Origin: Alphaproteobacteria bacterium
GTDB taxonomy: Bacteria > Pseudomonadota > Alphaproteobacteria > TMED109
Direction of reading: 5' to 3'
DNA length: 64,000 bases
Assembly: GCA_965115815.1 (NCBI GenBank)
Contig: OZ220465.1
Location: 2,798,222 to 2,862,221 of the forward strand
Below, in pieces: positions 1 through 64,000 of the stretch. Numbering within the stretch: the first letter of the stretch is position 1; each line of letters opens with the position of its first letter. The notes beneath the pieces are model-generated. The model saw only the letters and a program-made list of their open reading frames with translations, was not told the DNA's origin and ran no database searches. The position numbers and the translations under genes are program-made.

Positions 1-2696
<2,696 letters not shown>

Positions 2697-2741
2697 TGCG
2701 GCGGCGACCGGAACCGTTCGCCCCGCCGACCCCGCTGCAGG

Positions 2742-3227
2742 ATGTCCCCGATGCCGAAGGTACCCATGACCGAGGAGGGCTATCGCGCTCTCCGACAGGA
2801 GCTGGACGAGCTCAAGCACGTGCAGCGCCCGGCCGTGGTGGCCGCGGTCGCGGAGGCGCGCGCCCACGGCGACCTGTCGGAGAACGCCGAATACCACGCC
2901 GCCAAGGAGAAGCAGGGACGCATCGAAGCGCGCATCGTCCGACTGTCGGAACGGCTCGGCATGGCGGAGGTCGTCCGCACGGACGAGTTGTCGGGAGACG
3001 AGGTCCGCTTCGGCGCTTGGGTGACCCTCCGCCATGCTGCGCACGGCACGACGGACACCTACCAGATCGTAGGCAGCGACGAAGCCGATCCCGACCTCGA
3101 CCAGATCTCGCTCGAATCTCCGATCGCGAAGGCGGTCTTGGGGCAACGCAAGGGGGGGTCCGTCGATGTGGAGACCCCGGGGGGAATCTCCAGCTTCGTC
3201 ATCACCGACGTGTCGTACCGGCGCTGA
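2742..3227 (+). CDS. greA: transcription elongation factor GreA
   Basis: 161-aa ORF with MTEEGYRALRQELDELK..HGDLSENAEYHAAKEKQ, typical of GreA/GreB. carB-greA synteny. Confidence 0.95.
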   Translation: MSPMPKVPMTEEGYRALRQELDELKHVQRPAVVAAVAEARAHGDLSENAEYHAAKEKQGRIEARIVRLSERLGMAEVVRTDELSGDEVRFGAWVTLRHAAHGTTDTYQIVGSDEADPDLDQISLESPIAKAVLGQRKGGSVDVETPGGISSFVITDVSYRR

Positions 3228-3237
3228 ACCCGGCATC

Positions 3238-4197
3238 GTGACCGGCGCCCGGGACTGTCCCGTCCTCATCGTCGGTTCCGGACCGGCGGGATGGACGGCC
3301 GCCATCTACGCCGCCCGGGCCGCCCTGCAGCCCGTCGTCGTCCGCGGCCCCCAGCCCGGCGGCCAGCTGACCGTCACGACCGACGTCGAGAACTACCCGG
3401 GGTTCGCCGACATCGTGCAGGGTCCTTGGCTGATGGAGCAGATGGAGGCCCAAGCCCGCGCCGTCGGGGTCGAGATCCTGGACGATGTCGTCGCGTCGAT
3501 CGACCTGAACCGTCGGCCGTTCGTCTGCGCGAGCGACAACGGCGCCCGCATCCGGGCCCGGGCAGTCATCCTGGCCACGGGCGCGAATGCCCGCTGGCTG
3601 GGGCTTCCGTCCGAACGGCAGTACCGCGGACACGGGGTCTCGGCCTGTGCCACCTGCGACGGGTTCTTTTTCCGGGGAAAGGAGGTCGTGGTGGTGGGCG
3701 GCGGCAACACCGCGGCGGAAGAGGCCCTGTTCCTGACCCGGTTCGCCACGAAGGTCACGCTGGTACACCGCCGGGACTCGCTTCGCGCCGACCGCATCCT
3801 GCAGGACCGGCTGCAGGCCGAACCCCGCATCGAGATCGTCTGGAACCATGTGGTCGACGCCATTCAGGGCGATGCCGGCCGGCCGGCCGTCACCGGCGTG
3901 CGCCTGCGTTCCACGCGGAACGAGGGCACGCGGGATCTGGCGGCCGAAGGCGTGTTCGTCGCCATCGGCCACGACCCGAACACGGCGCTGGTGCGCGGCC
4001 AGGTGGAAACCGACGAGGACGGCTACATCCGGACCCGGCCTGGCAGCACGGCGACGAGCATTCCCGGGTTCTTCGCCGCCGGTGACGTGCAGGACCGGGT
4101 GTTTCGTCAGGCCGTCACGGCCGCCGGCCAAGGCTGCATGGCGGCGCTGGAAGCCGAACGGTTCCTGGCCGGGACCCGTCCGGCGCAGGGCCGGTGA
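3238..4197 (+). CDS. trxB: thioredoxin-disulfide reductase
   Basis: In-frame GTG at 3238 just after the greA stop. VLIVGSGPAGWTAAIYAAR (FAD), redox CATCDG, VVVVGGGNTAAEEA (NADPH). Confidence 0.93.
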   Translation: MTGARDCPVLIVGSGPAGWTAAIYAARAALQPVVVRGPQPGGQLTVTTDVENYPGFADIVQGPWLMEQMEAQARAVGVEILDDVVASIDLNRRPFVCASDNGARIRARAVILATGANARWLGLPSERQYRGHGVSACATCDGFFFRGKEVVVVGGGNTAAEEALFLTRFATKVTLVHRRDSLRADRILQDRLQAEPRIEIVWNHVVDAIQGDAGRPAVTGVRLRSTRNEGTRDLAAEGVFVAIGHDPNTALVRGQVETDEDGYIRTRPGSTATSIPGFFAAGDVQDRVFRQAVTAAGQGCMAALEAERFLAGTRPAQGR

Positions 4198-5102
4198 CCG
4201 AGCCTCCGCACCTCGACTGGGACCGACTGCGGATCTTTCGCATCGTCGCGGACGCGGGGTCGTTCACACGGGCAGGCGAAACCCTCCGCCTGTCGCAGGG
4301 CGCGATCAGCCGCCAGATCCGTTCGCTGGAACGAAGCTTGGACGTCACGCTGTTCCAGCGGCACGCCCGCGGTCTCGTCCTGACCGAACAGGGCAAGATC
4401 CTCCGGCAAACGTCCCGTGACGTGTTCGACCGCATCTCCCGCATGGAGGCGCAGCTGGACCATAACCGCGAACGGCCGCGCGGCCCGCTCCGCGTGACCA
4501 CCACGGTCGGGTTCGGCTCCGTCTGGCTGCCCTCGCAGATCAACGAGTTCCTCGACCGGTATCCGGAAATCCACCTGTCGCTGCTGATCGGCGATTCGGA
4601 GGTGGACGTCCATCTTCTCAAGGCCGATGTCGCCATCCGGATGGCGCCGCCCCGGCAACCCAGCCTGATCCAGCGCCACCTCTTCACCGGCCACATCGCC
4701 CTCTATGCCGCGCCGTCGTATCTCCGCCAGTTCGGTACGCCGCAGACCCTCGAAGACCTTCTCGAGCACCGGATCGTCACCTATGGGGACCAGACCTCGA
4801 TGCCGTTTCCCGGGGTGAACTGGCTGGGGGAATCCCTCCGCAGACTGGACCCCCGCTTCGAACCGGCAGTCACCCTCAACAACCTCGTCGGCATGGTCCG
4901 TTCGGTGGAATGGGGTGCTGGCATCGCCGCCCTGCCCACCCTGCTGGTCCACCAAATGGGCCGATGCGAGCACATCATGCGCGACATCGAGGGGCCGTTG
5001 ATCGAAGCCTACTTCGTCTATCCCGAAGTGCTCCGGAACACGCTCCGGGTGAACGTGTTCCGGGACTTCCTGCTGGAGAAGATCCGAGAGGTGCGGCTCT
5101 GA
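4194..5102 (+). CDS. LysR-family transcriptional regulator
   Basis: N-terminal HTH LRIFRIVADAGSFTRAGETLRLSQGAISRQIRSLE plus a LysR substrate-binding body. The GTG start overlaps the trxB stop (GTGA). Confidence 0.9.
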   Translation: MTEPPHLDWDRLRIFRIVADAGSFTRAGETLRLSQGAISRQIRSLERSLDVTLFQRHARGLVLTEQGKILRQTSRDVFDRISRMEAQLDHNRERPRGPLRVTTTVGFGSVWLPSQINEFLDRYPEIHLSLLIGDSEVDVHLLKADVAIRMAPPRQPSLIQRHLFTGHIALYAAPSYLRQFGTPQTLEDLLEHRIVTYGDQTSMPFPGVNWLGESLRRLDPRFEPAVTLNNLVGMVRSVEWGAGIAALPTLLVHQMGRCEHIMRDIEGPLIEAYFVYPEVLRNTLRVNVFRDFLLEKIREVRL

Positions 5103-5144
5103 TCCCGGCCGGTCCGTTTCGTGCGGGCGCTGCCGGCCCGAACC

Positions 5145-6110
5145 CTACCGATACAGGTTCGCGGCGGTGCTCCCGGCATAGAGCGACGCCACCCACTCCC
5201 CGTACCCATTGAACGCCTGCGTCGGGATCCGCTGGCCGGTCCCGATGTCCTCTTCGGTAGCCTGGCTCCAGCGCGGATGCGGCACATCCGGATGGACATT
5301 GGCCCAGAAGCCGTACTCGCGCGCATTGGTTTCCTCCCAGAAGCCGACCGGACGTTCGGCCGTGAACCGGAACCGGACGATCGACTTGATCGACTTGAAG
5401 CCGTACTTCCAGGGCACGGCCAGCCGCAGCGGCGCGCCGTTCTGCCGCGGCAGCGGCTGGCCGTAGAGACCGGTCACGAGGAACGCCAGTTCGTGATTCG
5501 CTTCCGCCATCGTGAGACCCTCGACGTACGGCCACGGGTACCAGTCCTGGCGCTGCCCCTTGGCCGTGTCCGGATCGAGGAACGTCTCCATCGCGACATA
5601 CCGTGCCCCGTCCGTCGGTTGGGCGAAGCGCACCAGTTCCCGGAACGGGAACCCCGACCACGGTACGACCATCGACCACGCCTCCACGCAACGGTGCCGG
5701 TACACACGCTCCTCCAGCGGCATCCGGGCCAGAAGATCATCGATCGCGAGGGTCCGCGGCGATTCCACCAGGCCGTCGATGCGCACTTCCCACGGACGGA
5801 TCGCGAGCGCCTGGGCCGCCTTCCAGATCTTCTTGCTGGTTCCGAACTCGTAGAAATTGTTGTACCGCGTCGCCGTGCCTTCCGGCGTCAGCACCCGGCC
5901 CGGACCGGCGGTGAACCGCTCGTTGCGCGCGACGGGGTAGAGCTCGGAACTCGGATCCTCCGGACCGGCCGCGCCGAATGCGGGCGCCGCGGCTGCGACG
6001 CCGGCGGCCGCCAAGCCCGCCACGATCTCGCGCCGGTTCCGGAACACGCGCTCCGGCGTGACGGCGCGTTCCGGGAGCTCCCAGTCCCGTGCGGCACCAC
6101 GCATGGCCAT
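5145..6110 (-). CDS. msrP: protein-methionine-sulfoxide reductase catalytic subunit MsrP (YedY)
   Basis: ATG at 6110 preceded by GGAGG. Tat-like signal RREIVAGLAAAGVAAAAPAFG. YNNFYEFGT, HRCVEAWSMVVPWSG and LAVPWKYGFKSIK match YedY/MsrP. TAG stop. Confidence 0.9.
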   Translation of the reverse strand: MAMRGAARDWELPERAVTPERVFRNRREIVAGLAAAGVAAAAPAFGAAGPEDPSSELYPVARNERFTAGPGRVLTPEGTATRYNNFYEFGTSKKIWKAAQALAIRPWEVRIDGLVESPRTLAIDDLLARMPLEERVYRHRCVEAWSMVVPWSGFPFRELVRFAQPTDGARYVAMETFLDPDTAKGQRQDWYPWPYVEGLTMAEANHELAFLVTGLYGQPLPRQNGAPLRLAVPWKYGFKSIKSIVRFRFTAERPVGFWEETNAREYGFWANVHPDVPHPRWSQATEEDIGTGQRIPTQAFNGYGEWVASLYAGSTAANLYR

Positions 6111-6132
6111 GGATCCCTCCTTCCGGCGGCGC

Positions 6133-8196
6133 CTAGCCGGCGCGCAGCCAGACCGCCGTATCGTGAAACGCCGGTCCGCCGTTCGGCGGGCCGGCATCGG
6201 CGCCGACGAGCGTGTTGATACCGCGCCCCTCGACGAAGGCGCTGCCGGGCCAGATGCCCTCGACGACGATGACCCCGGGCTGGAGGCCGGGAAAGGACCG
6301 GGCATGCAGCAGCACGTCACCCCGCCGGTTTCCGAGCCGCACGAGTTCGCCGTCCCCGATTCCGGCGGACGCCAGATCCTCCGGGTGAATCCGTGCGCTC
6401 GGACGGGCCTCCTGCTTCCGCGATGTCGGCGTCTCCGTGAAGGAGGTGTTGAGGAAGTTGTGGGCCGGAGCCGTCACCAGTCGGAAGGGGTGATCGGCGT
6501 CCCGTTCCTCGATGTTCGCCAGATGGTCGGGGAGCGGCGGCATCCCGGCATGATCCGGCCCGAGCGCCCGCCAGTCGGGGGCGAAGCGGAACCTTCCGTC
6601 CGGAAATCCGAATCCCGATTCGAAGTGCGCCTCGGCGAAATCCGGCTGCAGATCCAGCCAGCGTTCGGCCTCGAGCCGGGCAAGGGGCGGATGACCCGAC
6701 GCCCGCAGGGTCGCATCGATGATCTCGCGCTCGGTCATCGCAAAGCCGGGGTGCGTCGCACCCAGAAGCCCGGCCAGATCACAGATCACCCGATGGTTGG
6801 GCCGCGCCTCGCCGCGGGGTTCCACGAGCTTCGGCCCCAGCAGGACATGCTGGTGCCCTCCGCCCTGGTAGACGTCGTCGTGCTCGAGGAACGTAGTCGC
6901 GGGAAGCACGATGTCCGCGTAGCGCACGGTTTCCGTCGGAAACTGCTCGTGCACGCAGAGAAAGAGATCCTCCCTCGCGAGACCCCGGTGCACGAGCGCG
7001 GATTCCGGCGCCACATCGGCCGGGTTGGTGTTCTGGACCAGCATCGCGGTGACCGGCGGCCCGTCCCCGATGTCCGCCGGATCGCGGGCCAGAACCGGGC
7101 CGATCCTCGACATGTCCAAGGTCCGGACCGCCGGATCCTGCAGGTCGAGGCCCTCGATCAGGGTCTTGTCCCAATGGTAGATGTCGCGGTTGGAATAGAA
7201 CGCGCCGCCGCCAGTGTACTGCCACTTGCCGCCGACCGTCGCCAGCGACGTGACTGCGTGCACGTTGGCGGCGCCGTTTCGCGAACGGGAGAACCCGTAC
7301 CCGATCCGGATGTACGTGCGGTCGGTCTCGCCGAACAGGCGGGCAAAGGATTCGATCTGCGCTTCGCCGAGACCGGTGATGCGGGCCGCCCAGGCCGGGG
7401 TGCGGTCGGCGAGATGCGCCTCGAGGCGTTCCGGGCAGTCGCTGGCCCGCGCGAGGTAGGCGCGGTCGGCATGACCGTCGCGGAACAGCACGTGCATGAT
7501 CGCGCAGGCGAGCGCGCCGTCGGTGCCGGGGCGAAGGCAGAGATGCAGGTCGGCCACCTGCGCCGTGCGGGTACGGTACGGATCCACCACGGCCAGCCGG
7601 GCGCCTCGGGTCCGGCGCGCCCGCTGCACGTGGGTCATCACGTTGACCTGGGTCGACGCCGGGTTGCCGCCCCACGAGACGATCAGGTCCGATTCCGCCA
7701 TTTCTCTCGGGTCGGGCCCGCGGTAGGCCCCGGTCCCGGCCATCCAGCCGGCATCGCACAGTCCGGTGCAGATGGTGTTCTTCTGGCGGGAATACCCCAT
7801 GGCGTGCCGGAGCCGATTGATCCCGTCCCGCTGCACCAGCCCCATGGTCCCCGCGTAGTAGTAGGGCCACACCGTCTCGGCCCCGAATCGGGCGGCCTGC
7901 TGGCGGAAGCGCCCGGCGACCCGGTCCAAGGCCTCGTCCCAGCCGATCTCCCGGAATTGCCCGGCCCCCTTCGGACCCGTGCGCAGCAGCGGCCGCAGCA
8001 GCCGGTCGGGATGGTGCACGCGCTCGGCGTACCGGGCCACCTTCGCGCAGACGACGCCCGAGGTGTAGGTATTCTCGCGCGCCCCGCGAATCCGGCCGAC
8101 CGCTCCGTCGGCACCCAGTTCGACCTCGAGCGCGCATGTACTCGGGCAGTCGTGGGGACAGGCGGAATGGCCCGTCCCGGAAACATAGCCGTCCAA
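6133..8196 (-). CDS. molybdopterin-dependent oxidoreductase (MopB/BisC-like family)
   Basis: N-terminal Cys cluster CPHDCPSTCAL, MopB domains and a C-terminal MGD-binding barrel (HPEDLASAGIGDGELVRL). Start is uncertain: TTG 8196 is the only plausible start just upstream of the Cys motif. The rest of ORF 6133..8667 reads into a MITE. TAG stop. Confidence 0.85.
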   Translation of the reverse strand: MDGYVSGTGHSACPHDCPSTCALEVELGADGAVGRIRGARENTYTSGVVCAKVARYAERVHHPDRLLRPLLRTGPKGAGQFREIGWDEALDRVAGRFRQQAARFGAETVWPYYYAGTMGLVQRDGINRLRHAMGYSRQKNTICTGLCDAGWMAGTGAYRGPDPREMAESDLIVSWGGNPASTQVNVMTHVQRARRTRGARLAVVDPYRTRTAQVADLHLCLRPGTDGALACAIMHVLFRDGHADRAYLARASDCPERLEAHLADRTPAWAARITGLGEAQIESFARLFGETDRTYIRIGYGFSRSRNGAANVHAVTSLATVGGKWQYTGGGAFYSNRDIYHWDKTLIEGLDLQDPAVRTLDMSRIGPVLARDPADIGDGPPVTAMLVQNTNPADVAPESALVHRGLAREDLFLCVHEQFPTETVRYADIVLPATTFLEHDDVYQGGGHQHVLLGPKLVEPRGEARPNHRVICDLAGLLGATHPGFAMTEREIIDATLRASGHPPLARLEAERWLDLQPDFAEAHFESGFGFPDGRFRFAPDWRALGPDHAGMPPLPDHLANIEERDADHPFRLVTAPAHNFLNTSFTETPTSRKQEARPSARIHPEDLASAGIGDGELVRLGNRRGDVLLHARSFPGLQPGVIVVEGIWPGSAFVEGRGINTLVGADAGPPNGGPAFHDTAVWLRAG

Positions 8197-8380
8197 TGCC
8201 CACCTTCCCGTTCGGCGGAAGAACCGCGATACCGGAATGTCTAGAGAGCCGGCCTGCCGATTGCAAGTCGGCGTCCCGACCGGGTGACGGCCGGCGGAAT
8301 CGGACCGGAAGCCGACGCGCGCCCAAAGCCGCGCGAGACGGCCCTGAAGTCCTATCTGGGCCCGCCTCGGGACCCTGCCC

Positions 8381-8459
8381 AAGGATGATCCCATGCTTTG
8401 CTGTGATGCGATCGGAGTCTTGATCGTGGCGCGGGTCGACGCGTTCGAGTCTGCGATTT
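8381..8459 (-). mobile_element. solo right-end fragment (~80 bp) of ISAs1-like element C
   Basis: Reverse complement matches the last ~80 bp of C1 (25395-25474) and C2 (53725-53803): ..AATCGCAGACTCGAACGCGTCGACCCGCG..GATCGCATCACAGCAA..AGCATGGGATC. Confidence 0.6.
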
Positions 8460-8462
8460 TGA

Positions 8463-8645
8463 GAGCCTGTACGGAAACTATTGAGCGGTCCCGATTCTGG
8501 CCGCTCGTGCAAAGTATCGGCGTCGGAGAGACCGCTTCGAAAGCAATCTGACAGATGTGGAATGGGCTTGTCTGATCCCGATGTACTCTCCAGCCACATC
8601 GCAGATACCAGAATCGGGGCCGCTCAATAGTTTCCGCACAGGCTC
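8463..8645 (+). mobile_element. MITE-1 copy 1 (183 bp, ~38-bp terminal inverted repeats GAGCCTGTRCGGAAACTATTGAGCGG..)
   Basis: TIRs at both ends and no coding capacity. Five copies occur in the window. Flanking triplets are TGA (left) and TCA (right), so they are not a matching duplication. Confidence 0.8.
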
Positions 8646-8648
8646 TCA

Positions 8649-9195
8649 GATCGGCCGAAGGCGCCATCGCAGGTATCGATGTGGTGAGATGCCGGCGAGC
8701 TCCGCGGTGTCCGAGAACCCATGCACGTCCGTACGTCTTCGGTTGGGACCCTGGGAGATCTTCAAGCGGTCCCGCCGATCGTGGCGGGACCGTGTAGGGA
8801 AGGAGAAAACCGAAGCCTAGGACGAACGGCTGGAAGAAGTCGGATGGGGCCGTACGACCTGGGCTGGGAAGGCGACGAACCAGGGAGCGTCAGCTCCTGC
8901 GGAGTGGCGGGAGGAAAGGGCCCCAACCAAGGGGAATTCGGGACGCCAAAGCACGCGCCGAACGCAGGGTCGGGCACGCGTGCCTCAGGCGGCGGACCGG
9001 ATCCGGAAAGCCGCACGGTTCGACCGGAAGCGACGGGAGCGCAGGACCGAGATTTCTGGGTCGTGCGCAATCCTCCGCCGCCCAGGGCCGGATCCGCGGT
9101 TGGCCGTCAAGCACCCGAGGTAGGAGCCGGATGGATGAACGTCCAGGTCCGGATCGGTGCGGGGGGGGTGCGCAGTACTGCGCATTCCTACCGTA
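8649..9195 (+). mobile_element. ORF-less group II intron, 3' part (copy I-a), truncated at MITE-1
   Basis: Collinear with 10262-10796 of copy I-b. Domain-V-like hairpin GAGCCGGATGGATGAACGTCCAGGTCCGGATC at 9124-9155, DVI-like hairpin, 3' end ..CCTACCGTAC. Confidence 0.6.
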
Positions 9196-9204
9196 CCGTG
9201 TGCT

Positions 9205-10058
9205 AGGGCCTGTTAACGCATTATGTGGTGGAATATGTGATAGAATCCGGATCCCTGGTTCGTAGAGAGGATTCCCGGTCATGGAACTCACGCAAGCCCA
9301 GTACGAGCGTATCGCTCATGTCTTTCCGAAGCACCGCGGCAATGTCTTGCTCAGTAATCTGTCGGTTCTCAACGCGATTCTGTACGTGGCCGAGCAGGGA
9401 TGCAAGTGGCGCGGGCTGCCGGCGCACTTCGGCAACTGGCACACCATCTACACCCGGATGAACCGCTGGGCGAAGAAAGGCGTCCTGGATCGGGTGTTTG
9501 CGGAGTTGCAGCGCTTGGAGATCATGCGGGTGAAGGTCGAGGTGCTATCCTTGGACAGCACCGTGGTGAAGGTGCACCCGGACGGCACGGGAGCGCTCGA
9601 AACGCACGGTCCTCAGGCCATCGGGAAGTCGCGCGGGGGCTGGACCACCAAGCTTCATCGGGTAGCTGCGAATGATCGAAACGCGGTAGGGTTTTCCTTG
9701 TCCGGAGGACAGGAGGGGGACGGGCCCCAGGGACGCACGTTGCTGCACCGCATGGCATTACCGGATACTGCACGTTGTTTGGTGATGGACAAGGCCTAGG
9801 AAGGGGACGAAACCCGTGCGTGGGTTGCAGGCCGGGGACGGGAGCCCGTGGTCCCACCGAAGGCCAACCGGATCACACCGTGGGAATACGACCGAGAATT
9901 GTACAAGAAACGCAATGAAGTCGAGCGCCTGTTTCGGAGGATCAAGCGATTTCGGCGTGTCTTCACGAGATTCGACAAGCTTGATATTGTCTTCACCTTC
10001 TTCATCCACTTCGCGCTCATCGTCGATGCCCTCAAGCCTCTATAGCGTTAACAGGCCC
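9205..10058 (+). mobile_element. IS5-family (IS427 group) element, copy 1
   Basis: Terminal repeats GGGCCTGTTAACGC../..GCGTTAACAGGCCC, inserted in a CTAG site (TA duplicated). Confidence 0.9.
9281..10045 (+). pseudogene. IS5/IS427-group DDE transposase, single in-frame TAG (9797-9799)
   Basis: ORFs 9281..9799 and 9848..10045 are in the same frame. ..NAILYVAEQGCKWRGLP..MDKA*EGDE..FRRIKRFRRVFTRFDKLD. Copy 2 has TAT (Tyr) at the TAG position. Confidence 0.9.
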
Positions 10059-10797
10059 TAGGCGAACGGGCAGAAGACAGGGGGTGAAAGTCCCCTGGAA
10101 CGAAGGAGGAACCAAACCGCGTTTCTCCGCGAGCCGTGCGTCGGTTCCCGTGAGGGGGCAGGCGAAGCGTCGGCAGCGGTGCGGATGGGTGGGGCTCGGA
10201 TGGGTGGGGCTAAGGAGCACCGAAAAGACGAGGATCCGGGGTGCCGAGGTGTTCCGATCGGCCGAAGGCACCATCGCAGGCATCGATGTGGTGAGATGCC
10301 GGCGAGCTCCGCGGTGTCCGAGAACCCATGCACGTCCGTACGTCTTCTGTCGGGACCCTGGGAGATCTTCAAGCGGTCCCGCCGATCGTGGCGGGACCGT
10401 GTAGGGAAGGAGAAAACCGAAGCCTAGGACAAACGGCTGGAAGAAGTCGGATGGGGCCGTACGACCTGGGAAGGCGACGAACCAGGGAGCGTCAGCTCCT
10501 GCGGAGTGGCGGGAGGAAAGGGCCCCAACCAAGGGGAATTCGGGACGCCAAAGCACGCGCCGAACGCAGTGTCGGGCACGCGTGCCTCAGGCGGCGGACC
10601 GGATCCGGAAAGCCGCAAGGTTCGACCGGAAGCGACGGGAGCGCAGGACCGAGATTTCTGGGTCGCGCGCCACCCTCCGCCGCCCATGGCCGAATCCGCG
10701 GTTTGCCGTCAAGCACCCGAGGTAGGAGCCGGATGGATGAACGTCCATGTCCGGATCTGTGCGGGGGTGCGCAGTACTGCGCATTCCTACCGTAACT

Positions 10798-10814
10798 GGG
10801 GGGGGGGGGGGGGG
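10798..10814 (+). repeat. 17-nt poly-G tract
   Basis: Read directly. It follows the 3' end of intron copy I-b by one T and precedes the hairpin AGGGGCTCGGCAACGACCCCTCC. Confidence 0.9.
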
Positions 10815-11390
10815 AGGGGCTCGGCAACGACCCCTCCTACCCGGCGGATCTCGTCCATTCGCCGGCAGAGGTCTCCCCCACAGCTCCGGATTGATCGGAA
10901 CGTCGGCGCCGAGATGGAGCCGCGTTCGCTGCCGCACCCGGTCGCCCCGGCGCACCGATTCCCCCCGCCGGCCGGGGGTGTAGGAGCGACCCTTGCGGCC
11001 ACCGGTTCGGGTCCGTCGAAGGAACCTGCACCCAACCGAATGCTGATTCAGATGGCTGCAAGGGGCCTCCAAAAAATGGCACTACTTTGGAGGCCCCGAC
11101 AGAATGACCCTTGTTTTTCAAGGGTTTCCCGTCCTGCGGCGATCGGGCCGCGACGATTGCCGGACAGATCCCCGTCGCCGCCTTCGATCCGTACCCTGCC
11201 GCCCTTGCCGCCTCCGACGCGATTGGACCCGACTGCCCCTCCCCAAGATTCCGACCTGCGATGTCCAGCGATCCTCCCCGGTGGCACGGATCGCCAGCCG
11301 ACGGAACCTGTCTCGCCGGTGCAGTTATCGGCACCGCGTGGCACACTTCCCCGGGAGAGACATAGTCGGGCGACCTTGAGCATCCTCCGA

Positions 11391-11915
11391 TTACTCGTTC
11401 GCTTTGGCGACAAGCTCCTCAAGGTAGATCACGTAGTCATCCTCTGCGAAGGGTAGGTGGCACTCCATGCAGGGTCGGGTGTCGACATCCGCCTTGAGGG
11501 TTCCGTCACCGGAGAAGAAGCCGTATTCCCAGTCGCCGTTCCGAATGTCCTCCGGGTAGATCTCGCCCCATCCGGGCTGCTTCTCCATCACCGCTAGGAC
11601 CTTGAGGTTGGCCTTCTGCATACGCCCGTCCGCATCGTAGACCGGCTCTCCGTCGTCATCGACGACAGCTGCGTACACCTCCATCACGAACTGCGAACCG
11701 TGGTCCAGCGGAGCACCGTCCTTGGCACTCTCGACCGCGGCGAGGTTGGCGTAGAGGTCGCGCACTGTCATGTTGTCCGGACGGTCGGACGTCATGAAAT
11801 AGACGAATTCGGACTTGTAGTCCTGTGGAAAGGTGATCCGCTCGGCTCCGGCCAGAACCAGACCGGGGATGCCGAGGGCGGCCGCGAGGGCGATCGCGAA
11901 ACCGGTTGTTCGCAT
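11391..11915 (-). CDS. cytochrome P460-family protein
   Basis: ATG 11915 with GGAGG upstream. Signal peptide MRTTGFAIALAAALGIPGLVLA. ~175 aa with a C-terminal haem motif CMECH. TAA stop. Confidence 0.8.
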   Translation of the reverse strand: MRTTGFAIALAAALGIPGLVLAGAERITFPQDYKSEFVYFMTSDRPDNMTVRDLYANLAAVESAKDGAPLDHGSQFVMEVYAAVVDDDGEPVYDADGRMQKANLKVLAVMEKQPGWGEIYPEDIRNGDWEYGFFSGDGTLKADVDTRPCMECHLPFAEDDYVIYLEELVAKANE

Positions 11916-11962
11916 AGTGAATGCTCCTCCCTTGCTGCCCTGCGGTCGCAGGGCATGCGCGA

Positions 11963-12997
11963 TCATACATGATCGCCGTCGGCGTTTCGGAGAGGCGGGC
12001 CGAGGATGATGTCGGCCTCCGGCTGAAACGCATGGAACACGAACGCGAAGGTGACGTGGTGGGGAACGTCCTCCGGCGGATCGTCCTTCGTCTGTACGGT
12101 GATGTTTCCGACGTCCCGTCCCGTTGCCACCGTGCCGGTGTTGAGGGCGGAAGCTTGGCCCGGTTCCCAGCTGATGACGAAATCGCCCGCATCCACGGTC
12201 CGGTTGGCGCGCAGGTATCCGAAGCTCCAAGCTCGATCCCCGATGGCCACCACGCGTTCAAGCGGGGCAATCCCCTCCGGCAGTTCGCCGTCATAGAGAA
12301 ACGGAACAGACCGGGTGTCGTAGCCGACGTACGGGTTGAGGCCGTACCGTCTCAATTGGGGATCATTCGGAATCAGAACCTGTCCGTCCGGGTGCCGTTT
12401 GCGGAACCGTTCCCACGAGGTCAGCCGTGACGGCAGCAGGGTGAGGGCTTGGCCGGTGAGGGCGCCGACAATGGCCTCGCCGGTGTACTGCTGCCACCAG
12501 CTTTCGGTTTGTCGGTCGTACATTACCAAGTCGGAGTTTCGAAGATTGCCCGTGGTACCGAAGTCGAGAACCTGATCTCCGAGGCGGCGGTCGAACACGA
12601 GGGCAGCGTTGCACAGTGGGCAGTAGGTCACCGCAACCGGGATTCCTCCTACCGTGTCGTTGACGATTTCGTGCCACATCAGGATGCGGAGCGGGTAGGC
12701 CCGTGCGTCCCCGTCAATGTTGATGCCGATGACCGGCTCCATGCGCGCCAGATCGACTGCTGCCGACAGGGGGATGAACGCCGGGTTGTCGATGGACGGA
12801 ATGCCGTCCCGAGGGGGCCCGCCGGACCGAATGGAACGAAGGTCGATGGCATGGCTGGAGAAGTCGGTTTCCGGCCAAGCGTATTTCCACCGCTCCGGGT
12901 CGGCGGCCGCCGAACTGGCAATCAGCAGCGCAAGAGCGGCGGCCGGGAGGCTTGGCCTGCCGGGGCGCAACGGGCGGATTCTCGTTCCATGTGACAT
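11963..12997 (-). CDS. DUF3179 domain-containing protein
   Basis: GIPSIDNPAF, YPLRILMWHEIVNDTVGGIPVAVTYCPLCNAALVFDR and FGTTGNLRNSDLVMYDRQTESWWQQ are hallmark DUF3179 motifs. Signal peptide present. Confidence 0.85.
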   Translation of the reverse strand: MSHGTRIRPLRPGRPSLPAAALALLIASSAAADPERWKYAWPETDFSSHAIDLRSIRSGGPPRDGIPSIDNPAFIPLSAAVDLARMEPVIGINIDGDARAYPLRILMWHEIVNDTVGGIPVAVTYCPLCNAALVFDRRLGDQVLDFGTTGNLRNSDLVMYDRQTESWWQQYTGEAIVGALTGQALTLLPSRLTSWERFRKRHPDGQVLIPNDPQLRRYGLNPYVGYDTRSVPFLYDGELPEGIAPLERVVAIGDRAWSFGYLRANRTVDAGDFVISWEPGQASALNTGTVATGRDVGNITVQTKDDPPEDVPHHVTFAFVFHAFQPEADIILGPPLRNADGDHV

Positions 12998-13126
12998 GAG
13001 GTATGGGTCTCGGGGCGGGATTTCGGAGGCAGGGAGGGCTAGTGAACTAGGGCGGCTGGAAATCTCCGGGAATCTGTCGTAGAATAGGGATTGTGGATGG
13101 TGCGCAACCCCTTAGGGACGGAAGCG

Positions 13127-13732
13127 ATGCTCGGGCCTGACGTCAATATTGGTCGTCGTCGGCTGATTCGGGACGGGGCGGCGTTGCTCTGCGGCTCGGC
13201 GCTCTCGCTGGTTCCGGCAGCAGCCCGGTCTCGGGAACCCTGTGCGAACGGCAGGGAGCGGAAGACGGCGATGCAGACCACGGGACCCTTTCATCGGTCC
13301 GGGGCTCCGTTCCGCGAGGATCTGCGCAGGGACGGGCCGAACGGCCACGATCTCACCGTGCGCGGCCGGGTGATCGACGTTGCCTGCCGGCCCGTGGAGG
13401 GTGCCGTCCTTGATATCTGGCAAGCGGATCCGGACGGGGTCTACGACATGGAGGGGTTCGGGTTCCGGGGCCGGATTCGCACCGATGCCGAAGGTAGGTA
13501 CATGTTCGTGACACTGAAACCGGGTTCCTACGGATCCGGGTTTGTGCGAACGCCGCACATCCATGTCTGGATTCAGGCGGTTGGTTTCCGGCCGCTCACG
13601 ACACAGATCTACTTCCCCGAGGAAAACCTGAATGCTCAGGATGCACTGTACCGCCCGGACCTGACCATGAGCGTGTCCAAGGGATATGCGGGCCTGTCGG
13701 CGGTGTTCAGTTTCGTGCTGGAGCCGGATTGA
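13127..13732 (+). CDS. intradiol ring-cleavage dioxygenase-like protein (Tat-exported)
   Basis: Tat motif GRRRLIRDGAALL. ..VEGAVLDIWQADPDGVYD..GRIRTDAEGRYMFVTLKPGSY..RTPHIHVW.. is a dioxygenase C-terminal fold. Start could also be 13091. Confidence 0.8.
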   Translation: MLGPDVNIGRRRLIRDGAALLCGSALSLVPAAARSREPCANGRERKTAMQTTGPFHRSGAPFREDLRRDGPNGHDLTVRGRVIDVACRPVEGAVLDIWQADPDGVYDMEGFGFRGRIRTDAEGRYMFVTLKPGSYGSGFVRTPHIHVWIQAVGFRPLTTQIYFPEENLNAQDALYRPDLTMSVSKGYAGLSAVFSFVLEPD

Positions 13733-13917
13733 AGCCCGGAACACCTGAACCGACACCTCTGGACCGTTCCGGCCGGCATCGAATGGCAGGGAGCCGAGCT
13801 CTCCCGCCTGATTCGCCTGAACGTCCAAGGGTTGCGTGCGCAGCGGCAGGCAGGCCGGGCCCGGGATGTCGAGATTCGTCCGTGCCGTGGTCGCAGTGCG
13901 TTACGGGCCTGAGAGCC

Positions 13918-14104
13918 TAAGAGTTTGTTCCTAAAGTCGCGGATAACCCCAAAAATCTGCTTGGTGACGGCCGAAGTACCGTCACCAAGCAGATTTGGGC
14001 GGAGGTCGCGCTGCCTCGGAGCCATGATACCCTCCATCTGTGGGTCGTAGCTTGATGAAATACCATGGATTGGGGCCACCAGCGACTTTAGGAACAAACT
14101 CTTA
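13918..14104. mobile_element. MITE-3 (187 bp, 25-bp TIR TAAGAGTTTGTTCCTAAAGTCGC)
   Basis: Perfect TIRs. 6-bp direct repeat AGAGCC (13912-13917 / 14105-14110). Internal 18-bp perfect hairpin AAATCTGCTTGGTGACGG/CCGTCACCAAGCAGATTT. Only one copy in the window. Confidence 0.65.
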
Positions 14105-14191
14105 AGAGCCTGTGCGGAAACTATTGAGCGGCCCCGATTCTGGTATCTGCGACGTGGCTGGAGAGTACATCGGGATCAGACAAGCGGAACC

Positions 14192-15705
14192 TGTCAACGC
14201 CGTTGAGACAGCAAGGGTTGTCATGTACTGAGCATCTCCCACGGTAGGGGTGGCCTTCGGCGGGTGGATCCAGACCGTTTCGGGGAGCGCCCGCGGTTTC
14301 GGTTTCCCCTGGACGAACCGTTCCGGGTGCCGGCCCCAAGCTTGGCTCAAGGTGCGCCGGCGTTGCTCAATCCGCTGCCGGGCGCGGCCGTGGTGGACAT
14401 CGTCGGGGGGGGAGCATCGCGAGGTCCGCATGGTGATGCTCCGTGTGGTACCAGGGGAAGAAGGATCGACCGAAGTCGATGGCAGCGGGCAGATCCGGGA
14501 AGCGCCCGGGGCACCCGGGGTGGTACTTCAAGGTCTTGAACTGTGCCTCCGAGAAGGGGTGGTCGTCGCGGACCTTGGGGCGGCTGAGCGAGCGGATGAT
14601 ACCGAGCTGGGCGAGGAGTTGCGCGGTGCACGGGCGGGTCATGGGGGCGCCGCGGTCGGAGTGCAGGGTCCGCACCCGGGGCTGGATCCCTTGCTTGAGA
14701 CACGATTCCTCGATCAGCCGGCTGGCCAGTGCCGCGCTCTCGCGTTCGGCGACCCTCCATCCCACCACGTAGCAGCTGAAGAGATCAAGCAGCACATAGA
14801 GGTAGAAGGAAGACCCGGTCTTCGGCCCGAGCAGCCGTGTACTGTCCCAAGACCAGACTTGGTTCGGGGCGCGGGCGACGAGTTCGGGCTTGGCATAGCG
14901 TGGGTGGGTGAGCGGGTTGCGCCGTTCCCGCACCGGCTGCCGGGCGGAAAGGATGCGGTACCTCGTGCGCTCCGAGCACAGGTACCATCCTTCGTCGAGC
15001 AGCGCGGCCACGACCTCGGCCGGGGAACGATCGACGAAACGCGGGGAGGCGAGCCGGTCGAGGACCTGCTCCCGCTCCCCCTCGCTCCGGGCCCGGGCGG
15101 GCGTCGCACGGGGCTGCGGATGCCCGGGAACGGGCCTCCGGCGGCGGTAGAACGGGGCCCGGGACACCCCCAGCGCCCGACCGGCCGGCGCGATGCCGAC
15201 CTGCCGAGCGAGGGAAGTGGTGGCTATCCGCAGTCCTTCCCGTCGCGGAGGCTGAATCCCAGCAGCCCGGCAACGTTTCCCTGAACTTCGAGAATCGTAG
15301 GGGCCGTGGCCAGCTCCTTCTCCAGCCGCGCCACCTGGGCCTCGAGCCGGCGAACCTGGGCGCCGAGGGGGGTGGGACGGCGCCGGCTTGGGACCGCGCT
15401 TGCGTGGCGTCAGGCCCTGCAACGCTCCCCGGCGGCGGGCCCTTGCGCCACGTCGACAGATGCGAGCGGTACAGCCCCTCGCGACGCAGCAGGCGGCCGA
15501 TCTCGCCCGGCTCGCGACCGCGGTCCGCTTCCTCGACCATCCGCAGTCGATACTCGGCCGAGAACCGACGGCGGGTCGGCTTGGCGAGAACCTCCGGGTC
15601 CGGAGCGCGCCGAGTCGGCGGGGTCTCGGCCCTGGGGGGCGCGCCCCCAGGGCCGGCGTGGCGAGGGTACACCCCCCTGCCCACATTCGGGTCTGCCTTC
15701 ATCAT
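14192..15705 (-). pseudogene. IS3-family transposase orfA/orfB, multiple frame changes
   Basis: orfA MMKADPNV..RRRFSAEYRLRMVEEADRGREPGEIGRLLRREGLYRSHLSTWRK. orfB integrase core ..NQVWSWDSTRLLGPKTGSSFYLYVLLDLFSCYVVGW..LHSDRGAPMT. The reading shifts between three frames. Confidence 0.75.
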
Positions 15706-15731
15706 GGTTCCTCTCTGCCGCCCTCTAATTC

Positions 15732-15924
15732 GTGTCTGCACGGAAAATCACAACACATTGTATATGCAACCATATCTGGAATCTGGAGAACCGAAGATTC
15801 CTTCTTTGAGAGCATATGACGACATATTCCGCTGAAATCAGGCTGGATTCGATGAATCTTCGCCTTGTCAATATTGGGCTTTCATTCATGTAATCAGACT
15901 CTTAGGGATTTTCCGTGCAGACAC
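15732..15924. mobile_element. MITE-4 (193 bp, AT-rich, TIR GTGTCTGCACGGAAAATC)
   Basis: 18-bp TIRs flanked by a 6-bp duplication TAATTC (15726-15731 / 15925-15930). It sits between the IS3-1 end and orfA. Visibly much lower GC than its surroundings. Confidence 0.65.
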
Positions 15925-16079
15925 TAATTCCCAGGGTAGTCGGTGTCTCAGCGATGTTGGCAGAGAGGGAAGCCCATTCCACATCTGTCAGATTGCTTTC
16001 GAAGCGGTCTCTCCGACGCCGATACTTTGCACGAGCGGCCAGAATCGGGCCCGCTCAATAGTTTCCGTACAGGCTCTGA

Positions 16080-16263
16080 AAGCCTCGGCACCCCGGATCA
16101 TCGTCTTTTCGGTGCTCATTAGCCCCACCCATCCGCACCGCTGCCGACGCTTCGCCTGCCCCTCACGGGAACCGACGCACGGCTCGCGGAGAAACGCGGT
16201 TTGGTTCCTCCTTCGTTCTAGGGAACTTTCACCCCCTGTCTTCTGCCCGTTCGCCTGGCACAC
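16080..16263 (-). mobile_element. ORF-less group II intron, 5' part (copy I-c), truncated at MITE-1
   Basis: Reverse complement starts GTGTGCCAGGCGAACGGGCAGAAGACAGGGGGTGAAAG.. and is collinear with 9197-9204 + 10059-10250 of copy I-b. It breaks at the same intron position as copy I-a. Confidence 0.6.
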
Positions 16264-16317
16264 CAGATCCGGACGGGCCCGCATTCGGGCATCCGGTTCC
16301 GTACAGGACAGGTTCGC

Positions 16318-16639
16318 TCAAGCGGTCCCGTAGCCGTGCACGATCTTGGCCGCAGGCAGGGGCAAGCGGCGAAGCAGCGCGGCCATCGGGTCCCAGTTCA
16401 CCCGGGCCGAACGACTGCGCCGCGACCACCACGTTCGCCAGATTCGGATCACCTGATGGCGGAAGCTGGCAATTCGGGCACGGTTCCCGCTCCGGCCGTA
16501 GTAGGCGCAATGGCCTCGTAGGACCCGAGCGAGATCGTTGCGCGGGTAGAGCAAGGGCGCGTGTCGATGCCGTCGGCACCACTCCCGCACCGCTTGCAGC
16601 GCCCGTGCCAGGCACCCCTTGGCCGTGTGCTGGCGCAGC
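16318..16639 (-). pseudogene. group II intron IEP, C-terminal maturase (X) segment
   Basis: ..QHTAKGCLARALQAVREWCRRHRH..LRGHCAYYGRSGN..WRTWWSRRS..LPLPAAKIVHGY. Continues seamlessly from 19230 once IS A and one TSD copy are removed. Confidence 0.8.
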
Positions 16640-19221
16640 CTGCCCATTAGTCACAAAAGCTGTCATTACAAGTGAATTGAGGGGCGTGTTCCCGCGAACG
16701 CAGCGGCCCATTTCCGACACGCCCGGCGATCGTGCGGACCGAATGCTTGACAAGGCTCGCGCACCCTGGCAGGGTGTGCATCATCATGGACTACACTCCC
16801 CTGCCGATCCGGCCCACCTTGGATCAGCCCGAGGCCTTGGCCCGGCTGCAGCCGATCCTGGATCGCTCGTCGAGCCGCTGGGCGGCGACCCGCGCCACCT
16901 GTGCCGCGTTCGCGCTGCGCGATGGACGCGGACATCTGCGCCTGCAGAGCTGCCTGTCGGCACTGGAAGCCCTGGACCGGGCCGGGCGCATCCGGCTGCC
17001 GCCGGCGCGTCCGGGGCCGTCGCACTGGGCCCCGCGCACGGATCCCCGGACGCGGCCGGTGCCGCCGGTGCCGGAGGTTCCGGGCCAAGCGGGGCAGATC
17101 CCCGACCTTGCGGTGTCGCCGGTGACCGACCGCGCCGGCCAGCGCGGGTGGGGGGCGATGATGGCCCGGGAGCATCCTCTCGGGCCGGTGCGGGCGGCCG
17201 GCTCGCAGATCCGCTACTTCCTGACCTCGGGCGAGGGGATTCTCGGCGGCTTCCTGTGTGCGGCGCCGACCCGGGTGCAGGCGGCGCGCGATCGCTGGAT
17301 CGGCTGGACCCCGGCGCAGTGTGCGGCGGGGCGGCACCGGATCGTCGGCCTGGCGCGCTTCCTGATCCGGCCGGCTCTCGGGCGCTGCCGCAACCTCGCC
17401 TCCCGGGCGCTCGGTCTGTGCCTGCGCCGGGTGGTCGGGGACTACGAGGCTCTCTACGGTCTGCGTCCGGTGCTCATCGAAACGTATGTCGGTCCCGAGC
17501 ACGACGGTACCAGCTGCCGGGCGACCGGATGGATCCGGGTCGGGCAGACGGCCGGTCGCGACCGTCATCGCCGGCCGGTGCCGGCCAAGCAGGTCTGGAT
17601 GCGCCCGCTGTGTGCCGACTGGCGTCGGCACTTGGGGGCCCGGGTGGAGCCGCTGACGCCGTGGGCGGGTCTGGACAGTACCCGATGGGCCGAGCAGGAA
17701 CTGGCCGGAGCGGACTTCGGCGATGTCCGGCTGAGCCGGCGTCTCGTATCCTCGGCGGCCCGGCTGGCGCAGACACCCTCGAAGACCTTCGTGACCGCAG
17801 CCCGGGGAGAAGCAGCGATGGTGACCGGCTACTACCGTCTGATGGAACACCCCGATGCCGTCGCCGTCTCGGCGCAGGCGATCCTCGCCCCGCATCGCAA
17901 GCGGACCCGTCAGCGGATCCAGGGACAGAAAACGGTGCTGCTGATCCAGGACGGCTCCGACCTCAACCTGGCGACGCACCAAGCCTGCGACGGTCTCGGC
18001 GTGATCGCCCGCAACCGGGGCTCCCGGGGCACGCTCGGGCTGCACCTGCACACGACCCTCGCCGTCGCGGCGGACGGCATCCCGCTGGGGGTGCCGCGGA
18101 TCGAGTTCGATGCGCCGCCGCCCGAGGGCGCCGCCGCCGACGACCGTGACCCCAAGACCCGGCGCTGGGTCCGGGGGCTGGAAGACAGCGCCGCCCTGAT
18201 CGACGGATTGCACGAGGTTCGGGCCGTGGCCGTCATGGACCGCGAAGGCGATGCCTTCGAGGTCCTGGAGGCCTGGCGACGCCTGGAAGGGCGGATCCAC
18301 ATCCTCGTGCGGGCCCGCCACGACCGCAGTCTCGGCCCGGGACGGTTGAAGCTGTTCGAACGCATGCGCCGGCAGCCGGTCCGGGAGTCCGGGACGGTAT
18401 CGGTGCCGCGGTGGTCGGTACGGCGGGCGACGGGATCGCAGTCGGCCTTCCTCGGACGGGCCGCGCGCACCGCTCCCTACGCCCTGCGCTGGAAGAGCCT
18501 CGAGATCCCGGTTCCCGAAGGACGTGCCGAACCGGGCGCGCGGGCGATCCGCCTGTCGCTGGTCCAGGTCCGGGAAACCGCCGATCCCGAGGATGGAGCG
18601 AAGCCGCTGGAATGGCTGCTCCTGACCTCGCTGCCCGTGCGCGATGCCGGTCAGGCCCGGGAGGTGGTGGGCTTCTACGAGCGGCGCGGGCGCATCGAGG
18701 AGTTCTTCCGCATCCTCAAGTCCGGCTGCGATGGGGAGACGGGAGCCCATCGCACGCGGGAACGCGTCGAACGGGCCGTCGCCCTGCGCGCCGTCCTCGC
18801 CTGGAGACTGTCGGTCCTGGCCCTGCTCGGGCGCGAGACGCCGGGGCTCGAACCCGGGGTGCTGTTCTCCGAGGCCGAGCTGGCGGTGCTCGCGGACTTT
18901 GCCCGGCAGCGCCGCCTGCAGGCGCCCGACCACCTCGGCGCCGCCATCCTTCTCCTGGCCCGCATGGGCGGGTACCTCCAGCGCCGGCACGACGCACCGC
19001 CCGGAGCTCACGTGGTCTGGGAAGGATACGGCCATCTCGCACTCGGCGCCGACATCGTCGAGCGGGCCCGACAGGTCGGCCACCAGAGCGAAGTGAAACG
19101 CTGGATCTCGGGCTGAAAGCCCGGCCAAGGCGTATCGACCCACACCTTTCGCAGACTCACGGCACCTTCGATATGCAGGAACAGCGCCCTTGTCATGACA
19201 GGATTTGTGACTAATGAGCAG
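16640..19221 (+). mobile_element. IS4-family (Tn5-like) insertion sequence A
   Basis: IRs CTGCCCATTAGTCACAAAAGCTGTCAT / CTGCTCATTAGTCACAAATCCTGTCAT (reverse-complemented). 8-bp TSD GGCGCAGC (16632-16639 / 19222-19229). Confidence 0.9.
16786..19116 (+). CDS. DUF4338-domain + Tn5-like IS4-family DDE transposase (apparently intact)
   Basis: N-terminal ..RDRWIGW..RFLIRP..CRNLASRAL..PVLIETYVGPEHDGTSCRATGWIRVGQTAGR (DUF4338). Then a Tn5-type N-domain, LLIQDGSDL, AVMDREGD and the signature YERRGRIEEFFRILKSGC. Confidence 0.9.
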   Translation: MDYTPLPIRPTLDQPEALARLQPILDRSSSRWAATRATCAAFALRDGRGHLRLQSCLSALEALDRAGRIRLPPARPGPSHWAPRTDPRTRPVPPVPEVPGQAGQIPDLAVSPVTDRAGQRGWGAMMAREHPLGPVRAAGSQIRYFLTSGEGILGGFLCAAPTRVQAARDRWIGWTPAQCAAGRHRIVGLARFLIRPALGRCRNLASRALGLCLRRVVGDYEALYGLRPVLIETYVGPEHDGTSCRATGWIRVGQTAGRDRHRRPVPAKQVWMRPLCADWRRHLGARVEPLTPWAGLDSTRWAEQELAGADFGDVRLSRRLVSSAARLAQTPSKTFVTAARGEAAMVTGYYRLMEHPDAVAVSAQAILAPHRKRTRQRIQGQKTVLLIQDGSDLNLATHQACDGLGVIARNRGSRGTLGLHLHTTLAVAADGIPLGVPRIEFDAPPPEGAAADDRDPKTRRWVRGLEDSAALIDGLHEVRAVAVMDREGDAFEVLEAWRRLEGRIHILVRARHDRSLGPGRLKLFERMRRQPVRESGTVSVPRWSVRRATGSQSAFLGRAARTAPYALRWKSLEIPVPEGRAEPGARAIRLSLVQVRETADPEDGAKPLEWLLLTSLPVRDAGQAREVVGFYERRGRIEEFFRILKSGCDGETGAHRTRERVERAVALRAVLAWRLSVLALLGRETPGLEPGVLFSEAELAVLADFARQRRLQAPDHLGAAILLLARMGGYLQRRHDAPPGAHVVWEGYGHLALGADIVERARQVGHQSEVKRWISG

Positions 19222-19482
19222 GGCGCAGCACCGCATGCTTCCATCTCGACCGCACCCAAACATGGGTGAAGCCCAGGAAGTCGAAGGTGGCGCCCACTCC
19301 CGGATCCGGGGGCAGCTTGGCCCGAACGTCAACGGAACGTGTCTTCTCTGCGTGCAGCCTCAGCCCGAACCGGGCCAAGCGCTGGCCGAGGACGGCCAGC
19401 ACCCACTCGCAGTCCCGCTGATGCTCGAAGAGCAACGCGAAATCGTCCGCATACCGCACCCGTTGGCACCGGCCCCGGAGGC
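19222..19482 (-). pseudogene. group II intron IEP, RT palm/thumb segment
   Basis: ..GRCQRVRYADDFALLFEHQRDCEWVLAVLGQRLARFGLRLHAEKTRSVD..FDFLGFTHVW.. (YADD catalytic motif). Confidence 0.8.
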
Positions 19483-19534
19483 CTTTCATGCCGCCACACT
19501 TGACGTGCATCGGTCCGTCCGTCATGGTGACGGC

Positions 19535-22113
19535 ATGCAAGTCGGACTTCGACATCTCCGCGCCGACACGGTCGAGTGGCTGAAGGCGGCGGCGGCCGAG
19601 GACGGCCGGACGCGTCATGCGCTGGCGCGCGAGCTGTGCGAACGCGAGGACTGGCGCCACGCCCGGGGCCAGCCCTGCGTGTCCCAGGCGCGCGGGGTTC
19701 TGCCCGGGATCGCGAAGCGGGCGGGGTTCGTGCTGCCCGCGGCGCGGCCGGGTCCGTGCCGCACGCCGGGCCGTCCGGGCGGCGAGGTGGCGCGCACCGA
19801 CCCGGACCGGAAGCTGGCGTGCACGCTGGCGGATCTCGGGGAGGTCACCCTGGTCCCGGTGGGCGCGGCCCCGGACCGGCGCCGCTGGCGCGAGATGATG
19901 GAGACCCATCATCCGCAGGGTTGGAAGCACCGGCCGGGGAAGGTCCTCAACTTCTGGGTCGTGTCGTCGCGCCACGGCCGTCTCGGCGGCCTCGGGTATA
20001 CGGCCGCAGGCTGGCATCAGGCGGCTCGGGACGCGGCCATCGGCTGGTCGGCGACGGCGCGAGCCGCGAATCTGGTGCAGCTGGTCCAGCAGCACCGCTT
20101 TCTCCTGCTGCCCGGCGTCCGGGTCGCCCGGTTGGCCTCGCACGTGCTGGCCCGGTCGACGGCGCGCCTGGCCGCGGACTGGAAGGCGGCGCACGGGACC
20201 CGGCCGCAGGCGGTCTACACGTATGTGGGACCCGAGCACCGCGGCACCTGCTATCGTGCGGCCGGGTGGAGCCGCTGCGCCGAACCAACCTCGGACCGGC
20301 CGCCGGGAGGCCGTGCGACCGCGCCGAAGGCGGTGTGGATCCGGCCCTTGGCCGAGGGCTGGCGAGAGGTCCTGTCTCGGGAGCGGGGCGCCGTCCTCGG
20401 TACCACGTCGGAGCCGTGGCGGCCCGGGAACGCCGACTGGGCCGACATCGAGTACGGCCGCGGTTCGCATCCCGACGGCCGCGTGCGCACGCGGGTGCTG
20501 GCGATGGGCCGGGCTTGGGAGAACGCTCCGGGCGCGTCCCTGCCCGTGATCTTCCCGTCCGCCGCCGCGCAGAAGGCCGCGTACCGGCTGTTGTCCAGCG
20601 CCCGGGTCACGATGGAACACATCCTCGATCCCCACGCCGAAGCCACGGTCGAACGCTGCCGGCAGGAGCGGGTCATCCTCGCCCTGCAGGACACCACAAC
20701 GCGAATTACAACGGGCACTGCAAGACGAAAGGGCTGGTGAACCTTGGAGGCGGGGGCTCGGGCACCCGGGGAATCCTTGCCCATTTCACGCTGGCGGTGA
20801 CCGAGGGCCGCCGCCCGCTCGGCGTGATCGACCTCAACGCCACCCAGCGCGAGGGCACGGAAGCCCCGGACCGCGACGCCACCGAGCGCGAGGACACGGA
20901 AGCCCCGGACCGCGACGCCGCCGAGCGCGAGGGCACGGAAGCCCCGGACTGCGACGCCACCGAGCGCGAGGGCACGGCAGCCCCGGACTGCGACGCCACC
21001 GAGCGCGAGGGCACGGAAGCCCCGGACCGCGACGCCACCGAGCGCGAGGGCACGGAAGCCCCGGACTGCGACGCCACCGAGCGCGAGGGCACGGAAGCCC
21101 CGGACCGCGACGCCACCGAGCGCGAGGGCACGGAAGCCCCGGACTGCGACGCCACCGAGCGCGAGGGCACGGACCGCGACGCGGTCAAGCCGGAGAGTGT
21201 GCGCTGGCTTCAGGGACTCGAACGCGCCCGTCAGCTGGCCGCCGCCTGCCCCGACACCCGGGTGGTCACGGTCTGCGACCGCGAAGGCGACATCTGGGAA
21301 AGGTTCGTACAGGCGCGCGCCGGCGGCGTCGGGCTCCTCGTACGTTCCGACCGCGGCCGGCAGCGACGGGTGGTCCGCAGCGACGGCTCCGTGGCGGACC
21401 TGTGGGAGGCCATGGCGGAGCCGCCGGTTCTGGGAACGAAGACGGTCCACCTCGCCGCCTGCGGCGGACCCCGTCCGCGCCTCCAGCGCACCGTGATCCT
21501 CGAGCTCCGCGCCACCGCCGCCGTCTACCTCGTGCCGCCGAAAAACCGGGACGACCGGACGCCGATGCCCGTGCTCGCCGTCTCGGTCCGGGAAGCCCGA
21601 CCGCCCAAGGGCCGCGATCCGCTCCACTGGGTGCTGCTCTCCACCGAGGGCGAGGCCGACCTCCAGCACGCTCGACGCATCGTCGCCTGGTACGAGGCAC
21701 GCTGGACCCTCGAGGAGTACTTCCGGGTCCTCAAGGTCGGCGCCCGGATCGAAGAACGCAAGCTGCAGGACGCCGACGACCTGCGCACGTGCCTCGCTTT
21801 CGATGCCATCACCGCATGGCGGGTCATGGACCTCAAGCGCCTCGCGCGCGATCCGCCCGACCGCCCCGCCCTTGAGTTCTTCACCGACCGCGAAATCGGG
21901 GTTCTCTACCGATGGCTCCGGTACGATCGCATCCTCCGGGCCCCGCCTGGAAAGCCGCCCGACCTCCGCACCTTTGTGGTTGATCTCGCCCGCATGGCGG
22001 GCTTCCGGCCCAGCAAGCGTCAGCCGCTTCCGGGTACTGCGAAAATCTGGCAGGCGTGGCGGAAATTCAAGACCGGACTCGAATTCGTCCAATCAGAAGG
22101 GAACCGCACATGA
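19535..22113 (+). pseudogene. DUF4338 + Tn5-like transposase of IS B, frameshifted near 20700 and carrying a 39-bp repeat array
   Basis: Frame 1: ..RDAAIGW..RFLLLP..AVYTYVGPEHRGTCYRAAGW..ILALQDTTT. Frame 2 continues NYNGH..TVCDREGD..YEARWTLEEYFRVLKVG. Confidence 0.8.
20839..21180 (+). repeat. 39-bp tandem repeat, ~8.7 units, in frame in the IS B transposase
   Basis: Unit GCCACCGAGCGCGAGGGCACGGAAGCCCCGGAC(C/T)GCGAC encodes ATEREGTEAPD(R/C)D. The last unit is internally shortened. Confidence 0.95.
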
Positions 22114-22711
22114 GCCAGATTGCGTCAACAACGGGCTATTGAAAGGTCTCGGTCCGGGAAGCCCGACCGCCCAAGGGCCGCGATCCGCTCCACTGGGTGC
22201 TGCCCTCCACCGAGGGCGAGGCCGACCTCCCGCACGCTCGACGCATCGTCGCCTGGTACGAGGCACGCTGGACCCTCGAGGAGTACTTCCGGGTCCTCAA
22301 GGTCGGCGCCCGGATCGAAGAACGCAAGCTGCAGGACGCCGACGACCTGCGCACGTGCCTCGCTTTCGATGCCATCACCGCATGGCGGGTCATGGACCTC
22401 GAGCGCCTCGCGCGCGATCCGCCCGACCGCCCCGCCCTCGAGTTCTTCACCGATCGCGAAATCGGGGTTCTCTACCGATGGCTCCGGTACGATCGCATCC
22501 TCCGTGCCCCGCTTGGAAAGCCGCCCGACATCCGCACCTTTGGGGTCGATCTCGCCCGCATGGCGGGCTTCCGGCCCAGCAAGCGTCAGCCGCTTCCGGG
22601 TACTGCGAAAATCTGGCAGGCGTGGCGGAAATTCAAGACCGGACTCGAATTCGTCCAATCAGAAGGGAACCGCACATGAGCCAGATTGCGTCAACAACGG
22701 GCTATTGAAAG
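21580..22711 (+). repeat. 566-bp direct tandem duplication of the right end of IS B (21580-22145 and 22146-22711)
   Basis: The second unit starts immediately after the first right IR (..GGGCTATTGAAAG|GTCTCGGTCC..). A few SNPs separate the units. ORF 22197..22679 repeats the transposase C-terminus. Confidence 0.9.
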
Positions 22712-23346
22712 CCCGGAGGCGGGGCTGGACCGTCTGCTCGACCCACCGATCCAACACGGAGTGCAGGAACAGGTTGGAGAGCAAAGGCGACCACACGCCG
22801 CCTTGCGGCGTGCCCGCTTCCGAGGTGTGCCGGACGCCCTCCTCCGGGACGCCCGCCCGCAGCCCTTGGTTGATCATGCGACGGAGGACACCGTCCTTGA
22901 TCCGCAGGTCCAGGAAGGCGCGGAGTTCCCGATGCGGGATGCTGTCGAAATCCTTCGATACATCCGCATCGATCACCCAGCGCTTCTTCTTCATGATGCC
23001 CTGGTCGATGGCGTGCAGGGCATCCTGCGCCCCTGCGCCGATCGTCCAGGCCGGAACCCCTACGATCCCGGCACGAAGTCCGCTTCGTAGATGGGTTCCA
23101 GCAGCATGAGAATGGCTCGCTGCGCCACCTTGTCTTCCAAGGTCGGGATGCCCAGGGGCCGGACCTCGCCGTTCCCCTTCGGGATCCAGGTCCGCCGAAC
23201 CGGCGGCGCGAAGGTGCGGCCCGACAGGATCCGATCCCGGAGGTCCTCCACGTTGGCCTCCAGGTTCTTCTCGTAGTCGGCCGCGGTCACGCCGTCGATC
23301 CCGGCTGCCCCGTCCTTCCGGGTGCGACGCCAAGCCTCCCGCATCC
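22712..23346 (-). pseudogene. group II intron IEP, RT fingers/palm segment (in-frame TAG + 1-nt frameshift)
   Basis: ..EAWRRTRKDGAAGIDGVTAADYE..PPVRRTWIPKGNGEVRPLGIPTLEDKVAQRA..EADFVPGS*GFRPGRS..DADVSKDFDSIPH..GTPQGGVWSPLLSNLFLH. Confidence 0.8.
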
Positions 23347-25474
23347 CACGGCCATCCCATGCTAGGTTTGTTGGAAGGCTGGGTTCCGCTGATTCCGGAT
23401 GATTCGTATTGGTGCTGGCTTTTTGTGAAGCGGCGTGGTATCCGTGGTGGTCATGGAACGCGCCGCGGATGTTTTCGAGACGACTCCGGAGGGTTTTGCG
23501 CTCCGGGATGGGGTGGTGCGCTTGGCGCGGCCGGATGAGGTGTGTCGCTGGAACCGTGTGGTGGACCGTCATCACGATCTTGGTTTCAAGCAGTTTGCGG
23601 GTCGAGGTCTGCGCTACGTGTTCACGTGGCGCGGGCGGTGGATTGGCGCTGCGGGCGGGCAGACGGGCGCCTTCCGTTGTGCGCCGCGGGACCGTTGGAT
23701 GGGTTGGCGCCGCAAAGAACCGTTGGAGCGGTTGCATCTGATCGGAAACCACACGAGGTTTGTGATTCTGGGAGGTCGCCGGGCGTTTCGGGGTCTTGCC
23801 TCGTGTGCGTTGTCGCGGATGCAGCGGCGTCTCAGCGACGACTGGGAGGCTGCGTACGGCAATCCGTTGCTGGTGGCGGAATCGTTTGTCTCGCCGACGA
23901 AGTTCCGCGGCACCCTGTACAGGGCAGCGAACTGGAAGTACGTGGGCAGGAGCAAGGGCTATGCACGTGCCAACGGGCGCTATACGGATCCGCACGGGGA
24001 GGCGAAGGATCTGTACGTGGTTCCGCTGCGTCGCGACGCCTGTCGTCGGTTGCGGGATCGTGCGCCGCTTCCTGCGGCGTGGGAGTTGCGGGCGACGCAG
24101 AGCGGCCGGTCGGCGCGGGAGTTGCGCTCGATGTACCCGCATTTTGCGGCGCTTTCCGACTTCCGGCGCGCGCAGGGGCGCACGCACGGCATCGCCTCGG
24201 TGCTATGCGTGATCGTGCTGGCGCGGCTGGCGAATCGGCACGGCGCGGTGGCGGCGGCACGCTACGCGAAGGCGATGACACAGAAGGATCTGGCGCAGAT
24301 CGGTGCGTGGAAGAACCCGGACACCGGCCGGTAGGAACCGGTGTCCAAATCGACCGTGCACCGGGTGCTGCAGAACACCGACCCGGCGTGGATAGAGGAG
24401 GCACTGCGGCGCTGGGCGCAGCCGCGCCTGCGGGTCGGCCGCGCGATCGCGGTCGACGGCACGCGCATTCGCGGCGCCAACCGCACCGGCGAGGATCCTA
24501 ACGAGACGGTCTCGCGGATCGAGCACGGGACCGGCATGCCGGTCTCGATCCTCAACGATCCTGACGAAGGCGGGGAGATCGCCGCCGTCCACGCCGCGCT
24601 CGAGACCGCGCCGGTGGCCGGCCGTCTACTCACGCTCGACGCGCTCCACACCACCCGCGAGACGGCACGACGGATCGTCGAGACCCATGGCGCCGACTGG
24701 ATGATGACGGTCAAGGGCAACGCTCCCAAGACCTTCGAGACGTTCGAGAGCATCCACTGGGAGACCACGAGCACGGGACGCTACAGCGAAAAGCCCACGC
24801 TCGAGCACGGCCGCATCGAGCAACGCAGCATCGAAGTCTTCACCCCGCCCGCGAAGATGATCCACGATCCCCATGTCAAACCGATCTTCCGTGTCACCCG
24901 GCGCGTCGAATTCAAGAAATCCGGAAAACGGACCATGGAACACGCCTACGGCAGGACTTCGGTCGCGGCCGACCGCGCCTCGCCGCAACCGCTCCTCACA
25001 TGGAACCGCGGTCACTGGGTGGTCGAAAGCCATCACCCCATCCGCGATACCACCTTCCGCGAAGACGACTCCAGGCTCCGGGCCCGCAACGCACCCGCAA
25101 ACCACGCGATCCTCAACACCCTTGCCCTTGCCGTCATCCTCCACAACCCGCGGAAGCTGCCCCAGCCCTTCCACCGCTTCGCCGACGCCCGTCACCCCTA
25201 TGCCGACAAGCGCAAGCAGGTCCTGCACGCCGTCACAAGACCCGGCTGACTACGCTCACACCCCGACCGAAACCGCACGTATCCAAGCCGGGCCCCCAAC
25301 CCGGCCGGCCTCTCGCTCGCCCCGGATCCGCCGAAACGGACCCCTCGCGCCTAAATCCGCGCCACCACCGGGCCGCAAACGTCCGCACATCTCACAATCG
25401 CAGACTCGAACGCGTCGACCCGCGTCGCGATCGAGACTCCGATCGCATCACAGCAACAAGCATGGGATCTTCTT
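23347..25474 (+). mobile_element. ISAs1-like insertion sequence C, copy C1
   Basis: Ends CACGGCCATCCCATGCTAGG.. / ..AGCATGGGATCTTCTT. 9-bp TSD CCCGCATCC (23338-23346 / 25476-25484) inside the intron IEP. Confidence 0.85.
23435..25249 (+). pseudogene. DUF4338 + ISAs1-family transposase, single in-frame TAG (24332-24334)
   Basis: ..RDRWMGW..LLVAESFVSPTKFRGTLYRAANWKYVGRSKGYAR (DUF4338). ..LTLDALHTTRETARRIVETHGADWMMTVKGNAP..NRGHWVVESHHPIRDTTFREDDSR (ISAs1 core). C2 reads GRYEP (TAT) where C1 has TAG. ATG at 23453 is an alternative start. Confidence 0.85.
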
Positions 25475-25656
25475 GCCCGCATCCAGTCCTTGTCCATCAG
25501 GGGGTGCACCGAGGGGAACACCCGGTCCGGGTACTTCCTCGCCTGCGCGGCGATCCACTGTGGTTTCGTTGACGTGTTGGCAGATCTCAGTGTCTCTTCC
25601 ACCGTTTCCCTCCAGGGGTTCGGTTCCTGCAGCACGCCCCTTCCCTCCAGCGGCAC
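25475..25656 (-). pseudogene. group II intron IEP, N-terminal segment
   Basis: GTG 25656. VPLEGRGVLQEPNPWRETVEE..YPDRVFPSVHPLMDKDWMR joins in frame to EAWRRTRKDG.. at 23346. Confidence 0.7.
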
Positions 25657-25704
25657 CCGGTGGACCCGGTTCCCCGCCTTCGACGGTACTAGGGCCTGTT
25701 AACT

Positions 25705-26469
25705 CTATAGAGGCTTGAGGGCATCGACGATGAGTGCGAAGTGGATGAAGAAAGTAAAGACGACATCCAGCTTGTCAAATCTCGTGAAGACACGCCGAAA
25801 TCGCTTGATCCTCCGAAACAGACGTTCGACTTCATTGTGTTTCTTGTACAGTTCTCGATCGTATTCCCACGGCGTGATCCGGTTGGCCTTCGGTGGGACC
25901 ACGGGCTCCAGTCCCCGGCCTGCAACCAACGCACGAGTTTCGTCCCCTTCATAGGCCTTGTCCATCACCAGACACCGTGCGGTATTCGGCAATGCCATGC
26001 GGTGCAGCAACTTGCGCCCCTGGGGTCCGTCGCCCTCCTGCCCTCCGGACTAGGAAAACCCTACCGCGTTTCGATCCTTCGCAGCTACCCGATGAAGCTT
26101 GGGGGTCCAGCCCCCGCGCGACTTCCCGATGGCCTGAGCACCGTGCTTCTCGAGCGCTCCCGTACCGTCCGGGTGCACCTTCACCACGGTGCTGTCCAAG
26201 GACAGCACCTCGACCTTCACCCGCATGATGTCCAAGCGCTGCAACTCCGCAAACACCCGATCCAGGACGCCCTTCTTCGCCCAGCGGTTCATCCGGGTGG
26301 AGATGGTGTGCCCGTTGCCGAAGTGCGCCGGCAGCCCGCGCCATTTGCATCCCTGCTCGGCCACGTACAGGATCGCGTCGAGAACCGACAGAGTACTGAG
26401 CAAGACATTGCCGCGGTGCTTCGGAAAGACATGAGCAATGTGCTCGTACTGGGCTTGCGTGAGTTCCAT
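25705..26469 (-). pseudogene. IS5/IS427-group DDE transposase, single in-frame TAG (26047-26049)
   Basis: ORFs 26050..26469 and 25705..26010 share a frame. ..NAVGFS*SGGQEGDG... Copy 1 has TTG (Leu) at the TAG position. Confidence 0.9.
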
Positions 26470-26507
26470 GACCGGGAATCCTCTCTACGAACCAAGGATC
26501 CGGATTC

Positions 26508-26673
26508 GTATCTACTCACCCCCCTACTGATGACGAATCGTTTTTCCTGACGGGTGCGGATCCGGCATTGTCCCTTGCCCCTTTAAATCGCTCGCGGCCG
26601 ATGACCGGAAGTGCGTGTTCCGGCTGACAAGAAACGGATCGATCTTCGTCATCAGTAGGGGGTGAGTAGATAC
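26508..26673. mobile_element. MITE-2 copy a (166 bp, TIR GTATCTACTCACCCCCTACTGATGACGAA)
   Basis: TIRs plus 8-bp TSD CCGGATTC (26500-26507 / 26674-26681). Inserted in the leader of IS427 copy 2; copy 1 is uninterrupted at this site. Confidence 0.75.
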
Positions 26674-26720
26674 CCGGATTCTACCACACATTCTACCACA
26701 TAATGCGTTAACAGGCCCTA

Positions 26721-27121
26721 GCCCAAACCCTGCTTCCGGAGGCCCATCACCAGGATCTTCCCCAGCTCCATGCCGGGACGCCCTCGCAGGTGGGATCCCT
26801 CGGGAAGGATCCCCTCCTCCAGGATCTCGAACCACCGGGCCCGGGTCGACCGGTCGGCATACACGTGTTGCAGACCCCGCAGCAGCGGCGGAATGTCATC
26901 CCGCGAGTGTACGTGGATCTCGATCTCCTCGATCGCAACCTGGCCCCATTCCAGCTGAGGGCGGACGATCTCCCGCAGGGCCATTCTCCCGAAGATTCCC
27001 GAATCCCGCGCGATTTTCCGGCCCCAGCGGCCGATTCCCGCCCCACAGGGGGATTCTTCCCCCCTTCAATAGCACACTTCCATCACTGCAGTCAAATGGT
27101 TGTACTTTTTCGGGCGGGCGC
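26721..27121 (-). mobile_element. 5' fragment (E3) of ISNCY-like element E
   Basis: Matches the IR end and first 88 codons of E1/E2 (MALREIVRPQLEWGQVAIEEIEIHVHSRDDIPPLLRGLQHVY..). Cut at a CTAG by IS427 copy 2. Confidence 0.7.
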
Positions 27122-27174
27122 GAGCTACCGGGGACCCGGGTTGCAGGAATTCAGGAAGGACATGCGACGGCCCG

Positions 27175-27993
27175 TCAGCGTCGAACGGCGGGGGCCTCCA
27201 CGGCCAGACCGGCCCCGCGCCAGGCGACATAGAGTTGAAGGGCATTGTAGTCGTCGCTGCCGATCGGCAGCGGTTCGGCCCGCGCCTGTTCGTTACAGAA
27301 CTGGAACCGGCGATGCACGGAACTCACGGTGCCCCATCGCAGCAGGTAGGCCGGAAAGCCGTTGATCTGTCCCTGACTGATCCGTTCGGCGCGCAGCAGG
27401 TGTCCCACCCGCTGGTCGTGACACTGGGTGCAGGCGAGGTGCATCTGCCCGACCCGCTCGGCGTACAGCTCGCGCCCCCGCCGAAACCACGGCCGTGCGT
27501 CCCCGTCGATCCGCACCGCAAGGGGCCAGCCGACCGACTGACGCGTCACGTAGGAGCTCAACGACAGCAACGGCTCGCTCTCCAGCGCATACGGATCGGT
27601 TTCCTGGTGGCGGACCCGGCACGCATTGATGCGCTGTTCGAGATTGATCAGACGACCGGTGATCCCATCGACCTTGGGATACGTGGCGGCTGCCCCGGAC
27701 AGTGCGGTCGCTGCTCCGTGACACGAGCGGCAGGACCGTCCCGCAGCCCCGTCCGGACGCGACCAGAGTCGCGCGCCGCGCTCCACCCAGAACTGCCCGG
27801 GATTGCCGAACTCGTCGTCCTGGATCGCCTGCGTCTCCGGGCGGGCGAACTCGTATCCGGAACGGGGCGGCTGCGGCGGTGATTCGGGCCCGGCCCCCAC
27901 CGGCCCGGCCGCGGCCGCCACGACCATCGCCGGCCAGCACGGACGGAAGTCGATCAAGCGGCGGCGGACGGAGAGGCTGCCGTCACCGGCCAC
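27175..27993 (-). CDS. soxA: sulfur-oxidation dihaem cytochrome c SoxA
   Basis: Haem motifs CRSCH and CTQCH. ..INGFPAYLLRWGTVSSVHRRFQFCNEQARAEPL... Signal peptide present. Start could be 27927, which avoids the overlap with soxZ. Confidence 0.9.
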   Translation of the reverse strand: MAGDGSLSVRRRLIDFRPCWPAMVVAAAAGPVGAGPESPPQPPRSGYEFARPETQAIQDDEFGNPGQFWVERGARLWSRPDGAAGRSCRSCHGAATALSGAAATYPKVDGITGRLINLEQRINACRVRHQETDPYALESEPLLSLSSYVTRQSVGWPLAVRIDGDARPWFRRGRELYAERVGQMHLACTQCHDQRVGHLLRAERISQGQINGFPAYLLRWGTVSSVHRRFQFCNEQARAEPLPIGSDDYNALQLYVAWRGAGLAVEAPAVRR

Positions 27994-28346
27994 ACCTCTC
28001 GACCCTCCGCATCCACCACCACGATGAACGCGCTGCGGGCCGTCGACTTGAGATAGTCGTCAATCCACTCCACCTCGACCACCCCCGACTCGTCCATGCG
28101 CAGCGGAAACGACAGAAAGGGGTTCTCCGACACGCCCGAGTACCAGTGCGCGCGAAACACCTCCGCCCCGTTGAAGCGGCAGACCACGGACTGAATGATG
28201 AACCGCGGATAGATGACGCCGCTGGCAGGATCCCGCCGCACGCCCGGCTCCATCGGGTGGCGGGCCAATGTCTTCACCACGATCACCTCGCCCTGGACAG
28301 CCCGTTCCGGCACCTTCAACCGGCGGTCGTCGGCCCGCGCGGCCAT
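27954..28346 (-). CDS. soxZ: thiosulfate-oxidation carrier complex protein SoxZ
   Basis: ..GEVIVVKTLARHPMEPGVRRD..VVCRFNGAEVF..SENPFLSFPLR... Lies 3 nt downstream of soxY. Confidence 0.88.
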   Translation of the reverse strand: MAARADDRRLKVPERAVQGEVIVVKTLARHPMEPGVRRDPASGVIYPRFIIQSVVCRFNGAEVFRAHWYSGVSENPFLSFPLRMDESGVVEVEWIDDYLKSTARSAFIVVVDAEGREVWPVTAASPSAAA

Positions 28347-28349
28347 CGC

Positions 28350-28922
28350 CTAGCTGCAGGCCCCGACCGTCACGTGCACCCTCGATCGCGCAAGTCCCAG
28401 TCGACCATCAACCATCTCCGCGACGATCACCAGATCCTCGGTCTGCCGCAGGCGGCAGCGCATCGCGACCTCGGCCCGGCCCGATTGTTCCGTGAAATGG
28501 TAGGTAGCCACCTCGGGGAAAGGATTCCCCATCGCTAGGACATGGACCACGTCCGGCCGGTCGTCCCCGGCCATGCTGCACGCGACCCTGAATGTGATCG
28601 GCACGACGTTGCCGTTCTCCGCAATCTCGGGAGCCGAGAGTTCCACCAGACCCGGCACCGCCTCCCGGCCCCGCACGATGTTGCGGAGGATGCGTCTCGC
28701 CTCTTCCGGATCCGGCTCCACGCGAAACGTCTGACGGAAGCTCTGGAACCGGTCCCGGAAGGGACTTCCGGCCGTCTCCTCGGCGAGTGCCCGAGCGCCC
28801 GTCAGTCCGGATGCGGCGGCCGCCCCTCCGGCCTGCAGCAGAACCCGCCGGGTCGGCGCCGCCGACCGCCGACAGGCCGCAGTGGTCCCGCGGCTGGTCC
28901 GAGCTGCATCCCCGGTGCTCAT
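28350..28922 (-). CDS. soxY: thiosulfate-oxidation carrier protein SoxY (variant C-terminus)
   Basis: Tat signal TRRVLLQAGGAAAA. ..PEIAENGNVVPITF..HVLAMGNPFPEVATYHF... C-terminal ..VHVTVGACS carries the carrier Cys. Confidence 0.85.
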   Translation of the reverse strand: MSTGDAARTSRGTTAACRRSAAPTRRVLLQAGGAAAASGLTGARALAEETAGSPFRDRFQSFRQTFRVEPDPEEARRILRNIVRGREAVPGLVELSAPEIAENGNVVPITFRVACSMAGDDRPDVVHVLAMGNPFPEVATYHFTEQSGRAEVAMRCRLRQTEDLVIVAEMVDGRLGLARSRVHVTVGACS

Positions 28923-28981
28923 GCTCCAGATATAGCTTCCCCGGTTGCGGGATGCCACCGTGCACGGTGGCATCTCCGGCC

Positions 28982-29428
28982 TCAGCGAAGCGAAACCAGG
29001 TACGCGACCACGTCCTCAATCTCCTGTGCGTCGAGAATCGGACGGCCGCGATAGGTTCTCCCCACCCGTCGGAGCCCGTCGACCCGGTGAAACGCAGGCA
29101 TGACGGTATCCGGGTTGAGAACATGGGGGGCCACCAGCCGCAGCCGCAGCCCACCCGCGGTCGCCCGGCTTCCGATTCCGTCAAGCGGGGGGCCCAAGTC
29201 GCCGTGAAACGGTTCTTCCGGAATCGGTGCGCGGTGACAGGCGAGGCAGTTGCCCGACCGGCCGGCGACGATGGCCCGACCGCGTTCGGGACTGCCGGTC
29301 CGGCCGTCGAGCGGCTCGGGAATCGCATGATCGACGATCTGGTACATTGTCGGCTGTCCGCGACCGGATCCGGCCGGCCAGGTCGCGGCCAGCAGCGCCG
29401 CGCCCGACATCAAGACTGCGAGCCCCAT
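28982..29428 (-). CDS. soxX: monohaem cytochrome c SoxX
   Basis: ATG 29428. Signal peptide MGLAVLMSGAALLAA. Haem motif CLACH. ..DTVMPAFHRVDGL..ILDAQEIEDVVAYL. Confidence 0.85.
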   Translation of the reverse strand: MGLAVLMSGAALLAATWPAGSGRGQPTMYQIVDHAIPEPLDGRTGSPERGRAIVAGRSGNCLACHRAPIPEEPFHGDLGPPLDGIGSRATAGGLRLRLVAPHVLNPDTVMPAFHRVDGLRRVGRTYRGRPILDAQEIEDVVAYLVSLR

Positions 29429-29798
29429 GCGCGTCCCGAACTTGCCCCTGCTGCGGGATCCGGCAACGGCCTTCGCGAGATGGCTGATCCTTGCCGTCGC
29501 CGCCCCCGGACTGTTCTCGACCGGAACAACCGCTGCAGATCTCAGGGCCGAGGACGGCGCCCGTCTCGCGGCTCCCTGCGCCGGCTGCCACGGCACCGCG
29601 GGACGAGCGCCGGAAGGCAGCATCATTCCGGCGCTCGCCGGTCGGGATGCGGCGGAATTGTCTCGACTGCTGGAAGGGTACCGGTCCGGCGAGCGACCGA
29701 GCGAGGAAATGGCGCGGATCGCCCGCGGCTACAGCGCGGACGAGATCGTCGCGCTGGCGGCGTGGTTCGCCGCCCAGTCCCGGCGGGCCGAGCCATGA
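29427..29798 (+). CDS. c-type cytochrome (FccA/SoxE-like partner of the flavoprotein)
   Basis: Signal peptide and single CAGCH motif. The stop overlaps the next ATG (ATGA). Start is uncertain (ATG 29427 or TTG 29442). Confidence 0.75.
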   Translation: MRVPNLPLLRDPATAFARWLILAVAAPGLFSTGTTAADLRAEDGARLAAPCAGCHGTAGRAPEGSIIPALAGRDAAELSRLLEGYRSGERPSEEMARIARGYSADEIVALAAWFAAQSRRAEP

Positions 29799-31066
29799 CC
29801 TTGACCCGCCGCCACCTGCTGGCCGGTGCGGGGTCCGTGATGGCGACGTCCGTGCCGGTACGCGCCGAGCGCATCTTGCCGGCGTCGGGACCCCGGATCG
29901 TGATCCTCGGCGGAGGCTGGGGCGGCCTCACGGCCGCCAAGTACATCCGCCTCCTCGACCCCGACATCGAAACCGTCCTGATCGAACGCCGACCGGCGTT
30001 CCACTCCTGCCCCGTCAGCAACTGGGTCATCGGCCACCTCCGCACCATCGAGGACATCACGCACGCCTACGCCACACTGACCCAAAACCACGGCGTGCAG
30101 ATCCTGCATTCGGACGTGGAGCGTATCGATGTCGATGCCCGGGCCGTCGCGACGGCGGCCGGCGTCGTCACCGGGGACCGCCTGATCCTGAGCCCGGGCG
30201 TCGCATTCGACTACTCCGGCATCGCCGGCTGGGGAGCCGAGGCCCACCACCGCTTTCCCGCTGCCTGGAGTCCGGGGGGCGAAACGGCCCTGCTGCGGAC
30301 CCGGCTGGCTCAACTCCCGTCGGGCGGGCGCATCGTACTCACGATCCCTCCCAGCCCGTACCGGTGCCCGCCGGGACCGTACGAGCGGATCAGCTTGATG
30401 GCCGCCTATCTCAAGCTGCACAAACCGGGTGCTTCCATCACGGTATTCGATGCCAACCCGAAGATCGTGTCCAAGGGTCGGATCTTCGCAGCCGCATGGG
30501 ACGAGTTGTACCCGGGAATCATCGACTACCGCCCCGACAGTCCACTTGTCGAAGTGGATGCCCGAAGCGGTACGCTCTCCAGCGACTTCGACGAGGTGAT
30601 CGCCGATGTCGGCAATGTGATCCCTCCCCAGCGCGCGTCCAGCCTGCTCCATGATGCCGGCTTGGTGCCGGCCGGGGCAAGCTGGGCACCCGTGGATCCA
30701 TACGACTTCACGTCGACCCTGGCACCCGATGTCTACATCATCGGCGATGCCACGGACCAGACCACCGTTGGCAGGGTTCCGAAATCGGGCTTCATCGCGA
30801 ACTCCATGGGCAAGGTAGCGGCCCGGGCCGCGGTGGCGGATCTGACCGGCCGGGCGATTCTGCCGCCCTCGCTCATCAACACGTGCTACAGCTTGGTGTC
30901 TCCGGACGAAGGCGCATCTGTGGGTGCGGTCTACGGCTACGACCCGGACACCCGACGGCTCAAGGCCCGGGCCGGATCCAGCAGCGTGTCCGGTCGCCGG
31001 TCGGCGGCGACCGCGCTCCAGGCATGGGACTGGGCGCGCGCGATCTGGCACGACATGCTGGGCTAG
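29795..31066 (+). CDS. flavocytochrome c sulfide dehydrogenase flavoprotein subunit (FccB/SoxF-like)
   Basis: Tat signal MTLTRRHLLAGAG. IVILGGGWGGLTAAKY (FAD). ..SPYRCPPGPYERISL..IIGDAT... Only the last 423 codons of ORF 28787..31066 are used. Confidence 0.9.
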   Translation: MTLTRRHLLAGAGSVMATSVPVRAERILPASGPRIVILGGGWGGLTAAKYIRLLDPDIETVLIERRPAFHSCPVSNWVIGHLRTIEDITHAYATLTQNHGVQILHSDVERIDVDARAVATAAGVVTGDRLILSPGVAFDYSGIAGWGAEAHHRFPAAWSPGGETALLRTRLAQLPSGGRIVLTIPPSPYRCPPGPYERISLMAAYLKLHKPGASITVFDANPKIVSKGRIFAAAWDELYPGIIDYRPDSPLVEVDARSGTLSSDFDEVIADVGNVIPPQRASSLLHDAGLVPAGASWAPVDPYDFTSTLAPDVYIIGDATDQTTVGRVPKSGFIANSMGKVAARAAVADLTGRAILPPSLINTCYSLVSPDEGASVGAVYGYDPDTRRLKARAGSSSVSGRRSAATALQAWDWARAIWHDMLG

Positions 31067-31355
31067 CACTCGGACGACGTTGAATGGACGGTTGCAGGCA
31101 TGATCCGCACCCACTGTTCCGACCTGCATCCCATCTGCAGCGACCCGATGATGGCCTCCAGTTCGATGATCGATCGTCGCGGATCCCGGACGCACCCGTT
31201 GCCGGCACCCTTCGGCAGGGTCTCCGGAAGCTCGGGCCCGGACCGGTGCCCGCCGCGCACCGTGGCGAGCCGGTACGGGCCGGGTGTGCAGGTCGCGGGA
31301 AGGAGGCCTTCGGACCGGTGGTCCCGAAGCTCCTCCGCACGCTGGTGCGGTGCGA

Positions 31356-32069
31356 TCAGCGGACGGCCCCCTGCCGTCCCGAAACCGTCGCGAGCACACC
31401 GCCCGTGATGGCCGCAGCCAACGGAATCCCCGCCTGCCAGCTGTCCATGGCGCGCAAGGTCAGGAATCCGATCCCGCACGCCAGCAGCGGCACGGGCAGG
31501 CAGATCCAGGCTCCTGCCCGACGCGTCATCAGGCACAGGCCCAGCGTCGCCACCGCCGTCGGATCCGGCGCCGTGCCGGCAAACTCCCCACCGGTCACGG
31601 CCTGGCCGCGGGCAAGGGCGGTCAGCGGATAGGCCAGCAGCGCTCCCAGGGCCAAGCCGCAGCCCACAACCTGACGAACGCCCGTGATCCGCAGGCAGGC
31701 GAAACCGGACCGGACCGTGCCGAACCACGCCACCAGCAGCGCCTGAAGGCAGCAGACCGGCACCGCATAGGCCGCCCACCCGTTGATGGAAGTGTACCAC
31801 CGCCCGACAAAGTACCCGCCGCACCAGATCCAGGCACCGGCCAGCAGTCCCGCGATCAGGTACGAACGAATCCGCCCGCCGCACCACCGCAGCGCAAGAC
31901 CGGACGCAAGCAGCAGGGGGATCCCCAGCGGCACCGGCCAGGCCGCCCGGTTCGCCCGTTCGATCAGCCGCCAGTACGTCTCGGGGGCGAAGGGCAGCAG
32001 GTCCTGCAGCTGGCTGTCCGGCCAGAGCACCTTCAGAGGCTGTCGAAATAGGCGGTCAGACGCCGGCAC
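31356..32069 (-). CDS. integral membrane protein of unknown function
   Basis: Several hydrophobic helices (..LGIPLLLASGLAL.., ..LIAGLLAGAWIWCGGYF.., ..VVGCGLALGALLAYPL..). Start could be GTG 32030, which avoids the overlap with the upstream gene. Confidence 0.55.
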   Translation of the reverse strand: MPASDRLFRQPLKVLWPDSQLQDLLPFAPETYWRLIERANRAAWPVPLGIPLLLASGLALRWCGGRIRSYLIAGLLAGAWIWCGGYFVGRWYTSINGWAAYAVPVCCLQALLVAWFGTVRSGFACLRITGVRQVVGCGLALGALLAYPLTALARGQAVTGGEFAGTAPDPTAVATLGLCLMTRRAGAWICLPVPLLACGIGFLTLRAMDSWQAGIPLAAAITGGVLATVSGRQGAVR

Positions 32070-32941
32070 AAGGCCCGATCCGGGATCGGTCCCCGGCCGG
32101 CGAGCTGGTTTTCGCGAACGTGGTCCACGCGCGTGGTTGCCGGAATCGCCGCGGTCACGGCCGGCTCCGCCAAGATGAACTTGAGCAGTACCTGCGCCCA
32201 GCTGCCCGCACCCAGTTCCGACGCCATCGCCGGCAGCGGAATCCCGGCCAGCTTCCGAATCAGCGATCCGCGTCGGAACGGGCGGTTGACCATCACCGCA
32301 ATGCCTTTCTCGCGGGCGAGCGGCAGCAGCCGGGCCTCCGCCTCCCGGTCCGCGAGGTTGTAGGTCAGCTGGACAAAATCGACGGGCTGGGACGCCATGA
32401 TCCGCTCGAGCTCATTGTGCCGACGGCCGTGCGAGGTGGTGACGCCGACATGGGCCAGTCGTCCGGCCTTCTGCAGGGCCAGAAGAAACTCGAGATTCGC
32501 CCTCCAGTCCACCAGGTTGTGCACTTGGAGGAGGTCGAACTGCCGGACTCCCCATCGCTGCCGGGTCCGCGCCAGCTGACCTGCTGCTTCCGCACCCGGC
32601 GCCCAGATCTTGTCTGCTGCGAACACCCTGGCCGGTCCGCCGGCCCGCACCAGCGCATGGCCGATGGTGGCCTGCGAGGATCCGTACATCGGCGACGAAT
32701 CGATGATTCCGCCGCCGCCATCAAGAAACGCGCGGATGACCCGGGTCGACCGGTCGAGCAATACCGGGTCGGAGCCGACGTTGAAGGTGATCCAGCTGCC
32801 GAGGCCGATCCCCGGAACGTCCACGCCGGTGGTCGGGATTCGCCGCCGACTCGGGGCCGCTCCGACCCTCGGGACCAAGCCCGGAAGCCCGGTCGCGGCC
32901 GCCAGGCCGGCAGCTCCCCGAAGCAGGGTGCGACGATTCAT
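32033..32941 (-). CDS. aldo/keto reductase, Tat-signal-bearing
   Basis: ATG 32941. MNRRTLLRGAAGLAAATG. ..IDSSPMYGSSQATIG..QVHNLVDW..HVGVTTSHG..VMVNRPF. Confidence 0.85.
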   Translation of the reverse strand: MNRRTLLRGAAGLAAATGLPGLVPRVGAAPSRRRIPTTGVDVPGIGLGSWITFNVGSDPVLLDRSTRVIRAFLDGGGGIIDSSPMYGSSQATIGHALVRAGGPARVFAADKIWAPGAEAAGQLARTRQRWGVRQFDLLQVHNLVDWRANLEFLLALQKAGRLAHVGVTTSHGRRHNELERIMASQPVDFVQLTYNLADREAEARLLPLAREKGIAVMVNRPFRRGSLIRKLAGIPLPAMASELGAGSWAQVLLKFILAEPAVTAAIPATTRVDHVRENQLAGRGPIPDRALCRRLTAYFDSL

Positions 32942-33244
32942 CTCCCTTCGTCTCCTCCACTCCGGCGCCGCTTCCCTCACCTCCCAAGGTGCCGGCCCGG
33001 GCCCGACGACCGGCGGCCATGCGTGCGTTCCGCAGTCGGCCCGCACCCGGGGGGTCCCGGCCACCAGCCCGCTGGTCGTCGACCGCATGAACCCTCCGGC
33101 TTCCGCCGAACCGTCCTCCCTCGCCGCTGCACGGGAACCTGCCGGCCGCCACGCCGTCTGGTTCCGGCGCACGGATCCCGGGGGACCGGGCGGTTCATCC
33201 GGCGACATACCGGCCGCCGCTGGACGGGCGCGGATGGAGGCGGC

Positions 33245-33517
33245 TCACGATCCGGGCATTCGCACAGCCGGTGGTTCGGCAGTGCAGGAATCCGCGCCGC
33301 AGCGAATCCGGACGCTCGGCACCAGCGAACCGTCGGCGCAGTTCACGGCGTACACGACATCCGCCCCCTCGTTCCCCCGTCGCCGGACCTCCGGTTCCAT
33401 GCACCCGGCGTCGACCGCGGCCGCACGTGCCAGCGGCCCGTGCTCGATCATCGCGACCGACGGAACGGCGGCGAGCACCGCCGCCATCGCAACCGGCCAA
33501 GCCGTGCACCGGCGCAT
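33245..33517 (-). CDS. hypothetical small secreted protein
   Basis: ATG 33517 with GGGAGAG upstream. Signal-like MRRCTAWPVAMAAVLAAVPSVA. 4 Cys. No recognisable family. Confidence 0.35.
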   Translation of the reverse strand: MRRCTAWPVAMAAVLAAVPSVAMIEHGPLARAAAVDAGCMEPEVRRRGNEGADVVYAVNCADGSLVPSVRIRCGADSCTAEPPAVRMPGS

Positions 33518-33619
33518 GGGGCTCTCCCGAAACGAAAGGACGGAGGCCGGTCCGGCCGACCCGCGGTCGTCCCCATTGTATCGTAGACACGAAGCTCGGG
33601 CGGCACTCGGGACGGAGTC

Positions 33620-34750
33620 ATGCACGTTCTGGAAGGAATCAGGATTCTCGACTTCACGACCCTGCTCCCGGGACCGCTCGCCACCCTGGTGCTGGCAGAG
33701 GCCGGGGCCGAGGTGATCAAGATCGAGCGTCCGGGCGGCGACCCGATGCGGCGCGCTCCCCCGTTCGTCGACGGGGAAAGCGTCGCCTTCGCGATGCTGA
33801 ATCGCGGGAAACGGAGCATCGAGGTCGATCTCAAGGCGCCGGAAGCCGCCGGCCGCGTGCGGACCCTCGCCGCCACCGCCGACGTGCTCGTCGAGCAGTT
33901 TCGCCCGGGGGTCATGGACCGCCTGGGCGTCGGGTACGAAGTCGTCCGCAGCACCAACCCGAAATGCGTCTACTGCGCCATCAGCGGCTACGGTCAGGAC
34001 GGCCCGCGCGCCGAGGTCGCCGGACACGATCTCAACTACGTTGCGGAAGCCGGCCTGCTGGGCCTGACGGCGGGTCGGGACGGCCAGCCGACGATGCCGC
34101 ACGCCCAGCTGGCCGACATCGGTGCCGGCAGCTACCCCGCGGTGATCAATATCCTGCTGGCCCTGTACCGTGCCCGCACCACGGGCCGCGGCGCCTACCT
34201 GGACATCGCGATGACCGAGCAGTCCTTCCCGTTCCTGTGGCAGGCGCTGGCCCACGGGTGGGCGACAGGCGCGATGCCCGGTCCCAACACACTCCCGCTT
34301 TCCGGCGGGAGCCCGCGGTACGGCCTCTATCCTACGGCCGACGGGCGGATGGTTGCGCTGGGTGCCCTCGAAGACCGGTTCTGGTCCAATTTCTGTGCCC
34401 TCGTCGACCTGCCGGAAGCGCTCCGGAACGACACTCGCGATCCCGAAGCCACCCGCCGGGGGGTCCGGGCCGCCGTCGCCGCCCACCCGGCCTCCTACTG
34501 GCGTTCCCGGCTGCGCAACGCCAAGCACCTGTGCTGCACGCTGGTGCCGACGCTCGCCGAAGCGATCGAGGATCCGCAGTTCGCCGAGCGCGGGATCTTT
34601 GCCGCCGAGATTGCTGTGGGCCGGAAAGCACGACTGCCGGCCGTACCGGTCCCGCTCGCACCCGGCGTGCCCCGGCGTACGGGGGCAGGCCGTCCGCCGA
34701 CCCGGGCCCCGCGCCTCGGCGACGCCAACTCCCTGCTGCCGGCACCTTGA
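33620..34750 (+). CDS. family III CoA-transferase (CaiB/BaiF, alpha-methylacyl-CoA racemase-like)
   Basis: GIRILDFTTLLPGPLATLVLAEAGAEVIKIERPGGDP..FAMLNRGKRSI..GHDLNY. Confidence 0.9.
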   Translation: MHVLEGIRILDFTTLLPGPLATLVLAEAGAEVIKIERPGGDPMRRAPPFVDGESVAFAMLNRGKRSIEVDLKAPEAAGRVRTLAATADVLVEQFRPGVMDRLGVGYEVVRSTNPKCVYCAISGYGQDGPRAEVAGHDLNYVAEAGLLGLTAGRDGQPTMPHAQLADIGAGSYPAVINILLALYRARTTGRGAYLDIAMTEQSFPFLWQALAHGWATGAMPGPNTLPLSGGSPRYGLYPTADGRMVALGALEDRFWSNFCALVDLPEALRNDTRDPEATRRGVRAAVAAHPASYWRSRLRNAKHLCCTLVPTLAEAIEDPQFAERGIFAAEIAVGRKARLPAVPVPLAPGVPRRTGAGRPPTRAPRLGDANSLLPAP

Positions 34751-35160
34751 CCCGCGTCCTGCTCGTCCGGGAACCGGGGACTCCGGTGCCTGCCCCGGAC
34801 GACCGCACCACGGTCGCCGTACTCGACCTGCCGCCGGCCGGCCTCCCGACCCCGGCCGCAACGCGCACGCTGGAAGCGGTGCGCACGAGCTGCGCCGACG
34901 CGATCGTGCTGGCCCTTCCCGACCGCCGCGCGGGGCCCGAACAGGCCGCGTTCGTCCAGCTGCTGCTGGACACCGCGCGCGTGCCCTCCGTGCTCGGATG
35001 TCCGCACAATCTGTACGGCGGTGCGCCCGCCGCGGACCGCGACGCGCTCGCCGCTGCCCTCGGCCGCGCCACCGCCGTTCTGCACGGGTTCGGCGCGAGG
35101 ACCGTCGAACTGGCGCTGCAGGCCGCCGTCCGGCTGGCGCAACCGCGGCCCGGAACCTGA
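34747..35160 (+). CDS. hypothetical protein
   Basis: TTG start overlaps the preceding stop. 137 aa fill the gap to hisC. No recognisable motif, so this may not be a real gene. Confidence 0.3.
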   Translation: MTRVLLVREPGTPVPAPDDRTTVAVLDLPPAGLPTPAATRTLEAVRTSCADAIVLALPDRRAGPEQAAFVQLLLDTARVPSVLGCPHNLYGGAPAADRDALAAALGRATAVLHGFGARTVELALQAAVRLAQPRPGT

Positions 35161-35163
35161 CGG

Positions 35164-36255
35164 ATGTCTCCCGTGCCGCGCGCATCGGTGCTTGCCATCT
35201 CGCCCTACCGGCCCGGGAGCTCCGGCGACCGGCGCTCCGGCCGGGTCATCAAGCTGTCCTCCAACGAGACCCCGCTCGGGACCAGCCCCAAGGCCGCCGC
35301 CGCCGCCCGGGCGGCCGTTGCCGATCCATCGCGCTATCCGGAGCCGGGTGCGACTGCCCTCCGGGAGGCCCTGGCCGATCGCCACGGACTGGATCCGAAC
35401 CGGATCGTCTGCGGCAACGGCTCGGACGAACTCCTGGGGCTGCTCGCCCTCGCGTACGCCGGTCCCGGCGATGAAGTGCTGTACAGCCGGCACGGGTTCC
35501 TGATGTACCCGATCGCCGCCCGCATGGCCGGTGCCACCCCCGTCTCGGTTCCCGAAACCGACCTCACGGTCGACGTGGAGGCGATGGTGGGGGCGGCGAC
35601 GCACCGCACCCGGGTGTGCTTCATCGCCAACCCCAACAACCCGACCGGTACCGCCTTGGATCTCACCGGCCTCCGCCGGCTGCGGGCCGGCCTTCCGAAG
35701 CGGTGCCTGCTGGTGATCGATTCTGCGTACGCCGAATACGCGGAGATGGAAGGCTACGACGACGGGGGCGCCCTGGTCCGTGAACGCGACGACGTGGTCG
35801 TCACCCGGACCTTCTCGAAGATCTTCGGTCTTGCCGGCCTGCGCCTCGGATGGGCCTGCGGCCCCGACCGCGTGATCGATGCTCTCCATCGGGTGCGCGG
35901 CCCCTTCAACGTCAACGCTGCCGCCCAGGCCGCCGGACGGGCGGCGGTCGCCGACCGCGAGTTCCTGCTCCGCGCCCAGGACCACAACCGCCGGCACCGC
36001 CACCGGCTGGAGGACTCGCTGCGGGAACTCGGGCTGAGCGTGCGACCCGGGGTCGCCAATTTCGTCCTGGCCGAGTTCGAACCGGGCAGCCCGAGGTCGG
36101 CGGAAGCAGCCTACGCCCATCTGGCCGGGCAGGGCATCTTTGGCCGTCGCGTCGCCGACTACGGGCTGCCGCATCACCTGCGTTTCACGGTCGGCCTTGA
36201 GAACGAGAACCGCACCCTGATCGCCACGCTCGCGGACTTTCTCCGGGGCGCGTAG
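35164..36255 (+). CDS. hisC: histidinol-phosphate aminotransferase
   Basis: ..IKLSSNETPLG..NGSDELL..ANPNNPTG..TFSKIFGLAGLRLGW (PLP lysine)..RFTVG. Confidence 0.92.
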   Translation: MSPVPRASVLAISPYRPGSSGDRRSGRVIKLSSNETPLGTSPKAAAAARAAVADPSRYPEPGATALREALADRHGLDPNRIVCGNGSDELLGLLALAYAGPGDEVLYSRHGFLMYPIAARMAGATPVSVPETDLTVDVEAMVGAATHRTRVCFIANPNNPTGTALDLTGLRRLRAGLPKRCLLVIDSAYAEYAEMEGYDDGGALVRERDDVVVTRTFSKIFGLAGLRLGWACGPDRVIDALHRVRGPFNVNAAAQAAGRAAVADREFLLRAQDHNRRHRHRLEDSLRELGLSVRPGVANFVLAEFEPGSPRSAEAAYAHLAGQGIFGRRVADYGLPHHLRFTVGLENENRTLIATLADFLRGA

Positions 36256-36339
36256 ACGCCGCGACCGGACCTGCCTGTTACAGTGCCGACCCCCGCAATC
36301 CCCGGCCAGGGAGAACCTCCCGGCCCGCCGGAGGTTCCC

Positions 36340-36975
36340 ATGAAGCTCTATACCTTCGCGCCGGCCCCCAATCCCCGGCGCATGCACATGTTTCTCGCGG
36401 AGAAAGGGATCGAACTGGAACAGGTGGAGGTGCGGATCCGCGAGGGCGCCAACCTGACCCCTTCGTACTCGTCGTTCAACCCGCTCCGTACCGTCCCGGT
36501 GCTGGAGTTCGATGACGGCCGCACGATCACGGAGAGCATCGCAATCTGCCGGTACTTCGAAGCGGTGCAGCCGGAGCCCGCACTGTTCGGCCGGACGCCG
36601 CTCGAGAAGGGCATGGTCGAGAACTGGCATCGCCGCGTGGAACTCGAGGGTCTGCAGGCCGTCGCCGAGACGCTGCGGAACAGCAGTCCCCGGTTCGCCG
36701 ACCGGGCCCTGACCGGCCCGAGGGACTATGCCCAGATCCCGGCTCTCGCCGAGCGCGGACGGGCCCGGATCGGCTGCTGGTTCGAAGATCTGGACGCCCA
36801 CCTCGCCGACAGCCCCTACCTCGCGGGCGACGACTTCTCGATGGCCGACATCTCGGCCTATGTCACGGTGGGGTTCGCGAAGGTCGTGCAGGTCCGGCCC
36901 AGCGACTCGCTGGCGCATCTCGCACGGTGGCGCACAGCCATCGATTCCCGCCCCTCGTCGCGGGTCGGGACGTGA
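36340..36975 (+). CDS. glutathione S-transferase
   Basis: MKLYTFAPAPNPRR..VPVLEFDDGRTITESIAICRYFE.. plus a C-terminal GST helical domain. Confidence 0.9.
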   Translation: MKLYTFAPAPNPRRMHMFLAEKGIELEQVEVRIREGANLTPSYSSFNPLRTVPVLEFDDGRTITESIAICRYFEAVQPEPALFGRTPLEKGMVENWHRRVELEGLQAVAETLRNSSPRFADRALTGPRDYAQIPALAERGRARIGCWFEDLDAHLADSPYLAGDDFSMADISAYVTVGFAKVVQVRPSDSLAHLARWRTAIDSRPSSRVGT

Positions 36976-37045
36976 CCGGCTGGAGGATTCCCACCGCCCG
37001 CGCCATATCGTGCATGCAACCCCGGCTTCAGCGGAGCAACTTCCC

Positions 37046-38479
37046 ATGGCCCGACCCGACTCCCGCGAGGATCTCCTCGCCGACCTCGGCGGTCTCGACC
37101 GCGACCAGACCCTGCCCGTCGTCGAACAGGCGCTGACCGGCGCCGACGACGGCGAGCTCTTTCTCGAAAACGCGCGTTCCGAAAGCCTCACACTGGATGA
37201 CGGGCATATCCGCTCGGCCGCGTTCCACCACGCCCGGGGGTTCGGCCTGCGGGCCGTGATCGGAGAACGGACCGCCTACGCCCACTCGTCGGACGTCAGC
37301 GTCGACTCCCTGCGGCGGGCGGCGGACACCGTGCAGTCGGTCACCCGCGGAGCCGCGGGGACGGTGGAAGTGGCGCCTCCGCCTGCCAACGAACGCCGCT
37401 ACAGCGATGCGGATCCGATCGGCGCCGTGCCGTTCCAGCAGAAGGTGGAGCTCCTGTCGGAGATCGATCGCTACGCCCGGGCGCTTGATCCCCGGGTCCG
37501 GCAGGTGTCCGCCACCCTCTCGGGCTCGCACCAGTCCGTGGGCATCGTCCGGGCCGGCGGCGCCGAGGCGACCGATGTCCGGCCGCTGGTGCGTCTGAAC
37601 GTCAACGTGGTGGTGCAGGCCGGGGAGCGGATGGAGAGCGGCGCCTACGGATCCGGGGGGCGGCACGGCTATGCGGTGCTGCTGGACCGTAACACGTGGA
37701 GCCATCACATCGACGAGGCGCTCCGCCAAGCGCTGATCCTGCTGGATGCACGGGCGGCGCCGGCCGGCGAAACCGATGTCGTGCTCGGTCCGGGCTGGCC
37801 GGGCATCCTGCTTCACGAGGCCATCGGCCACGGCTTGGAGGGCGACTTCAACCGCAAGCGAACCAGCGTGTTCAGTTCCCTCATGGGCGAACGCGTGGCC
37901 AACGAGAACATCACCGTGGTCGACGACGGGACGATGGACGGACGACGCGGCTCGCTGACGATGGACGACGAGGGGACGCCGGCCCAGAACACCACCCTGA
38001 TCGAACGAGGCCGGGTGGTGGGGTACATGCAGGATCGCCAGAATGCGCGGCTGATGGGCACGGCATCCACCGGCAACGGGCGGCGGCAGAGCTACGCCCA
38101 CCAGCCCATGCCGAGGATGCGCAACACCCTGATGATGGCCGGCCGAGAGGATCCGGAAGAGATCGTTCGGTCGGTCCGGCGAGGCCTCTATGCCAAGAGC
38201 TTCGCCGGCGGTCAGGTGGACATCACCAACGGGAAGTTCGTCTTTTCGGCAAGCGAAAGCTACCTGATCGAGGACGGGAAGATCACCTGCCCGGTCAAGG
38301 GCGCGACGCTGATCGGCTCCGGATTCGAAGTGCTGAAGAAGGCCACGCTGATCGGGAACGACCTGCAGATGGATCCGGGGATCGGCAGCTGCGGCAAGCA
38401 GGGACAGCTGGTTCCCGTGGGCGTCGGCCAGCCGACCATGCTGGTGCACGGCCTGACCGTCGGCGGCACCGATGCCTGA
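37046..38479 (+). CDS. tldD: metalloprotease TldD
   Basis: ATG 37046. ..DDGELFLE..LHEAIGHGLEGDFNRK..GNGRRQSY..TldD/PmbA fold. Confidence 0.93.
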   Translation: MARPDSREDLLADLGGLDRDQTLPVVEQALTGADDGELFLENARSESLTLDDGHIRSAAFHHARGFGLRAVIGERTAYAHSSDVSVDSLRRAADTVQSVTRGAAGTVEVAPPPANERRYSDADPIGAVPFQQKVELLSEIDRYARALDPRVRQVSATLSGSHQSVGIVRAGGAEATDVRPLVRLNVNVVVQAGERMESGAYGSGGRHGYAVLLDRNTWSHHIDEALRQALILLDARAAPAGETDVVLGPGWPGILLHEAIGHGLEGDFNRKRTSVFSSLMGERVANENITVVDDGTMDGRRGSLTMDDEGTPAQNTTLIERGRVVGYMQDRQNARLMGTASTGNGRRQSYAHQPMPRMRNTLMMAGREDPEEIVRSVRRGLYAKSFAGGQVDITNGKFVFSASESYLIEDGKITCPVKGATLIGSGFEVLKKATLIGNDLQMDPGIGSCGKQGQLVPVGVGQPTMLVHGLTVGGTDA

Positions 38480-38486
38480 CGCCGGA

Positions 38487-38918
38487 TCAGTGCTCCAGGA
38501 CGGTCAGGGGAAGTTCCCGGAAGTCGCCGCGGAGGGCCAGCCAGGCCCGAACCTCCCACCGCGGCCCGGATCCCGCGATCAACCAGACCAGCCCGGGCTC
38601 GTTCAGACAGCGCCGGTCCGTCTCCGAAGGAGCGGCGGTTCCGGACGGGTGGGAGTGGTACACGCCCACCAGCGGTTCGGCGCCGCTCCGGGCCGCGCGC
38701 TGCACGCGCAGCCGGACGGCGGGATCGACTTCGAACCTGCGCACCGGATCGGACGCGAGGTTGCGACTCGGGACGCAGCCGCTGAGCATGATTCGATCGG
38801 ACCCCGCCCGCCCGAGCAGCAGCCCGCAGGCCTCTTCGGGGGCCGCCGCCTCGGACGCCGCACGCACGCTCTCAAGCAACGACCGCGGGGCCGTCACGCA
38901 GGGACCGGAATCAGGCAT
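38487..38918 (-). CDS. MPN/JAMM-family metalloprotease (Mov34/RadC-like)
   Basis: ..EACGLLLG..VGVYHSHPSGTAAPSETD.. (JAMM motif). Confidence 0.8.
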   Translation of the reverse strand: MPDSGPCVTAPRSLLESVRAASEAAAPEEACGLLLGRAGSDRIMLSGCVPSRNLASDPVRRFEVDPAVRLRVQRAARSGAEPLVGVYHSHPSGTAAPSETDRRCLNEPGLVWLIAGSGPRWEVRAWLALRGDFRELPLTVLEH

Positions 38919-39081
38919 GCGGATCGTCGGCCGGGACCGTCGGGGCGCCGGCACCCCCCTGACCTGCAAGATCGACCAGGACCGCGATGAGCACCGCCGT
39001 GCCGGCCAGGATGGCAGCCCCCATGACGATCACCACAGCCAGCAGGATGCGCTCGGTTCTCGCTTGAAGGAGTTTCCGCAC
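38911..39081 (-). CDS. hypothetical small membrane protein
   Basis: GTG 39081 with GGGAGG upstream. One TM helix ILLAVVIVMGAAILAGTAVLIAVLV. 8-nt overlap with the next gene. Confidence 0.35.
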   Translation of the reverse strand: MRKLLQARTERILLAVVIVMGAAILAGTAVLIAVLVDLAGQGGAGAPTVPADDPHA

Positions 39082-39083
39082 CC

Positions 39084-40112
39084 GTGCCTCCCACCGGTCC
39101 GGTCCGCGAAATCGACTGGATCGTACCGCAGAACACGCCCCCGATGCGGATCGACCGGCTGGTGGCGGCAACCATCGGGACCCTCAGCCGATCGCAGGCG
39201 AGGTCCCTGATCGAACAAGGGAACGTGACCGTGGACGGAGCCGTCGAATCCAGCCCTTCTGCCCTCGCCCGTCCCGATGTCCGGATCGCGGTCCGCATTC
39301 CACCGCCGCCCCCGGCCGACCCCCGCCCGGCGCTCCTCCCGCTCGATATCGCCTACGAGGACGAACACCTCATCGTCATCAACAAACCGCCGGGCCTGGT
39401 CGTCCACCCGGCTCCGGGCCGCCGCGGCGATACCCTCGTCGACGCCCTGCTCGCTCACTGCGGAGACCGTCTCTCGGGCATCGGCGGCGGAACCCGGCCC
39501 GGCATCGTGCACCGTCTGGACCGGGATACGTCCGGCCTGCTGGTCGCGGCCAAGACCGACGAGTCCCATATCCGGCTGGCGGCGGCAATCTCCGCCCGGG
39601 AGGTGAAGCGCATCTACCAGGCCGTCTGCTGGGGCCTGCCGGTCCCCCGAACCGGCCGCATCGAGCGGCCCATCGGCCGCCATCCCCGGCACCGCACCCG
39701 CATGGCCGTCGTGGCGCAGGGCGGACGAACAGCGGACACGCACTACCGCACACGGTTCGATGTCGGCGGGAAGGTGAGCCTGCTGGAGTGCCGGTTGGGG
39801 ACCGGCCGAACCCACCAGATCCGCGTGCATCTGGCGTCGGCGGGCTGTCCGCTGATCGGCGACACGCTGTACTGCCGGGCCCGCACCCCTTCCGCCAGCC
39901 TGGGCCCGGCCCTCCGGACCAGCCTTCGCGCCTTTCCCCGGCAGGCCCTGCATGCGCACCGGCTCGCATTCCTTCACCCCGTCACCGGCGTTCCGCTGCG
40001 CCTGACCGCCGCCCCTCCGCGCGATCTCGGGATTCTGCTGCAAACCCTGCAGGCCGCACGGCACGACGAACCCGCATCCCTTGCCAGAACCGCGCCCGAA
40101 CGGCATCTATAG
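39084..40112 (+). CDS. rluD: RluA-family 23S rRNA pseudouridine synthase (RluD-like)
   Basis: S4-like N-terminus. ..LIVINKPPGLVVHP..IVHRLDRDTSGLLVAAKT..GRTHQIRVHL. Confidence 0.9.
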   Translation: MPPTGPVREIDWIVPQNTPPMRIDRLVAATIGTLSRSQARSLIEQGNVTVDGAVESSPSALARPDVRIAVRIPPPPPADPRPALLPLDIAYEDEHLIVINKPPGLVVHPAPGRRGDTLVDALLAHCGDRLSGIGGGTRPGIVHRLDRDTSGLLVAAKTDESHIRLAAAISAREVKRIYQAVCWGLPVPRTGRIERPIGRHPRHRTRMAVVAQGGRTADTHYRTRFDVGGKVSLLECRLGTGRTHQIRVHLASAGCPLIGDTLYCRARTPSASLGPALRTSLRAFPRQALHAHRLAFLHPVTGVPLRLTAAPPRDLGILLQTLQAARHDEPASLARTAPERHL

Positions 40113-40168
40113 GAACCCGTCTTCCTCCGCGCCTCCCTCTCCCGGGGGCGTTTCCGGACCGTCCGCGC

Positions 40169-41101
40169 ATGGCCAATCTCGCTCTGCCCGTCCTCGCCCA
40201 AACCGGACTCGCACGCTATCTCAAGGAGATCCACCGGTTCCCGATGCTGAGCCGGGACGAGGAGTACACGGAAGCCACCGCCTGGCGCCAACACCAGGAC
40301 ATCGACGCGGCCCATCGGCTGGTCACCAGCCACCTGCGCCTCGCCGCGAAGATCGCGATGCGGTTCCGGGGATACGGCTTGCCCGTCACCGATCTCATTC
40401 AGGAAGCGAACATCGGCCTGATGGAGGCCGTCAAGCGGTTTGATCCGGACCGGGGGTTTCGGCTCTCCACCTATGCCATGTGGTGGATCCGGGCCGCCGT
40501 CACGGAGTATGTCCTGCACTCTTGGTCGCTCGTGAAGATCGGTACCACGGCCGCCCAGAAAAAGCTGTTCTTCGGACTTCGCCGAATGAAGAGCGACCTC
40601 CAGCTCATCGACGGCGGCGACCTCGCGCCCAAACAGGTCGAGGAGATCGCCCGGCGCATGGAGGTTCCCGAACGGGAAGTCGTGTCCATGAACCGACGCC
40701 TCGCCGGCACGGACCAGTCGCTCAACGCCCCGGTGGGGGAGGCGGAGGACGGATCGGAATGGATCGACTGGGTCGAAAGCGACGAGGACGACATCGAGGA
40801 GGCACTGGCCGAATCGGAAGAACTGGCGCAACGACGGGCCCTTCTGGGCCGGGCCCTCGCCGAACTCAACGACCGCGAACGTCGGATCTTCACCGCCCGG
40901 CGATTGTGGGAGACTCCGCGTACGCTCGAATCGCTGAGCAACGAGTTCGGCGTCAGCCGCGAACGGATTCGTCAGATCGAGGTCCGTGCCTTCCAGAAGG
41001 TGCAGGCCTCCATGCGCGACGCCGTCGCACGACACGAACCCGTCCCCGGAAGATTGAAGGCCCTGCCGCCATCGGATCGGGTCATCGTCGCAGCCTCCTG
41101 A
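40169..41101 (+). CDS. rpoH: RNA polymerase sigma-32 factor
   Basis: RpoH box QKKLFFGLRRMK. Regions 2 (DLIQEANIGLMEAVKRFDP) and 4 (SLSNEFGVSRERIRQIE). Confidence 0.93.
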   Translation: MANLALPVLAQTGLARYLKEIHRFPMLSRDEEYTEATAWRQHQDIDAAHRLVTSHLRLAAKIAMRFRGYGLPVTDLIQEANIGLMEAVKRFDPDRGFRLSTYAMWWIRAAVTEYVLHSWSLVKIGTTAAQKKLFFGLRRMKSDLQLIDGGDLAPKQVEEIARRMEVPEREVVSMNRRLAGTDQSLNAPVGEAEDGSEWIDWVESDEDDIEEALAESEELAQRRALLGRALAELNDRERRIFTARRLWETPRTLESLSNEFGVSRERIRQIEVRAFQKVQASMRDAVARHEPVPGRLKALPPSDRVIVAAS

Positions 41102-41844
41102 ACCACCGCGCACGGCGCCGCCGTCGGTTCGAGACTGCCCTCCGGATGCGTCCACGCTCCTTGGGTTCCGGACGCGGAGGGCCGGCCAATGGCAGGAAGA
41201 CGCCACAAGCCGGCACACGCGGTCTGCCGGCCGCACCGCCTTCCTCGGGTAGCCGTCCCCTCAGACGTCCGGCCGTTCCTTGACTTCCCGGTCCGTTGCG
41301 CTCCGCTGACTCCCGTTTCTCCCTGCCTCAGCCCGGTTCTCGGCCGGGCCCCTCGCGCAACCGCCTGAACCGCGACCGTCGCGCAATGTCGAAGCCCGTT
41401 ACGGACGCCGAATGGAATTTCTCCGGTGTCAGCTTGTGCCACCGATCAGGAACGATGTCCGATCGCACGTCACAGAGTTCCTTCGCGCTGCCGGTGATGC
41501 GGTTCCCGCTCGCTGCATCCGTTCCCGGAAATCGCGCCGCGCGATCGCGCAACCGGCGTCCAATCGTGTTTTCGTCCAGCACAGCCATTCGCGCCGGATC
41601 CCGAGATCGCTTGAAGGGTCGTCGGAACGGGTCATGACGATCTGCGAACCGAGGAGCTTCCGGCATGCAGTGGCGGTGGCGCGACGGGCGCCAGGGGGCG
41701 GTCGGCGGCAATCCGTACTCACTCACGGCCACGAAGGCACGCACTCCCGTCCGACCCGGCCCTCGACGAGATCGGAAACACGGGGTTTCGGATGTGGACA
41801 GGATAGAATGCTGTACACAGTCGAATTCCGTGATTCCTCAATCG

Positions 41845-42090
41845 GCACCGTGGCCGGCAATATCCGGCACGTCTTCCAAATCGATACGGCCATGGTTGAT
41901 CAACTGCGTCCGGGTCGTCATCGGCGATACGTCGAAGTGATCCGCGGCTTCGTTCTGCTTTTCTTCGGAGTAGTCGCCGTTCAGCATCTCCTCCATCGAG
42001 GAAAACGGGCTCAATAACTCGGCAGCGAAGGCTCGTTGCGCCTTCTGTCTGTAGCTGTGGGCGCGTGTTGCCGGATACAGCCGGTCGACG
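41845..42090 (-). pseudogene. possible ImmA/IrrE-type metallopeptidase remnant
   Basis: Only ..YRQKAQRAFAAELLSPFSSMEEML..AADHFDVSPMTTRTQLINHGRI resembles the C-terminal part of DUF955/ImmA proteins. No HExxH motif. Stops upstream. Confidence 0.25.
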
Positions 42091-42319
42091 TATCGAACTC
42101 CATGCGCACGACCCCCAGAGGGAACCCTGCCCCCAAAGGCTCAACGGCTGCCGGACCGATCCTCGAAACGGGCATGCCGGGAACCAATCAACCGAAGCGA
42201 TAATTTGCGGACGGGCCCTCATCGATTGGCGTAGCCGGTGTCGTGTACGCGAAGTCCTGTACGAAATACCCCGTCCCGACCCGGAACTTCCGGCTTCCCT
42301 TGATTGAGCCTCCCGGCGC

Positions 42320-42648
42320 TCAAGAAGCGATTCCCGTGAACAGGGCGAGGGCGCGGTTCACCGCCACCATGTCGGCATCGTCAAGATGCCCGAAAACCTG
42401 TCCGATACGGCGCGTTCCCGCCGAGAAGATCTGATCGACATGACATAGGAACGCGTGCGCAGACCATTGTTCCCGGAGGGCTCGACCGGCACACGTATCA
42501 GCGGAACGTCGAGTGCGGCCGAAGTCAGCAATACGACTGTGACCGTCAACGTCAGTTGGGCGAAAAGGTCCGATCGGATCACCAGCGCCGGGCGCGGTTT
42601 GCCATGTTCGCCCTGCAGCGCAACGGTGACGAGGTCGCCGCGCCTCAC
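42320..42648 (-). pseudogene. MazF/PemK-family toxin, 1-nt frameshift near 42440
   Basis: MRRGDLVTVALQGEHGKPRPALVIRSDLF..VVLLTSA..PLIRVPVEPS..NGLRTRSYVM continues in another frame as VDQIFSAGTRRIGQVFGHLDDADMVAVNRALALF. Confidence 0.75.
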
Positions 42649-42896
42649 TCCTTGTGTCCGGCTTCAAGGATATCCAGATGTTCGGCAAGATCGTCCGCCG
42701 CCGCGTCCATGAATTGCATGAGTTCGGGGTCAGCACGGTTGGCCGCATCGACGACTACAGCTTGGCGGGCGCACTCTTCGGCAAAGCCGAAGGCGCGGGT
42801 ATCGGGAACCCAGATCTGTATCGGCCGCAGTCCCTGCGCCCTGAGGGCCGCCCTGCGCTTCTCTACGCGTTGCGCACTGGTGGATGCAGGGGCCAT
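42645..42896 (-). CDS. DUF3018-type antitoxin
   Basis: ..RVEKRRAALRAQGLRPIQIWVPDTRAFGFAEECARQ... The stop overlaps the toxin start (ATGA). Confidence 0.75.
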   Translation of the reverse strand: MAPASTSAQRVEKRRAALRAQGLRPIQIWVPDTRAFGFAEECARQAVVVDAANRADPELMQFMDAAADDLAEHLDILEAGHKE

Positions 42897-43199
42897 GGCG
42901 CGTCTCCCATCGAATCGTTGCGCTACATGTAACACTTTTGCCTGTTGCGGGGGAAGGCCTCCGGTCTGATCGAAGGAGCGATCTGTTGTTATCAAATGAC
43001 TGACTTGGAAGGGCGAGTCGAGGAATAGGTGCGGGTGGAGCAGGCCCGCCCAAGTCAGGAACATTCTGCTCTCGAAGGCAGGGCCGGAGTCTCGGGGGAG
43101 CAGAGCCGCAGTGGTGCGAATCCATGACTGATTCGCCGTAATCTCGGGTCGCCTGGATCCCTCACGGGGTCGTGCAGGCCAATCCGGCGAGGGATTCCG

Positions 43200-43936
43200 G
43201 ATGCCCGGGCCGGATGCTGCGCTGCGCCGTTCGACGACGCCGTTTCCTGCTGCCGGGTTCCGTCGCCGGCGGTTCCGGGCTCGGGCAGGGTCAGGATGGC
43301 ATCAAAAGCCTCCTGTGCGCGGGCGGCGTACCGGCGATGGGGGCCGGGTAGATGATGTCGAAAACGGTCGTCCCGACGCGCCCTGGCGTCGGCGGCATGG
43401 ATCGGACCGGCGAGATTGCGCGGCAGGTTGCGCACCTGCACCCGGCAGCGATCCTCGTCCCATGTGCAGTCCCACCTCATGGAGCCGGTTCTCAATCTGC
43501 CGATTCTGGTGCACCGGAGCCGGCCATGGCCCGGGCCCGGCGCGTCGGGCGTCGAGGGAAGTCCGGCGCCGGATCCCTTCGGTGCTGCGCTTGCCGGTAT
43601 TGCGCATTTCCCGCTCGTGCATCTGCGCCCGGCCGGACGACACCCATGAAGAGCGGCCTGGGGGGCCTTGCGGCCCCGGGGATCGCCGGAGAGGTCGACG
43701 ACGGCGCAACGGCGCCACTCGAAACGGCCATGATCCTTGTGAAGGTCGCGTGGCAAGGCGCCTGACGGAAGTCGATCGCTTGGAGATCGTTGCAGATCGT
43801 GTCCCGGTTGCCCTTGATGGTGATGATCCCGGAGTCGGAGCCGCACTCGATTCGGCACCGTGCGGTGTCGTGCCGGACATACAGCGCATCGAGGGTCACT
43901 GCGCATCCGGCAAGGTCGAGATTGCAGGAGTGTTCG
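43200..43936 (-). pseudogene. ISAs1-family transposase remnant (frameshifted, truncated by IS3-2)
   Basis: ..VTLDALYVRHDTARCRIECGSDSGIITIKGNRDT.. and ..HQNRQIENRLHE / WDCTWDEDRCRVQVRNLPRNLA.. lie in different frames. Confidence 0.6.
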
Positions 43937-45193
43937 TGGTCTGCCCCCTGAAACTGGTCCACCCTAAGGTTCAGGATGAGGAGGGCCAACCATGGCCAGA
44001 ACGCGTTCCAAGCCGGATCCGATCGTCCGCCTGCTACGGCAGGTGGAGGTGCTGCTCGGCCAGGACCTGTCGATGGCAGAGGCGATCCGGCGGGTCGGGA
44101 TCCGCGAGGTCACCTTCTACCGGTGGCGCAAGGAGGATGCCGGGAGGAACGGCGACCAGCTACGCCGCCGGAAGGATCCGGAGAAGGAGAACGAGCGGCT
44201 GCGCCGGGCCGTTTCCGACCTGGCGTGGGACCCGCAGATTCTCGAGGAGGCTGCCCGGGGAACCTTCCGAGCCCCTCGCGTCGCCGCCCATGGATCGATC
44301 CTGTCCGTGGTCGGCTCGAGATCTCGGAACGGCGTGCCTGCCGGGTGTCGGGGCCGCATCGCTCGATCCCGCGTCGGGTTCCGCGTCCCCGTGCCGACGA
44401 GAAGCGCCGGGTTGCGAACAGGATCGGGCTGGCTCGCCGGCAGGTCCGCTACGGCTACCGCCGCATCGCGGCCCGGCTGCGCGCCGCCGGCTGGCGGGTC
44501 CACGACAAGAGAATCGAACGCCGGTGGCGGCGCGAGGGGCGGAAGATGCCTGCCCAACCACGGAAACGGAGCCGACTCCGGCTCCGTGACGGCTCCGGTG
44601 TCCGGCTCCGTGCCGAGCGGGTGAACCCCCGTCCGGTCGTACGACTTCGTGCCTCACCGGACCGAGGACGGCCGGGCCTTCCGCAGGCTCAACGTGCGGG
44701 ACGAGTTCCGCCGCGAGAGCCTGGCCCTCCGGGTCCGGTGCAAGCTTTCCTCGAGCGAGGTCGTCGACGTGCCGAGCGATCAGTTCCTCCTGCGGGGCGT
44801 GCCGGGCCCCATCCGTTCCGACCACGGCCCGGAGTTCGTCGCCAAGGTCGTGCGGCGATGGATCTCTGCGGCCGGCGCCCGCACCGCCTTCATCCGGCCG
44901 GGATCCCCCTGGGAGACCGGATTCATCGAAAGCTTCCACGCACGGCTGCGGGACGAGCTCCGGAATGGGGAGATCTTCCACACCCTGAAGGAGGCCCGGA
45001 TTTTCATCGAATCCTAGCGCCGCCACGACCACGCCGTGCGCCCGCACAGCAGCTTGGGATCCCAACCCCCCAACCCCGGAAACGATCATGCCAAGCTGGT
45101 CGGCCGGCTCCGCTACGCTCCGCCGGCCAGCCTGGCGGAGAAGCCGCCCATGCACGGACATTCGCACTGGACCAGTCGATGGGGGCAGGCCAT
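43937..45193 (+). mobile_element. IS3-family insertion sequence (IS3-2)
   Basis: IRs TGGTCTGCCCCCTGAAACTGGTCCA / TGGCCTGCCCCCATCGACTGGTCCA (reverse-complemented). Confidence 0.8.
43992..45190 (+). pseudogene. IS3-family transposase orfA/orfB, frameshifts and in-frame TAG (45015-45017)
   Basis: orfA ..IRRVGIREVTFYRWRKE..EKENERLRRAVSDLAWDPQILEEAA. orfB ..YGYRRIAARLRAAGW..IRSDHGPEFVAK..GSPWETGFIESFHARLRDE..ES*RRH. Confidence 0.8.
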
Positions 45194-45272
45194 TCCCACG
45201 GCGTGACTTGGTTTGCCTTCGGTGGGGCCACGGGTTCCAGTTCCCGGCCCACAACCACCGAGACCGACATTT
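45194..45272 (-). mobile_element. fragment of an IS427-group element
   Basis: Similar to 25861-25935 (..LEPVAPPKANQVTPWEW..). Confidence 0.5.
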
Positions 45273-45454
45273 AATTGAATTGAGATTTCAGCGTGAATCG
45301 TCTTAAAATATTAATCCCGAACAAGAAATCGTATCTCCATTGCGCATCTAGTGTGAATGTAACCTGTCCGAATTGCAGGCAGGGAGACGGATTGAGTACG
45401 CATAGAACACGAAAGCGAAAACGTCTTTGCTGGAATTGAACGTAAATACTCACC

Positions 45455-46890
45455 CCTTGTTGGGGTCGGGTTGGCCGTAGTGCTCGTTGAGGATGTCTGC
45501 GGCCTTTCCGTCGAGGGCGATGTGGATGGCGACGAGAGGGTGGTAGCCGAGTGCCTCCATGGAGGTGAGGAAGCTGGAGCCTCGGCACCATGCGGTTGCG
45601 TGGAGCATGGTGCGGAACCATCCGGACACCTTGATTGACCTTGGTCATTCGGATCTTCGGTTCTCCGGCATGGTGGGTGAAGCGGACGTCGGGGTCCTTC
45701 ATGAAGCGGAGAACGGACGTCTCGTGTTTCACGAGACGTTCGCGCAGGAGATGGCTGCCGCACAGCGGGTGGCGGCACGGATCGTAGCCCCTGTACGCAG
45801 CCCAGCCGTCGTGGACCCGGACGCCCGGGTAGCGCGGGAGGATGCCGATCTCTTCGATCGCCTCCCGACCGCGCGTGCGGTGCGGGAACTTCACGGTCAG
45901 GGTGCCGTCGGTGACGACAGGGAGCCCTGGGGTCTTGCCGGCGACCCGGAATCCGGTCTCATCGACCTGCAAGGCCGGGCGTGGCAGGAGATGGGCCACG
46001 GCGACCTCCTCCCAGGATGCGAGCGCATCCTGAAAGCGCCGGACCTAGCCGAGGCAGGTCGCCTCGGAGAGCCTGATGCCGGAGATCGCGTGCACGAGCG
46101 AGACGGCACGGCGCAGGGACCGCATCTGGGCGATCAGCAGGTTGAGGACCAAGGCCTGGATGCGGACACCGTACTGCACGGGACCCGGCATGAGGTCTGG
46201 GAACCGGCCCTTGGTCCGGGCCCGGCACTTCGGGCATTCCTTGATCTCGGCGTCGACGCGGCGCTCGACGACTTCAAACACGATGTCGTAGAGGACGCGG
46301 CGCTCCCGGTCGACGGGGTCGACGTCGTCGAGGTCGGCGCCGCAGGCGTCGCCGGCATCGACGGTGATCGTCTCCTTGACGGGGGTCGTGCGCCGGGGGC
46401 CGCCCGTCTGCGGGTTCGGCTTCGGGCCCTTGCCGGGGCTCCCGGTGCGCCGCGCGCTCTCGTCCGGGTCCGTCTGGGACGGCGGCAGACCGGAGTTCCG
46501 GCTCGTCGTGCGCGTGGTCTTCTCCATGAGCACGGCCAGCAACCGCTGTATCCGCATCCGCAGGCCGCGGACGAGCGCCTCGCACTCCGGGTGGACCTTG
46601 TCTTGCGTGCGGAGATCCTGGAACCGCTTCCGGAAGGCGTCGACCTCCGGGCGCAGGGACGTGCCGGCGACGCTCGTCCTCCCGATGCCTCCACCACCCG
46701 GACGGCCGCCCGCACGGCGAACCGCTCGCCTTCGGGCATCGTCCGGGAGCGCCGCGCCCCGCTCTCTGCGAGGCGCGGGATGCGCGGGCGGTCGATCGAG
46801 TTCCGGCCCGCGCACGTGGGCCCGTGCGGCCGGCCCGAGGCGAAGGTCGCGAGAACCTGCAGGGCGCAGCCCGGGTGACGTTCCACCGGG
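45455..46890 (-). pseudogene. IS66-family transposase remnant (in-frame TAG 46045-46047, internal deletion, frameshifts)
   Basis: ..SRNSGLPPSQTD..ECPKCRARTKG..LIAQMRSLRRAVSL..QVDETGFRVAGKT..CGSHLLRE..VLRFMKDPDVRFT. Confidence 0.7.
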
Positions 46891-47242
46891 GTATCTACTC
46901 ACCCCTCTACTGATGACGAATCGTTTTTCCTGAGAGCCTGTGCGAAAACTATTGAGCGATCCCGATTCTGGTGTCTGCGATGTGGCTGGAGAGTACATCG
47001 GGATCAAACAAGCCCATTCCACATCTGTCAGATTGCTTTCGAAGCGGTCTCTCCGACGCCGATACTTTGCACGAGCGGCCAGAATCGGGACCGCTCAATA
47101 GTTTCCGTACAGGCTCTGACGGGTTCGGATCCGGCATTTTCCCTTGCCCCTTTCACTCGCTCGCGGCCGATGACCGGAAGTGCGTGTTCCGGCTGACAAG
47201 AAACGGATCGATCTTCGTCATCAGTAGGGGGTGAGTAGATAC
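46891..47242. mobile_element. MITE-2 copy b, with MITE-1 nested inside
   Basis: TIRs GTATCTACTCACCCC.. and 8-bp TSD CCACCGGG (46883-46890 / 47243-47250). Confidence 0.8.
46934..47116 (-). mobile_element. MITE-1 copy 3
   Basis: Full-length copy flanked by TGA/TGA. The uninterrupted MITE-2a reads ..TTTTCCTGACGGG.. at this site. Confidence 0.85.
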
Positions 47243-47338
47243 CCACCGGGTACTCACAGCGGAAGGAGTCGATCGCCCGGCGGGGGAGGTCGAGGTCGAG
47301 GCTGCGCCGCGCCCTGCCTATGACTCACATCAGTAGGC

Positions 47339-49253
47339 TTGACCGGAGTGCATGGACCCTCTACGGTGCGGCTCCTGTCGGCCATGGAACCCGTGCACCG
47401 CATCTTGAGACAGCCGGCGCATCTGCGCCGGCTGCAGGCGCTTCGGTCCCGGGAGCCGCCGGCCCGCCGTCGGGCCGGGGTCCGTCGGGTGTGTCGGGAG
47501 TTTCGCCTGATCGACGCGCGGGGTCGCTGGCGCGCGCGCAGTTGCCAAGCGGTATTGGAAGATCTGGAGCCCACCCGGCAGGTGCAGTTGCCTCCGCCCC
47601 GCCGGGGCCTGGGTGGGGGCGCTCTCCGGCGGCTGGGCGCGGGAGTTCCGGCGCCGTCGGCGGTGCCTCCGGAAGCGGGTGCGCTGCACGATCTGCGCTT
47701 GGTGCCGGTGACCGGGGAGGCGGACCGGCGGATCTGGAACGAGCTGATGTTTCGGGAGCATCCGTGAGGGGCGGTGCGGCATGTGGGCGCCCAACTCCGG
47801 TATCGGGTTCGATCGGAGCATGGCATCTTGGGGGCCTTGGGCTTTGCGGCGCCGGCCTTGCGCCTGGCTTCCCGGGACCGATGGATCGGGTGGGACGAGA
47901 CCACGCGGTCGCAACACCTGAACCACGCGGTGATCGGTCGGAGCCGGTTCCTGATCCGACCGTCGGTGCGCTGCCGGAACCTGGGCTCCCGGGTGCTGGG
48001 GATGGTGCTGGCCCGGCTGCCCGACGAGATCAAGGCCCGGTACGGGGATCGTCCCCTGCGGGTCGAAACCTTCGTGGATCCGGAAACCCATGCGGGCGCC
48101 GTGTTTGCCGCCGCCGGCTGGGAGCGGGTGGGAGAGACCACCGGGCGGGGGCGGTTCGCCCGTCCCGGGCAGGAGCGGCGGTCGGTCAAGGCGGTGGGGA
48201 TGCGTCCGCTGCGGAGCGACGGGCGGGCGGTTTTGGGTGTGGCACCGGCGCCGGCGGAGGCCTTGGGTCCGGCCGACGGACGGGAGCGGGGGAGCTGGAC
48301 CGCGAACGAGTTCGGCGGAGCTCCGCTGGGGGACCGTCGGCTCAGCCGTCGGTGGGTCACGAGTGCGTCCCTGATGGCCGACCAACCCGGCGCATCGTTC
48401 CCGGCCGCGGCCCGGGGTCAGCGGGCCTTGGTCACCGGGTACTACCGGAGGATCGACCCGCCGGCCGCGTCGGCGGTCCCACCGGAGGCCCTTCCGGCTC
48501 CGTACCGGGAGCGCACCCGCCGACGCATGGCCTCCTGCACGACGGTGCTGAGGATCCAGGACGGATCGGACCTCAACTTCGCGACCCATCCGAAGTGCGG
48601 CGAGCTCGGTCTCATCGGCCGCAACCGGAACGCGTCGGGCACCCGGGGTCTGCACCTGCATTCCACGCTGGCGGTCGACGCGGACACCGGCATTCCCCTC
48701 GGTGTCCCCCGCATCGAATCCGACGCGCCGGACGGCCGGGCCGAGAAGGGCAAGCCGCTCGAAGAACGGAAATCCGCCCGCGGGATGCGGGGGTTGCGAG
48801 ACACCTCGGAGCGGGTTCCGGACGGCGTGCGGGTCGTCTCCGTACTCGATCGGGAGGCGGATTTCTTCGCCCGGTTCGCCGAGCGGCAGCGGCTGGGCAC
48901 CGTCGATCTTCGGGTCCGGGCCCGCCCCAACCGGTCCTTGGGCAAGGACGAAGAGAAGCTCTTCGAGCCACGGGCAGCGGAACCCTCGGCCGGATCCTTG
49001 GAGATCGAAATCGCCCGCCCGTCGGCCCGCACCTCCACCCGCACCCAGAAGGCCCAGGCGCTGCGGGAAGCGCGGGTCGCCAAGGTATCCCTGCAGTTCC
49101 GGCGCTTCGACCTGCCTCCTCCAGGGAACGGAACCGGCGCGCACGACCCCGTGCCCATGACGGCGGTCCGCAGGACCGAAGAAGATCCGCCGGCCGGCGT
49201 GGAGCCCCTGCACGGGATCCTGCTCACCCGCCTGCCGGTATCGACCCGGAAGG
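47339..49253 (+). pseudogene. D1 transposase, N-terminal 3/4 (in-frame TGA 47765-47767, then interrupted by C2)
   Basis: Collinear with the D2 protein. D2 has TGC (Cys) where D1 has TGA. Many Trp->Gly changes. Confidence 0.85.
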
Positions 49254-49341
49254 CACGGCCATCCCACGCTAGGTTTGTTGGAAGGCTGGGTTCCGCGGAT
49301 TCCGGATGATTCGGATTGGTGCTGGCTTTTTGTGAAGCGGC

Positions 49342-50876
49342 GTGGTATCCGTGGTGGTCATGGAACGCGCCGCGGATGTTTTCGAGACGACTCCGGAGGG
49401 TTTTGCGCTCCGGGATGTGGTGGTGCGCTTGGCGCGGCCGGATGAGGTGTGTCGCTGGAACCGTGTGGTGGACCGTCATCATGATCTTGGTTTCAAGCAG
49501 TTTGCGGGTCGAGGTCTGCGCTACGTGTTCACGTGGCGCGGGCGGTGGATGGGCGCTGCGGGCTGGCAGACGGGCGCCTTCCGTTGTGCGCCGCGGGACC
49601 GTTGGATGGGTTGGCGCCGCAAAGAACCGTTGGAGCGGTTGCATCTGATCAGAAACCACACGAGGTTTGTGATTCTGGGAGGTCGCCGAGCGTTTCGGGG
49701 TCTTGCCTCGTTTGCGTTGTCGCGGATGCAGCGGCGTCTCAGCGACGACTGGGAGGCTGCGTACGGCAATCCGTTGCTGGTGGCGGAATCGTTTGTCTCG
49801 CCGACGAAGTTCCGCGGCACCCTGTACAGGGCAGCGAACTGGAAGTACGTGGGCAGGAGCAAGGGCTATGCACGTGCCAACGGGCGCTCTACCGATCCGC
49901 ACGGGGAGGCGAAGGATCGGTACGGGGTTCCGCTGCGTCGCGACGCCTGTCGTCGGTTGCGGGATCGTGCGCCGCTTCCTGCGGCGTGGGAGTTGCGGGC
50001 GACGCAGAGCGGCCGGTCGGCGCGGGAGGTGCGCTCGATGTACCCGCATTTTGCGGCGCTTTCCGACTTCCGGCGCGCGCAGGGGCGCACGCACGGCATC
50101 GCCTCGGTCCTGTGCGTGATCGTGCTGGCGCGGCTGGCGAATCGGCACGGCGCGGTGGCCGCGGCACGCTACGCGAAGGCGATGACGCAGAAGGATCTGG
50201 CGCAGATCGGTGCGTGGAAGAACCCGGACACCGGCCGGTATGAACCGGTATCTAAATCGACCGTGCACCGGGTGCTGCAGAACACCGACCCGACGTGGAT
50301 CGAGGAGGCTCTGCGGCGCTGGGCGCAGCCGTGCCTGCGGGTCGGCCACGCGATCGCGGTCGACGGCACGCGCATTCGCGGCGCCCACCGCACCGGCGAG
50401 GATCCTAACGAGACGGTCTCGCGGATCGAGCACGGGACCGGCATGCCGGTCTCGATCCTCAACGATCATGACGAAGGCGGGGAGATCGCCGCCGTCCACG
50501 CCGCGCTCGAGACCGCGCCGGTGGCCGGCCGTCTACTCACGCTCGACGCGCTCCACACCACCCGCGAGACGGCACGACGGATCGTCGAGACCCATGGCGC
50601 CGACTGGATGATGACGGTCAAGGGCAACGCTCCCAAGACCTTCGAGACGTTCGAGAGCATCAACTGGGAAACCACAAGCACGGGACGCTACCGCGAAACG
50701 CCCACGCTCGAGCACGGCCGCATCGAGCCGCGCAGCATCGAAGTTTTTACCCCTCCAGCGAAGATGATCCACGATCCTCATGTCAAACCGATCTTCCGTG
50801 TCACCCGGCGCGTCGAATTCAAGAAATCTGGAAAACAGACCATGGAACACGCCTACGGCAGGACTTCGGTCGCGGC
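49342..50876 (+). pseudogene. C2 DUF4338 + ISAs1 transposase, interrupted by D2 (remainder 53306-53577)
   Basis: Continuous 514-aa ORF up to the D2 insertion, with no TAG at the C1 position. The C-terminal rest is ..NRGHWVVESHHPIRDTTFREDDSR.. after D2. Confidence 0.85.
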
Positions 50877-53305
50877 CTGCCTATGACTCACATTGTTTAT
50901 CTGGACGTAAGCGCTGGTACAGCCCGCTGGACTGATCCAGCTTCAACAGACGTTCGTAGGTTTGAGCCATCGTCGCCAGCTGAGTGTACCCTCGCCAGAT
51001 CACTGTGGGGCCGGGCGCGGGGTCGTTGCGACGGTTGAGATAGCCTCCGAGGATCGCCATGGTGTGCACGGCGGTTCCTAGGTTGTCGGGTCGGCACGGA
51101 AGCTTGCGCTCAAGGGCGAAATCCTTGAGCACCAGGATTTCCGTCGTGCAGAACAGGACCTCGGCGGGCAGTTCGGGGGTTTCCCGTCCGAGCATGACCA
51201 TGGCGAAGAGTCGCCAAGCGATCACGGCCTTGATCGTGACCGCCCGTTCGATCCGGTGTCCTTCCCGGTGGTTGAGGAATTCCGCCTTGCATCCGCTTTT
51301 CAGGACCCGGTGCCAATCCTCGATCCGCCAGCGCAGGCGGTACCGTTCCAGCACCCGCCGCGCCTCCTTCCGGGTCGATACCGGCAGACTGGTGAGCAGG
51401 ATCCAATTCAGGGGCTCCACGCCGTCCGGCGGATCTTCTTCGGTCACGCGGACCGCCGTCATGGGCACGGGGTCGTGCGCGCCGGTTCCGTTCCCGGGAG
51501 GAGGCAGGTCGAAGCGCCGGAACTGCAGGGATACCTTGGCGACCCGCGCTTCCCGCAACGCCTTGGCCTTCTGGGTACGGGTGGAGGTGCGGGCCGACGG
51601 GCGGGCGATTTCGATCTCCAGGGATCCGGCCGAGGGTTCCGCGGCCCGTGGCTCGAAGAGCTTCTCTTCGTCCTTGCCCAGGGACCGGTTGGGGCGGGCC
51701 CGGACCCGAAGATCGACGTTGCCCAGCCGCTGCCGCTCGGCGAACAGGGCGAAGAAATCCGCCTCCCGATCAAGTACGGAGACGACCCGCACGCCGTCCG
51801 GAACCCGCTCCGAGGTGTCTCGCAAGCCCCGCATCCAGCGGGCGGATTTCCGTTTTTCGAACGGCTTGCCCTTCTCGGCCCGGCCGTCCGGTGCGTCGTA
51901 TTCGATGCGGGGGACGCCAAGGGGAATGCCGGTGTCCGCGTCGACCGCCAGCGTGGAATGCAGGTGCAGACCCCGGGTGCCCGACGCGTTCCGGTTGCGG
52001 CCGATGAGACCGAGCTCGCCGCACTTCGGATGGGTCGCGAAGTTGAGGTCCGATCCGTCCTGGATCCTCAGAACGGTCGTGCAGGAGGCCATGCGCCGGC
52101 GGGTGCGCTCCCGGTGCGGAGCCAGAAGGGCCTCCGGTGGGACCGCCGACGCGGCCGGCGGGTCGATCCTCCGGTAGTACCCGGTGACCAAGGCCCGCTG
52201 ACCCTGAGCGGCGGCCGGGAACGATGCGCCGGGCTGATCGGCCATCCGGGACGCACTCGTAACCAACCGGCGGCTGAGCCGACGGTCCCCCAGCGGAGCT
52301 CCGCCGAACTCGTTCGCGGTCCCGCTCCCCCGCTCCCGTCCGTCGGCCGGACCCAAGGCCTCCACTGCCGTCGACGCCACGCCCAGGATCCGGCGCCAGT
52401 CGCTCCGCAGCGGACGCATCCCCACCGCCTTGACCGACCGCCGCGCCTGCCCGGGGCGGGCGAACCGCCCCCGCCCGGTGGTCTCTCCCACCCGCTCCCA
52501 GCCGGCGGCGGCAAACACGGCGCCCGCATGGGTTTCCGGATCCACGAAGGTTTCGACCCGCAGGGGACGATACCCGTACCGGGCCTCGATCTCGTCGGGC
52601 AGCCGGGCCAGCACCCTCCCCAGCACCCGGGAGCCCAGGTTCCGGCAGCGCACCGACGGTCGGATCAGGAACCGGCTCCGACCGATCACCGCGTGGTTCA
52701 GGTGTTGCGATCGCGTGGTCTCGTCCCACCCGATCCATCGGTCCCGGGAAGCCAGGCGCAAGGCCGGCGCCGCAAAGCCCAAGGCCCCCAGGATGCCGTG
52801 CTCCGACCGAACCCGATACCGGAGTTGGGCGCCCACATGCCGCACCGCCCCGCACGGATGCTCCCGAAACATCAGCTCGTTCCAGATCCGCCGGTCCGCC
52901 TCCCCGGTCACCGGCACCAGGCGCAGGTCGTGCAGCGCACCCGCTTCCGGAGGCACCGCCGACGGCACCGGAACTCCAGCGCCCAGCCGCCGGAGAGCAC
53001 CCCCACCCAGGCCCCGGCGGGGCGGAGGCAACTGCACCTGCCGGGTGGGCTCCAGATCTTCCAATACCGCTTGGCAACTGCGCGCGCGCCAGCGACCCCG
53101 CGCGTCGATCAGGCGAAACTCCCGACACACCCGACGGACCCCAGCCCGACGGCTGGCCGGCGGCTCCCGGGACAGAAGCGCCTGCAGCCGGCGCAGATGC
53201 GCCGGCTGTCTCAAGATGCGGTGCACGGGTTCCATGGCCGACATGAGCCGCACCGTAGAGGGTCCGTGCACTCCGGTCAAGCCTACTGATGTGAGTCATA
53301 GGCAG
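50877..53305 (-). mobile_element. IS4-family (Tn5-like) insertion sequence D, copy D2 (apparently intact)
   Basis: Same ends as D1. 8-bp TSD GTCGCGGC / GGCGCGGC (one mismatch) at 50869-50876 / 53306-53313. The target is continuous in C1. Confidence 0.9.
50881..53280 (-). CDS. DUF4338 + Tn5-like IS4-family DDE transposase (intact, 799 aa)
   Basis: ..RDRWIGW..RFLIRPSVRCRNLGSRVL..PLRVETFVDPETHAGAVFAAAGWERVGETTGRGR. LRIQDGSDL, VLDREAD, YRLRWRIEDWHRVLKSGC. Confidence 0.9.
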   Translation of the reverse strand: MTGVHGPSTVRLMSAMEPVHRILRQPAHLRRLQALLSREPPASRRAGVRRVCREFRLIDARGRWRARSCQAVLEDLEPTRQVQLPPPRRGLGGGALRRLGAGVPVPSAVPPEAGALHDLRLVPVTGEADRRIWNELMFREHPCGAVRHVGAQLRYRVRSEHGILGALGFAAPALRLASRDRWIGWDETTRSQHLNHAVIGRSRFLIRPSVRCRNLGSRVLGRVLARLPDEIEARYGYRPLRVETFVDPETHAGAVFAAAGWERVGETTGRGRFARPGQARRSVKAVGMRPLRSDWRRILGVASTAVEALGPADGRERGSGTANEFGGAPLGDRRLSRRLVTSASRMADQPGASFPAAAQGQRALVTGYYRRIDPPAASAVPPEALLAPHRERTRRRMASCTTVLRIQDGSDLNFATHPKCGELGLIGRNRNASGTRGLHLHSTLAVDADTGIPLGVPRIEYDAPDGRAEKGKPFEKRKSARWMRGLRDTSERVPDGVRVVSVLDREADFFALFAERQRLGNVDLRVRARPNRSLGKDEEKLFEPRAAEPSAGSLEIEIARPSARTSTRTQKAKALREARVAKVSLQFRRFDLPPPGNGTGAHDPVPMTAVRVTEEDPPDGVEPLNWILLTSLPVSTRKEARRVLERYRLRWRIEDWHRVLKSGCKAEFLNHREGHRIERAVTIKAVIAWRLFAMVMLGRETPELPAEVLFCTTEILVLKDFALERKLPCRPDNLGTAVHTMAILGGYLNRRNDPAPGPTVIWRGYTQLATMAQTYERLLKLDQSSGLYQRLRPDKQCES

Positions 53306-53803
53306 GGCGCGGCCGACCGCGCCTCGCAGGGAACCGCGGTCACTGGGTGGTCGAAAGCCATCACCCCATCCGCGATACCACCTTCCGCGAAGACGACTCC
53401 AGGCTCCGGGCCCGCAACGCACCCGCAAACCACGCGATCCTCCACACCCTTGCCCTTGCCGTCATCCTCCACCACCAGCGGAAGCTGCCCCAGCCCTTCC
53501 ACAGCTTCGCCGACGCCCGTCACCCCTATGCCGACCAGCGCAAGCAGGTCCTGCACGCCGTCACAAGACCCGGCTGACTACGCTCACAACCCGACCGAAA
53601 CCGCAAGGATCCAAGCCGGGCCACCCAACCCGGCCGGCCTCTCGCTCGCCCCGGATCCGCCGAAACGGACCCCTCGCGCCTAAATCCGCGCCGCCACCGG
53701 GCCGCAGACGTCCGCACATCGCACAATCGCAGACTCGAACGCGTCGACCCGCGCCGCGATCGAGACTCCGATCGCATCACAGCAACAAGCATGGGATCTC
53801 CTT

Positions 53804-54299
53804 GACCCGGAAGGAGGCGCGGCGGGTGCGGGAACGGTACCGCCTGCGCGGGCGGATCGAGGACGGGCACCGGGTCCTGAAACGCGGATGCAAGGCGGAA
53901 TTCCTCCACCACCGGGAAGGACACCGGATCGAACGGGCGGTCACCATCAAGGCCGTGATCGCCTGGCGACTCTTCGCCATGGTCATGCTCGGACGGGAAA
54001 CCCCCGAACTGCCCGCCGAGGTTCGGTTCTGCACGACGGAAATCCTGGTGCTCAAGGATTTCGCCCTTGAACGCAAGCTTTCGTGCCGACCCGACAACTT
54101 GGGAACCGCCGTGCACACCATGGCGATCCTCGGGGGCGATCTCAACCGTCGCAACGACCCCGCGCCCGGCCCCACAGTGATCTGGCGAGGGTACACCCAG
54201 CTGGCGACGATGGCTCAAACCTACGAACGTCTGTTGAAGCTGGATCCATCCAGCGGGCTGTACCAGCGCTTACGTCCAGATAAACAATGTGAGTCATGG
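53804..54299 (+). pseudogene. D1 transposase, C-terminal part
   Basis: ..EARRVRERYRLRGRIEDGHRVLKRGCKAEF..RPDKQCES. Continues from 49253 once C2 and one TSD copy are removed. Confidence 0.85.
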
Positions 54300-54650
54300 G
54301 CAGGCCGCGCCAGCGGCGGGCGCGTCCGGATCGCGCCGCCCCCCAAGGAACGCCTCCAGGTACACGTCCTGCGGCGGCCGGGCCGCGACGATCGCCGGGC
54401 TCCGACCCGTCGTCGCCTTCGATCCCTACCCGGCCGCCGGCCGCCATCCACACCTCCGACGCGGTCCGCCCCGATGGCCCATCTTGGAGAGGGTCCCTCC
54501 TACAACGTCAAGCGCAGATCTCCGGCGGAGGGAAACGGCAGCCCACGGAACCCGCTCCACCGGACCGCACGGCGGACCCGCGACGTCCCGCGCGGGGTGC
54601 CCGGTCGCGTTGCGGACCCTGCACCATTCACGCGCGCGATTTCCAGCGCC

Positions 54651-54712
54651 AGCCGCCGCCTCCCCCCGGGCCCCGAGCGCTAGCGCTCGGGGCCCGGGGG
54701 GAGGCGGCGGCT
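54651..54712. repeat. perfect 62-bp palindrome (30-bp GC-rich arms around TA)
   Basis: AGCCGCCGCCTCCCCCCGGGCCCCGAGCGC TA GCGCTCGGGGCCCGGGGGGAGGCGGCGGCT. Followed at about 54723-54760 by a direct repeat of GGTTCCTGCCATGGTGA spaced 19 nt apart. Confidence 0.95.
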
Positions 54713-54980
54713 GCAGCCCATCCATGGTTCCTGCCATGGTGATGGTTCCTGCCATGGTGAAGGCCCCGTTCCTCGTGCACGGGACGGGCCTCCGGATCGG
54801 GAGCAACCCAACGACCCCTGTGCCTTAGAGCACCTGGGGAGGACCTGTGCCCCGATCCGAGGCCATGATGGAGATCCCGTGGGAAGTTTGCGCCTCCGAG
54901 CGCCCGTGCAGGGACCGATCCGCATCCTGGTGGCCCACCAACCGCAATCCGGATTCCGAGGAACCGGAAATCAGGAATAC

Positions 54981-56230
54981 ATGGAAGTTTTTCGTCGGCA
55001 TCGACTGGGGGTCCGAGCCCCACCCAGGATGCATCCTCGACGCTTCCGGCGTCGTGCCGAGGGAGCGATCCTTCCCCCATGGCGGAACGGGCCGGGCGCA
55101 GAGGGCGGACGGGCTGCGGACCGTCACGCCGACCGAACCGGACGCCATCGGGGTGGCCCTCGAGGTCCCGCACGGACCGGGGGTCGAGTCCCGGATGGAA
55201 CGCGGTCGGGTCCTGCCTGCGATCCCCCCGAAGCCACGGGATCGCTTCCGGGACCGCGGGTCGCCGGCCGGAGCCCAGGACGACCGCCTCGAGGCCCGGG
55301 TTCGGGCCGGAGCCCTGCGCACCGAGGGCCCGGCCTTCCGACGCATCGACCCGATCTCTCCGGCGGTCATCCGACTGCGGGAAGCATCGCGCAGGGCCCG
55401 GGATCGGACCCACCCGCGGACGCGCTGGGTCCACCGGATCCGTCCGCAACTCTGGCGGTACGACCCGCAGCTTCTCGAGCTCGAGAGCGATCTCTCGCGG
55501 GCCCGGTTCGGGGAACTTTGGGAACTCGTCCCGACCCCGGACCGAGCCCGGCGACTCCGCGCCAGTACCGGGACCCGGCTCCTGCGGCGGCATCGCGTGC
55601 GCCGCCTGCCTGCCGACACCGTCCGGAAGACGCTCCGCACACCGGCCCTTCGGGTGGCGGACGGCATCCCGGAAGCGGCCGTGGGCCCTCTCCGGGTGGG
55701 GTTCGCCCAGCTCGGCCTCGTCACCGGACCGCGGACGGAGGTGCAACCGGAGATCGACCGGCAGACGGCGGAAGAGAGGCAGCCGGAAGCCGCCCCGGAA
55801 TCCGCATCGGGGCCGGCGGGGCCGCGGGACGCAGAGATCCTGAGGTCGCTACCGGGCGTCGGCAGGATCGTTCGGGCCACGCTGCTGGCAGAAGCACCCG
55901 ATGCCCGGCGACGACGAGACGACCAAGCCCTGCGGTGCCGGTCCGGCGTGGCTCCCGTCCCCCGGCGCTCTGGCAAATCCCGGATCGGGGTCCGTCGGCT
56001 GGCGGCCCATCATCGTCTGCAGGACGCCGTCTACCCCTGGGCCCGGGTCGCCCTGCCGCAGGATCCGGTCCGCCGGGCCCAGTACCCGGCCCTGCGGCTT
56101 CGCGGCCACCGGCATGCGCGGGCCCTGCGCTCCGTCGCGGACCGCCGGCTCGCAGGGGTCTGTGTGATGCGGGAGACTCAGAGCCTGTACGACCCCGACC
56201 GCCGAAGCCGGGCAGAGGCTCGCGAGCGGA
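54981..56230 (+). pseudogene. IS110-family transposase (DEDD + Ser-Tnp domains); start displaced by a 1-nt indel; 3' limit uncertain
   Basis: ..FVGIDWGSEPH..IAVALE-like..INPK-like PKPRDRFRDR..LPGVGRIVRATLLAEA..GVAPVPRRSGKS..RGHRHARALRSVADRRL. ATG 54981 (MEVF) is out of frame by one nt at T5 54988-54992. The ORF stays open to 57024. Confidence 0.75.
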
Positions 56231-56888
56231 CCGCGGGGCCGGATCCGGTCCCGGCGGGAGGCCGGACCCTCCGAACGGCGCCTCGGTCGCCCGTCGCGAC
56301 CGTTCCGTACCGGCATCGTACAGGAACCGGGATCGGGAGATCTGCGGCCGTGGCCCGGTCCCACGCGGAACGCCAGCGACGCTACCGTCTTCGCCGACGT
56401 GCGGGCGCGGCGAAGACGGCGTACCGGGCGCCGAAGGATCGGCGCTCTCGCGGTCCGCGGCTCCACGACGCCATCGCCACGATCCTCACGATCCGGGAGG
56501 AGTACCGGGACGGGCGGCAGGCCCTGCCGGAGACACGGGAGACCACGGCCACCGCGGAGCTCCTGGACCCGGTCCTCGAAGCCTTGGACGACCTGGATCT
56601 GGATCTCTTGGCGGAACGGGAGCTGCCCCGAGGATTCGGCCGGGACGGGTGCGTTCGACCCCACCGCCGGACCGGTACGGAACGGTGCGGTAGGGGCCGG
56701 CCATGGGATCCGGCAGTGCCCCGCGGCGGCGAATGCTGCACCGGCAGGATCGTTCTGCCGACGGCCGCATGCAACGCCCGATTCCGGGTCGGCGGGAACC
56801 CGTTGGAACGGTTCCCGAGAAGGCGGCTCACCCCCCTTGACAAATGGTGGGAAGTCCTCCCCACAAGGCCGGAACGGGGAGCGGCAGC

Positions 56889-57031
56889 CGAAGATCGATC
56901 CGCTTCTTGTCAGCCGGACCCCGTGCATCCGGTCCTCGGCCGCGAGCGAGTGAAAGGGGCGCGGGACAATGCCGGATCCGAACCCGTCAGGAAAAACGAT
57001 TCGTCATCAGTAGGGGGGGGGTGAGTAGATA
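56889..57031 (-). mobile_element. MITE-2 copy c, truncated and split by the E1-IS630-E2 block
   Basis: Collinear with the reverse complement of MITE-2a from ..GAAGATCGATCC.. to ..GGGTGAGTAGATA. The last base follows at 62734. Confidence 0.6.
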
Positions 57032-57244
57032 GTGCCCGCCCGAAAATGCCCCTTTCGGATGGTCTGCCGGCGCAATTGCGGGTTGGGACCCTCCCTCGGT
57101 GCCCCGTCCGCTCGGTTTCCGGGGGGATTTCTGCCGATGGGCAGCGGTATCCGGGCTTGTCCCGCCGCGAATCCGGCTGCCGGGGCGAGCGGCTCCGTTC
57201 CCGCCTCCGGCGGGCTTCGCGGATGGGGTGGAAGGAAGCCGCCG

Positions 57245-59158
<1,914 letters not shown>

Positions 59159-59301
59159 TCTCCCGAAGATTCCCGAATCCCGCGCGATTTTCCGGCCCCA
59201 GCGGCCGATTCCCGGCCCACAGAGGGATTCTTCACCCCTTCAATAGCACACTTCTATCACTGGAGTCAACTGGTTGTACTTTTTCGGGCGGGCACAAACT
59301 A

Positions 59302-60694
59302 GTAGTACGGAAACGTTGAACTGACGACAGTATTCTGGCAAGATTTCCGTGTCGGTCCGTGTCGGTCCCGTGTCGGTGCGTGTCGGCACGCGTGAGCGCC
59401 CGATTGGAACGGCGCTCTCTGGTTCATCCTCACAGACCCGATGCCGAACGTGCAGGCGCTCACACTCTCTTGGGGATCGGACGGATCCGGTTTCCGGGAA
59501 CCGAGCCTGCCTGCAGGGGTTCGGTGCGGGGATCGGAGTGGATCATGGCCAACCCTCAGGGCAGGAAGATCTATCGAGTGCGTCTTTCGGCGTCGGAGCG
59601 CCGGGAACTCCAAGCGATCGTCGACGGTACCGGAGCCGCCTGGCGTCGTCGGGCGCAGATTCTGCTGATGGCAGACGAGGGGCGCGACGGCGGCAAACTC
59701 CGGGATGTCGACATCGCGCGCGGCCTGGGCATCGGCGCTTCGACGGTCGAACGCCTGCGCAAGCGTTGTGTTTTGGAGGGTTTGGAGGCGGCCCTCCGCC
59801 GCCGGGAGCAGGAGAACCGCCGACCGAAACTCCTGGACGGGGCGAAGGAGGCGAAGCGGGTGGCTCGGGCCTGTTCTTCCCCGCCCGAAGGTTGTGTTCG
59901 CTGGACGCTGAAGCTGCTGGCCGGTCGTCGGATGGAGATGGAGATCGTCGAGAGCATCTCGAAGGAAACGGTACGGAGGACTCGGAAAAAAAGGAGATCA
60001 AGCCTTGGCTGAAACAGTACTGGTGCATTCCCCCGAGCCGCAACGCGCCGTTCGTGGCGGCGATGGAGGAGGTGCGGGACACGTACCAGCGGGATTTTGC
60101 CGAAAACGAGGTTTGGGTCTGCATGGATGAGACCCGCCGGCAGCAGACAAAGGAAACCCGCCTTCCCCGCCCCGTGCGGCCCGGGCAGCCGGAAATCGTC
60201 GACTACGAATACGAGCGAAACGGCACGGCCAATCTCTTCCTAGCGTTCGCGCCCAATGAAAACTGGCGTACGGTGAAGGTTACCGATCGCCGCACGGCGC
60301 GGGACTGGGCGCAGTTCCTCCGGGAACTCGCGGATGATCACTTCCCCGGCAAGAAGATTGTACGGGTCATGGACAACCGTAACACACACGGCCCCGCGTC
60401 GTTGTATGAAGCCTTTGCACCCCGGGAGGCCATGCGGGTGCGAAAGCGGTTCGAGTTTCGGTACACGCCGAAGCACGGAAGCTGGCTCACCAGGGCCGAG
60501 ATCGAAATCGGCGCGTGGTCGCGACCGTGTCTTCGACGACGCATTCCTGACCGCGCCACCATGCTGCGGGAGACCGCGGCGTGGGTCAAGCGCCGCAACG
60601 CGGCCGGCGGCACGGTCGACTGGCGGTTCACGACGGCAGACGCCCGGGTGAAACTGAAGTCCCTATACCCAGCAATACAATGATTCCGTACTAC
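59302..60694 (+). mobile_element. IS630-family insertion sequence
   Basis: IRs GTAGTACGGAAACGTTG / GTAGTACGGAATCATTG (reverse-complemented). TA duplication (59300-59301 / 60695-60696). Confidence 0.9.
59545..60683 (+). CDS. IS630-family transposase, two frames joined by a probable -1 frameshift at A7G (59986-59993)
   Basis: Frame 1: MANPQGRKIYRVRLSASERRELQ..HTH..ETVRRTRKK. Frame -1: KEIKPWLKQYWCIPP..VWVCMDETRRQ..YERNGTANLF..VMDNRNTHG..YTPKHGSWLTRAEIE (DDE). Confidence 0.85.
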
Positions 60695-60910
60695 TAGTGC
60701 CCGCCCGAAAATGCCCCTTTCGGATGGACCGCCGGCGCAATTGCGGGTTGGAACCCTCCCTCGGTGCCCCGTCCGCTCGGTTTCCGGGGGGATTTCTGCC
60801 GATGGGCAGCGGCATCCGGGCTTGTCCCGCCGCGAAATCCGGCGGCCGGGGCGAGCGGCTCCGTTCCCGCCTCCGGCGGGCTTCGCAGATGGGGTGGAAG
60901 GAAGCCGCCG

Positions 60911-62590
60911 TCAGGCGGCGCGTCTTCGTCGTCGTTGGGCCCGGGCCCGGGCCTGCCGGTGCAGCAGCAGCCCGATTCGGTGGACGTTGAAGGCGGTCAC
61001 GGACCGTGCCACCCTCCGGGCAAACCCGTCCGCCCCCTACGACAGGACCCGGTCCATGCCGCGTTGCTCGAGGTTGTGGATCGCGGACTCCACGGCCGGA
61101 TGCTGCCGACGCATCTTCCGGAACGTCGGATCGGCTTCCCGTTTCCGGTCCGTCTGACCGAGCGTTCCCTTCTTCGGCAGCACGTTGTGCTCCAGAAGCT
61201 CGTCCAGGGTGATCCGGTTGGAGGGGCTGTGAAAGCCCCGATCGAAACTGCACAGGCGGAGGTCGGGGAAGCGAGCCTGGGCTTCTCGGATCATGGGCAC
61301 GGCAGGATCCACGTCTCCGCCTTCCCACAGGACCCGAGGGTGCAGGAGGAAGCCGTGCTGATCCTCCAGCACGGCCACCGGCACTCCGAGTTCCACCGGC
61401 ACCCCGGCCTTGCCCTTCACACACCAGCGTGTGTGCTCTTCGAAGATCGAAAACCCCTTCTCGCTCTGCGGAATCTTCTCGCCCTTCAGCAGACGGCGAT
61501 CCACCTGGTGGATCTGCCGGCGGGCATGCTTGAGGTACGACTCGACCGAACGCACCGTGGGGATCGGGACGCCTCGCTCCCGAAGCACCGGTACCGTCTC
61601 TTCCGCCCGCCGGACCCACGCCCGGCTGGCGTCGAGATACGCCTTGACCGGCTCCGGACGGGCCCGTCGGGTCTGCCGAACCTGCTGGAAATGCTGCTGC
61701 AGTTTCCGGCTCCCATGCTGCCACTGCCGCCATCCGGACACCCCCAAGCGTACGGCGGCGCGACCCGGATCCCGCACCAAGCAACGCATCGCATCCCACA
61801 ACAGATGGACATCTGTCGGGTAGTGCACATCCGTCTTCACCACGAACGAATCGCAGCGGCCCCGCAGGGGATCGTCCGACCGACGGCGGCCCCGGCCGTT
61901 CGCGCCGTCCGCGCCGTTCGTGCCGTCCTTCCGCTTCCGTGTCCGCTTCCGTACCCTCGCATGGCCTTTCTCCGCGATCAGCTGCGACACCTTCCCCAGC
62001 ACTTCCGGTGTCCGCAGGCTCACGTTGTCCACCATCGTCGGATATCCGTACCGGGTGTGATCCCAGATGTCGGTGTGCCCCAGAAACTTCCGAACCGTCC
62101 TGTGCTCGTTCACCCGCTCGTGCATGGGATCGAAGTCCTAGCCCAAACCCTGCTTCAGGAGACCCATCACCAGGATCTTCCACAACTCCATGCCGGGACG
62201 CCCTCGCAGGCGGGATCCCTCGGGAAGGATCCCCTCCTCCAGAATCTCGAACCACCGGACCCGGGTCGACCGGTCGGCATACACGTACTGAAGGCCACGC
62301 AGCAGCGGCGGAATGTCCTCCCGCGAGTGTACGTGGATCTCGATCTCCTCGATCGCAACCTGGCCCCATTCCAGCTGAGAGCCTGTGCGGAAACTATTGA
62401 GCGGTCCCGATTCTGGTATCTGCGATTTGGCTGGAGAGTACATCGGGATCAAACAAGCCCATTCCACATCTGTCAGATTGCTTTCGAAGCGGTCTCTCCG
62501 ACGCCGATACTTTGCACGAGCGGCCAGAATCGGGACCGCTCAATAGTTTCCGTACAGGCTCTGAGGACGGACGGTCTCCCGCATGGCCAT
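60911..62590 (-). pseudogene. E2 transposase: MITE insertion, in-frame TAG (62138-62140), frameshifts
   Basis: Collinear with the E1 protein. E1 has TAT (LGYDFD) where E2 has TAG. The short repeat version is KDGTNGADGANGRGRRR. Confidence 0.8.
62379..62561 (-). mobile_element. MITE-1 copy 4
   Basis: Full-length copy, flanked by TGA/TGA. E1 and E3 are uninterrupted at this site (..CCAGCTGAG(A/G)GCGGACG..). Confidence 0.85.
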
Positions 62591-62809
62591 TCTCCCGAAG
62601 ATTCCTGAATCCCGCGCGATTTTCCGGCCCCAGCGGCCGATTCCCGCCCCACAGAGGGATTCTTCACCCCTTCAATAGCACACTTCCATCACTGGAGTCA
62701 AGTGGTTGTACTTTTTCGGGCGGGCACTAGATACCCTGCATCCTCCATACCGCGTTGACACCGTAAGGAATATCCCTTACGATCGTACGACATGGAAGGA
62801 GTGCCGATC

Positions 62810-63130
62810 ATGTCCATTGTCCACGAAGTCGCAACCATGACGGCGAAAGGTCAGATCACCCTGCCCAGAACGGTCCGTCAGGCGCTGGGGGTCGATGTCG
62901 GTGCCAAGGTGGCATTCGAACTCCACGATGATGGACAGATCGTCGTCAGCCGTGCCGATGCCGAACATGAAGATCCAGCGATCGGTGCGTTCCTGGGTCT
63001 GCTTGCCGGTGATATCCGAGCCGGACGGCATGTTCGGGCGATTCCGGACGATCTGGCACAGGACATGCTCAGACATGCGGAGCGCGAATCGGGACCGGGC
63101 GAGGATATCGACGGCGACGTCGATCTTTGA
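62810..63130 (+). CDS. prlF: AbrB/SpoVT-fold antitoxin PrlF (SohA)
   Basis: AAGGAG 8 nt upstream of ATG 62810. ..ATMTAKGQITLPRTVRQALGVDVGAKVAFEL..DPAIGAFLGLLAGDI. Confidence 0.8.
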   Translation: MSIVHEVATMTAKGQITLPRTVRQALGVDVGAKVAFELHDDGQIVVSRADAEHEDPAIGAFLGLLAGDIRAGRHVRAIPDDLAQDMLRHAERESGPGEDIDGDVDL

Positions 63131-63588
63131 TGCAGCGCCACGGATGGACGCTGCTGTTCCACGATTGCCTCATCGACCAGTTGCGCAAGCTCCACAATGC
63201 AGTCCAACGCGCACAAAGAAGCGATCCGACGGGGTTCGCGTCCAATGCGAACATCAAGTTGTTCCATGCGTTGAGCCGGCTAATACTGGAAGTCGTCCCG
63301 CTTGACCCATCCCGGGGCGAGTACCGCTAGGGCAGCACGCTCGGCCCGCGCTACCGCCATTGGCGGCGCGCCAGGATCGGCAGACGGTTCCGATTGTTCT
63401 TCCGATATGACGCGAGGGCGAAGGTGATCGTCTACGCGTGGGTCAACGATCAATCCACGCTGCGCTCCTCGGGGAGCAGGACCGATCCGTACACCGTCTT
63501 CGCCAAGATGCTCGCAAGGGGAAATCCGCCCGATGACTGGGCCTCGTTGATGGCGGCTTCAAGGCAGGGTTGGAAGGCGGAGAAGTAA
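63127..63588 (+). pseudogene. yhaV: toxin YhaV, single in-frame TAG (63328-63330)
   Basis: ..GWTLLFHDCLIDQL..DPSRGEYR*GSTLG..HWRRARIGRRFRLFFRYD..VIVYAWVNDQSTLRSSGSRTDPYTVFAKMLARGNPPDDW. Both halves share a frame. Confidence 0.8.
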
Positions 63589-63646
63589 CCGCTTTCAGGC
63601 TGTGTCAGCTCGCGAGAGGGCAGAGACACCCAAGCGAATACTCTCA

Positions 63647-63829
63647 GAGCCTGTACGGAAACTATTGAGCGGTCCCGACTCTGGCCGCTCGTGCAAAGTA
63701 TCGGCGTCGGAGAGACCGCTTCGAAAGCAATCTGACAGATGTGGAATGGGCTTGTTTGATCCCGATGTACTCTCCAGCCACATCGCAGATACCAGAATCG
63801 GGACCGCTCAATAGTTTCCGCACAGGCTC
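63647..63829 (+). mobile_element. MITE-1 copy 5
   Basis: Full-length copy, flanked by TCA/TCA. Lies just downstream of yhaV. Confidence 0.85.
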
Positions 63830-63990
63830 TCAGCATTCGCCACTGGGCAGCTTCGGCAATTCCAACCGGCGCAGGCCGGGAATGTGTGGTGGCCTCGATT
63901 GGGGGCGGCTCCCGTTGTCGGACGATCCCGTCGCTACGGGTGACGAAATCCGCCCATAGCAGACGTGCGCCGGAACCGGGAAGTTCAAGT

Positions 63991-64000
63991 GTATCTACTC
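63991..64000. mobile_element. probable start of another MITE-2 copy at the window edge
   Basis: The last 10 nt, GTATCTACTC, equal the MITE-2 terminus. Too short to be sure. Confidence 0.35.

Follow-up and report, generated by a model that had tools for sequence, protein, structure and literature searches.

Two internally deleted, ORF-less group II introns of one lineage (type A) lie head to tail in the DV/DVI linker of an RT-encoding group II intron of a different lineage (type B) in the window, the 64,000-nucleotide stretch of alphaproteobacterial DNA analysed here. Because the same arrangement recurs in a related metagenome contig, one intron lineage appears to have homed into the other by sequence guidance. 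The whole account, in which type A homed into the type-B DV/DVI linker, a second insertion took place at the same 5′ exon and the array was later broken up, is in our judgement probably correct.

Identity and boundaries of the inner introns

The ~745-nt ORF-less elements are group II introns, as originally predicted. A search with the Rfam group II models yielded matches to RF02005 (group-II-D1D4-6) in copy 2 (10087–10326, plus strand; 136 bits, E 1e-38) and in the 5′ part of copy 1 (16007–16229, minus strand; 78 bits, E 5e-20), as well as matches to RF00029 (DV/DVI) in copy 2 (10724–10796; 37.8 bits) and copy 1 (9122–9196; 35.3 bits), the latter two scoring just below the gathering score of 40, with intact relatives at 39–45 bits. 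Compensatory changes occur in 12 of 28 DV/DVI pairs across type-A members, and type A is best explained as an IIB-like group II intron lineage that lacks an endonuclease (En) domain. All features named in the original prediction were recovered, none displaced by more than 1–2 nt. The type-A features are:

16077–16263, minus strand: copy 1, 5′ part, from GTGTGCC to GAGGCTT-TCA in the EBS1 loop
8649–9197, plus strand: copy 1, 3′ part, from the EBS1 loop to the 3′ end CCTACCGTACC
9124–9155, plus strand: copy 1 DV
9198–10796, plus strand: copy 2
10254–10259, plus strand: copy 2 EBS1, CCGAUC
10726–10757, plus strand: copy 2 DV
10761–10796, plus strand: copy 2 DVI with branch A and 3′ end

Copy 2 measures 744 nt after removal of an IS5-like insertion and runs from GTGTGC to CCTACCGTAAC. 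The two parts of copy 1 had been counted as separate copies, but they are halves of one: joining 16077–16263 (minus strand) to 8649–9197 gives a single intron of ~736 nt with EBS1 CAGAUC, in which TCA stands on either side of a MITE, and the uninterrupted target TTTCAGATC is present in copy A of the related contig L025, to which the 3′ part of copy 1 is orthologous. Copy 1 was thus split by the MITE, and its halves would then have been separated by an inversion. The 3′ part shares 97% identity with copy 2. Since every family member ends 7 nt past the branch A and the equivalent L025 junction reads GTAAC/GTGTGCC, copy 1 ends at 9197 (GTACC, with an A-to-C substitution), so that the copies abut exactly instead of being separated by the 1-nt gap previously assumed. 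The DV bulge is mutated in both window copies (AU and AG versus AC in the family), and no activity can be inferred for them.

The type-B host and its decay

The host is a type-B intron (Bradyrhizobium japonicum-like, 5′ UUGCG, DV AAC). Copy 1 begins at 16263 (minus strand), 2 nt past a DV hairpin (16299 to 16266) that follows the TGA (16320–16318) of an ORF with a GIIM domain. Joining 16264 (minus strand) to 10797 (plus strand) restores the contiguous order of stop codon, DV, UGU linker and DVI seen in the relatives L001, L002, L014 and L017, which confirms that, as predicted, the inner introns are nested in sense orientation within the DV/DVI linker of an intron encoding an RT. The segment 10797–10840 had also been recognised as the missing host DVI; this identity holds, as the sequence matches the DVI and 3′ end of four RT-intron relatives column by column in an alignment, but its end lies at 10845. 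It consists of T, G17 and AGGGGCTCGGCAACGACCCCTCCTACCCGGC, with the hairpin GGGGCUCGGCAACGACCCC, a branch A in CCUACCC and a 3′ end in GGC; the G17 run compares with G6 and G8 in L025 and in a second contig, L026. L002 has the same 19-nt hairpin core, and the hairpin is 100% identical in L025 (936–972) and L026 (2293–2331). The joined host IEP ORF has 470 homologues, the closest being 81% identical. The features of the host and of the mobile elements that broke up the array are:

16264–16299, minus strand: host DV GAACCGGAUGCCCGAAUGCGGGCCCGUCCGGAUC and first two linker nucleotides, UG (alignment to four type-B relatives)
10797–10845, plus strand: third linker nucleotide, U, then host DVI (same alignment)
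16318–16639, minus strand: C-terminal maturase (X) domain of the host IEP, with its stop codon (Pfam GIIM, E 9e-5; joined ORF)
19222–19480, minus strand: host IEP RT motifs 5–7, RYADDF..FDFLGFTH (RVT_1; tblastn 93% to P0042)
22713–23332, minus strand: N-terminal part of the host IEP (RT0–4), a pseudogene with in-frame stop and frameshift (tblastn)
25534–25693, minus strand: host D2–D4a fragment (blastn, 95% to nt 424–583 of the L025 type-B intron and 71% to the B. japonicum intron)
8460–8648, plus strand: ~190-nt MITE adjoining the 3′ part of copy 1 (repeat comparison, termini and flanks)
14105–16076, minus strand: the same MITE adjoining the 5′ part of copy 1 (16076 to 15970 and 14185 to 14105; repeat comparison; rve, E 3e-18)
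9206–10058, plus strand: IS5-family IS within copy 2 at nt 8/9, TA duplication (Pfam DUF4096, E 3e-21)
16640–19221, plus strand: IS4/Tn5-like IS in the host IEP, 8-bp duplication GCTGCGCC (ends and duplication)
19481–22712, plus strand: second IS-type insertion in the host IEP, ends approximate (repeats, tblastn)
23333–25476, no strand assigned: third IS in the host, DruA/DDE type (96% identical to L025 2856–4999; repeats)

The IS5-family IS has terminal inverted repeats GGGCCTGTTAACGC and a second copy, as an inverted repeat, at 25689–26507 (94%). The IS4/Tn5-like transposase carries a DruA-like domain at its N-terminus together with the Pfam domains Tnp_DNA_bind, DDE_Tnp_1 and Dimer_Tnp_Tn5, and the second host insertion holds nine 39-nt tandem repeats and a 566-nt internal duplication. 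An rve-domain element of the IS3 family and another small MITE interrupt the MITE at 14105–16076; positions 14–1797 of L026 are 96% identical to 15969 to 14185 of the window. The MITE at 8460–8648 would be the recombinant partner of that at 15970–16076 and 14105–14185. Host D1 was found nowhere in the window, in which no Rfam D1 match falls to it; the host copy also contains an in-frame stop, a frameshift and three IS insertions and is dead. All elements in the window are fossils, as their IS and MITE insertions and mutated DV bulges indicate.

Proposed history and recurrence in related contigs

The type-A DNA target would comprise the 3′ strand of the type-B DV and the first two linker nucleotides (..GUCCGGAUCUG/U). 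A deleted type-A intron (D1–D4a, DV and DVI, without RT) may have reverse-spliced into this site through pairing of its EBS1 (CCGAUC or CAGAUC) with GAUCUG, with DNA copying by an RT acting in trans, most likely from an ORF-bearing type-A intron. Another deleted copy would then have inserted at the same 5′ exon, directly upstream of the first, to give the exact head-to-tail pair, a plausible step given how little an En-less intron requires apart from the 5′ exon. Later, the upstream copy received a MITE in its EBS1 loop and the downstream copy an IS5-like element at nt 8, and three IS elements entered the host; an inversion between two inverted MITEs would then have placed the 3′ two thirds of the array at 8649–10845 (plus strand). 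Type-A introns also carry GUCCGGAUCUG/UG in their own DV/DVI linker, yet no self-nested type-A copy was seen, which the homing model leaves unexplained.

In L025, the host DV and GG precede a deleted type-A copy and an abutting second copy. The same contig contains a type-A intron that still has an ORF (286 aa open; RVT_1, 64 bits) and ends directly before T, G6 and a type-B DVI; in L026, a type-A 3′ end is followed by T, G8, a type-B DVI and then a different 3′ exon, and in L013 a type-A 5′ end directly follows ..GUACGGAUCUG. Derived changes are shared between the upstream copies and between the downstream copies of the window locus and L025 type-B copy #2, so these two look orthologous and truly independent events are fewer than loci. 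L026 and L025 copy #1 could represent movement of a composite twintron instead of fresh homing. That the recurrence as a whole reflects spread of such a composite (outer B with unspliced inner A) or segmental duplication is possible but rather unlikely: it would fit the identical host DVI hairpins, near-identical inner 3′ ends and different 3′ exons of L026 and the window, as well as the clear descent of the window and L025 copy #2 from one ancestral locus, but L025 copy #1 holds another type-A variant as its inner intron, one with an ORF and 86% identity to copy 2, the DV 3′ strand differs in L013 (GUACGG versus GUCCGG), and EBS1 variants match exon variants.

Origin of the tandem pair

Homing of two introns 1 nt apart, as first proposed, survives in that two insertions are the simplest reading; neighbouring sites do not, given the exact head-to-tail junction. 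Because EBS1 has no pairing partner in CCGUACC, the sequence flanking the downstream copy on its 5′ side, the same 5′ exon hit twice fits better. We consider it doubtful that there was a single inner insertion and that the pair arose by later DNA-level duplication (unequal recombination or slippage), followed by ~3% divergence. In both the window and L025 the junction is exactly 3′ end to 5′ end, with no base gained or lost; the flanks CTG/GTGTG and GTAAC/TGGGG lack common microhomology, and the two copies have different EBS1 variants. The L025 type-B introns abut exactly too (..CCCGGC/TTGCGCC), which suggests a recurrent intron-driven process. Such a duplication would nevertheless accord with the high identity of the copies, with the presence of the pair in both the window and L025, which makes it old, and with the fact that the copies are not separately datable (13 versus 8 derived changes).

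Parentage of the deleted introns and the putative helper

Aligned to the Sinorhizobium meliloti pSymA intron, copy 2 keeps D1–D4a and then jumps to the last 17 IEP codons (TLRRPWPNPRFAVKHPR and stop), the IEP having been deleted. The type-A remnant ends in RPWPNPRFAVKHPR and a stop, its TAG lying within GGUAGGAGCC; the host IEP ends in KIVHGYGTA, and the two IEP types are 42% identical. The inner introns are internal-deletion derivatives of type A (S. meliloti-like), a lineage different from that of the host. They had been described as parasites of the intron that presumably supplies their IEP in trans, a view that finds no support in these codons and the upstream RNA, which belong to the other IEP lineage. 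The host IEP probably did not serve as helper; an ORF-bearing type-A intron is the likelier, putative type of helper, because type-A codons and RNA were retained and such an intron occupies the same niche in L025. Accordingly weighed, mobilisation in trans by the type-B IEP, making the ORF-less introns parasites of their own landing pad, appears unlikely, even though one Rfam D1 family matches both lineages, type-B IEP genes are multi-copy in a related 4.57-Mb genome and both intron types are constantly associated physically. The low IEP identity, the type-A character of the retained D4a and the L025 niche all speak against it, and trans-mobilisation in Thermosynechococcus elongatus was tested among closely related introns and IEPs, all from that one genome (PMC2882425). 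Counting against a type-A helper, no autonomous type-A intron is present in the window, and the ORF-bearing one in L025, a putative helper, has a DV mutation (GGAAC for GGAUC).

Target recognition

EBS1 is the loop of a GCCGA-stem-loop-stem-GAAGGC hairpin and pairs with the last 5–7 exon nucleotides in type A (L019–L024 and L010) and type B (L014, L016, L017 and L001); loop and exon sequences vary from case to case and covary across more than 10 sites. In the window, the 3′ strand of the host DV, GAUCUG, is IBS1 for the inner introns, forming 6/6 pairs with CAGAUC of reconstructed copy 1 and 5/6 with CCGAUC of copy 2; the L025 exon reads GAUCGG, and there too EBS1 is CAGAUC in one copy and CCGAUC in the other. 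A candidate EBS2 loop is present in the family; that only 4 bp with host sequence are possible at the canonical EBS2 position counts against our explanation. Judged from these sequences, targeting appears to depend on EBS1–IBS1 pairing and not on a hairpin, and the hairpins upstream in the window are merely DV and DVI. An upstream hairpin, as for class C introns, had been taken as the only shared site feature, but recognition of a hairpin with insertion 1–3 nt after it and little sequence specificity is largely refuted and highly improbable: DV, DVI and the L010 site are indeed stable hairpins ending 1–2 nt before the insertion point, but 7 of the 11 type-A sites lack a stable hairpin directly upstream, L013 has the same 8-nt exon CGGAUCUG without a comparable hairpin, EBS1–IBS1 pairing covaries with the exon, a candidate EBS2 exists, and the DV triad is AGC here, whereas IIC introns typically have CGC.

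Comparison with known systems

Autonomous type-A relatives comprise the S. meliloti pSymA ltrA intron (L018) and introns in Rhizobium, Burkholderia, Cupriavidus, Acidithiobacillus and Aminobacter plasmids (L019–L024). They share with the window copies the Rfam D1 family, 5′ GUGCGCC.GG, the EBS1 hairpin, DV GAGCC..GGAUC, the UGU linker and DVI ..CCCUACCGCGAA, and their IEPs end in HPWPxxRFAVxHPR with the stop codon within the 5′ flank of DV; they differ in their full RT/maturase ORF and diverse cognate exons, and none of those examined lies inside another intron. Host relatives are the B. japonicum intron in IS66 (L014), L016, L017, L001 and L002, which likewise have 5′ UUGCG, DV GAAC.., the UGU linker and DVI GAGGGGCGGGG..CCUACUCGGC, and encode an En-less IEP with 53–69% identity. 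Their DV and DVI are contiguous, whereas the linker is occupied only in the window, L025 and L026.

Bacterial twintrons are already known, and the window arrangement is a variant of them, not a novel element type. In Euglena chloroplast twintrons, as the work of Copertino and Hallick is cited in PMC4424553, the inner intron likewise breaks a catalytic 3′ domain of the outer one, so that its removal is needed first for the outer intron to fold; those introns are organellar, highly degenerate and located in essential genes, with sequential splicing proven, whereas the window introns are bacterial, intergenic and decayed, and any past splicing of them is putative. Nested group II introns of Methanosarcina acetivorans (Dai and Zimmerly 2003), as reported in PMC4424553 and PMC2882425, use homing sites in related intron ORFs and form nested arrays, unlike the DV/DVI linker site and the tandem, non-nested extra copy found here. 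In T. elongatus, ORF-less TeI3 introns lie within IEP-encoding TeI4 introns (Mohr et al. 2010, PMC2882425); like those in the window, they are group II introns of bacteria that became ORF-less through deletion of the ORF, and this proliferation strategy has been described explicitly. There, however, the inner intron targets DIV at a point between the first and second ATG of the IEP ORF, the IEP of the outer intron mobilises the inner one and occupancy is single. The window site instead belongs to the ribozyme core (3′ strand of DV and DV/DVI linker) and holds two introns, head to tail, of a lineage whose IEP is 42% identical to that of the outer intron's lineage.

Identity of the inner introns

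The ~745-nt elements had been predicted to be group II introns, and Rfam covariance models bear this out. They occupy the following parts of the window:

16263 to 16077, minus strand: I-c, 5' part of copy 1
8649 to 9197, plus strand: I-a, 3' part of copy 1
9198 to 10796, plus strand: copy 2 (I-b)

After removal of an IS5-like element (9206-10058, TA duplication, DUF4096 transposase), copy 2 measures 744 nt and reads GTGTGC...CCTACCGTAAC; identity to copy 2 is 97% for I-a, over the 3' two thirds, and ~98% for I-c, over the first 180 nt. RF02005 (group-II-D1D4-6, gathering score 49) matches D1 of copy 2 at 10087-10326(+) with 136 bits (E 1e-38) and the 5' part of copy 1 at 16007-16229(-) with 78 bits, the latter score being lower because a MITE breaks up D1 there. 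RF00029 matches DV/DVI at 10724-10796 (37.8 bits) and 9122-9196 (35.3 bits), both slightly below its gathering score of 40; undamaged members of the same families score 39-45 bits. Compensatory changes are found in 12 of the 28 DV/DVI pairs among nine members of type A, the S. meliloti-like lineage of the inner introns. The domains conform to a DV of ~34 nt with an AGC triad and a 2-nt bulge and a DVI whose bulged branch A stands 7-8 nt before the 3' end, this distance being 7 nt in all type-A members. In the window copies, the G of the triad is opposite A instead of U, and AU or AG stands at the DV bulge where the type-A family has AC. The bulge substitutions differ between the two copies (9148-9149, AG; 10750-10751, AU), and AC is read in L010, L005, L006 and L007 (four comparison loci). 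As for the group II termini (5' GUGYG, 3' AY), both copies open with GUGUG and end in AAC (copy 2) or ACC (copy 1), the latter a substitution, since the orthologue in L025, a related contig, has AAC. A minimum-free-energy fold of the whole intron gave no information for assigning domains, and the introns are described here only as IIB-like and En-less.

Origin of copy 1 and of the tandem

The original prediction counted I-c and I-a as separate copies, which turn out to be parts of one. The end of I-c and the start of I-a fall within a single D1 hairpin loop, a MITE family of ~190 nt adjoins both, in consistent orientation and with its opposite ends, the joined sequence has TCA on either side of the MITE, and the orthologous L025 copy contains the intact target GAGGTTTTCAGATCGG. 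A single intron, copy 1, of ~736 nt, thus took a MITE and was split later, most simply by an inferred inversion between its MITE and a further one in inverted orientation; the second MITE copy (14105-16076) is in turn broken by an IS3-family insertion and a different MITE. The MITE itself is ~190 nt long with terminal inverted repeats of ~40 nt and at least five copies in 64 kb (8460-8648, 46931-47119, 62376-62564, 63644-63832, and 15970-16076 plus 14105-14185), and T(C/G)A borders every intact copy. The window as a whole is a dense nest of IS elements and MITEs inserted into one another.

The equivalent junction in L025 reads CCTACCGTAAC|GTGTGCC. Given this junction and the 7-nt branch-A distance of all type-A members, the C at 9197 is the last base of copy 1, whose 3' end GTACC reflects an A-to-C change; the 1-nt gap proposed between I-a and I-b thus shrinks to 0 nt, and copies 1 and 2 adjoin without a spacer. 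The sequence immediately 5' of the downstream copy, CCGUACC, is unable to pair with EBS1. The best account of the tandem is that a second copy inserted at the 5' exon already used by the first, on its upstream side. Private substitutions yielded no order for copies 1 and 2.

Parentage of the ORF-less introns

The alignment of copy 2 with the autonomous S. meliloti pSymA intron (L018; RF02005 137 bits, IEP C-terminus ..HPWPSVRFAVSHPR before the stop) starts at the 5' end, breaks off shortly before the conserved beginning of the IEP (the intron-encoded RT/maturase) and resumes at the last 17 IEP codons, TLRRPWPNPRFAVKHPR, and their stop. The remnant stop codon lies within GGUAGGAGCC, at the foot of DV. 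Frame 1 of copy 2 consists of the upstream region and these last 17 codons only, and former ATG sites read ACA and ACG; the RT/maturase ORF is thus absent and remnants of an ORF-bearing parent persist. The ORF-less element thus derives cleanly from the type-A lineage by internal deletion. In the S. meliloti intron (2237-2450 of L018, pSymA ltrA), the annotated 492-aa IEP begins ~70 codons before the conserved start (FTALFHH), and this 'N-terminal extension' overlaps D2-D4a RNA that the ORF-less intron keeps; the start has probably been annotated too far upstream, unless this stretch has a dual use.

As regards a helper, the IEPs of type A and of type B, the B. japonicum-like lineage of the host intron, are 42% identical. 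No type-A IEP-encoding intron was found within the 64-kb window, and one is present in L025.

The host intron and the insertion point

The IEP of the host intron survives in pieces parted by IS elements, one of them Tn5-like with an 8-bp duplication:

23332 to 22713, minus strand: N-terminal and RT0-4 pseudogene
19480 to 19222, minus strand: RT5-7
16639 to 16318, minus strand: X domain

Beyond the host stop codon come DV (16299 to 16266), UG and copy 1, and copy 2 is followed by T, G17 and AGGGGCTCGGCAACGACCCCTCCTACCCGGC. When 16320 to 16264(-) was joined to the sequence from 10797 onward (+) and aligned with two metagenome introns, one B. japonicum intron and one R. leguminosarum intron, the joined sequence was colinear with all four over stop, DV, UGU and DVI to the 3' end, the sole anomaly being a G run 11 nt too long. 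The inner block therefore lies in sense orientation between nucleotides 2 and 3 of the DV/DVI linker, the original prediction having placed it in this linker, and the third linker nucleotide at 10797 is followed by the missing host DVI. The outer intron is thus restored precisely once the inner introns are taken out, which is the arrangement of a twintron, and with the inversion undone, all inner and outer parts lie on one strand. A host D2-D4a fragment remains at 25534-25693(-); host D1 was looked for in the window and not found.

The ends of type-B introns (5' UUGCG, 3' ..CCUACUCGGC) were set by comparison of an occupied IS66 site with an empty one. The host DV reads GAAC.. instead of GAGC.., and its IEP ends ..KIVHGYGTA before the stop. 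Non-canonical termini and core are seen across the lineage (L014, the B. japonicum intron in IS66, at 819-2832; L016, L017 and L001; window 16266-16299(-)), with AAC opposite A or G at the triad position, as against AGC with a G-U pair, and a 3' end ..GGC. One IIB intron with a 5'-UUGCG boundary has been reported (PMC7923331).

Several further features were observed. The G run in the 5' strand of DVI is G17 in the window (10798-10814), G6 in L025 (937-942) and G8 in the related contig L026 (2294-2301), where relatives read GAGGGGC; this tract beside the 3' junction of the inner intron is hypervariable and looks slippage-prone. A DruA-like domain (Pfam PF14236, Druantia protein; E 8e-14, 1e-18) stands at the N-terminus of IS4/Tn5-like transposases (window 16732-19116(+) and L025 3084-4880(-), also window 23333-25476), fused there to Tnp_DNA_bind, DDE and Tn5-dimerisation domains. 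A 39-nt repeat occurs nine times at 20752-21219, within the second IS of the host IEP, and a 9-nt tandem array of more than 48 GCCGTCCGC-like copies occupies window positions 58121-58700.

Target recognition

In both lineages, a hairpin of consensus GCCGA-stem-loop-stem-GAAGGC (intron nt ~183 in type A, ~216 in type B) presents a loop complementary to the final 5-7 nt of the 5' exon, adjoining the splice site. The loop position was set by covariation in 11 relatives, and loop and exon sequences are unrelated between cases; the loop is EBS1.

EBS1 loops and paired 5' exon ends (loop / exon)
UAAUU / AAUUA
CUCAUC / GGUGAG
UCAGAAC / GUUCUGA
UAUACA / UGUAUA
CGACA / UGUCG
UCGCAAG / UUUGCGA
CGGAGA / UUUCCG
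GUUGG / CCAAC
UAUAA / UUAUA

The exon in the window, GAUCUG, is made up of the last bases of host DV and the UG that follows; it pairs with CCGAUC of copy 2 at 5/6 positions and CAGAUC of reconstructed copy 1 at 6/6. The L025 exon, GAUCGG, pairs with CCGAUC of the downstream copy at 6/6 and CAGAUC of the upstream copy at 5/6. An internal loop, the candidate EBS2, pairs farther upstream in 4/6 autonomous relatives and in L010; in the window, it forms 4 bp only.

Group IIC introns are recognised by a site set mainly by a terminator or attC stem-loop, an IBS1 of 3-4 nt and the absence of EBS2, and targeting through an upstream hairpin, as in class C, had been proposed for the window. When the 40-nt 5' flanks of 11 sites were folded, seven showed no stable hairpin immediately upstream. 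The hairpin is thus not a family feature, and the class-C analogy fails; the EBS1 pairings of 5-7 bp and the candidate EBS2 likewise depart from the IIC pattern.

Two other candidate pairings were discarded. A 9-bp match between CGGAUGGGU (copy 2 nt 130-138) and host GCCCGUCCG lies off the covariation-defined EBS2 position and is considered fortuitous, with ~0.7 such matches expected by chance. An EBS1 in the 17-nt loop of GGGACC-CUGGGAGAUCUUCAAGC-GGUCCC gave pairings that were never next to the splice site, and the true EBS1 hairpin was found later.

Recurrence in other loci

A search with a spurious ORF in the intron as query retrieved L025 and L026, contigs of ENA sample ERZ24894574. In L025, the host X-domain end and DV are followed by GG, by one deleted type-A copy and, directly adjoining it, by a second; the first has derived characters in common with window copy 1 and the second with window copy 2, so the tandem is ancestral to window and L025 alike. 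Elsewhere, L025 has a type-A intron with an open 286-aa RT/X frame (RVT_1 64 bits), whose 3' end adjoins T, G6 and a type-B DVI, which in turn adjoins another type-B intron at the latter's 5' UUGCGCC. The two type-B introns there (936-1010) adjoin head to tail without a gap (..CCTACCCGGC|TTGCGCCAGG), and the downstream member is an internal-deletion derivative (RT4 to C-terminus), so tandem stacking is not limited to ORF-less type-A introns. In L026, a type-A 3' end is followed by T, G8 and a type-B DVI, then by a different 3' exon, and in the metagenome fragment L013, a type-A 5' end follows ..GUACGGAUCUG.

Another deletion derivative, in a sponge-symbiont MAG (L010), occupies its own cognate site. 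This 666-nt type-A derivative (4457-5125(-), Poriferihabitaceae) has lost D2-D3 and most of the IEP and keeps part of the X domain (..GWLNYF..); it lies 1 nt past a 7-bp hairpin that follows a gene, and its EBS1 matches IBS1 perfectly over 6 bp. A scan of genome contigs returned distant relatives only, a metagenome scan one useful locus (L013) and one chance match (L012), and two scans of viral sequences no matches.

Implications and comparison with known systems

All elements in the window are fossils: each inner copy is broken by an insertion (an IS in one, a MITE in the other) and has an altered DV bulge, and the host carries three IS insertions, one stop codon and one frameshift. It is quite possible, if somewhat short of likely, that the type-A lineage uses type-B core DNA (the DV 3' strand and DV/DVI linker) as a dedicated homing site, an intron-on-intron hyperparasitism in which autonomous and RT-less members alike land there, an occupied site stays targetable and gives rise to head-to-tail stacks, and each insertion parts DV from DVI. 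Host splicing would then require prior removal of the guests, because the insertion separates DV from DVI. The head-to-tail stacking in both lineages indicates that an occupied site is still a target for En-less introns. The natural variants of EBS1 (CAGAUC, CCGAUC) and of the exon (GAUCUG, GAUCGG) are directly usable for mobility assays.

Bacteria seldom contain ORF-less group II introns or twintrons (PMC4424553), and those that they contain are the closest bacterial models of intron multiplication and of reliance on shared trans-acting factors. The view of what group II introns are is unchanged, and all copies seen are decayed. What the case adds, as testable points, is a homing site in the ribozyme core of another intron, not in its ORF, and exact head-to-tail stacking at one site, in both lineages. 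T. elongatus is an established case both of ORF-less introns mobilised in trans and of introns that home into other introns (PMC2882425), and the latter is also known from M. acetivorans, as summarised in PMC4424553. In contrast to both systems, the introns here target the ribozyme core at its DV/DVI linker, the guest is of another lineage than the host, and the stacking is exactly head to tail.

What the first reader, a model, noticed from the sequence alone, without database searches (positions are those of the whole stretch)
16786..19116. DUF4338 (Druantia DruA-like) domain fused to the N-terminus of two unrelated DDE transposase families
Three diverged Tn5-like IS4 transposases (A 16786-19116, B 19535-22113, D 50881-53280 / 47339-) and the ISAs1-type transposase of element C (23435-25249, 49342-) all start with a ~250-290-aa module. 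The module carries the DUF4338 hallmarks: ..RDRWIGW.., ..RFL(I/L)(R/L)P.., NL(A/G)SR.L and ..ETFVDP/ESFVSP...(Y/F).A(A/T)(G/N)W..VG.T.G.. In A, B and D it precedes a complete Tn5-type DNA-binding and catalytic region, so it is an add-on and not a replacement. The same domain is the signature of DruA in the Druantia anti-phage system, where its function is unknown. Recruitment by two transposase superfamilies in one genome suggests a portable function such as DNA-end or target recognition.
Basis: partly seen in the sequence, partly recalled or inferred. Interest (0 to 1): 0.65.

Follow-up and report, generated by a model that had tools for sequence, protein, structure and literature searches.

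The report
Mom-like acyltransferase domain on transposases
Four insertion sequences in this window encode transposases that carry an extra N-terminal enzyme-like domain (a GNAT acyltransferase related to the phage Mu DNA-modifying protein Mom), and the same pairing recurs in at least five transposase lineages and many bacterial phyla, which suggests an undescribed enzymatic step in transposition.

Summary
Elements A, B and D (Tn5/IS50-like, IS4 family) and C (ISAs1 family) all start with a PF14236 (DUF4338/"DruA") domain (52-89 bits; cut-off 27). The C and D modules are homologous (35% identity, E 6e-22). A and D1 are intact 776- and 799-aa ORFs. B is frameshifted. C1 has an in-frame TAG. C2 and D2 are interrupted by nested insertions. 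All elements have inverted repeats and 8-10 bp target duplications.

The module is a strongly basic GNAT fold (pLDDT 89). Its nearest sequence and structure relatives are Mom-type phage enzymes. Its near-invariant H, R and S residues align with Mom's H58, R111 and S124.

The pairing is not local. There are at least 574 genomic loci across about ten phyla, most with one uninterrupted GNAT-to-Tn5 reading frame. The domain is also fused to IS701 and to a second IS4 clade, and lies as an overlapping upstream gene next to IS66, ISAs1-like and Tn5-like transposases. GNAT dN/dS (about 0.25) is no higher than that of the transposase. No Druantia genes are present.

Most likely it is an active acyl- or aminoacyl-transferase tethered to the transposon ends and acting on nucleic acid. 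Activity and substrate are inferred, not shown.

The parts
16640..19221 (+). IS element A (Tn5/IS50-like, IS4 family), 2,582 bp. Imperfect terminal IRs CTGCCCATTAGTCACAAA... and CTGCTCATTAGTCACAAA.... Flanked by the direct repeat GGCGCAGC (16632-16639 and 19222-19229). Inserted in a group II intron ORF.
   Evidence: 47-nt inverted repeat, 79% complementary
16786..19116 (+). Intact 776-aa ORF of A: small helical N-domain, GNAT (PF14236), Tnp_DNA_bind, DDE_Tnp_1, Dimer_Tnp_Tn5.
   Evidence: The exact protein is on record on a 4,566,314-bp contig.
16786..17685 (+). N-terminal module of A (aa 1-300). The Pfam DruA hit covers aa 121-234. H, R and S equivalents are kept, but D247 is G and Y256 is C (D1 numbering).
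19483..22711 (+). IS element B (Tn5-like), decayed, 3,229 bp. Ends CTTTCATGCC... and CTTTCAATAGCC... (reverse complement). 9-bp target duplication CCCGGAGGC (19474-19482 and 22712-22720). Frameshift near 20700-20740, 39-nt x 8.8 array at 20830-21173, and a 566-bp tandem duplication (21580-22145 / 22146-22711).
   Evidence: GNAT deviations R154N, Y155F, E243Y, G265A, G269S.
23347..25475 (+). IS element C1 (ISAs1 family), 2,129 bp. IR core ATCCCATGCT. 9-bp target duplication CCCGCATCC (23338-23346 and 25476-25484).
23435..24334 (+). C1 first ORF: GNAT module (aa 1-235, no N-terminal helical domain) plus the start of DDE_Tnp_1_assoc. It ends at the in-frame TAG at 24332-24334.
24341..25249 (+). 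C1 DDE part (ISAs1 transposase core), in frame with the first ORF across the TAG.
   Evidence: (NF033564: 136 bits; cut-off 70)
47306..49253 (+). D2, 5' part of a second D copy (96% identical to D1). Frameshifted near 47767. Interrupted by C2.
49254..50876 (+). C2, 5' part of a second C copy (97% identical to C1). It has TAT where C1 has TAG (50239-50241). Cut by the D1 insertion.
50877..53305 (-). IS element D1 (Tn5-like), 2,429 bp. IRs CTGCCTATGACTCACAT. Target duplication GGTCGCGGC / GGCGCGGC (one base lost). Inserted into C2.
50881..53280 (-). Intact 799-aa ORF of D1: helical N-domain (aa about 19-76), GNAT (aa about 118-300), complete Tn5-type transposase (aa about 311-799).
52351..53280 (-). 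N-terminal module of D1 (aa 1-310). This was modelled and used as the query throughout.
53306..53804 (+). C2, 3' part (resumes after D1).
53805..54309 (+). D2, 3' part (resumes after C2). ACCCGGAAGG is duplicated at 49244-49253 and 53805-53814.

Best explanation
SHOWN. A, B, D (Tn5/IS50-like, IS4 family) and C (ISAs1 family) are genuine insertion sequences. Their transposases begin with a strongly basic GNAT-fold domain of Pfam family PF14236. In A, B and D a small helical (probably winged-helix) domain precedes it. The GNAT's closest relatives in sequence and fold are Mom-type phage enzymes. The module is an ancient, selected, integral part of these elements and of related ones in many phyla.

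INFERRED MECHANISM. The GNAT is a catalytically active acyl- or aminoacyl-transferase. It sits directly N-terminal to the domain that binds the transposon ends, or is translationally coupled upstream of the transposase. The transposase therefore brings it to the element's ends or target DNA. There it modifies nucleic acid. The most Mom-like possibility is acylation of an adenine N6 in double-stranded DNA, using acyl-CoA or aminoacyl-tRNA as donor. The mark would feed back on transposase binding or expression. This would parallel the way host Dam methylation gates IS10 and IS50 (established knowledge of the IS4 family).

It is not a Druantia defence component here.
For: Domain and fold:
- PF14236 hits on all five copies.
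- AF2 model of D1 aa 1-310: pLDDT 88.9, pTM 0.81.
- Foldseek against PDB: 109 hits at E<=1e-3, and every listed hit (top 50) is a GNAT-superfamily structure. Phage Mu Mom 8bv8 ranks second with the highest query TM-score of the top hits, 0.39.
- Foldseek against viral models: the best hits are about 190-aa phage GNAT/NAT_SF and uncharacterized proteins at E 7e-8, and an annotated Mom ranks 8th at 1.5e-6.

Link to Mom:
- The only other Pfam family hit by relatives is Mom PF25680: P0099 26.9 bits, L106 27.4 bits (GA 27.1), 4 of 49 fused representatives.
- hhalign of the family against a Mom alignment: E 0.0021 over 156 columns. It pairs H141 with Mom H58, R203 with R111, N214 with N121, S217 with S124, D247 with D149, and Y256 with Y159.
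- R111 and S124 are essential in Mom, which transfers glycine from Gly-tRNA to adenine N6 in dsDNA (PMC13219725).

Conservation and selection:
- Over about 370 members: H141 98%, R203 98%, S217 96%, E243 98%, R179 98%, K284 96%.
- GNAT dN/dS is 0.11-0.39, against 0.23-0.55 for the transposase part of the same ORFs.
- Basic surface: median net charge +12 and pI 10.3 in 300 members, similar to Mom at pI about 10.

Recurrent linkage to transposases:
- 47 of the top 150 cluster representatives are at least 680 aa. Of the 49 sequences scanned (those 47 plus window D1 and A), 42 match Tnp_DNA_bind, 30 DDE_Tnp_1 and 29 Dimer_Tnp_Tn5.
- At least 574 genomic loci; about 55 of the best 80 have one uninterrupted frame of about 720-810 codons.
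- Fusions to IS701 and to a second IS4 clade.
- Overlapping upstream gene next to Tn5-like, IS66 and ISAs1-like transposases.

The elements are real: IRs and 8-10 bp target duplications, and nested D2[C2[D1]] insertions.
Against: - No activity, cofactor or substrate has been tested.
- The hhalign probability is low (13%).
- No window protein itself reaches the Mom Pfam model.
- The HTH-like insertion that is essential in Mom (residues 175-209) is absent. The family has instead a two-helix insert between strands 3 and 4 that carries RDRWIGW.
- Mom's essential R151 has no clear equivalent.
- D247 is only 57% Asp in the family. It is Gly in A and Ser in C. Y256 is Cys in A and Phe in D1.
- The loop after strand 4 (R-x-x-N-L-[A/G]-S) keeps the small residue typical of CoA-binding GNATs, so the donor could be acyl-CoA and the acceptor a protein.
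- Aravind and colleagues assume a protein target for this domain in DndF fusions.
- High pI is partly expected in a 65-70% GC genome, although it holds family-wide.
- The Dam analogy is an idea, not evidence.
Confidence: 0.45

Rival explanations
1. The GNAT is a protein lysine or N-terminal acetyltransferase that uses acetyl-CoA. It acetylates the transposase itself or a host nucleoid or transposition cofactor, and so ties transposition to metabolic state.
For: Most GNATs hit by Foldseek are small-molecule or protein acetyltransferases, such as RimI, HP0935 and Naa60. The post-strand-4 loop keeps [R/Q]-x-x-N-x-[A/G], which is close to the CoA pyrophosphate-binding motif Q/RxxGxG/A (motif from established knowledge). 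PMC10853773 lists this domain among co-effectors that target proteins.
Against: By sequence, the family hits only Mom and no canonical acetyltransferase Pfam family. The conserved residues line up with Mom's catalytic set. The domain is very basic, at pI about 10.3, which fits a nucleic-acid partner better.
Confidence: 0.2
2. The domain is catalytically inert. It serves as an extra nucleic-acid-binding, targeting, oligomerisation or auto-inhibitory module of the transposase, which is the reader's 'DNA-end or target recognition'.
For: It has a basic surface and sits next to the end-binding domain. An HTH-like N-domain is present in A, B and D. There are substitutions at Mom-equivalent D247 and Y256 in A, C and D1. 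Pseudo-enzymes are common among GNATs (general knowledge).
Against: H, R, S, E and K side chains in the cleft are 96-98% invariant across 50%-identity clusters and five transposase families. dN/dS is as low as for the catalytic transposase core. Such a pattern is unusual for a mere binding surface, which must recognise different IRs in each family.
Confidence: 0.2
3. The GNAT acts on tRNA. It would either acetylate charged tRNA like the toxins TacT and AtaT, giving the IS an addiction or growth-arrest effect, or bind aminoacyl-tRNA as a sensor that couples transposition to translation status.
For: Mom uses Gly-tRNA and superposes with FemX and TacT tRNA-binding modes. The domain has a basic surface. 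tRNA cytidine acetyltransferase TmcA (2zpa) is among the Foldseek hits.
Against: No antitoxin-like partner gene lies in these compact elements (ORF maps). Elements reach more than 20 copies per genome, which is hard to reconcile with a toxin. Nothing here discriminates tRNA from DNA.
Confidence: 0.1
4. The module is a defence or counter-defence device in the Druantia sense. That is, it would be a DruA-type component carried by the IS, for example to mark DNA against, or to mimic, a Druantia system.
For: It belongs to the same Pfam family as DruA. The domain is also fused to DndF defence proteins.
Against: There is no druB-E or any very large helicase ORF in the window. PADLOC DruA models do not recognise A, B or C and barely touch D. 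The nearest relatives are all transposase-linked.
Confidence: 0.05

Closest known systems
Tn5/IS50 transposase (IS4 family; PDB 1MUH, 4DM0)
   Same: The C-terminal approximately 490 aa of A and D are a complete Tn5-type transposase. The evidence is phmmer E 5e-35 to Tn5 Tnp with DDE and YREK residues, Foldseek TM 0.85, NF033590, IRs starting CTG, and about 9-bp target duplications.
   Different: An additional approximately 310-aa N-terminal region (helical domain plus GNAT) is absent from Tn5, IS10 and every solved transposase. No fusion of this kind was found among 72,556 plasmid records.
Phage Mu Mom (PF25680; PDB 8BV8): Gly-tRNA-dependent adenine-N6 DNA glycyltransferase
   Same: GNAT fold, strongly basic. 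It is the best-scoring related sequence family. Equivalents of Mom H58, R111, N121, S124 (and usually D149 and Y159) are conserved.
   Different: Similarity is only borderline (hhalign E 2e-3; Pfam about 27 bits in some relatives, none in the window proteins). It lacks Mom's essential HTH-like insertion. It has its own RDRWIGW two-helix insert. It keeps an Ala/Gly where CoA-binding GNATs have one and Mom has Glu. It is attached to transposases rather than being a late phage gene.
Druantia type I DruA (namesake of PF14236)
   Same: It shares the PF14236 domain.
   Different: There is no Druantia operon. PADLOC DruA profiles (407 and 675 positions) are essentially not matched. The proteins here are transposases. 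DruA's own function is still unreported in the literature I could search.
ISAs1-family transposases
   Same: The C-terminal part of C matches NF033564 and PF13808/PF01609. C has IRs and a 9-10 bp target duplication.
   Different: It has an N-terminal GNAT module of about 235 aa. In this genome's lineage an in-frame TAG separates the GNAT+HTH part from the DDE part.
Two-ORF insertion sequences with an upstream accessory or regulatory gene (e.g. IS66 tnpA/tnpB/tnpC; OrfA of IS3 and IS1)
   Same: In relatives the GNAT is a separate gene that overlaps the transposase start by 1-4 nt, like a co-translated accessory protein.
   Different: The accessory protein is an enzyme-fold GNAT, not a small HTH regulator. 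The same accessory is shared by several otherwise distinct IS families.

Membership tests
Pfam PF14236 (DruA / DUF4338 domain family) | Match to the family HMM above the gathering score (27 bits) | tested here: met
   A 52, B 55.3, D1 89.3, C1 72.4, C2 68.2 bits. Only profile positions about 40-225 of 297 are covered.
Druantia type I system (DruA as a system component) | Encoded with druB-druE, including the large DUF1998 helicase DruE | tested here: not met
   The largest ORFs in the window are under 900 aa. They are carB, a molybdopterin oxidoreductase, FCSD, TldD and an IS110 transposase. The genes flanking the modules are the transposase domains themselves.
Druantia type I system (DruA as a system component) | Recognised by the curated DruA models of PADLOC | tested here: not met
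   No hit for A, B, C1 or C2. D1 matches only a 44-residue stretch, E 3.5e-5.
Druantia type I system (DruA as a system component) | Confers anti-phage protection | not testable with these tools
   This needs plaque assays.
GNAT acyltransferase superfamily | GNAT fold (mixed beta-sheet with helices alpha1-alpha4, beta4-alpha3 cofactor loop) | tested here: met
   AF2 pLDDT 88.9. Foldseek finds 109 PDB hits at E<=1e-3, and every listed hit (top 50) is a GNAT-superfamily structure. Independently stated in PMC10853773.
GNAT acyltransferase superfamily | Acyl-CoA pyrophosphate-binding motif Q/R-x-x-G-x-G/A after strand 4 | tested here: inconclusive
   The family has [R34%/Q16%]-x-x-N(78%)-L-[A87%/G9%]-S(96%). 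The fourth-position Gly is replaced by Asn and the last small residue is kept.
GNAT acyltransferase superfamily | Acyl-transfer activity | not testable with these tools
   This needs biochemistry.
Mom family (PF25680), DNA adenine aminoacyl-transferases | Match to the family HMM above the gathering score (27.1 bits) | tested here: not met
   No hit for the window proteins. Relatives are borderline: P0099 26.9, L106 27.4, L085 22.7 bits.
Mom family (PF25680), DNA adenine aminoacyl-transferases | Catalytic residues R111 and S124 (essential), with H58, D149, Y159 | tested here: met
   hhalign pairs them with R203, S217, H141, D247 and Y256. Conservation is 98%, 96%, 98%, 57% (+24% Glu) and 69%. 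An R151 equivalent is unclear.
Mom family (PF25680), DNA adenine aminoacyl-transferases | HTH-like insertion (Mom residues about 175-209) required for activity | tested here: not met
   The model goes from strand 6 (262-267) through a loop to strand 7 (284-290) with no helical insertion. That Mom segment aligns to a gap.
Mom family (PF25680), DNA adenine aminoacyl-transferases | Gly-tRNA-dependent modification of adenine in dsDNA | not testable with these tools
   This needs in vitro assays and nucleoside LC-MS.
IS4 family, Tn5/IS50-like (elements A, B, D) | Transposase matches NF033590 above cut-off (160 bits), with DDE and YREK residues | tested here: met
   A 252, D1 293, B 3' part 242 bits. 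D97, D188, E326 and Y-R-E-K equivalents are seen in the alignment to Tn5 Tnp. Foldseek TM 0.85 to 4dm0.
IS4 family, Tn5/IS50-like (elements A, B, D) | Terminal inverted repeats and about 9-bp target-site duplication | tested here: met
   A: 8-bp repeat GGCGCAGC. B: 9 bp CCCGGAGGC. D1: 9 bp with one base lost.
ISAs1 family (element C) | Transposase matches NF033564 above cut-off (70 bits), with the PF13808 N-domain | tested here: met
   C1 DDE part 136 bits and C2 90 bits. PF13808 scores 41.9 bits in C2 (cut-off 32.3).
ISAs1 family (element C) | Single uninterrupted transposase ORF | tested here: not met
   C1 has an in-frame TAG. At least eight diverged copies in the same genome end at the same codon. 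C2 has TAT but is cut by D1.

The most novel reading that the evidence does not exclude
Transposases of several IS families carry their own Mom-like DNA-base-modifying enzyme. It would write a covalent acyl or aminoacyl mark on adenines at the element's ends or target. This would give the element a self-encoded epigenetic switch, a built-in equivalent of Dam control of IS10 and IS50, that couples transposition to replication or prevents re-excision. By extension, PF14236 in Druantia type I (DruA) and in DndF fusions would be a DNA-modifying or DNA-mark-related enzyme.
Probability: 0.15. Interest if true: 0.9.

Novelty: new variant of a known kind. Interest (0 to 1): 0.62.

Why it matters
1. 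Bacterial DDE transposases are thought of as DNA-binding plus RNase-H-fold catalytic proteins. A conserved, selected acyltransferase domain shared by at least five IS lineages in about ten phyla points to an undescribed enzymatic or regulatory layer in transposition.

2. It gives a concrete, testable lead for the long-unknown PF14236/DruA domain. The domain appears to be a Mom-related, nucleic-acid-facing GNAT, and the residues to mutate are defined (H141, R203, S217, E243 in D1 numbering).

3. There is a practical consequence for annotation. Every close relative whose gene context was examined here is transposase-linked, so a PF14236 hit, now named 'DruA', should not by itself be read as a Druantia defence gene.

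4. The compact, intact elements A and D1 are ready-made constructs for experiments.

Tried and rejected
- Exact-product look-ups of D1, A, P0001 and P0121 for genomic context returned nothing. The source organism could not be named. The cluster table shows only that A's product lies on a 4,566,314-bp NCBI/ENA contig.
- The 64-sequence alignment A2 was too diverse to seed a genome scan. A 12-sequence alignment worked. The window's own species was not among the hits (best 62% identity).
- A sequence search of the PDB with the module profile found nothing meaningful.
- tblastn against plasmids found only plain Tn5-like transposases and no fusion.
- hhalign against the single Mu Mom sequence was weak (E 0.013, 52 columns). 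It improved with a Mom family alignment.
- Literature searches for DUF4338, PF14236, DruA and GNAT+transposase found no description of the fusion.
- Pfam found nothing in the first 115 aa of A or D. A hand-typed consensus of that region gave only a sub-threshold winged-HTH hint, so the HTH assignment rests on predicted secondary structure.
- Rejected: the fusions are artefacts of pseudogenes or read-through. Against this, about 55 of 80 loci have uninterrupted frames and dN/dS is well below 1.
- Rejected: recent within-genome shuffling of the module between C and A/B/D. Identity is only 33-35%, and GNAT clades follow the partner family.
- Rejected: a shared subterminal IR motif between C and A/B/D. 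The ends are unrelated (CTGCC.../CTTTCA... against ...ATCCCATGCT...).


Full report
**Observation**

The region is an insertion-sequence graveyard in a 65-72% GC genome. The scores are A 52 bits, B 55, D1 89, C1 72 and C2 68, against a gathering score of 27.

Downstream, A and D1 have Tnp_DNA_bind, DDE_Tnp_1 and Dimer_Tnp_Tn5, and match NCBIfam NF033590 (IS4 family) at 252 and 293 bits. C has DDE_Tnp_1_assoc plus DDE_Tnp_1 and matches NF033564 (ISAs1). The C and D modules are homologous: 35% identity over 167 aa, E 6e-22. A, B and D carry about 110 extra N-terminal residues that C lacks.

They fall on the most conserved columns of the family.

**Anatomy of the elements**

- A spans 16640-19221. 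It has 17-30 nt imperfect IRs that begin CTGCC, and it is flanked by the direct repeat GGCGCAGC. Its 776-aa ORF is intact.
- B spans 19483-22711 and has a perfect 9-bp duplication, CCCGGAGGC. It is decayed. It has a frameshift just after the first catalytic Asp, a 39-nt x 8.8 tandem array, a 566-bp tandem duplication of its 3' end, and substitutions at five near-invariant GNAT positions.
- C1 spans 23347-25475 and has a 9-bp duplication, CCCGCATCC.
- A, B and C1 all sit inside one group II intron (RT fragments).
- Further on there is a nest. D2 (47306-49253 plus 53805-54309) is split by C2 (49254-50876 plus 53306-53804). C2 is in turn split by the intact D1 (50877-53305).
- The target duplications and the nesting show that these elements have transposed as units that include the extra module.

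**The module is an add-on**

The C-terminal 489 aa of D1 align to Tn5 transposase at E 5e-35, with the DDE triad and the YREK motif in place. A full-length AF2 model (pLDDT 87.6, pTM 0.71) matches Tn5 transposase 4dm0 with TM 0.85 over 484 columns. GNAT structures match the N-terminal part separately.

**What the module is**

An AF2 model of D1 residues 1-310, built with a 64-sequence alignment, has pLDDT 88.9 and pTM 0.81. Residues about 19-76 form a small helical domain. This is probably a winged helix, but it is supported only by predicted secondary structure and a sub-threshold HTH_24 hint from a hand-made consensus. Residues about 118-300 form a GNAT fold. This fold has a family-specific two-helix insert between strands 3 and 4 that carries RDRWIGW.

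Foldseek against the PDB gives 109 hits at E<=1e-3, and every listed hit (top 50) is a GNAT-superfamily structure. Phage Mu Mom (8bv8) ranks second and has the best query TM-score among the top hits. Against viral models the best hits are about 190-aa phage GNAT/NAT_SF and uncharacterized proteins (E 7e-8), and an annotated Mom ranks 8th. That DUF4338 is a GNAT was already noted in passing by Aravind's group, for DndF fusions (PMC10853773).

At the sequence level, the only other Pfam family that relatives hit is Mom PF25680. The scores are 26.9 and 27.4 bits against a cut-off of 27.1, and 4 of 49 fused representatives hit it.

A profile-profile alignment to a 29-member Mom alignment spans the whole core (156 columns, E 0.0021, low probability). 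It pairs the following residues (module, then Mom):

- H141 with H58
- R203 with R111
- N214 with N121
- S217 with S124
- D247 with D149
- Y256 with Y159

Across about 370 family members the conservation is H141 98%, R203 98%, S217 96%, E243 98%, R179 98% and K284 96%. D247 is Asp or Glu in 81%, and Y256 is Tyr or Phe in 83%. The core is strongly basic family-wide, with median charge +12 and pI 10.3, like Mom.

There are differences from Mom. Mom's essential HTH-like insertion is absent. R151 has no clear counterpart. The loop after strand 4 keeps an Ala or Gly, as CoA-binding GNATs do.

**How widespread the pairing is**

- An exhaustive phmmer search finds 5,134 clusters (at 50% identity) at E<=1e-3. 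Of the best 150, 47 are at least 680 aa with the module at the N-terminus.
- Of the 49 sequences then scanned (those 47 plus window D1 and A), 42 match Tnp_DNA_bind, 30 DDE_Tnp_1 and 29 Dimer_Tnp_Tn5.
- A scan of one genome per species found at least 574 loci. The taxa include Paracoccaceae, Bryobacterales and other Acidobacteriota, Gamma- and Betaproteobacteria, Desulfuromusa, Spirochaetia, Planctomycetota, Verrucomicrobia, Bacteroidales, Dehalococcoidia and a candidate-phylum Doudnabacteria genome. Some genomes have more than 20 copies.
- About 55 of the best 80 loci have one uninterrupted frame of 720-810 codons from the GNAT into the transposase.
- In Thiorhodovibrio the same two parts are separate genes that overlap by 4 nt.
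- Metagenomic relatives show the domain fused to IS701 transposases (L106, L117), to a second IS4 clade NF033592 (L085, L102, L105) and to ISAs1 (L084, L086, L087).
- The domain also occurs as an overlapping upstream gene of IS66-family transposases (L091, L096, L099, L111) and of an ISAs1-like transposase (L094).

A neighbour-joining tree of the GNAT core groups the sequences by partner transposase family (no bootstrap). The associations are therefore old and stable, not recent shuffles. The modules of C and of A/B/D in this window descend from different clades.

Pairwise dN/dS among 26 intact fused ORFs is 0.11-0.39 for the GNAT and 0.23-0.55 for the transposase part. The module is therefore at least as constrained as the enzyme it accompanies.

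**Relation to Druantia**

The link is nominal. The window has no dru genes. Its other large ORFs are carB, a molybdopterin oxidoreductase, a flavocytochrome c sulfide dehydrogenase, TldD and an IS110 transposase. The PADLOC DruA models do not recognise A, B or C, and touch D1 over only 44 residues. I found no paper that assigns a function to DruA or describes the transposase fusion.

**Mechanism**

*Shown.* The module is a selected, basic, Mom-related GNAT. It is physically or translationally coupled to DDE transposases of several families, and always lies upstream of the end-binding domain.

*Inferred.* It is an active acyl- or aminoacyl-transferase that the transposase brings to the element's ends or target, where it acts on nucleic acid. 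The most specific version is a Mom-like base modification that feeds back on transposase binding or expression, analogous to Dam control of IS10 and IS50 (established knowledge). I put about 0.45 on 'active enzyme acting on nucleic acid at the transposition complex' and about 0.15 on the specific DNA-adenine-mark version.

*Rivals.* These are a protein acetyltransferase (0.2), a catalytically dead binding or regulatory domain (0.2), a tRNA-directed activity (0.1), and a defence or counter-defence role (0.05).

**Verdict**

The interpretation needs three corrections: the pairing is not genome-specific, the module is not Druantia-related in function, and an enzymatic role is more likely than a recognition role. 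The architecture is visible in databases but, as far as I could find, undescribed. I rate it a new variant of a known kind (insertion sequences) with real mechanistic interest.

Noticed in passing
window 24332-24334 (C1); 50239-50241 (C2); hairpin 24319-24346: C1 has an in-frame TAG between the GNAT+HTH part and the DDE part, where C2 has TAT. At least eight diverged (82-95% identical) C-copy products from the same genome all end at this codon (...NPDTGR). The stop is therefore ancestral to this lineage, not a one-off. The TAG lies near the tip of a predicted hairpin (GGACACCGG...CCGGUGUCC, -27.5 kcal/mol, z -2.5) that is lost in C2. This may be programmed read-through, or an OrfA-only product.
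   Followed up: partly
window 20830-21173: A 39-nt unit repeated 8.8 times (95% matches) sits inside B's transposase, between the first and second catalytic Asp. It encodes 13-aa TEREGTEAPDRDA-like repeats.
   Followed up: partly
window 21580-22145 and 22146-22711: There is a 566-bp tandem duplication (98% identical) of the 3' end of element B, including its right terminal repeat.
   Followed up: no
window about 16229-16639, 19230-19482, 22712-23346: One group II intron (reverse-transcriptase/maturase ORF fragments on the minus strand) has been hit independently by three GNAT-transposase elements (A, B and C1).
   Followed up: partly
loci L012, L017, L027, L030, L031, L041, L043, L045: Tn5-type GNAT fusions from different phyla share a change of reading frame at the same place near the transposase C-terminus (D1 residues about 722 to 731). 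This may be a conserved feature rather than decay.
   Followed up: no
loci L084, L086, L087, L089: ISAs1-type GNAT fusions from four metagenome samples share a +1 frame change at the same position in the DDE domain.
   Followed up: no
loci L091, L096, L099, L111 (and L094): A stand-alone PF14236 gene of about 290-330 aa lies directly upstream of an IS66-family transposase gene (an ISAs1-like one in L094). Four of the five pairs overlap by 1-135 nt, and in L096 the genes are 3 nt apart. The usual IS66 tnpA/tnpB genes were not looked for.
   Followed up: partly
window 8380-8650, 14105-14185, 15970-16082, 46930-47119, 62375-62565, 63641-63834: A short repeat of about 190 bp occurs in at least five copies in both orientations. 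It includes a 39-nt hairpin-forming pair at 46933-46971 / 47079-47117. It may be a MITE or an IS end.
   Followed up: no
window 58226-58676: This is a long array of short tandem repeats (period a multiple of 9 nt) inside an ORF-rich region that is duplicated at 57030-58251 / 60695-61917.
   Followed up: no
window 54650-54713: There is a perfect 32+32 nt palindrome (CAGCCGCCGCCTCCCCCCGGGCCCCGAGCGCT / its reverse complement) with no spacer.
   Followed up: no

Follow-up and report, generated by a model that had tools for sequence, protein, structure and literature searches.

Directional A:T>C:G decay of insertion-sequence copies in a GC-rich bacterial genome

The nest and the other repeats of the window

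The nest lies in a 64,000-nt stretch of DNA (hereafter the window) and is composed of three insertion-sequence (IS) copies: D1, an IS4-type element with outer ends at exactly 47314 and 54303, is interrupted by C2, an ISAs1-type element, which is in turn interrupted by D2 (Table 1). The D copies encode Tnp_DNA_bind, DDE_Tnp_1 and Dimer_Tnp_Tn5 domains, have CTGCCTATGACTCAC ends and are associated with an 8-bp target duplication; the C copies encode DDE_Tnp_1_assoc and are associated with an 11-bp target duplication. Based on the DDE domains, the terminal inverted repeats and the target duplications, D belongs to the IS4 family (Tn5-like) and C to the ISAs1 family. The 11-bp duplication of C2, GACCCGGAAGG, closes the left arm of D1, and the two copies of the 8-bp duplication of D2, GGCGCGGC on the right and GTCGCGGC on the left, show a single T/G difference. 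D1 is dead, with a stop at codon 143 in addition to the interruption by C2, whereas D2, which the original prediction took as the intact reference, is the latest insertion in the nest and is itself probably non-functional. Among the other repeats, the H element contains a 39-bp in-frame repeat (8.8 units), and its 3' end is duplicated in tandem over 566 bp. No NUDIX (mutT), mutY or mutM gene is found within the 64,000-nt window.

Table 1. Features of the window, in window coordinates
Feature	Position	Strand	Description
G repeat, copy 1	8646-9195	+	partner 10253-10794
IS427-like (IS5 family), copy 1	9239-10061	+	partner 25689-26512
H element	19481-22711	+	third DruA-IS4 family
C1	23347-25474	+	second ISAs1-like copy, inside a group II intron reverse-transcriptase gene; frame broken at ~24334
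IS427-like, copy 2	25689-26512	-	partner 9239-10061
F/E element, fragment	26719-27127		partner of 57030-59301
Control stretch	27046-46807	.	single-copy host genes (sox, FCSD, TldD, others) and IS remnants
D1, left arm	47314-49253	+	IS4/Tn5-like with DruA-like N-terminal domain; 96.1% identity to D2
C2, left arm	49254-50876	+	ISAs1-like (DruA + DDE_Tnp_1_assoc); 97.1% identity to C1
D2	50877-53305	-	2429-bp copy; 799-aa open frame, 53280 to 50881; terminal repeats CTGCCTATGACTCAC
C2, right arm	53306-53803	+	ISAs1-like; begins with the 8-bp D2 duplication GGCGCGGC
D1, right arm	53804-54303	+	C-terminal catalytic signature, in D1 reading YRLRGRIEDGHRVLKRGC
F/E element, copy 1	57030-59301	-	DDE_Tnp_1 transposase; 9-bp in-frame repeat (49.6 units)
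F/E element, copy 2	60695-62382	-	partner of 57030-59301

Substitution spectrum and sequence context

D1 and D2, each of 2429 bp, are separated by 95 substitutions and no indels. These raw differences comprise 54 transitions, 33 T/G-type and 8 G/C changes, and the original statement that transitions are clearly fewer is thus wrong as worded. The majority of the transitions are synonymous, and the T>G/A>C differences are non-synonymous in 24 of 26 cases when D2 is taken as the reference. The replacements previously listed were all recovered, including five Trp>Gly (TGG>GGG) at codons 295, 482, 626, 651 and 656, among them both Trp of YRLRWRIEDWHRVLK, together with L>R, S(AGC)>R(CGC), N>H, N>T, K>Q, Y>D, Y>S, M>L and D>A; two of these, D619A and N625H, prove on polarisation to be C>A changes on the D2 side. 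In the right arm of D1, 8 differences from D2 are of the A:T>C:G type and none has the opposite direction. An earlier hand count of C1 against C2 also agrees with the 1633-bp comparison (20 AT<>CG, 19 transitions, 6 G/C and 2 A/T).

The original prediction had proposed polarising the spectrum by means of intact copies or outgroups. At the 1664 sites where the outgroup L001 and the pristine copy L062a agree, 137 events were polarised in four D copies, and A:T>C:G is the commonest class: 57 A:T>C:G, 44 G:C>A:T, 15 G:C>C:G, 14 A:T>G:C, 7 G:C>T:A and no A:T>T:A. Per site, A:T>C:G affects 57/509 and G:C>T:A 7/1155 (p=3e-23), an excess far above chance that confirms the predicted decay and makes it stronger than first described; A:T>C:G also exceeds A:T>G:C by 57 to 14 (p=3e-7). 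D1 alone has 17 derived A:T>C:G changes among 26 (with 6 G:C>A:T, 2 A:T>G:C and 1 G:C>T:A), and D2 has 27. The pristine copy, in contrast, has one A:T>C:G among 13 changes of its own; it carries 0 of ~60 changes, whereas L062b, located 5.5 kb away on the same contig, carries 48. Since transitions exhibit no GC bias (A:T>G:C 14/509 vs G:C>A:T 44/1155, p=0.31), the bias is class-specific, as expected of a mispair-specific process.

Both strands are equally affected, with 31 A and 30 T changed on the coding strand. This does not fit a diversity-generating retroelement, in which a nearby reverse transcriptase templates changes at adenines of only one strand of a variable repeat; the reverse transcriptase found nearby is of the group II intron type and is split by C1. 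The preferred target is a T with G on its 3' side and a base other than G on its 5' side or, on the other strand, an A after C. A G occupies +1 at 74% of hit T sites and 34% of unhit ones (p=3e-9), and the base 5' of the hit T is C in 48%, A in 25%, G in 15% and T in 13%, without enrichment of 5'-T. Two flanks are depleted at hit sites, namely -1 G (15% vs 35% at unhit sites) and +1 C (10% vs 45%). In L062b, 31% of H-T-G sites are mutated as compared with 1% of T-C sites (p=7e-18), and G-T-G sites are mutated at 5% against 31% for H-T-G. The substitutions always lengthen a G or C run.

Counted over all repeat pairs of the window, there are 183 transitions, 133 AT<>CG, 26 GC<>CG and 6 AT<>TA differences, and in the repeat pairs other than D the T-G context accounts for 64 of 94 T/G-type differences vs 31% (p=5e-13). 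For instance, the G repeat pair shows 9 T/G-type differences vs 7 transitions, with 8 of the 9 in T-G context, and T/G-type sites make up ~44% of the mutual differences of the H copies. The IS427-like and E copies had been described as looking the same; in the F/E copies 26 of 36 T/G-type differences have the context, and the IS427-like pair is transition-dominated (31 vs 13 T/G-type, 7 of the 13 in T-G context).

Family-wide loads, host specificity and single-copy DNA

The signature recurs in protein paralogues from the same 4.57-Mb genome, about 25 for D and 41 for C. The D family contains 86 distinct non-synonymous A:T>C:G variants vs 11 of G:C>T:A (566 vs 17 occurrences) and the C family 88 vs 2. 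Two or more unrelated IS families, and probably every family of the window, are affected. The A:T>C:G spectrum accumulated by non-autonomous and dead IS copies is strongly directional and nearly pure. Loads per copy span 0 to 49, pristine copies occurring next to mutated ones, and in some copies A:T>C:G exceeds 90% of changes; copy P0123, for example, has 43 against 3 transitions, and others have 41:4 and 32:4. Load and transitions vary independently (rho 0.08 and 0.19), which fits a brief, intense phase. Moreover, 42 of the 86 D variants of this class occur in at least five copies, as compared with 6 of 104 transitions (p=5e-12); the C family behaves likewise (p=1e-6), and A:T>C:G variants are shared across subfamilies. 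The H-T-G targets are bimodal, in that 95 of 167 are never hit where a uniform rate predicts 4.4. Wide sharing and bimodal targets require that the spectrum changed over time, that mutated elements were copied, or that spreading was class-specific. Private differences of recent origin are mostly transitions, and because they are so ordinary, the process may have ended, or its reach may fall short of the whole genome.

Related DruA-IS4 copies of 67–69% GC were compared from an Acidobacteriota metagenome-assembled genome (MAG; 12 copies), a second Acidobacteriota MAG (3) and a Paracoccaceae MAG (4). Their A:T>C:G shares are 9%, 9% and 7%, symmetric with G:C>T:A, and the T-G context is absent among them; the source genome differs from these relatives at p=2e-17. 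Because related elements in three GC-rich MAGs lack the excess, it is a property of the host and not of the IS, of composition or of the pipeline.

As to single-copy host DNA, the control stretch matches the contig of a second haplotype from this assembly at 99.9–100% identity. The 12 strain SNPs are 10 transitions and 2 transversions, none in T-G context. At four-fold sites, T is found before G at 5.6% and elsewhere at 8.5%, where a long-standing bias of this strength predicts about five-fold depletion, and a low-power count of lineage-specific TldD replacements gives 1–2 of 12 in the A:T>C:G class, with no excess. These tests, all weak, exclude a long-standing genome-wide bias and leave room for a short episode. 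Between the haplotype contigs, single-copy DNA and IS remnants together amount to ~21 kb and are without differences outside one 3.4-kb patch, while the mobilisable C1, C2 and D1 differ by 0.7–1.5%. Ectopic conversion is directly visible here, in a patch at 47692-48006 and in alleles that already exist in the family. Among the haplotype and sibling differences, 16 of 17 testable ones carry alleles found in 15–70% of family members, and ordinary templated conversion explains them for that reason; as family polymorphism is mostly T/G-type, the 10:0 ratio of classes in C1 lacks significance.

Origin of the bias and known mutational signatures

Our best guess, with a probability of roughly 0.45, is a phase of host-level replication or repair error in which G was placed opposite A. 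In the mispair mechanism that we infer, along with its MutY role and the episode itself, dGTP or 8-oxo-dGTP would be misinserted opposite an A when the next base to be copied from the template is C, and the mispair would be sealed immediately by a correct dGTP through a next-nucleotide or transient-misalignment effect. It would become a mutation either by being left uncorrected or by removal of the template A by a MutY-type activity. The process was probably confined to a bounded period, as the ordinary look of the latest private changes suggests, and purifying selection may have shielded functional host genes and the master IS copy; in a genome of 68% GC, nearly all A:T sites lie at codon positions 1 and 2. 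Mutated copies would still have been copied in trans and have exchanged sequence by ectopic gene conversion, which would account for the same changes in many copies and for their mosaic patterns.

The original prediction read the spectrum as MutT-like, and the loss of MutT is indeed the closest likeness among known single defects. If this NUDIX 8-oxo-dGTPase were lost, in the past or at present, unsanitised 8-oxo-dGTP would pair opposite A genome-wide and the IS copies would serve as neutral recorders. The reading holds for class, direction, GC increase and host specificity: MutT-deficient E. coli and P. aeruginosa likewise show almost exclusive, unidirectional and GC-increasing A:T>C:G on both strands, and near purity in many copies, a 20-fold per-site asymmetry over G:C>T:A and an effect specific to one host are as a sanitation or repair defect would give. 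Repair genes are, in addition, often lost in genomes with such IS expansion. However, the local context is wrong. Published mutT hotspots are a template A with 3' A (5'-AA; TAA, CAA), with GAA/TTC as the top triplet (10.1101/2022.10.21.513255; PMC12318082), whereas the A hit here follows C, so that its complementary T strongly prefers a 3' G. Furthermore, a MutT mutator acts on all genomic DNA, whereas the present signature is known from IS copies and repeats, and the low-power tests on 12 SNPs, four-fold sites and TldD gave no clear host signal. Simple MutT loss is thus rather doubtful.

A process restricted to repeats or IS is also unlikely, though somewhat less so. Candidates include error-prone repair synthesis at IS excision and restoration or in ectopic recombination, A/G-mismatch-specific (MutY-type) very-short-patch repair of paralogue heteroduplexes that drives G alleles through a family, and a RIP-like defence that mutates repeated DNA. 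The contrast between the nearly invariant ~21 kb control and the mobilisable copies argues for such a process, as do the wide sharing of A:T>C:G variants across subfamilies, a load independent of transitions, the change of up to 31% of CpA/TpG-context sites on both strands and, weakly tested, the silence of host DNA. Against it, templated conversion already explains the haplotype differences, which offer no clear case of a de novo event limited to IS and give no direction of conversion; a new host-specific mechanism would also be needed, since the same IS family is unaffected elsewhere. Fungal repeat-induced point mutation (RIP) converts the C of CpA to T in repeated DNA and is AT-increasing. 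It resembles the present case in heavy point mutation of mobile repeats on both strands, CpA/TpG preference, absence of indels and graded loads, but here the A of CpA becomes C and the restriction to repeats is putative; we know of no RIP described in bacteria. It is improbable, and more so than simple MutT loss, that the host encodes a process specific to repeated mobile DNA that turns the A of CpA into C on both strands, through recombination-linked repair or a dedicated enzyme, and so disables IS without stop codons as a functional analogue of RIP.

The remaining explanations are weaker. General GC-biased gene conversion or selection for GC on standing variation, which would amount to amelioration of newly arrived, slightly AT-richer elements, would suit a net GC increase in a genome of 68% GC and 80–89% GC3; nonetheless, the absence of GC bias in transitions (14/509 vs 44/1155), the limitation to one transversion class with a dinucleotide context, the unbiased relatives in equally GC-rich genomes and the destruction of catalytic residues make this highly unlikely. 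Slightly less improbable, with a small chance at best, is that the changes arose in an earlier host, or on a plasmid, with a mutator background, and came into this genome with the copies. Because the recently inserted D2 already has its 27 derived changes, changes do travel with copies; two unrelated families with 25–40 chromosomal copies each, graded loads of 0–49 and pristine beside mutated members nevertheless oppose this origin, as does the T-G context of small non-autonomous repeats in the window. A sequencing, consensus or collapsed-repeat artefact would suit the metagenomic source (metaMDBG-style contig names) and the invariable extension of G or C runs, but deserves scarcely any credence: copies with identical local sequence differ, L062a and L062b contrast as described on one contig, D1 and D2 show no indels, a 5-kb stretch is 100% identical in two contigs assembled independently, and multi-copy relatives in MAGs of the same accession style (OZ/CBD prefixes, UUID isolate names) have ordinary spectra.

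The T-G context agrees with no published MutT, Pol IV or G-run signature, and a T-then-G context is previously undescribed for A:T>C:G. Incorporation of oxidised dGTP by Pol IV (DinB) yields A>C at 5' G and/or 3' C flanks (GAC/GTC, AAC/GTT) (PMC12318082); it shares A>C transversions with a trinucleotide preference and many loss-of-function replacements to Ala and Gly, but was rejected in view of the depletion of exactly these flanks. T>G hotspots at a T after G runs have been explained by transient misalignment (Cherry 2022, 10.1101/2022.10.28.514265; 'AC3+' in PMC13250602) and are likewise context-driven A:T>C:G changes, the substituted base being a copy of an adjacent G. There, a run of at least three G stands 5' of the T, whereas the arrangement here is mirrored, with a single 3' G, a disfavoured 5' G (the -1 G and G-T-G deficits above reject this candidate) and no need of run length. 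The original remark on A:T>C:G as usually the rarest class does not apply generally. In mutation-accumulation lines of Deinococcus radiodurans, A:T>C:G and A:T>G:C reportedly occur at similar frequencies, with no AT bias in net mutation; such wild-type GC-rich spectra share a high A:T>C:G but differ from the present one, with its >90% in some copies and defined T-G context.

The prevailing view is that mutation in bacteria favours AT, GC-rich genomes included, and that high GC is left to selection or biased conversion. Here, a natural lineage has had neutral DNA shifted towards GC via a single transversion class, in a process strong enough to rewrite up to one third of susceptible sites. If genome-wide, it would represent a GC-raising mutator caught in nature, with a new mutational signature that could be sought in other genomes; if limited to repeats, it would amount to a genome defence of a new kind. 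The decay also has a practical side. T>G and A>C changes generate stops only via TAT>TAG or TTA>TGA, and 4 of 784 codons are of these kinds; decayed copies thus retain long open frames, and an uninterrupted transposase frame in such genomes is no proof of function.

Nested elements and the polarised spectrum

The window has a GC content of 68% and is dense in insertion sequences, and the positions 47314 and 54303 are the outermost coordinates of insertions nested three deep, D2 in C2 in D1, in which every target duplication is still recognisable. The 8-bp duplication flanking D2 contains one T/G mismatch (GTCGCGGC versus GGCGCGGC), with T as the original base according to C1. The D elements carry Tnp_DNA_bind, DDE_Tnp_1 and Dimer_Tnp_Tn5 domains as well as an N-terminal DruA-like domain, and the C elements carry DruA and DDE_Tnp_1_assoc. 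Transposases of two superfamilies begin with this DruA-like domain (PF14236, named for the Druantia defence protein): on one side the IS4/Tn5-like D and H elements together with a third paralogue, on the other the ISAs1-like C. Between 46000 and 57000, at 68-72% GC, ORFs of hundreds of codons occur on both strands in nearly every frame, so ORF length is no evidence of a gene in this region, and genuine frames were chosen by GC3.

Elements of the window and differences from the second haplotype contig, ctg6149l (window positions unless a locus is named)
Feature	Position	Strand	Description
D1	47314-49253 + 53804-54303		IS4/Tn5-like, interrupted by C2; 11-bp target duplication GACCCGGAAGG
C2	49254-50876 + 53306-53803		ISAs1-like, interrupted by D2
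D2	53305->50877	minus	8-bp target duplication
C1	23347-25474		second C copy
DruA-domain transposase	50881-53280	minus	
DruA-domain transposase	49342-50886	plus	
DruA-domain transposase	16732-19116	plus	
DruA-domain transposase	L066 17789-20137		
In-frame tandem repeat	58231-58676		9-bp unit x 49.6 within transposase gene; read by Pfam as collagen-like GXY
In-frame tandem repeat	20830-21173		39-bp unit x 8.8 within transposase gene; encodes DATEREGTEAPDR-like repeats
H 3' tandem duplication	21580-22145 / 22146-22711		566 bp, 98.2% identical
Four-copy repeat	8462-8649, 46930-47119, 62375-62564, 63644-63833	both	~190 bp, 97-99% identity
Reverse-transcriptase gene	22659-24187	minus	Pfam RVT_1, broken up by C1; presumed group II intron type
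Sulfur-oxidation cluster	27175-31066 (L064 130-4021)		SoxA, SoxZ, SoxY, cytochrome c, flavocytochrome c sulfide dehydrogenase
ctg6149l difference	between 41684 and 41845		H-element insertion
ctg6149l difference	25040-25048		another H-element insertion, within C1
ctg6149l difference	adjoining 25847-25857		extra 4.8-kb IS block with another RT fragment
ctg6149l difference	30234-33592		3.4-kb patch with all 12 single-copy SNPs

D1 and D2, each 2429 bp long, differ by 95 substitutions and no indels. All replacements that the original prediction had listed for D1, including five TGG>GGG, were found; its statement that transitions are clearly fewer did not survive counting, which gave 54 transitions, 33 unpolarised A:T<>C:G (T/G-type) and 8 G/C differences for this pair, and 183 transitions, 133 T/G-type, 26 G/C and 6 A/T for all repeat pairs of the window. 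The D1/D2 transitions are mostly synonymous, and the T>G/A>C differences are non-synonymous in 24 of 26 cases. When the pair is polarised, A:T>C:G is derived 17 times in D1 and once in D2, next to 3 G:C>T:A and 12 unpolarised sites. The core observation of decay by A:T>C:G is confirmed.

About 25 D paralogues are present in the protein database, all from one 4,566,314-bp contig that a TldD match of 100% confirms as the source of the window, and exact-protein look-ups for D2, two further proteins (P0001 and P0004), the DUF3179 gene and the rve integrase returned no match. DNA of three further D copies was taken from cluster members of ENA assembly ERZ24894574, namely L063a (99.3% identical to D2), the pristine L062a with an intact frame of 784 aa, and the dead L062b. 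Events were scored in the four other D copies at the 1664 sites where L062a agrees with L001, the best relative in the searched genome collection (74% amino-acid identity). The distinct events comprise 57 A:T>C:G, 44 G:C>A:T, 15 G:C>C:G, 14 A:T>G:C, 7 G:C>T:A and 0 A:T>T:A, so that per site A:T>C:G is about 20-fold over G:C>T:A (p=3e-23) and four-fold over A:T>G:C (p=3e-7). The load of A:T>C:G changes is 48 in L062b, 40 in D1, 32 in L063a and 27 in D2, and this class accounts for 1 of 13 changes derived in L062a. Because the transitions show no GC bias, the bias is class-specific, which argues against selection for GC and against general GC-biased conversion (gBGC), found not to fit for the same reason.

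Sequence context and sharing among copies

Both strands are affected alike (31 A and 30 T mutated), and a diversity-generating retroelement (DGR) did not fit on that account. A G follows 74% of mutated T's versus 34% of unmutated ones (p=3e-9), and 5' G and 3' C are both depleted around them; for instance, the share of sites mutated in L062b is 31% for T-G lacking a 5' G (H-T-G), 5% for G-T-G, 5% for T-T and 1% for T-C. The other repeat families of the window all have the same context, with T-G in 64 of 94 T/G-type differences versus a 31% background.

The excess recurs family-wide. Across 25 D proteins and the 589 codons at which L062a is the same as the outgroup protein, the distinct non-synonymous variants are 86 A:T>C:G, 54 G:C>A:T, 50 A:T>G:C and 11 G:C>T:A, and occurrences number 566 for A:T>C:G versus 172 for transitions; loads per copy range from 6 to 49 and transitions from 0 to 11, save in one old copy, the two measures being uncorrelated. 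The C family, which is unrelated to D, gives 88 A:T>C:G, 59 transitions and 2 G:C>T:A in 41 protein fragments, with loads of 0 to 34. Load does not express the age of a copy, as D2, the youngest insertion, has 27 inherited changes.

Variants present in at least 5 D copies make up 42 of 86 A:T>C:G versus 6 of 104 transitions (p=5e-12), and A:T>C:G is likewise found in more copies than transitions in the C family (p=1e-6); private variants are near-ordinary in ratio (29 A:T>C:G versus 79 transitions). The 167 H-T-G targets are bimodal, 28 being mutated in at least 10 copies and 95 never, versus 4.4 never-mutated sites expected at a uniform rate, which rules out a model in which all H-T-G sites are equally mutable. 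Three readings fit the sharing, the bimodality and the private ratio: A:T>C:G changes may have arisen in an intense phase in the past, after which the mutated elements were copied; this class may spread among copies more readily than others; or hotspots may be extreme.

As a control, related DruA-IS4 elements that match in GC content were taken from three further long-read MAGs. Their A:T>C:G share is 9% in one Acidobacteriota genome (12 copies), 9% in another (3 copies) and 7% in a Paracoccaceae genome (4 copies), symmetric with G:C>T:A (this genome versus controls, p=2e-17), and these copies have no T-G preference. Such ordinary spectra exclude an intrinsic property of the elements, a composition effect and a pipeline artefact. 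Further points against a sequencing artefact are the lack of indels between D1 and D2, two independently assembled contigs that are identical over 5 kb, and the occurrence of the pristine L062a and the heavily mutated L062b on one contig.

Second haplotype and host DNA

The contig ctg6149l (ENA ERZ24894574; loci L064, L065 and L066), a near-identical, separately assembled haplotype of the same organism, is collinear with window 24465-50312 except for two IS-containing insertions missing from the window. Its 12 single-copy SNPs, 10 transitions and 2 transversions not in T-G context, fall in a patch that looks like an imported recombination tract, and a further 5 kb is identical. Orthologous C1, C2 and D1 copies differ by 0.7-1.5%. 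All 10 C1 differences are T/G-type, from which ongoing IS-targeted de novo mutation was first read, as it was from the extra G's of L063a, whose flanking markers are unconverted. Both readings were withdrawn, since 16 of the 17 alleles open to testing pre-exist in the family at 15-70%, namely the eight coding ones of C1 and 8 of the 9 coding A:T>C:G sites that separate L063a from D2; templated conversion from unsampled same-subfamily donors explains them, and the T/G-only ratio is of little weight because family polymorphism is itself mostly T/G-type. That IS paralogues undergo ectopic gene conversion within a very short time is directly evident from orthologous D1 in L065, which differs from window 47692-48006 by a 315-bp patch with 36 differences and a 12-bp deletion between identical flanks.

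At four-fold sites of host genes, T before G stands at 5.6% versus 8.5% in other contexts, where a long-standing bias of the strength seen in the IS copies would be expected to give about five-fold depletion, and lineage-specific replacements in TldD show no excess of this class. Both tests are too weak to separate a short genome-wide episode from a repeat-restricted process. Together with the haplotype SNPs, they make a long-standing genome-wide bias unlikely.

Candidate causes and retained frames

The MutT reading of the original prediction stands in part: loss of MutT would account for the substitution class, the sequence context disagrees with it, and action on the whole genome would be putative. 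Published contexts are a template A with 3' A, GAA/TTC, for mutT and 8-oxo-dGTP (10.1101/2022.10.21.513255; PMC12318082), GAC/GTC for Pol IV (PMC12318082), and a run of G on the 5' side of T for the G-run hotspot (10.1101/2022.10.28.514265; PMC13250602), none of which equals the T-then-G of the present copies. Strict MutT loss is accordingly improbable; Pol IV and the G-run hotspot were rejected, since 5' G is depleted here, along with 3' C in the former comparison and with 3' G preferred in the latter. A process restricted to repeats, which the weak host tests leave alongside a short episode, is rather unlikely; a literature search for a RIP-like process in bacteria gave nothing relevant, and one for MutY-driven biased conversion gave nothing directly relevant by title and abstract.

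The tentatively preferred reading, at a probability of roughly 0.45, is a host-level phase of G-opposite-A errors, which trans-mobilisation and conversion then spread from copy to copy. The mutated A has C as its 5' template neighbour, a geometry that fits misinsertion of G opposite A if the next correct dGTP, or a transient misalignment, stabilises the mispair; this is an inference from how polymerases behave in general.

Stops arise from T>G/A>C solely via TAT>TAG or TTA>TGA, and such codons number 4 of 784 in L062a; long frames are therefore kept in decayed copies, because this class can seldom create a stop. For annotation, long transposase frames thus persist in decayed copies, as in the 'intact' frame of D2 with its 27 derived, often radical, replacements. 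Repeat number in the H element differs from copy to copy, and the 10 differences within its 3' duplication are 6 transitions and 4 T/G-type, the latter all in T-G context. The copies of the four-copy repeat adjoin different IS elements; the repeat may represent an end that several IS share, or else something MITE-like. The sulfur-oxidation cluster directly adjoins the IS-rich region and is intact in both haplotypes.
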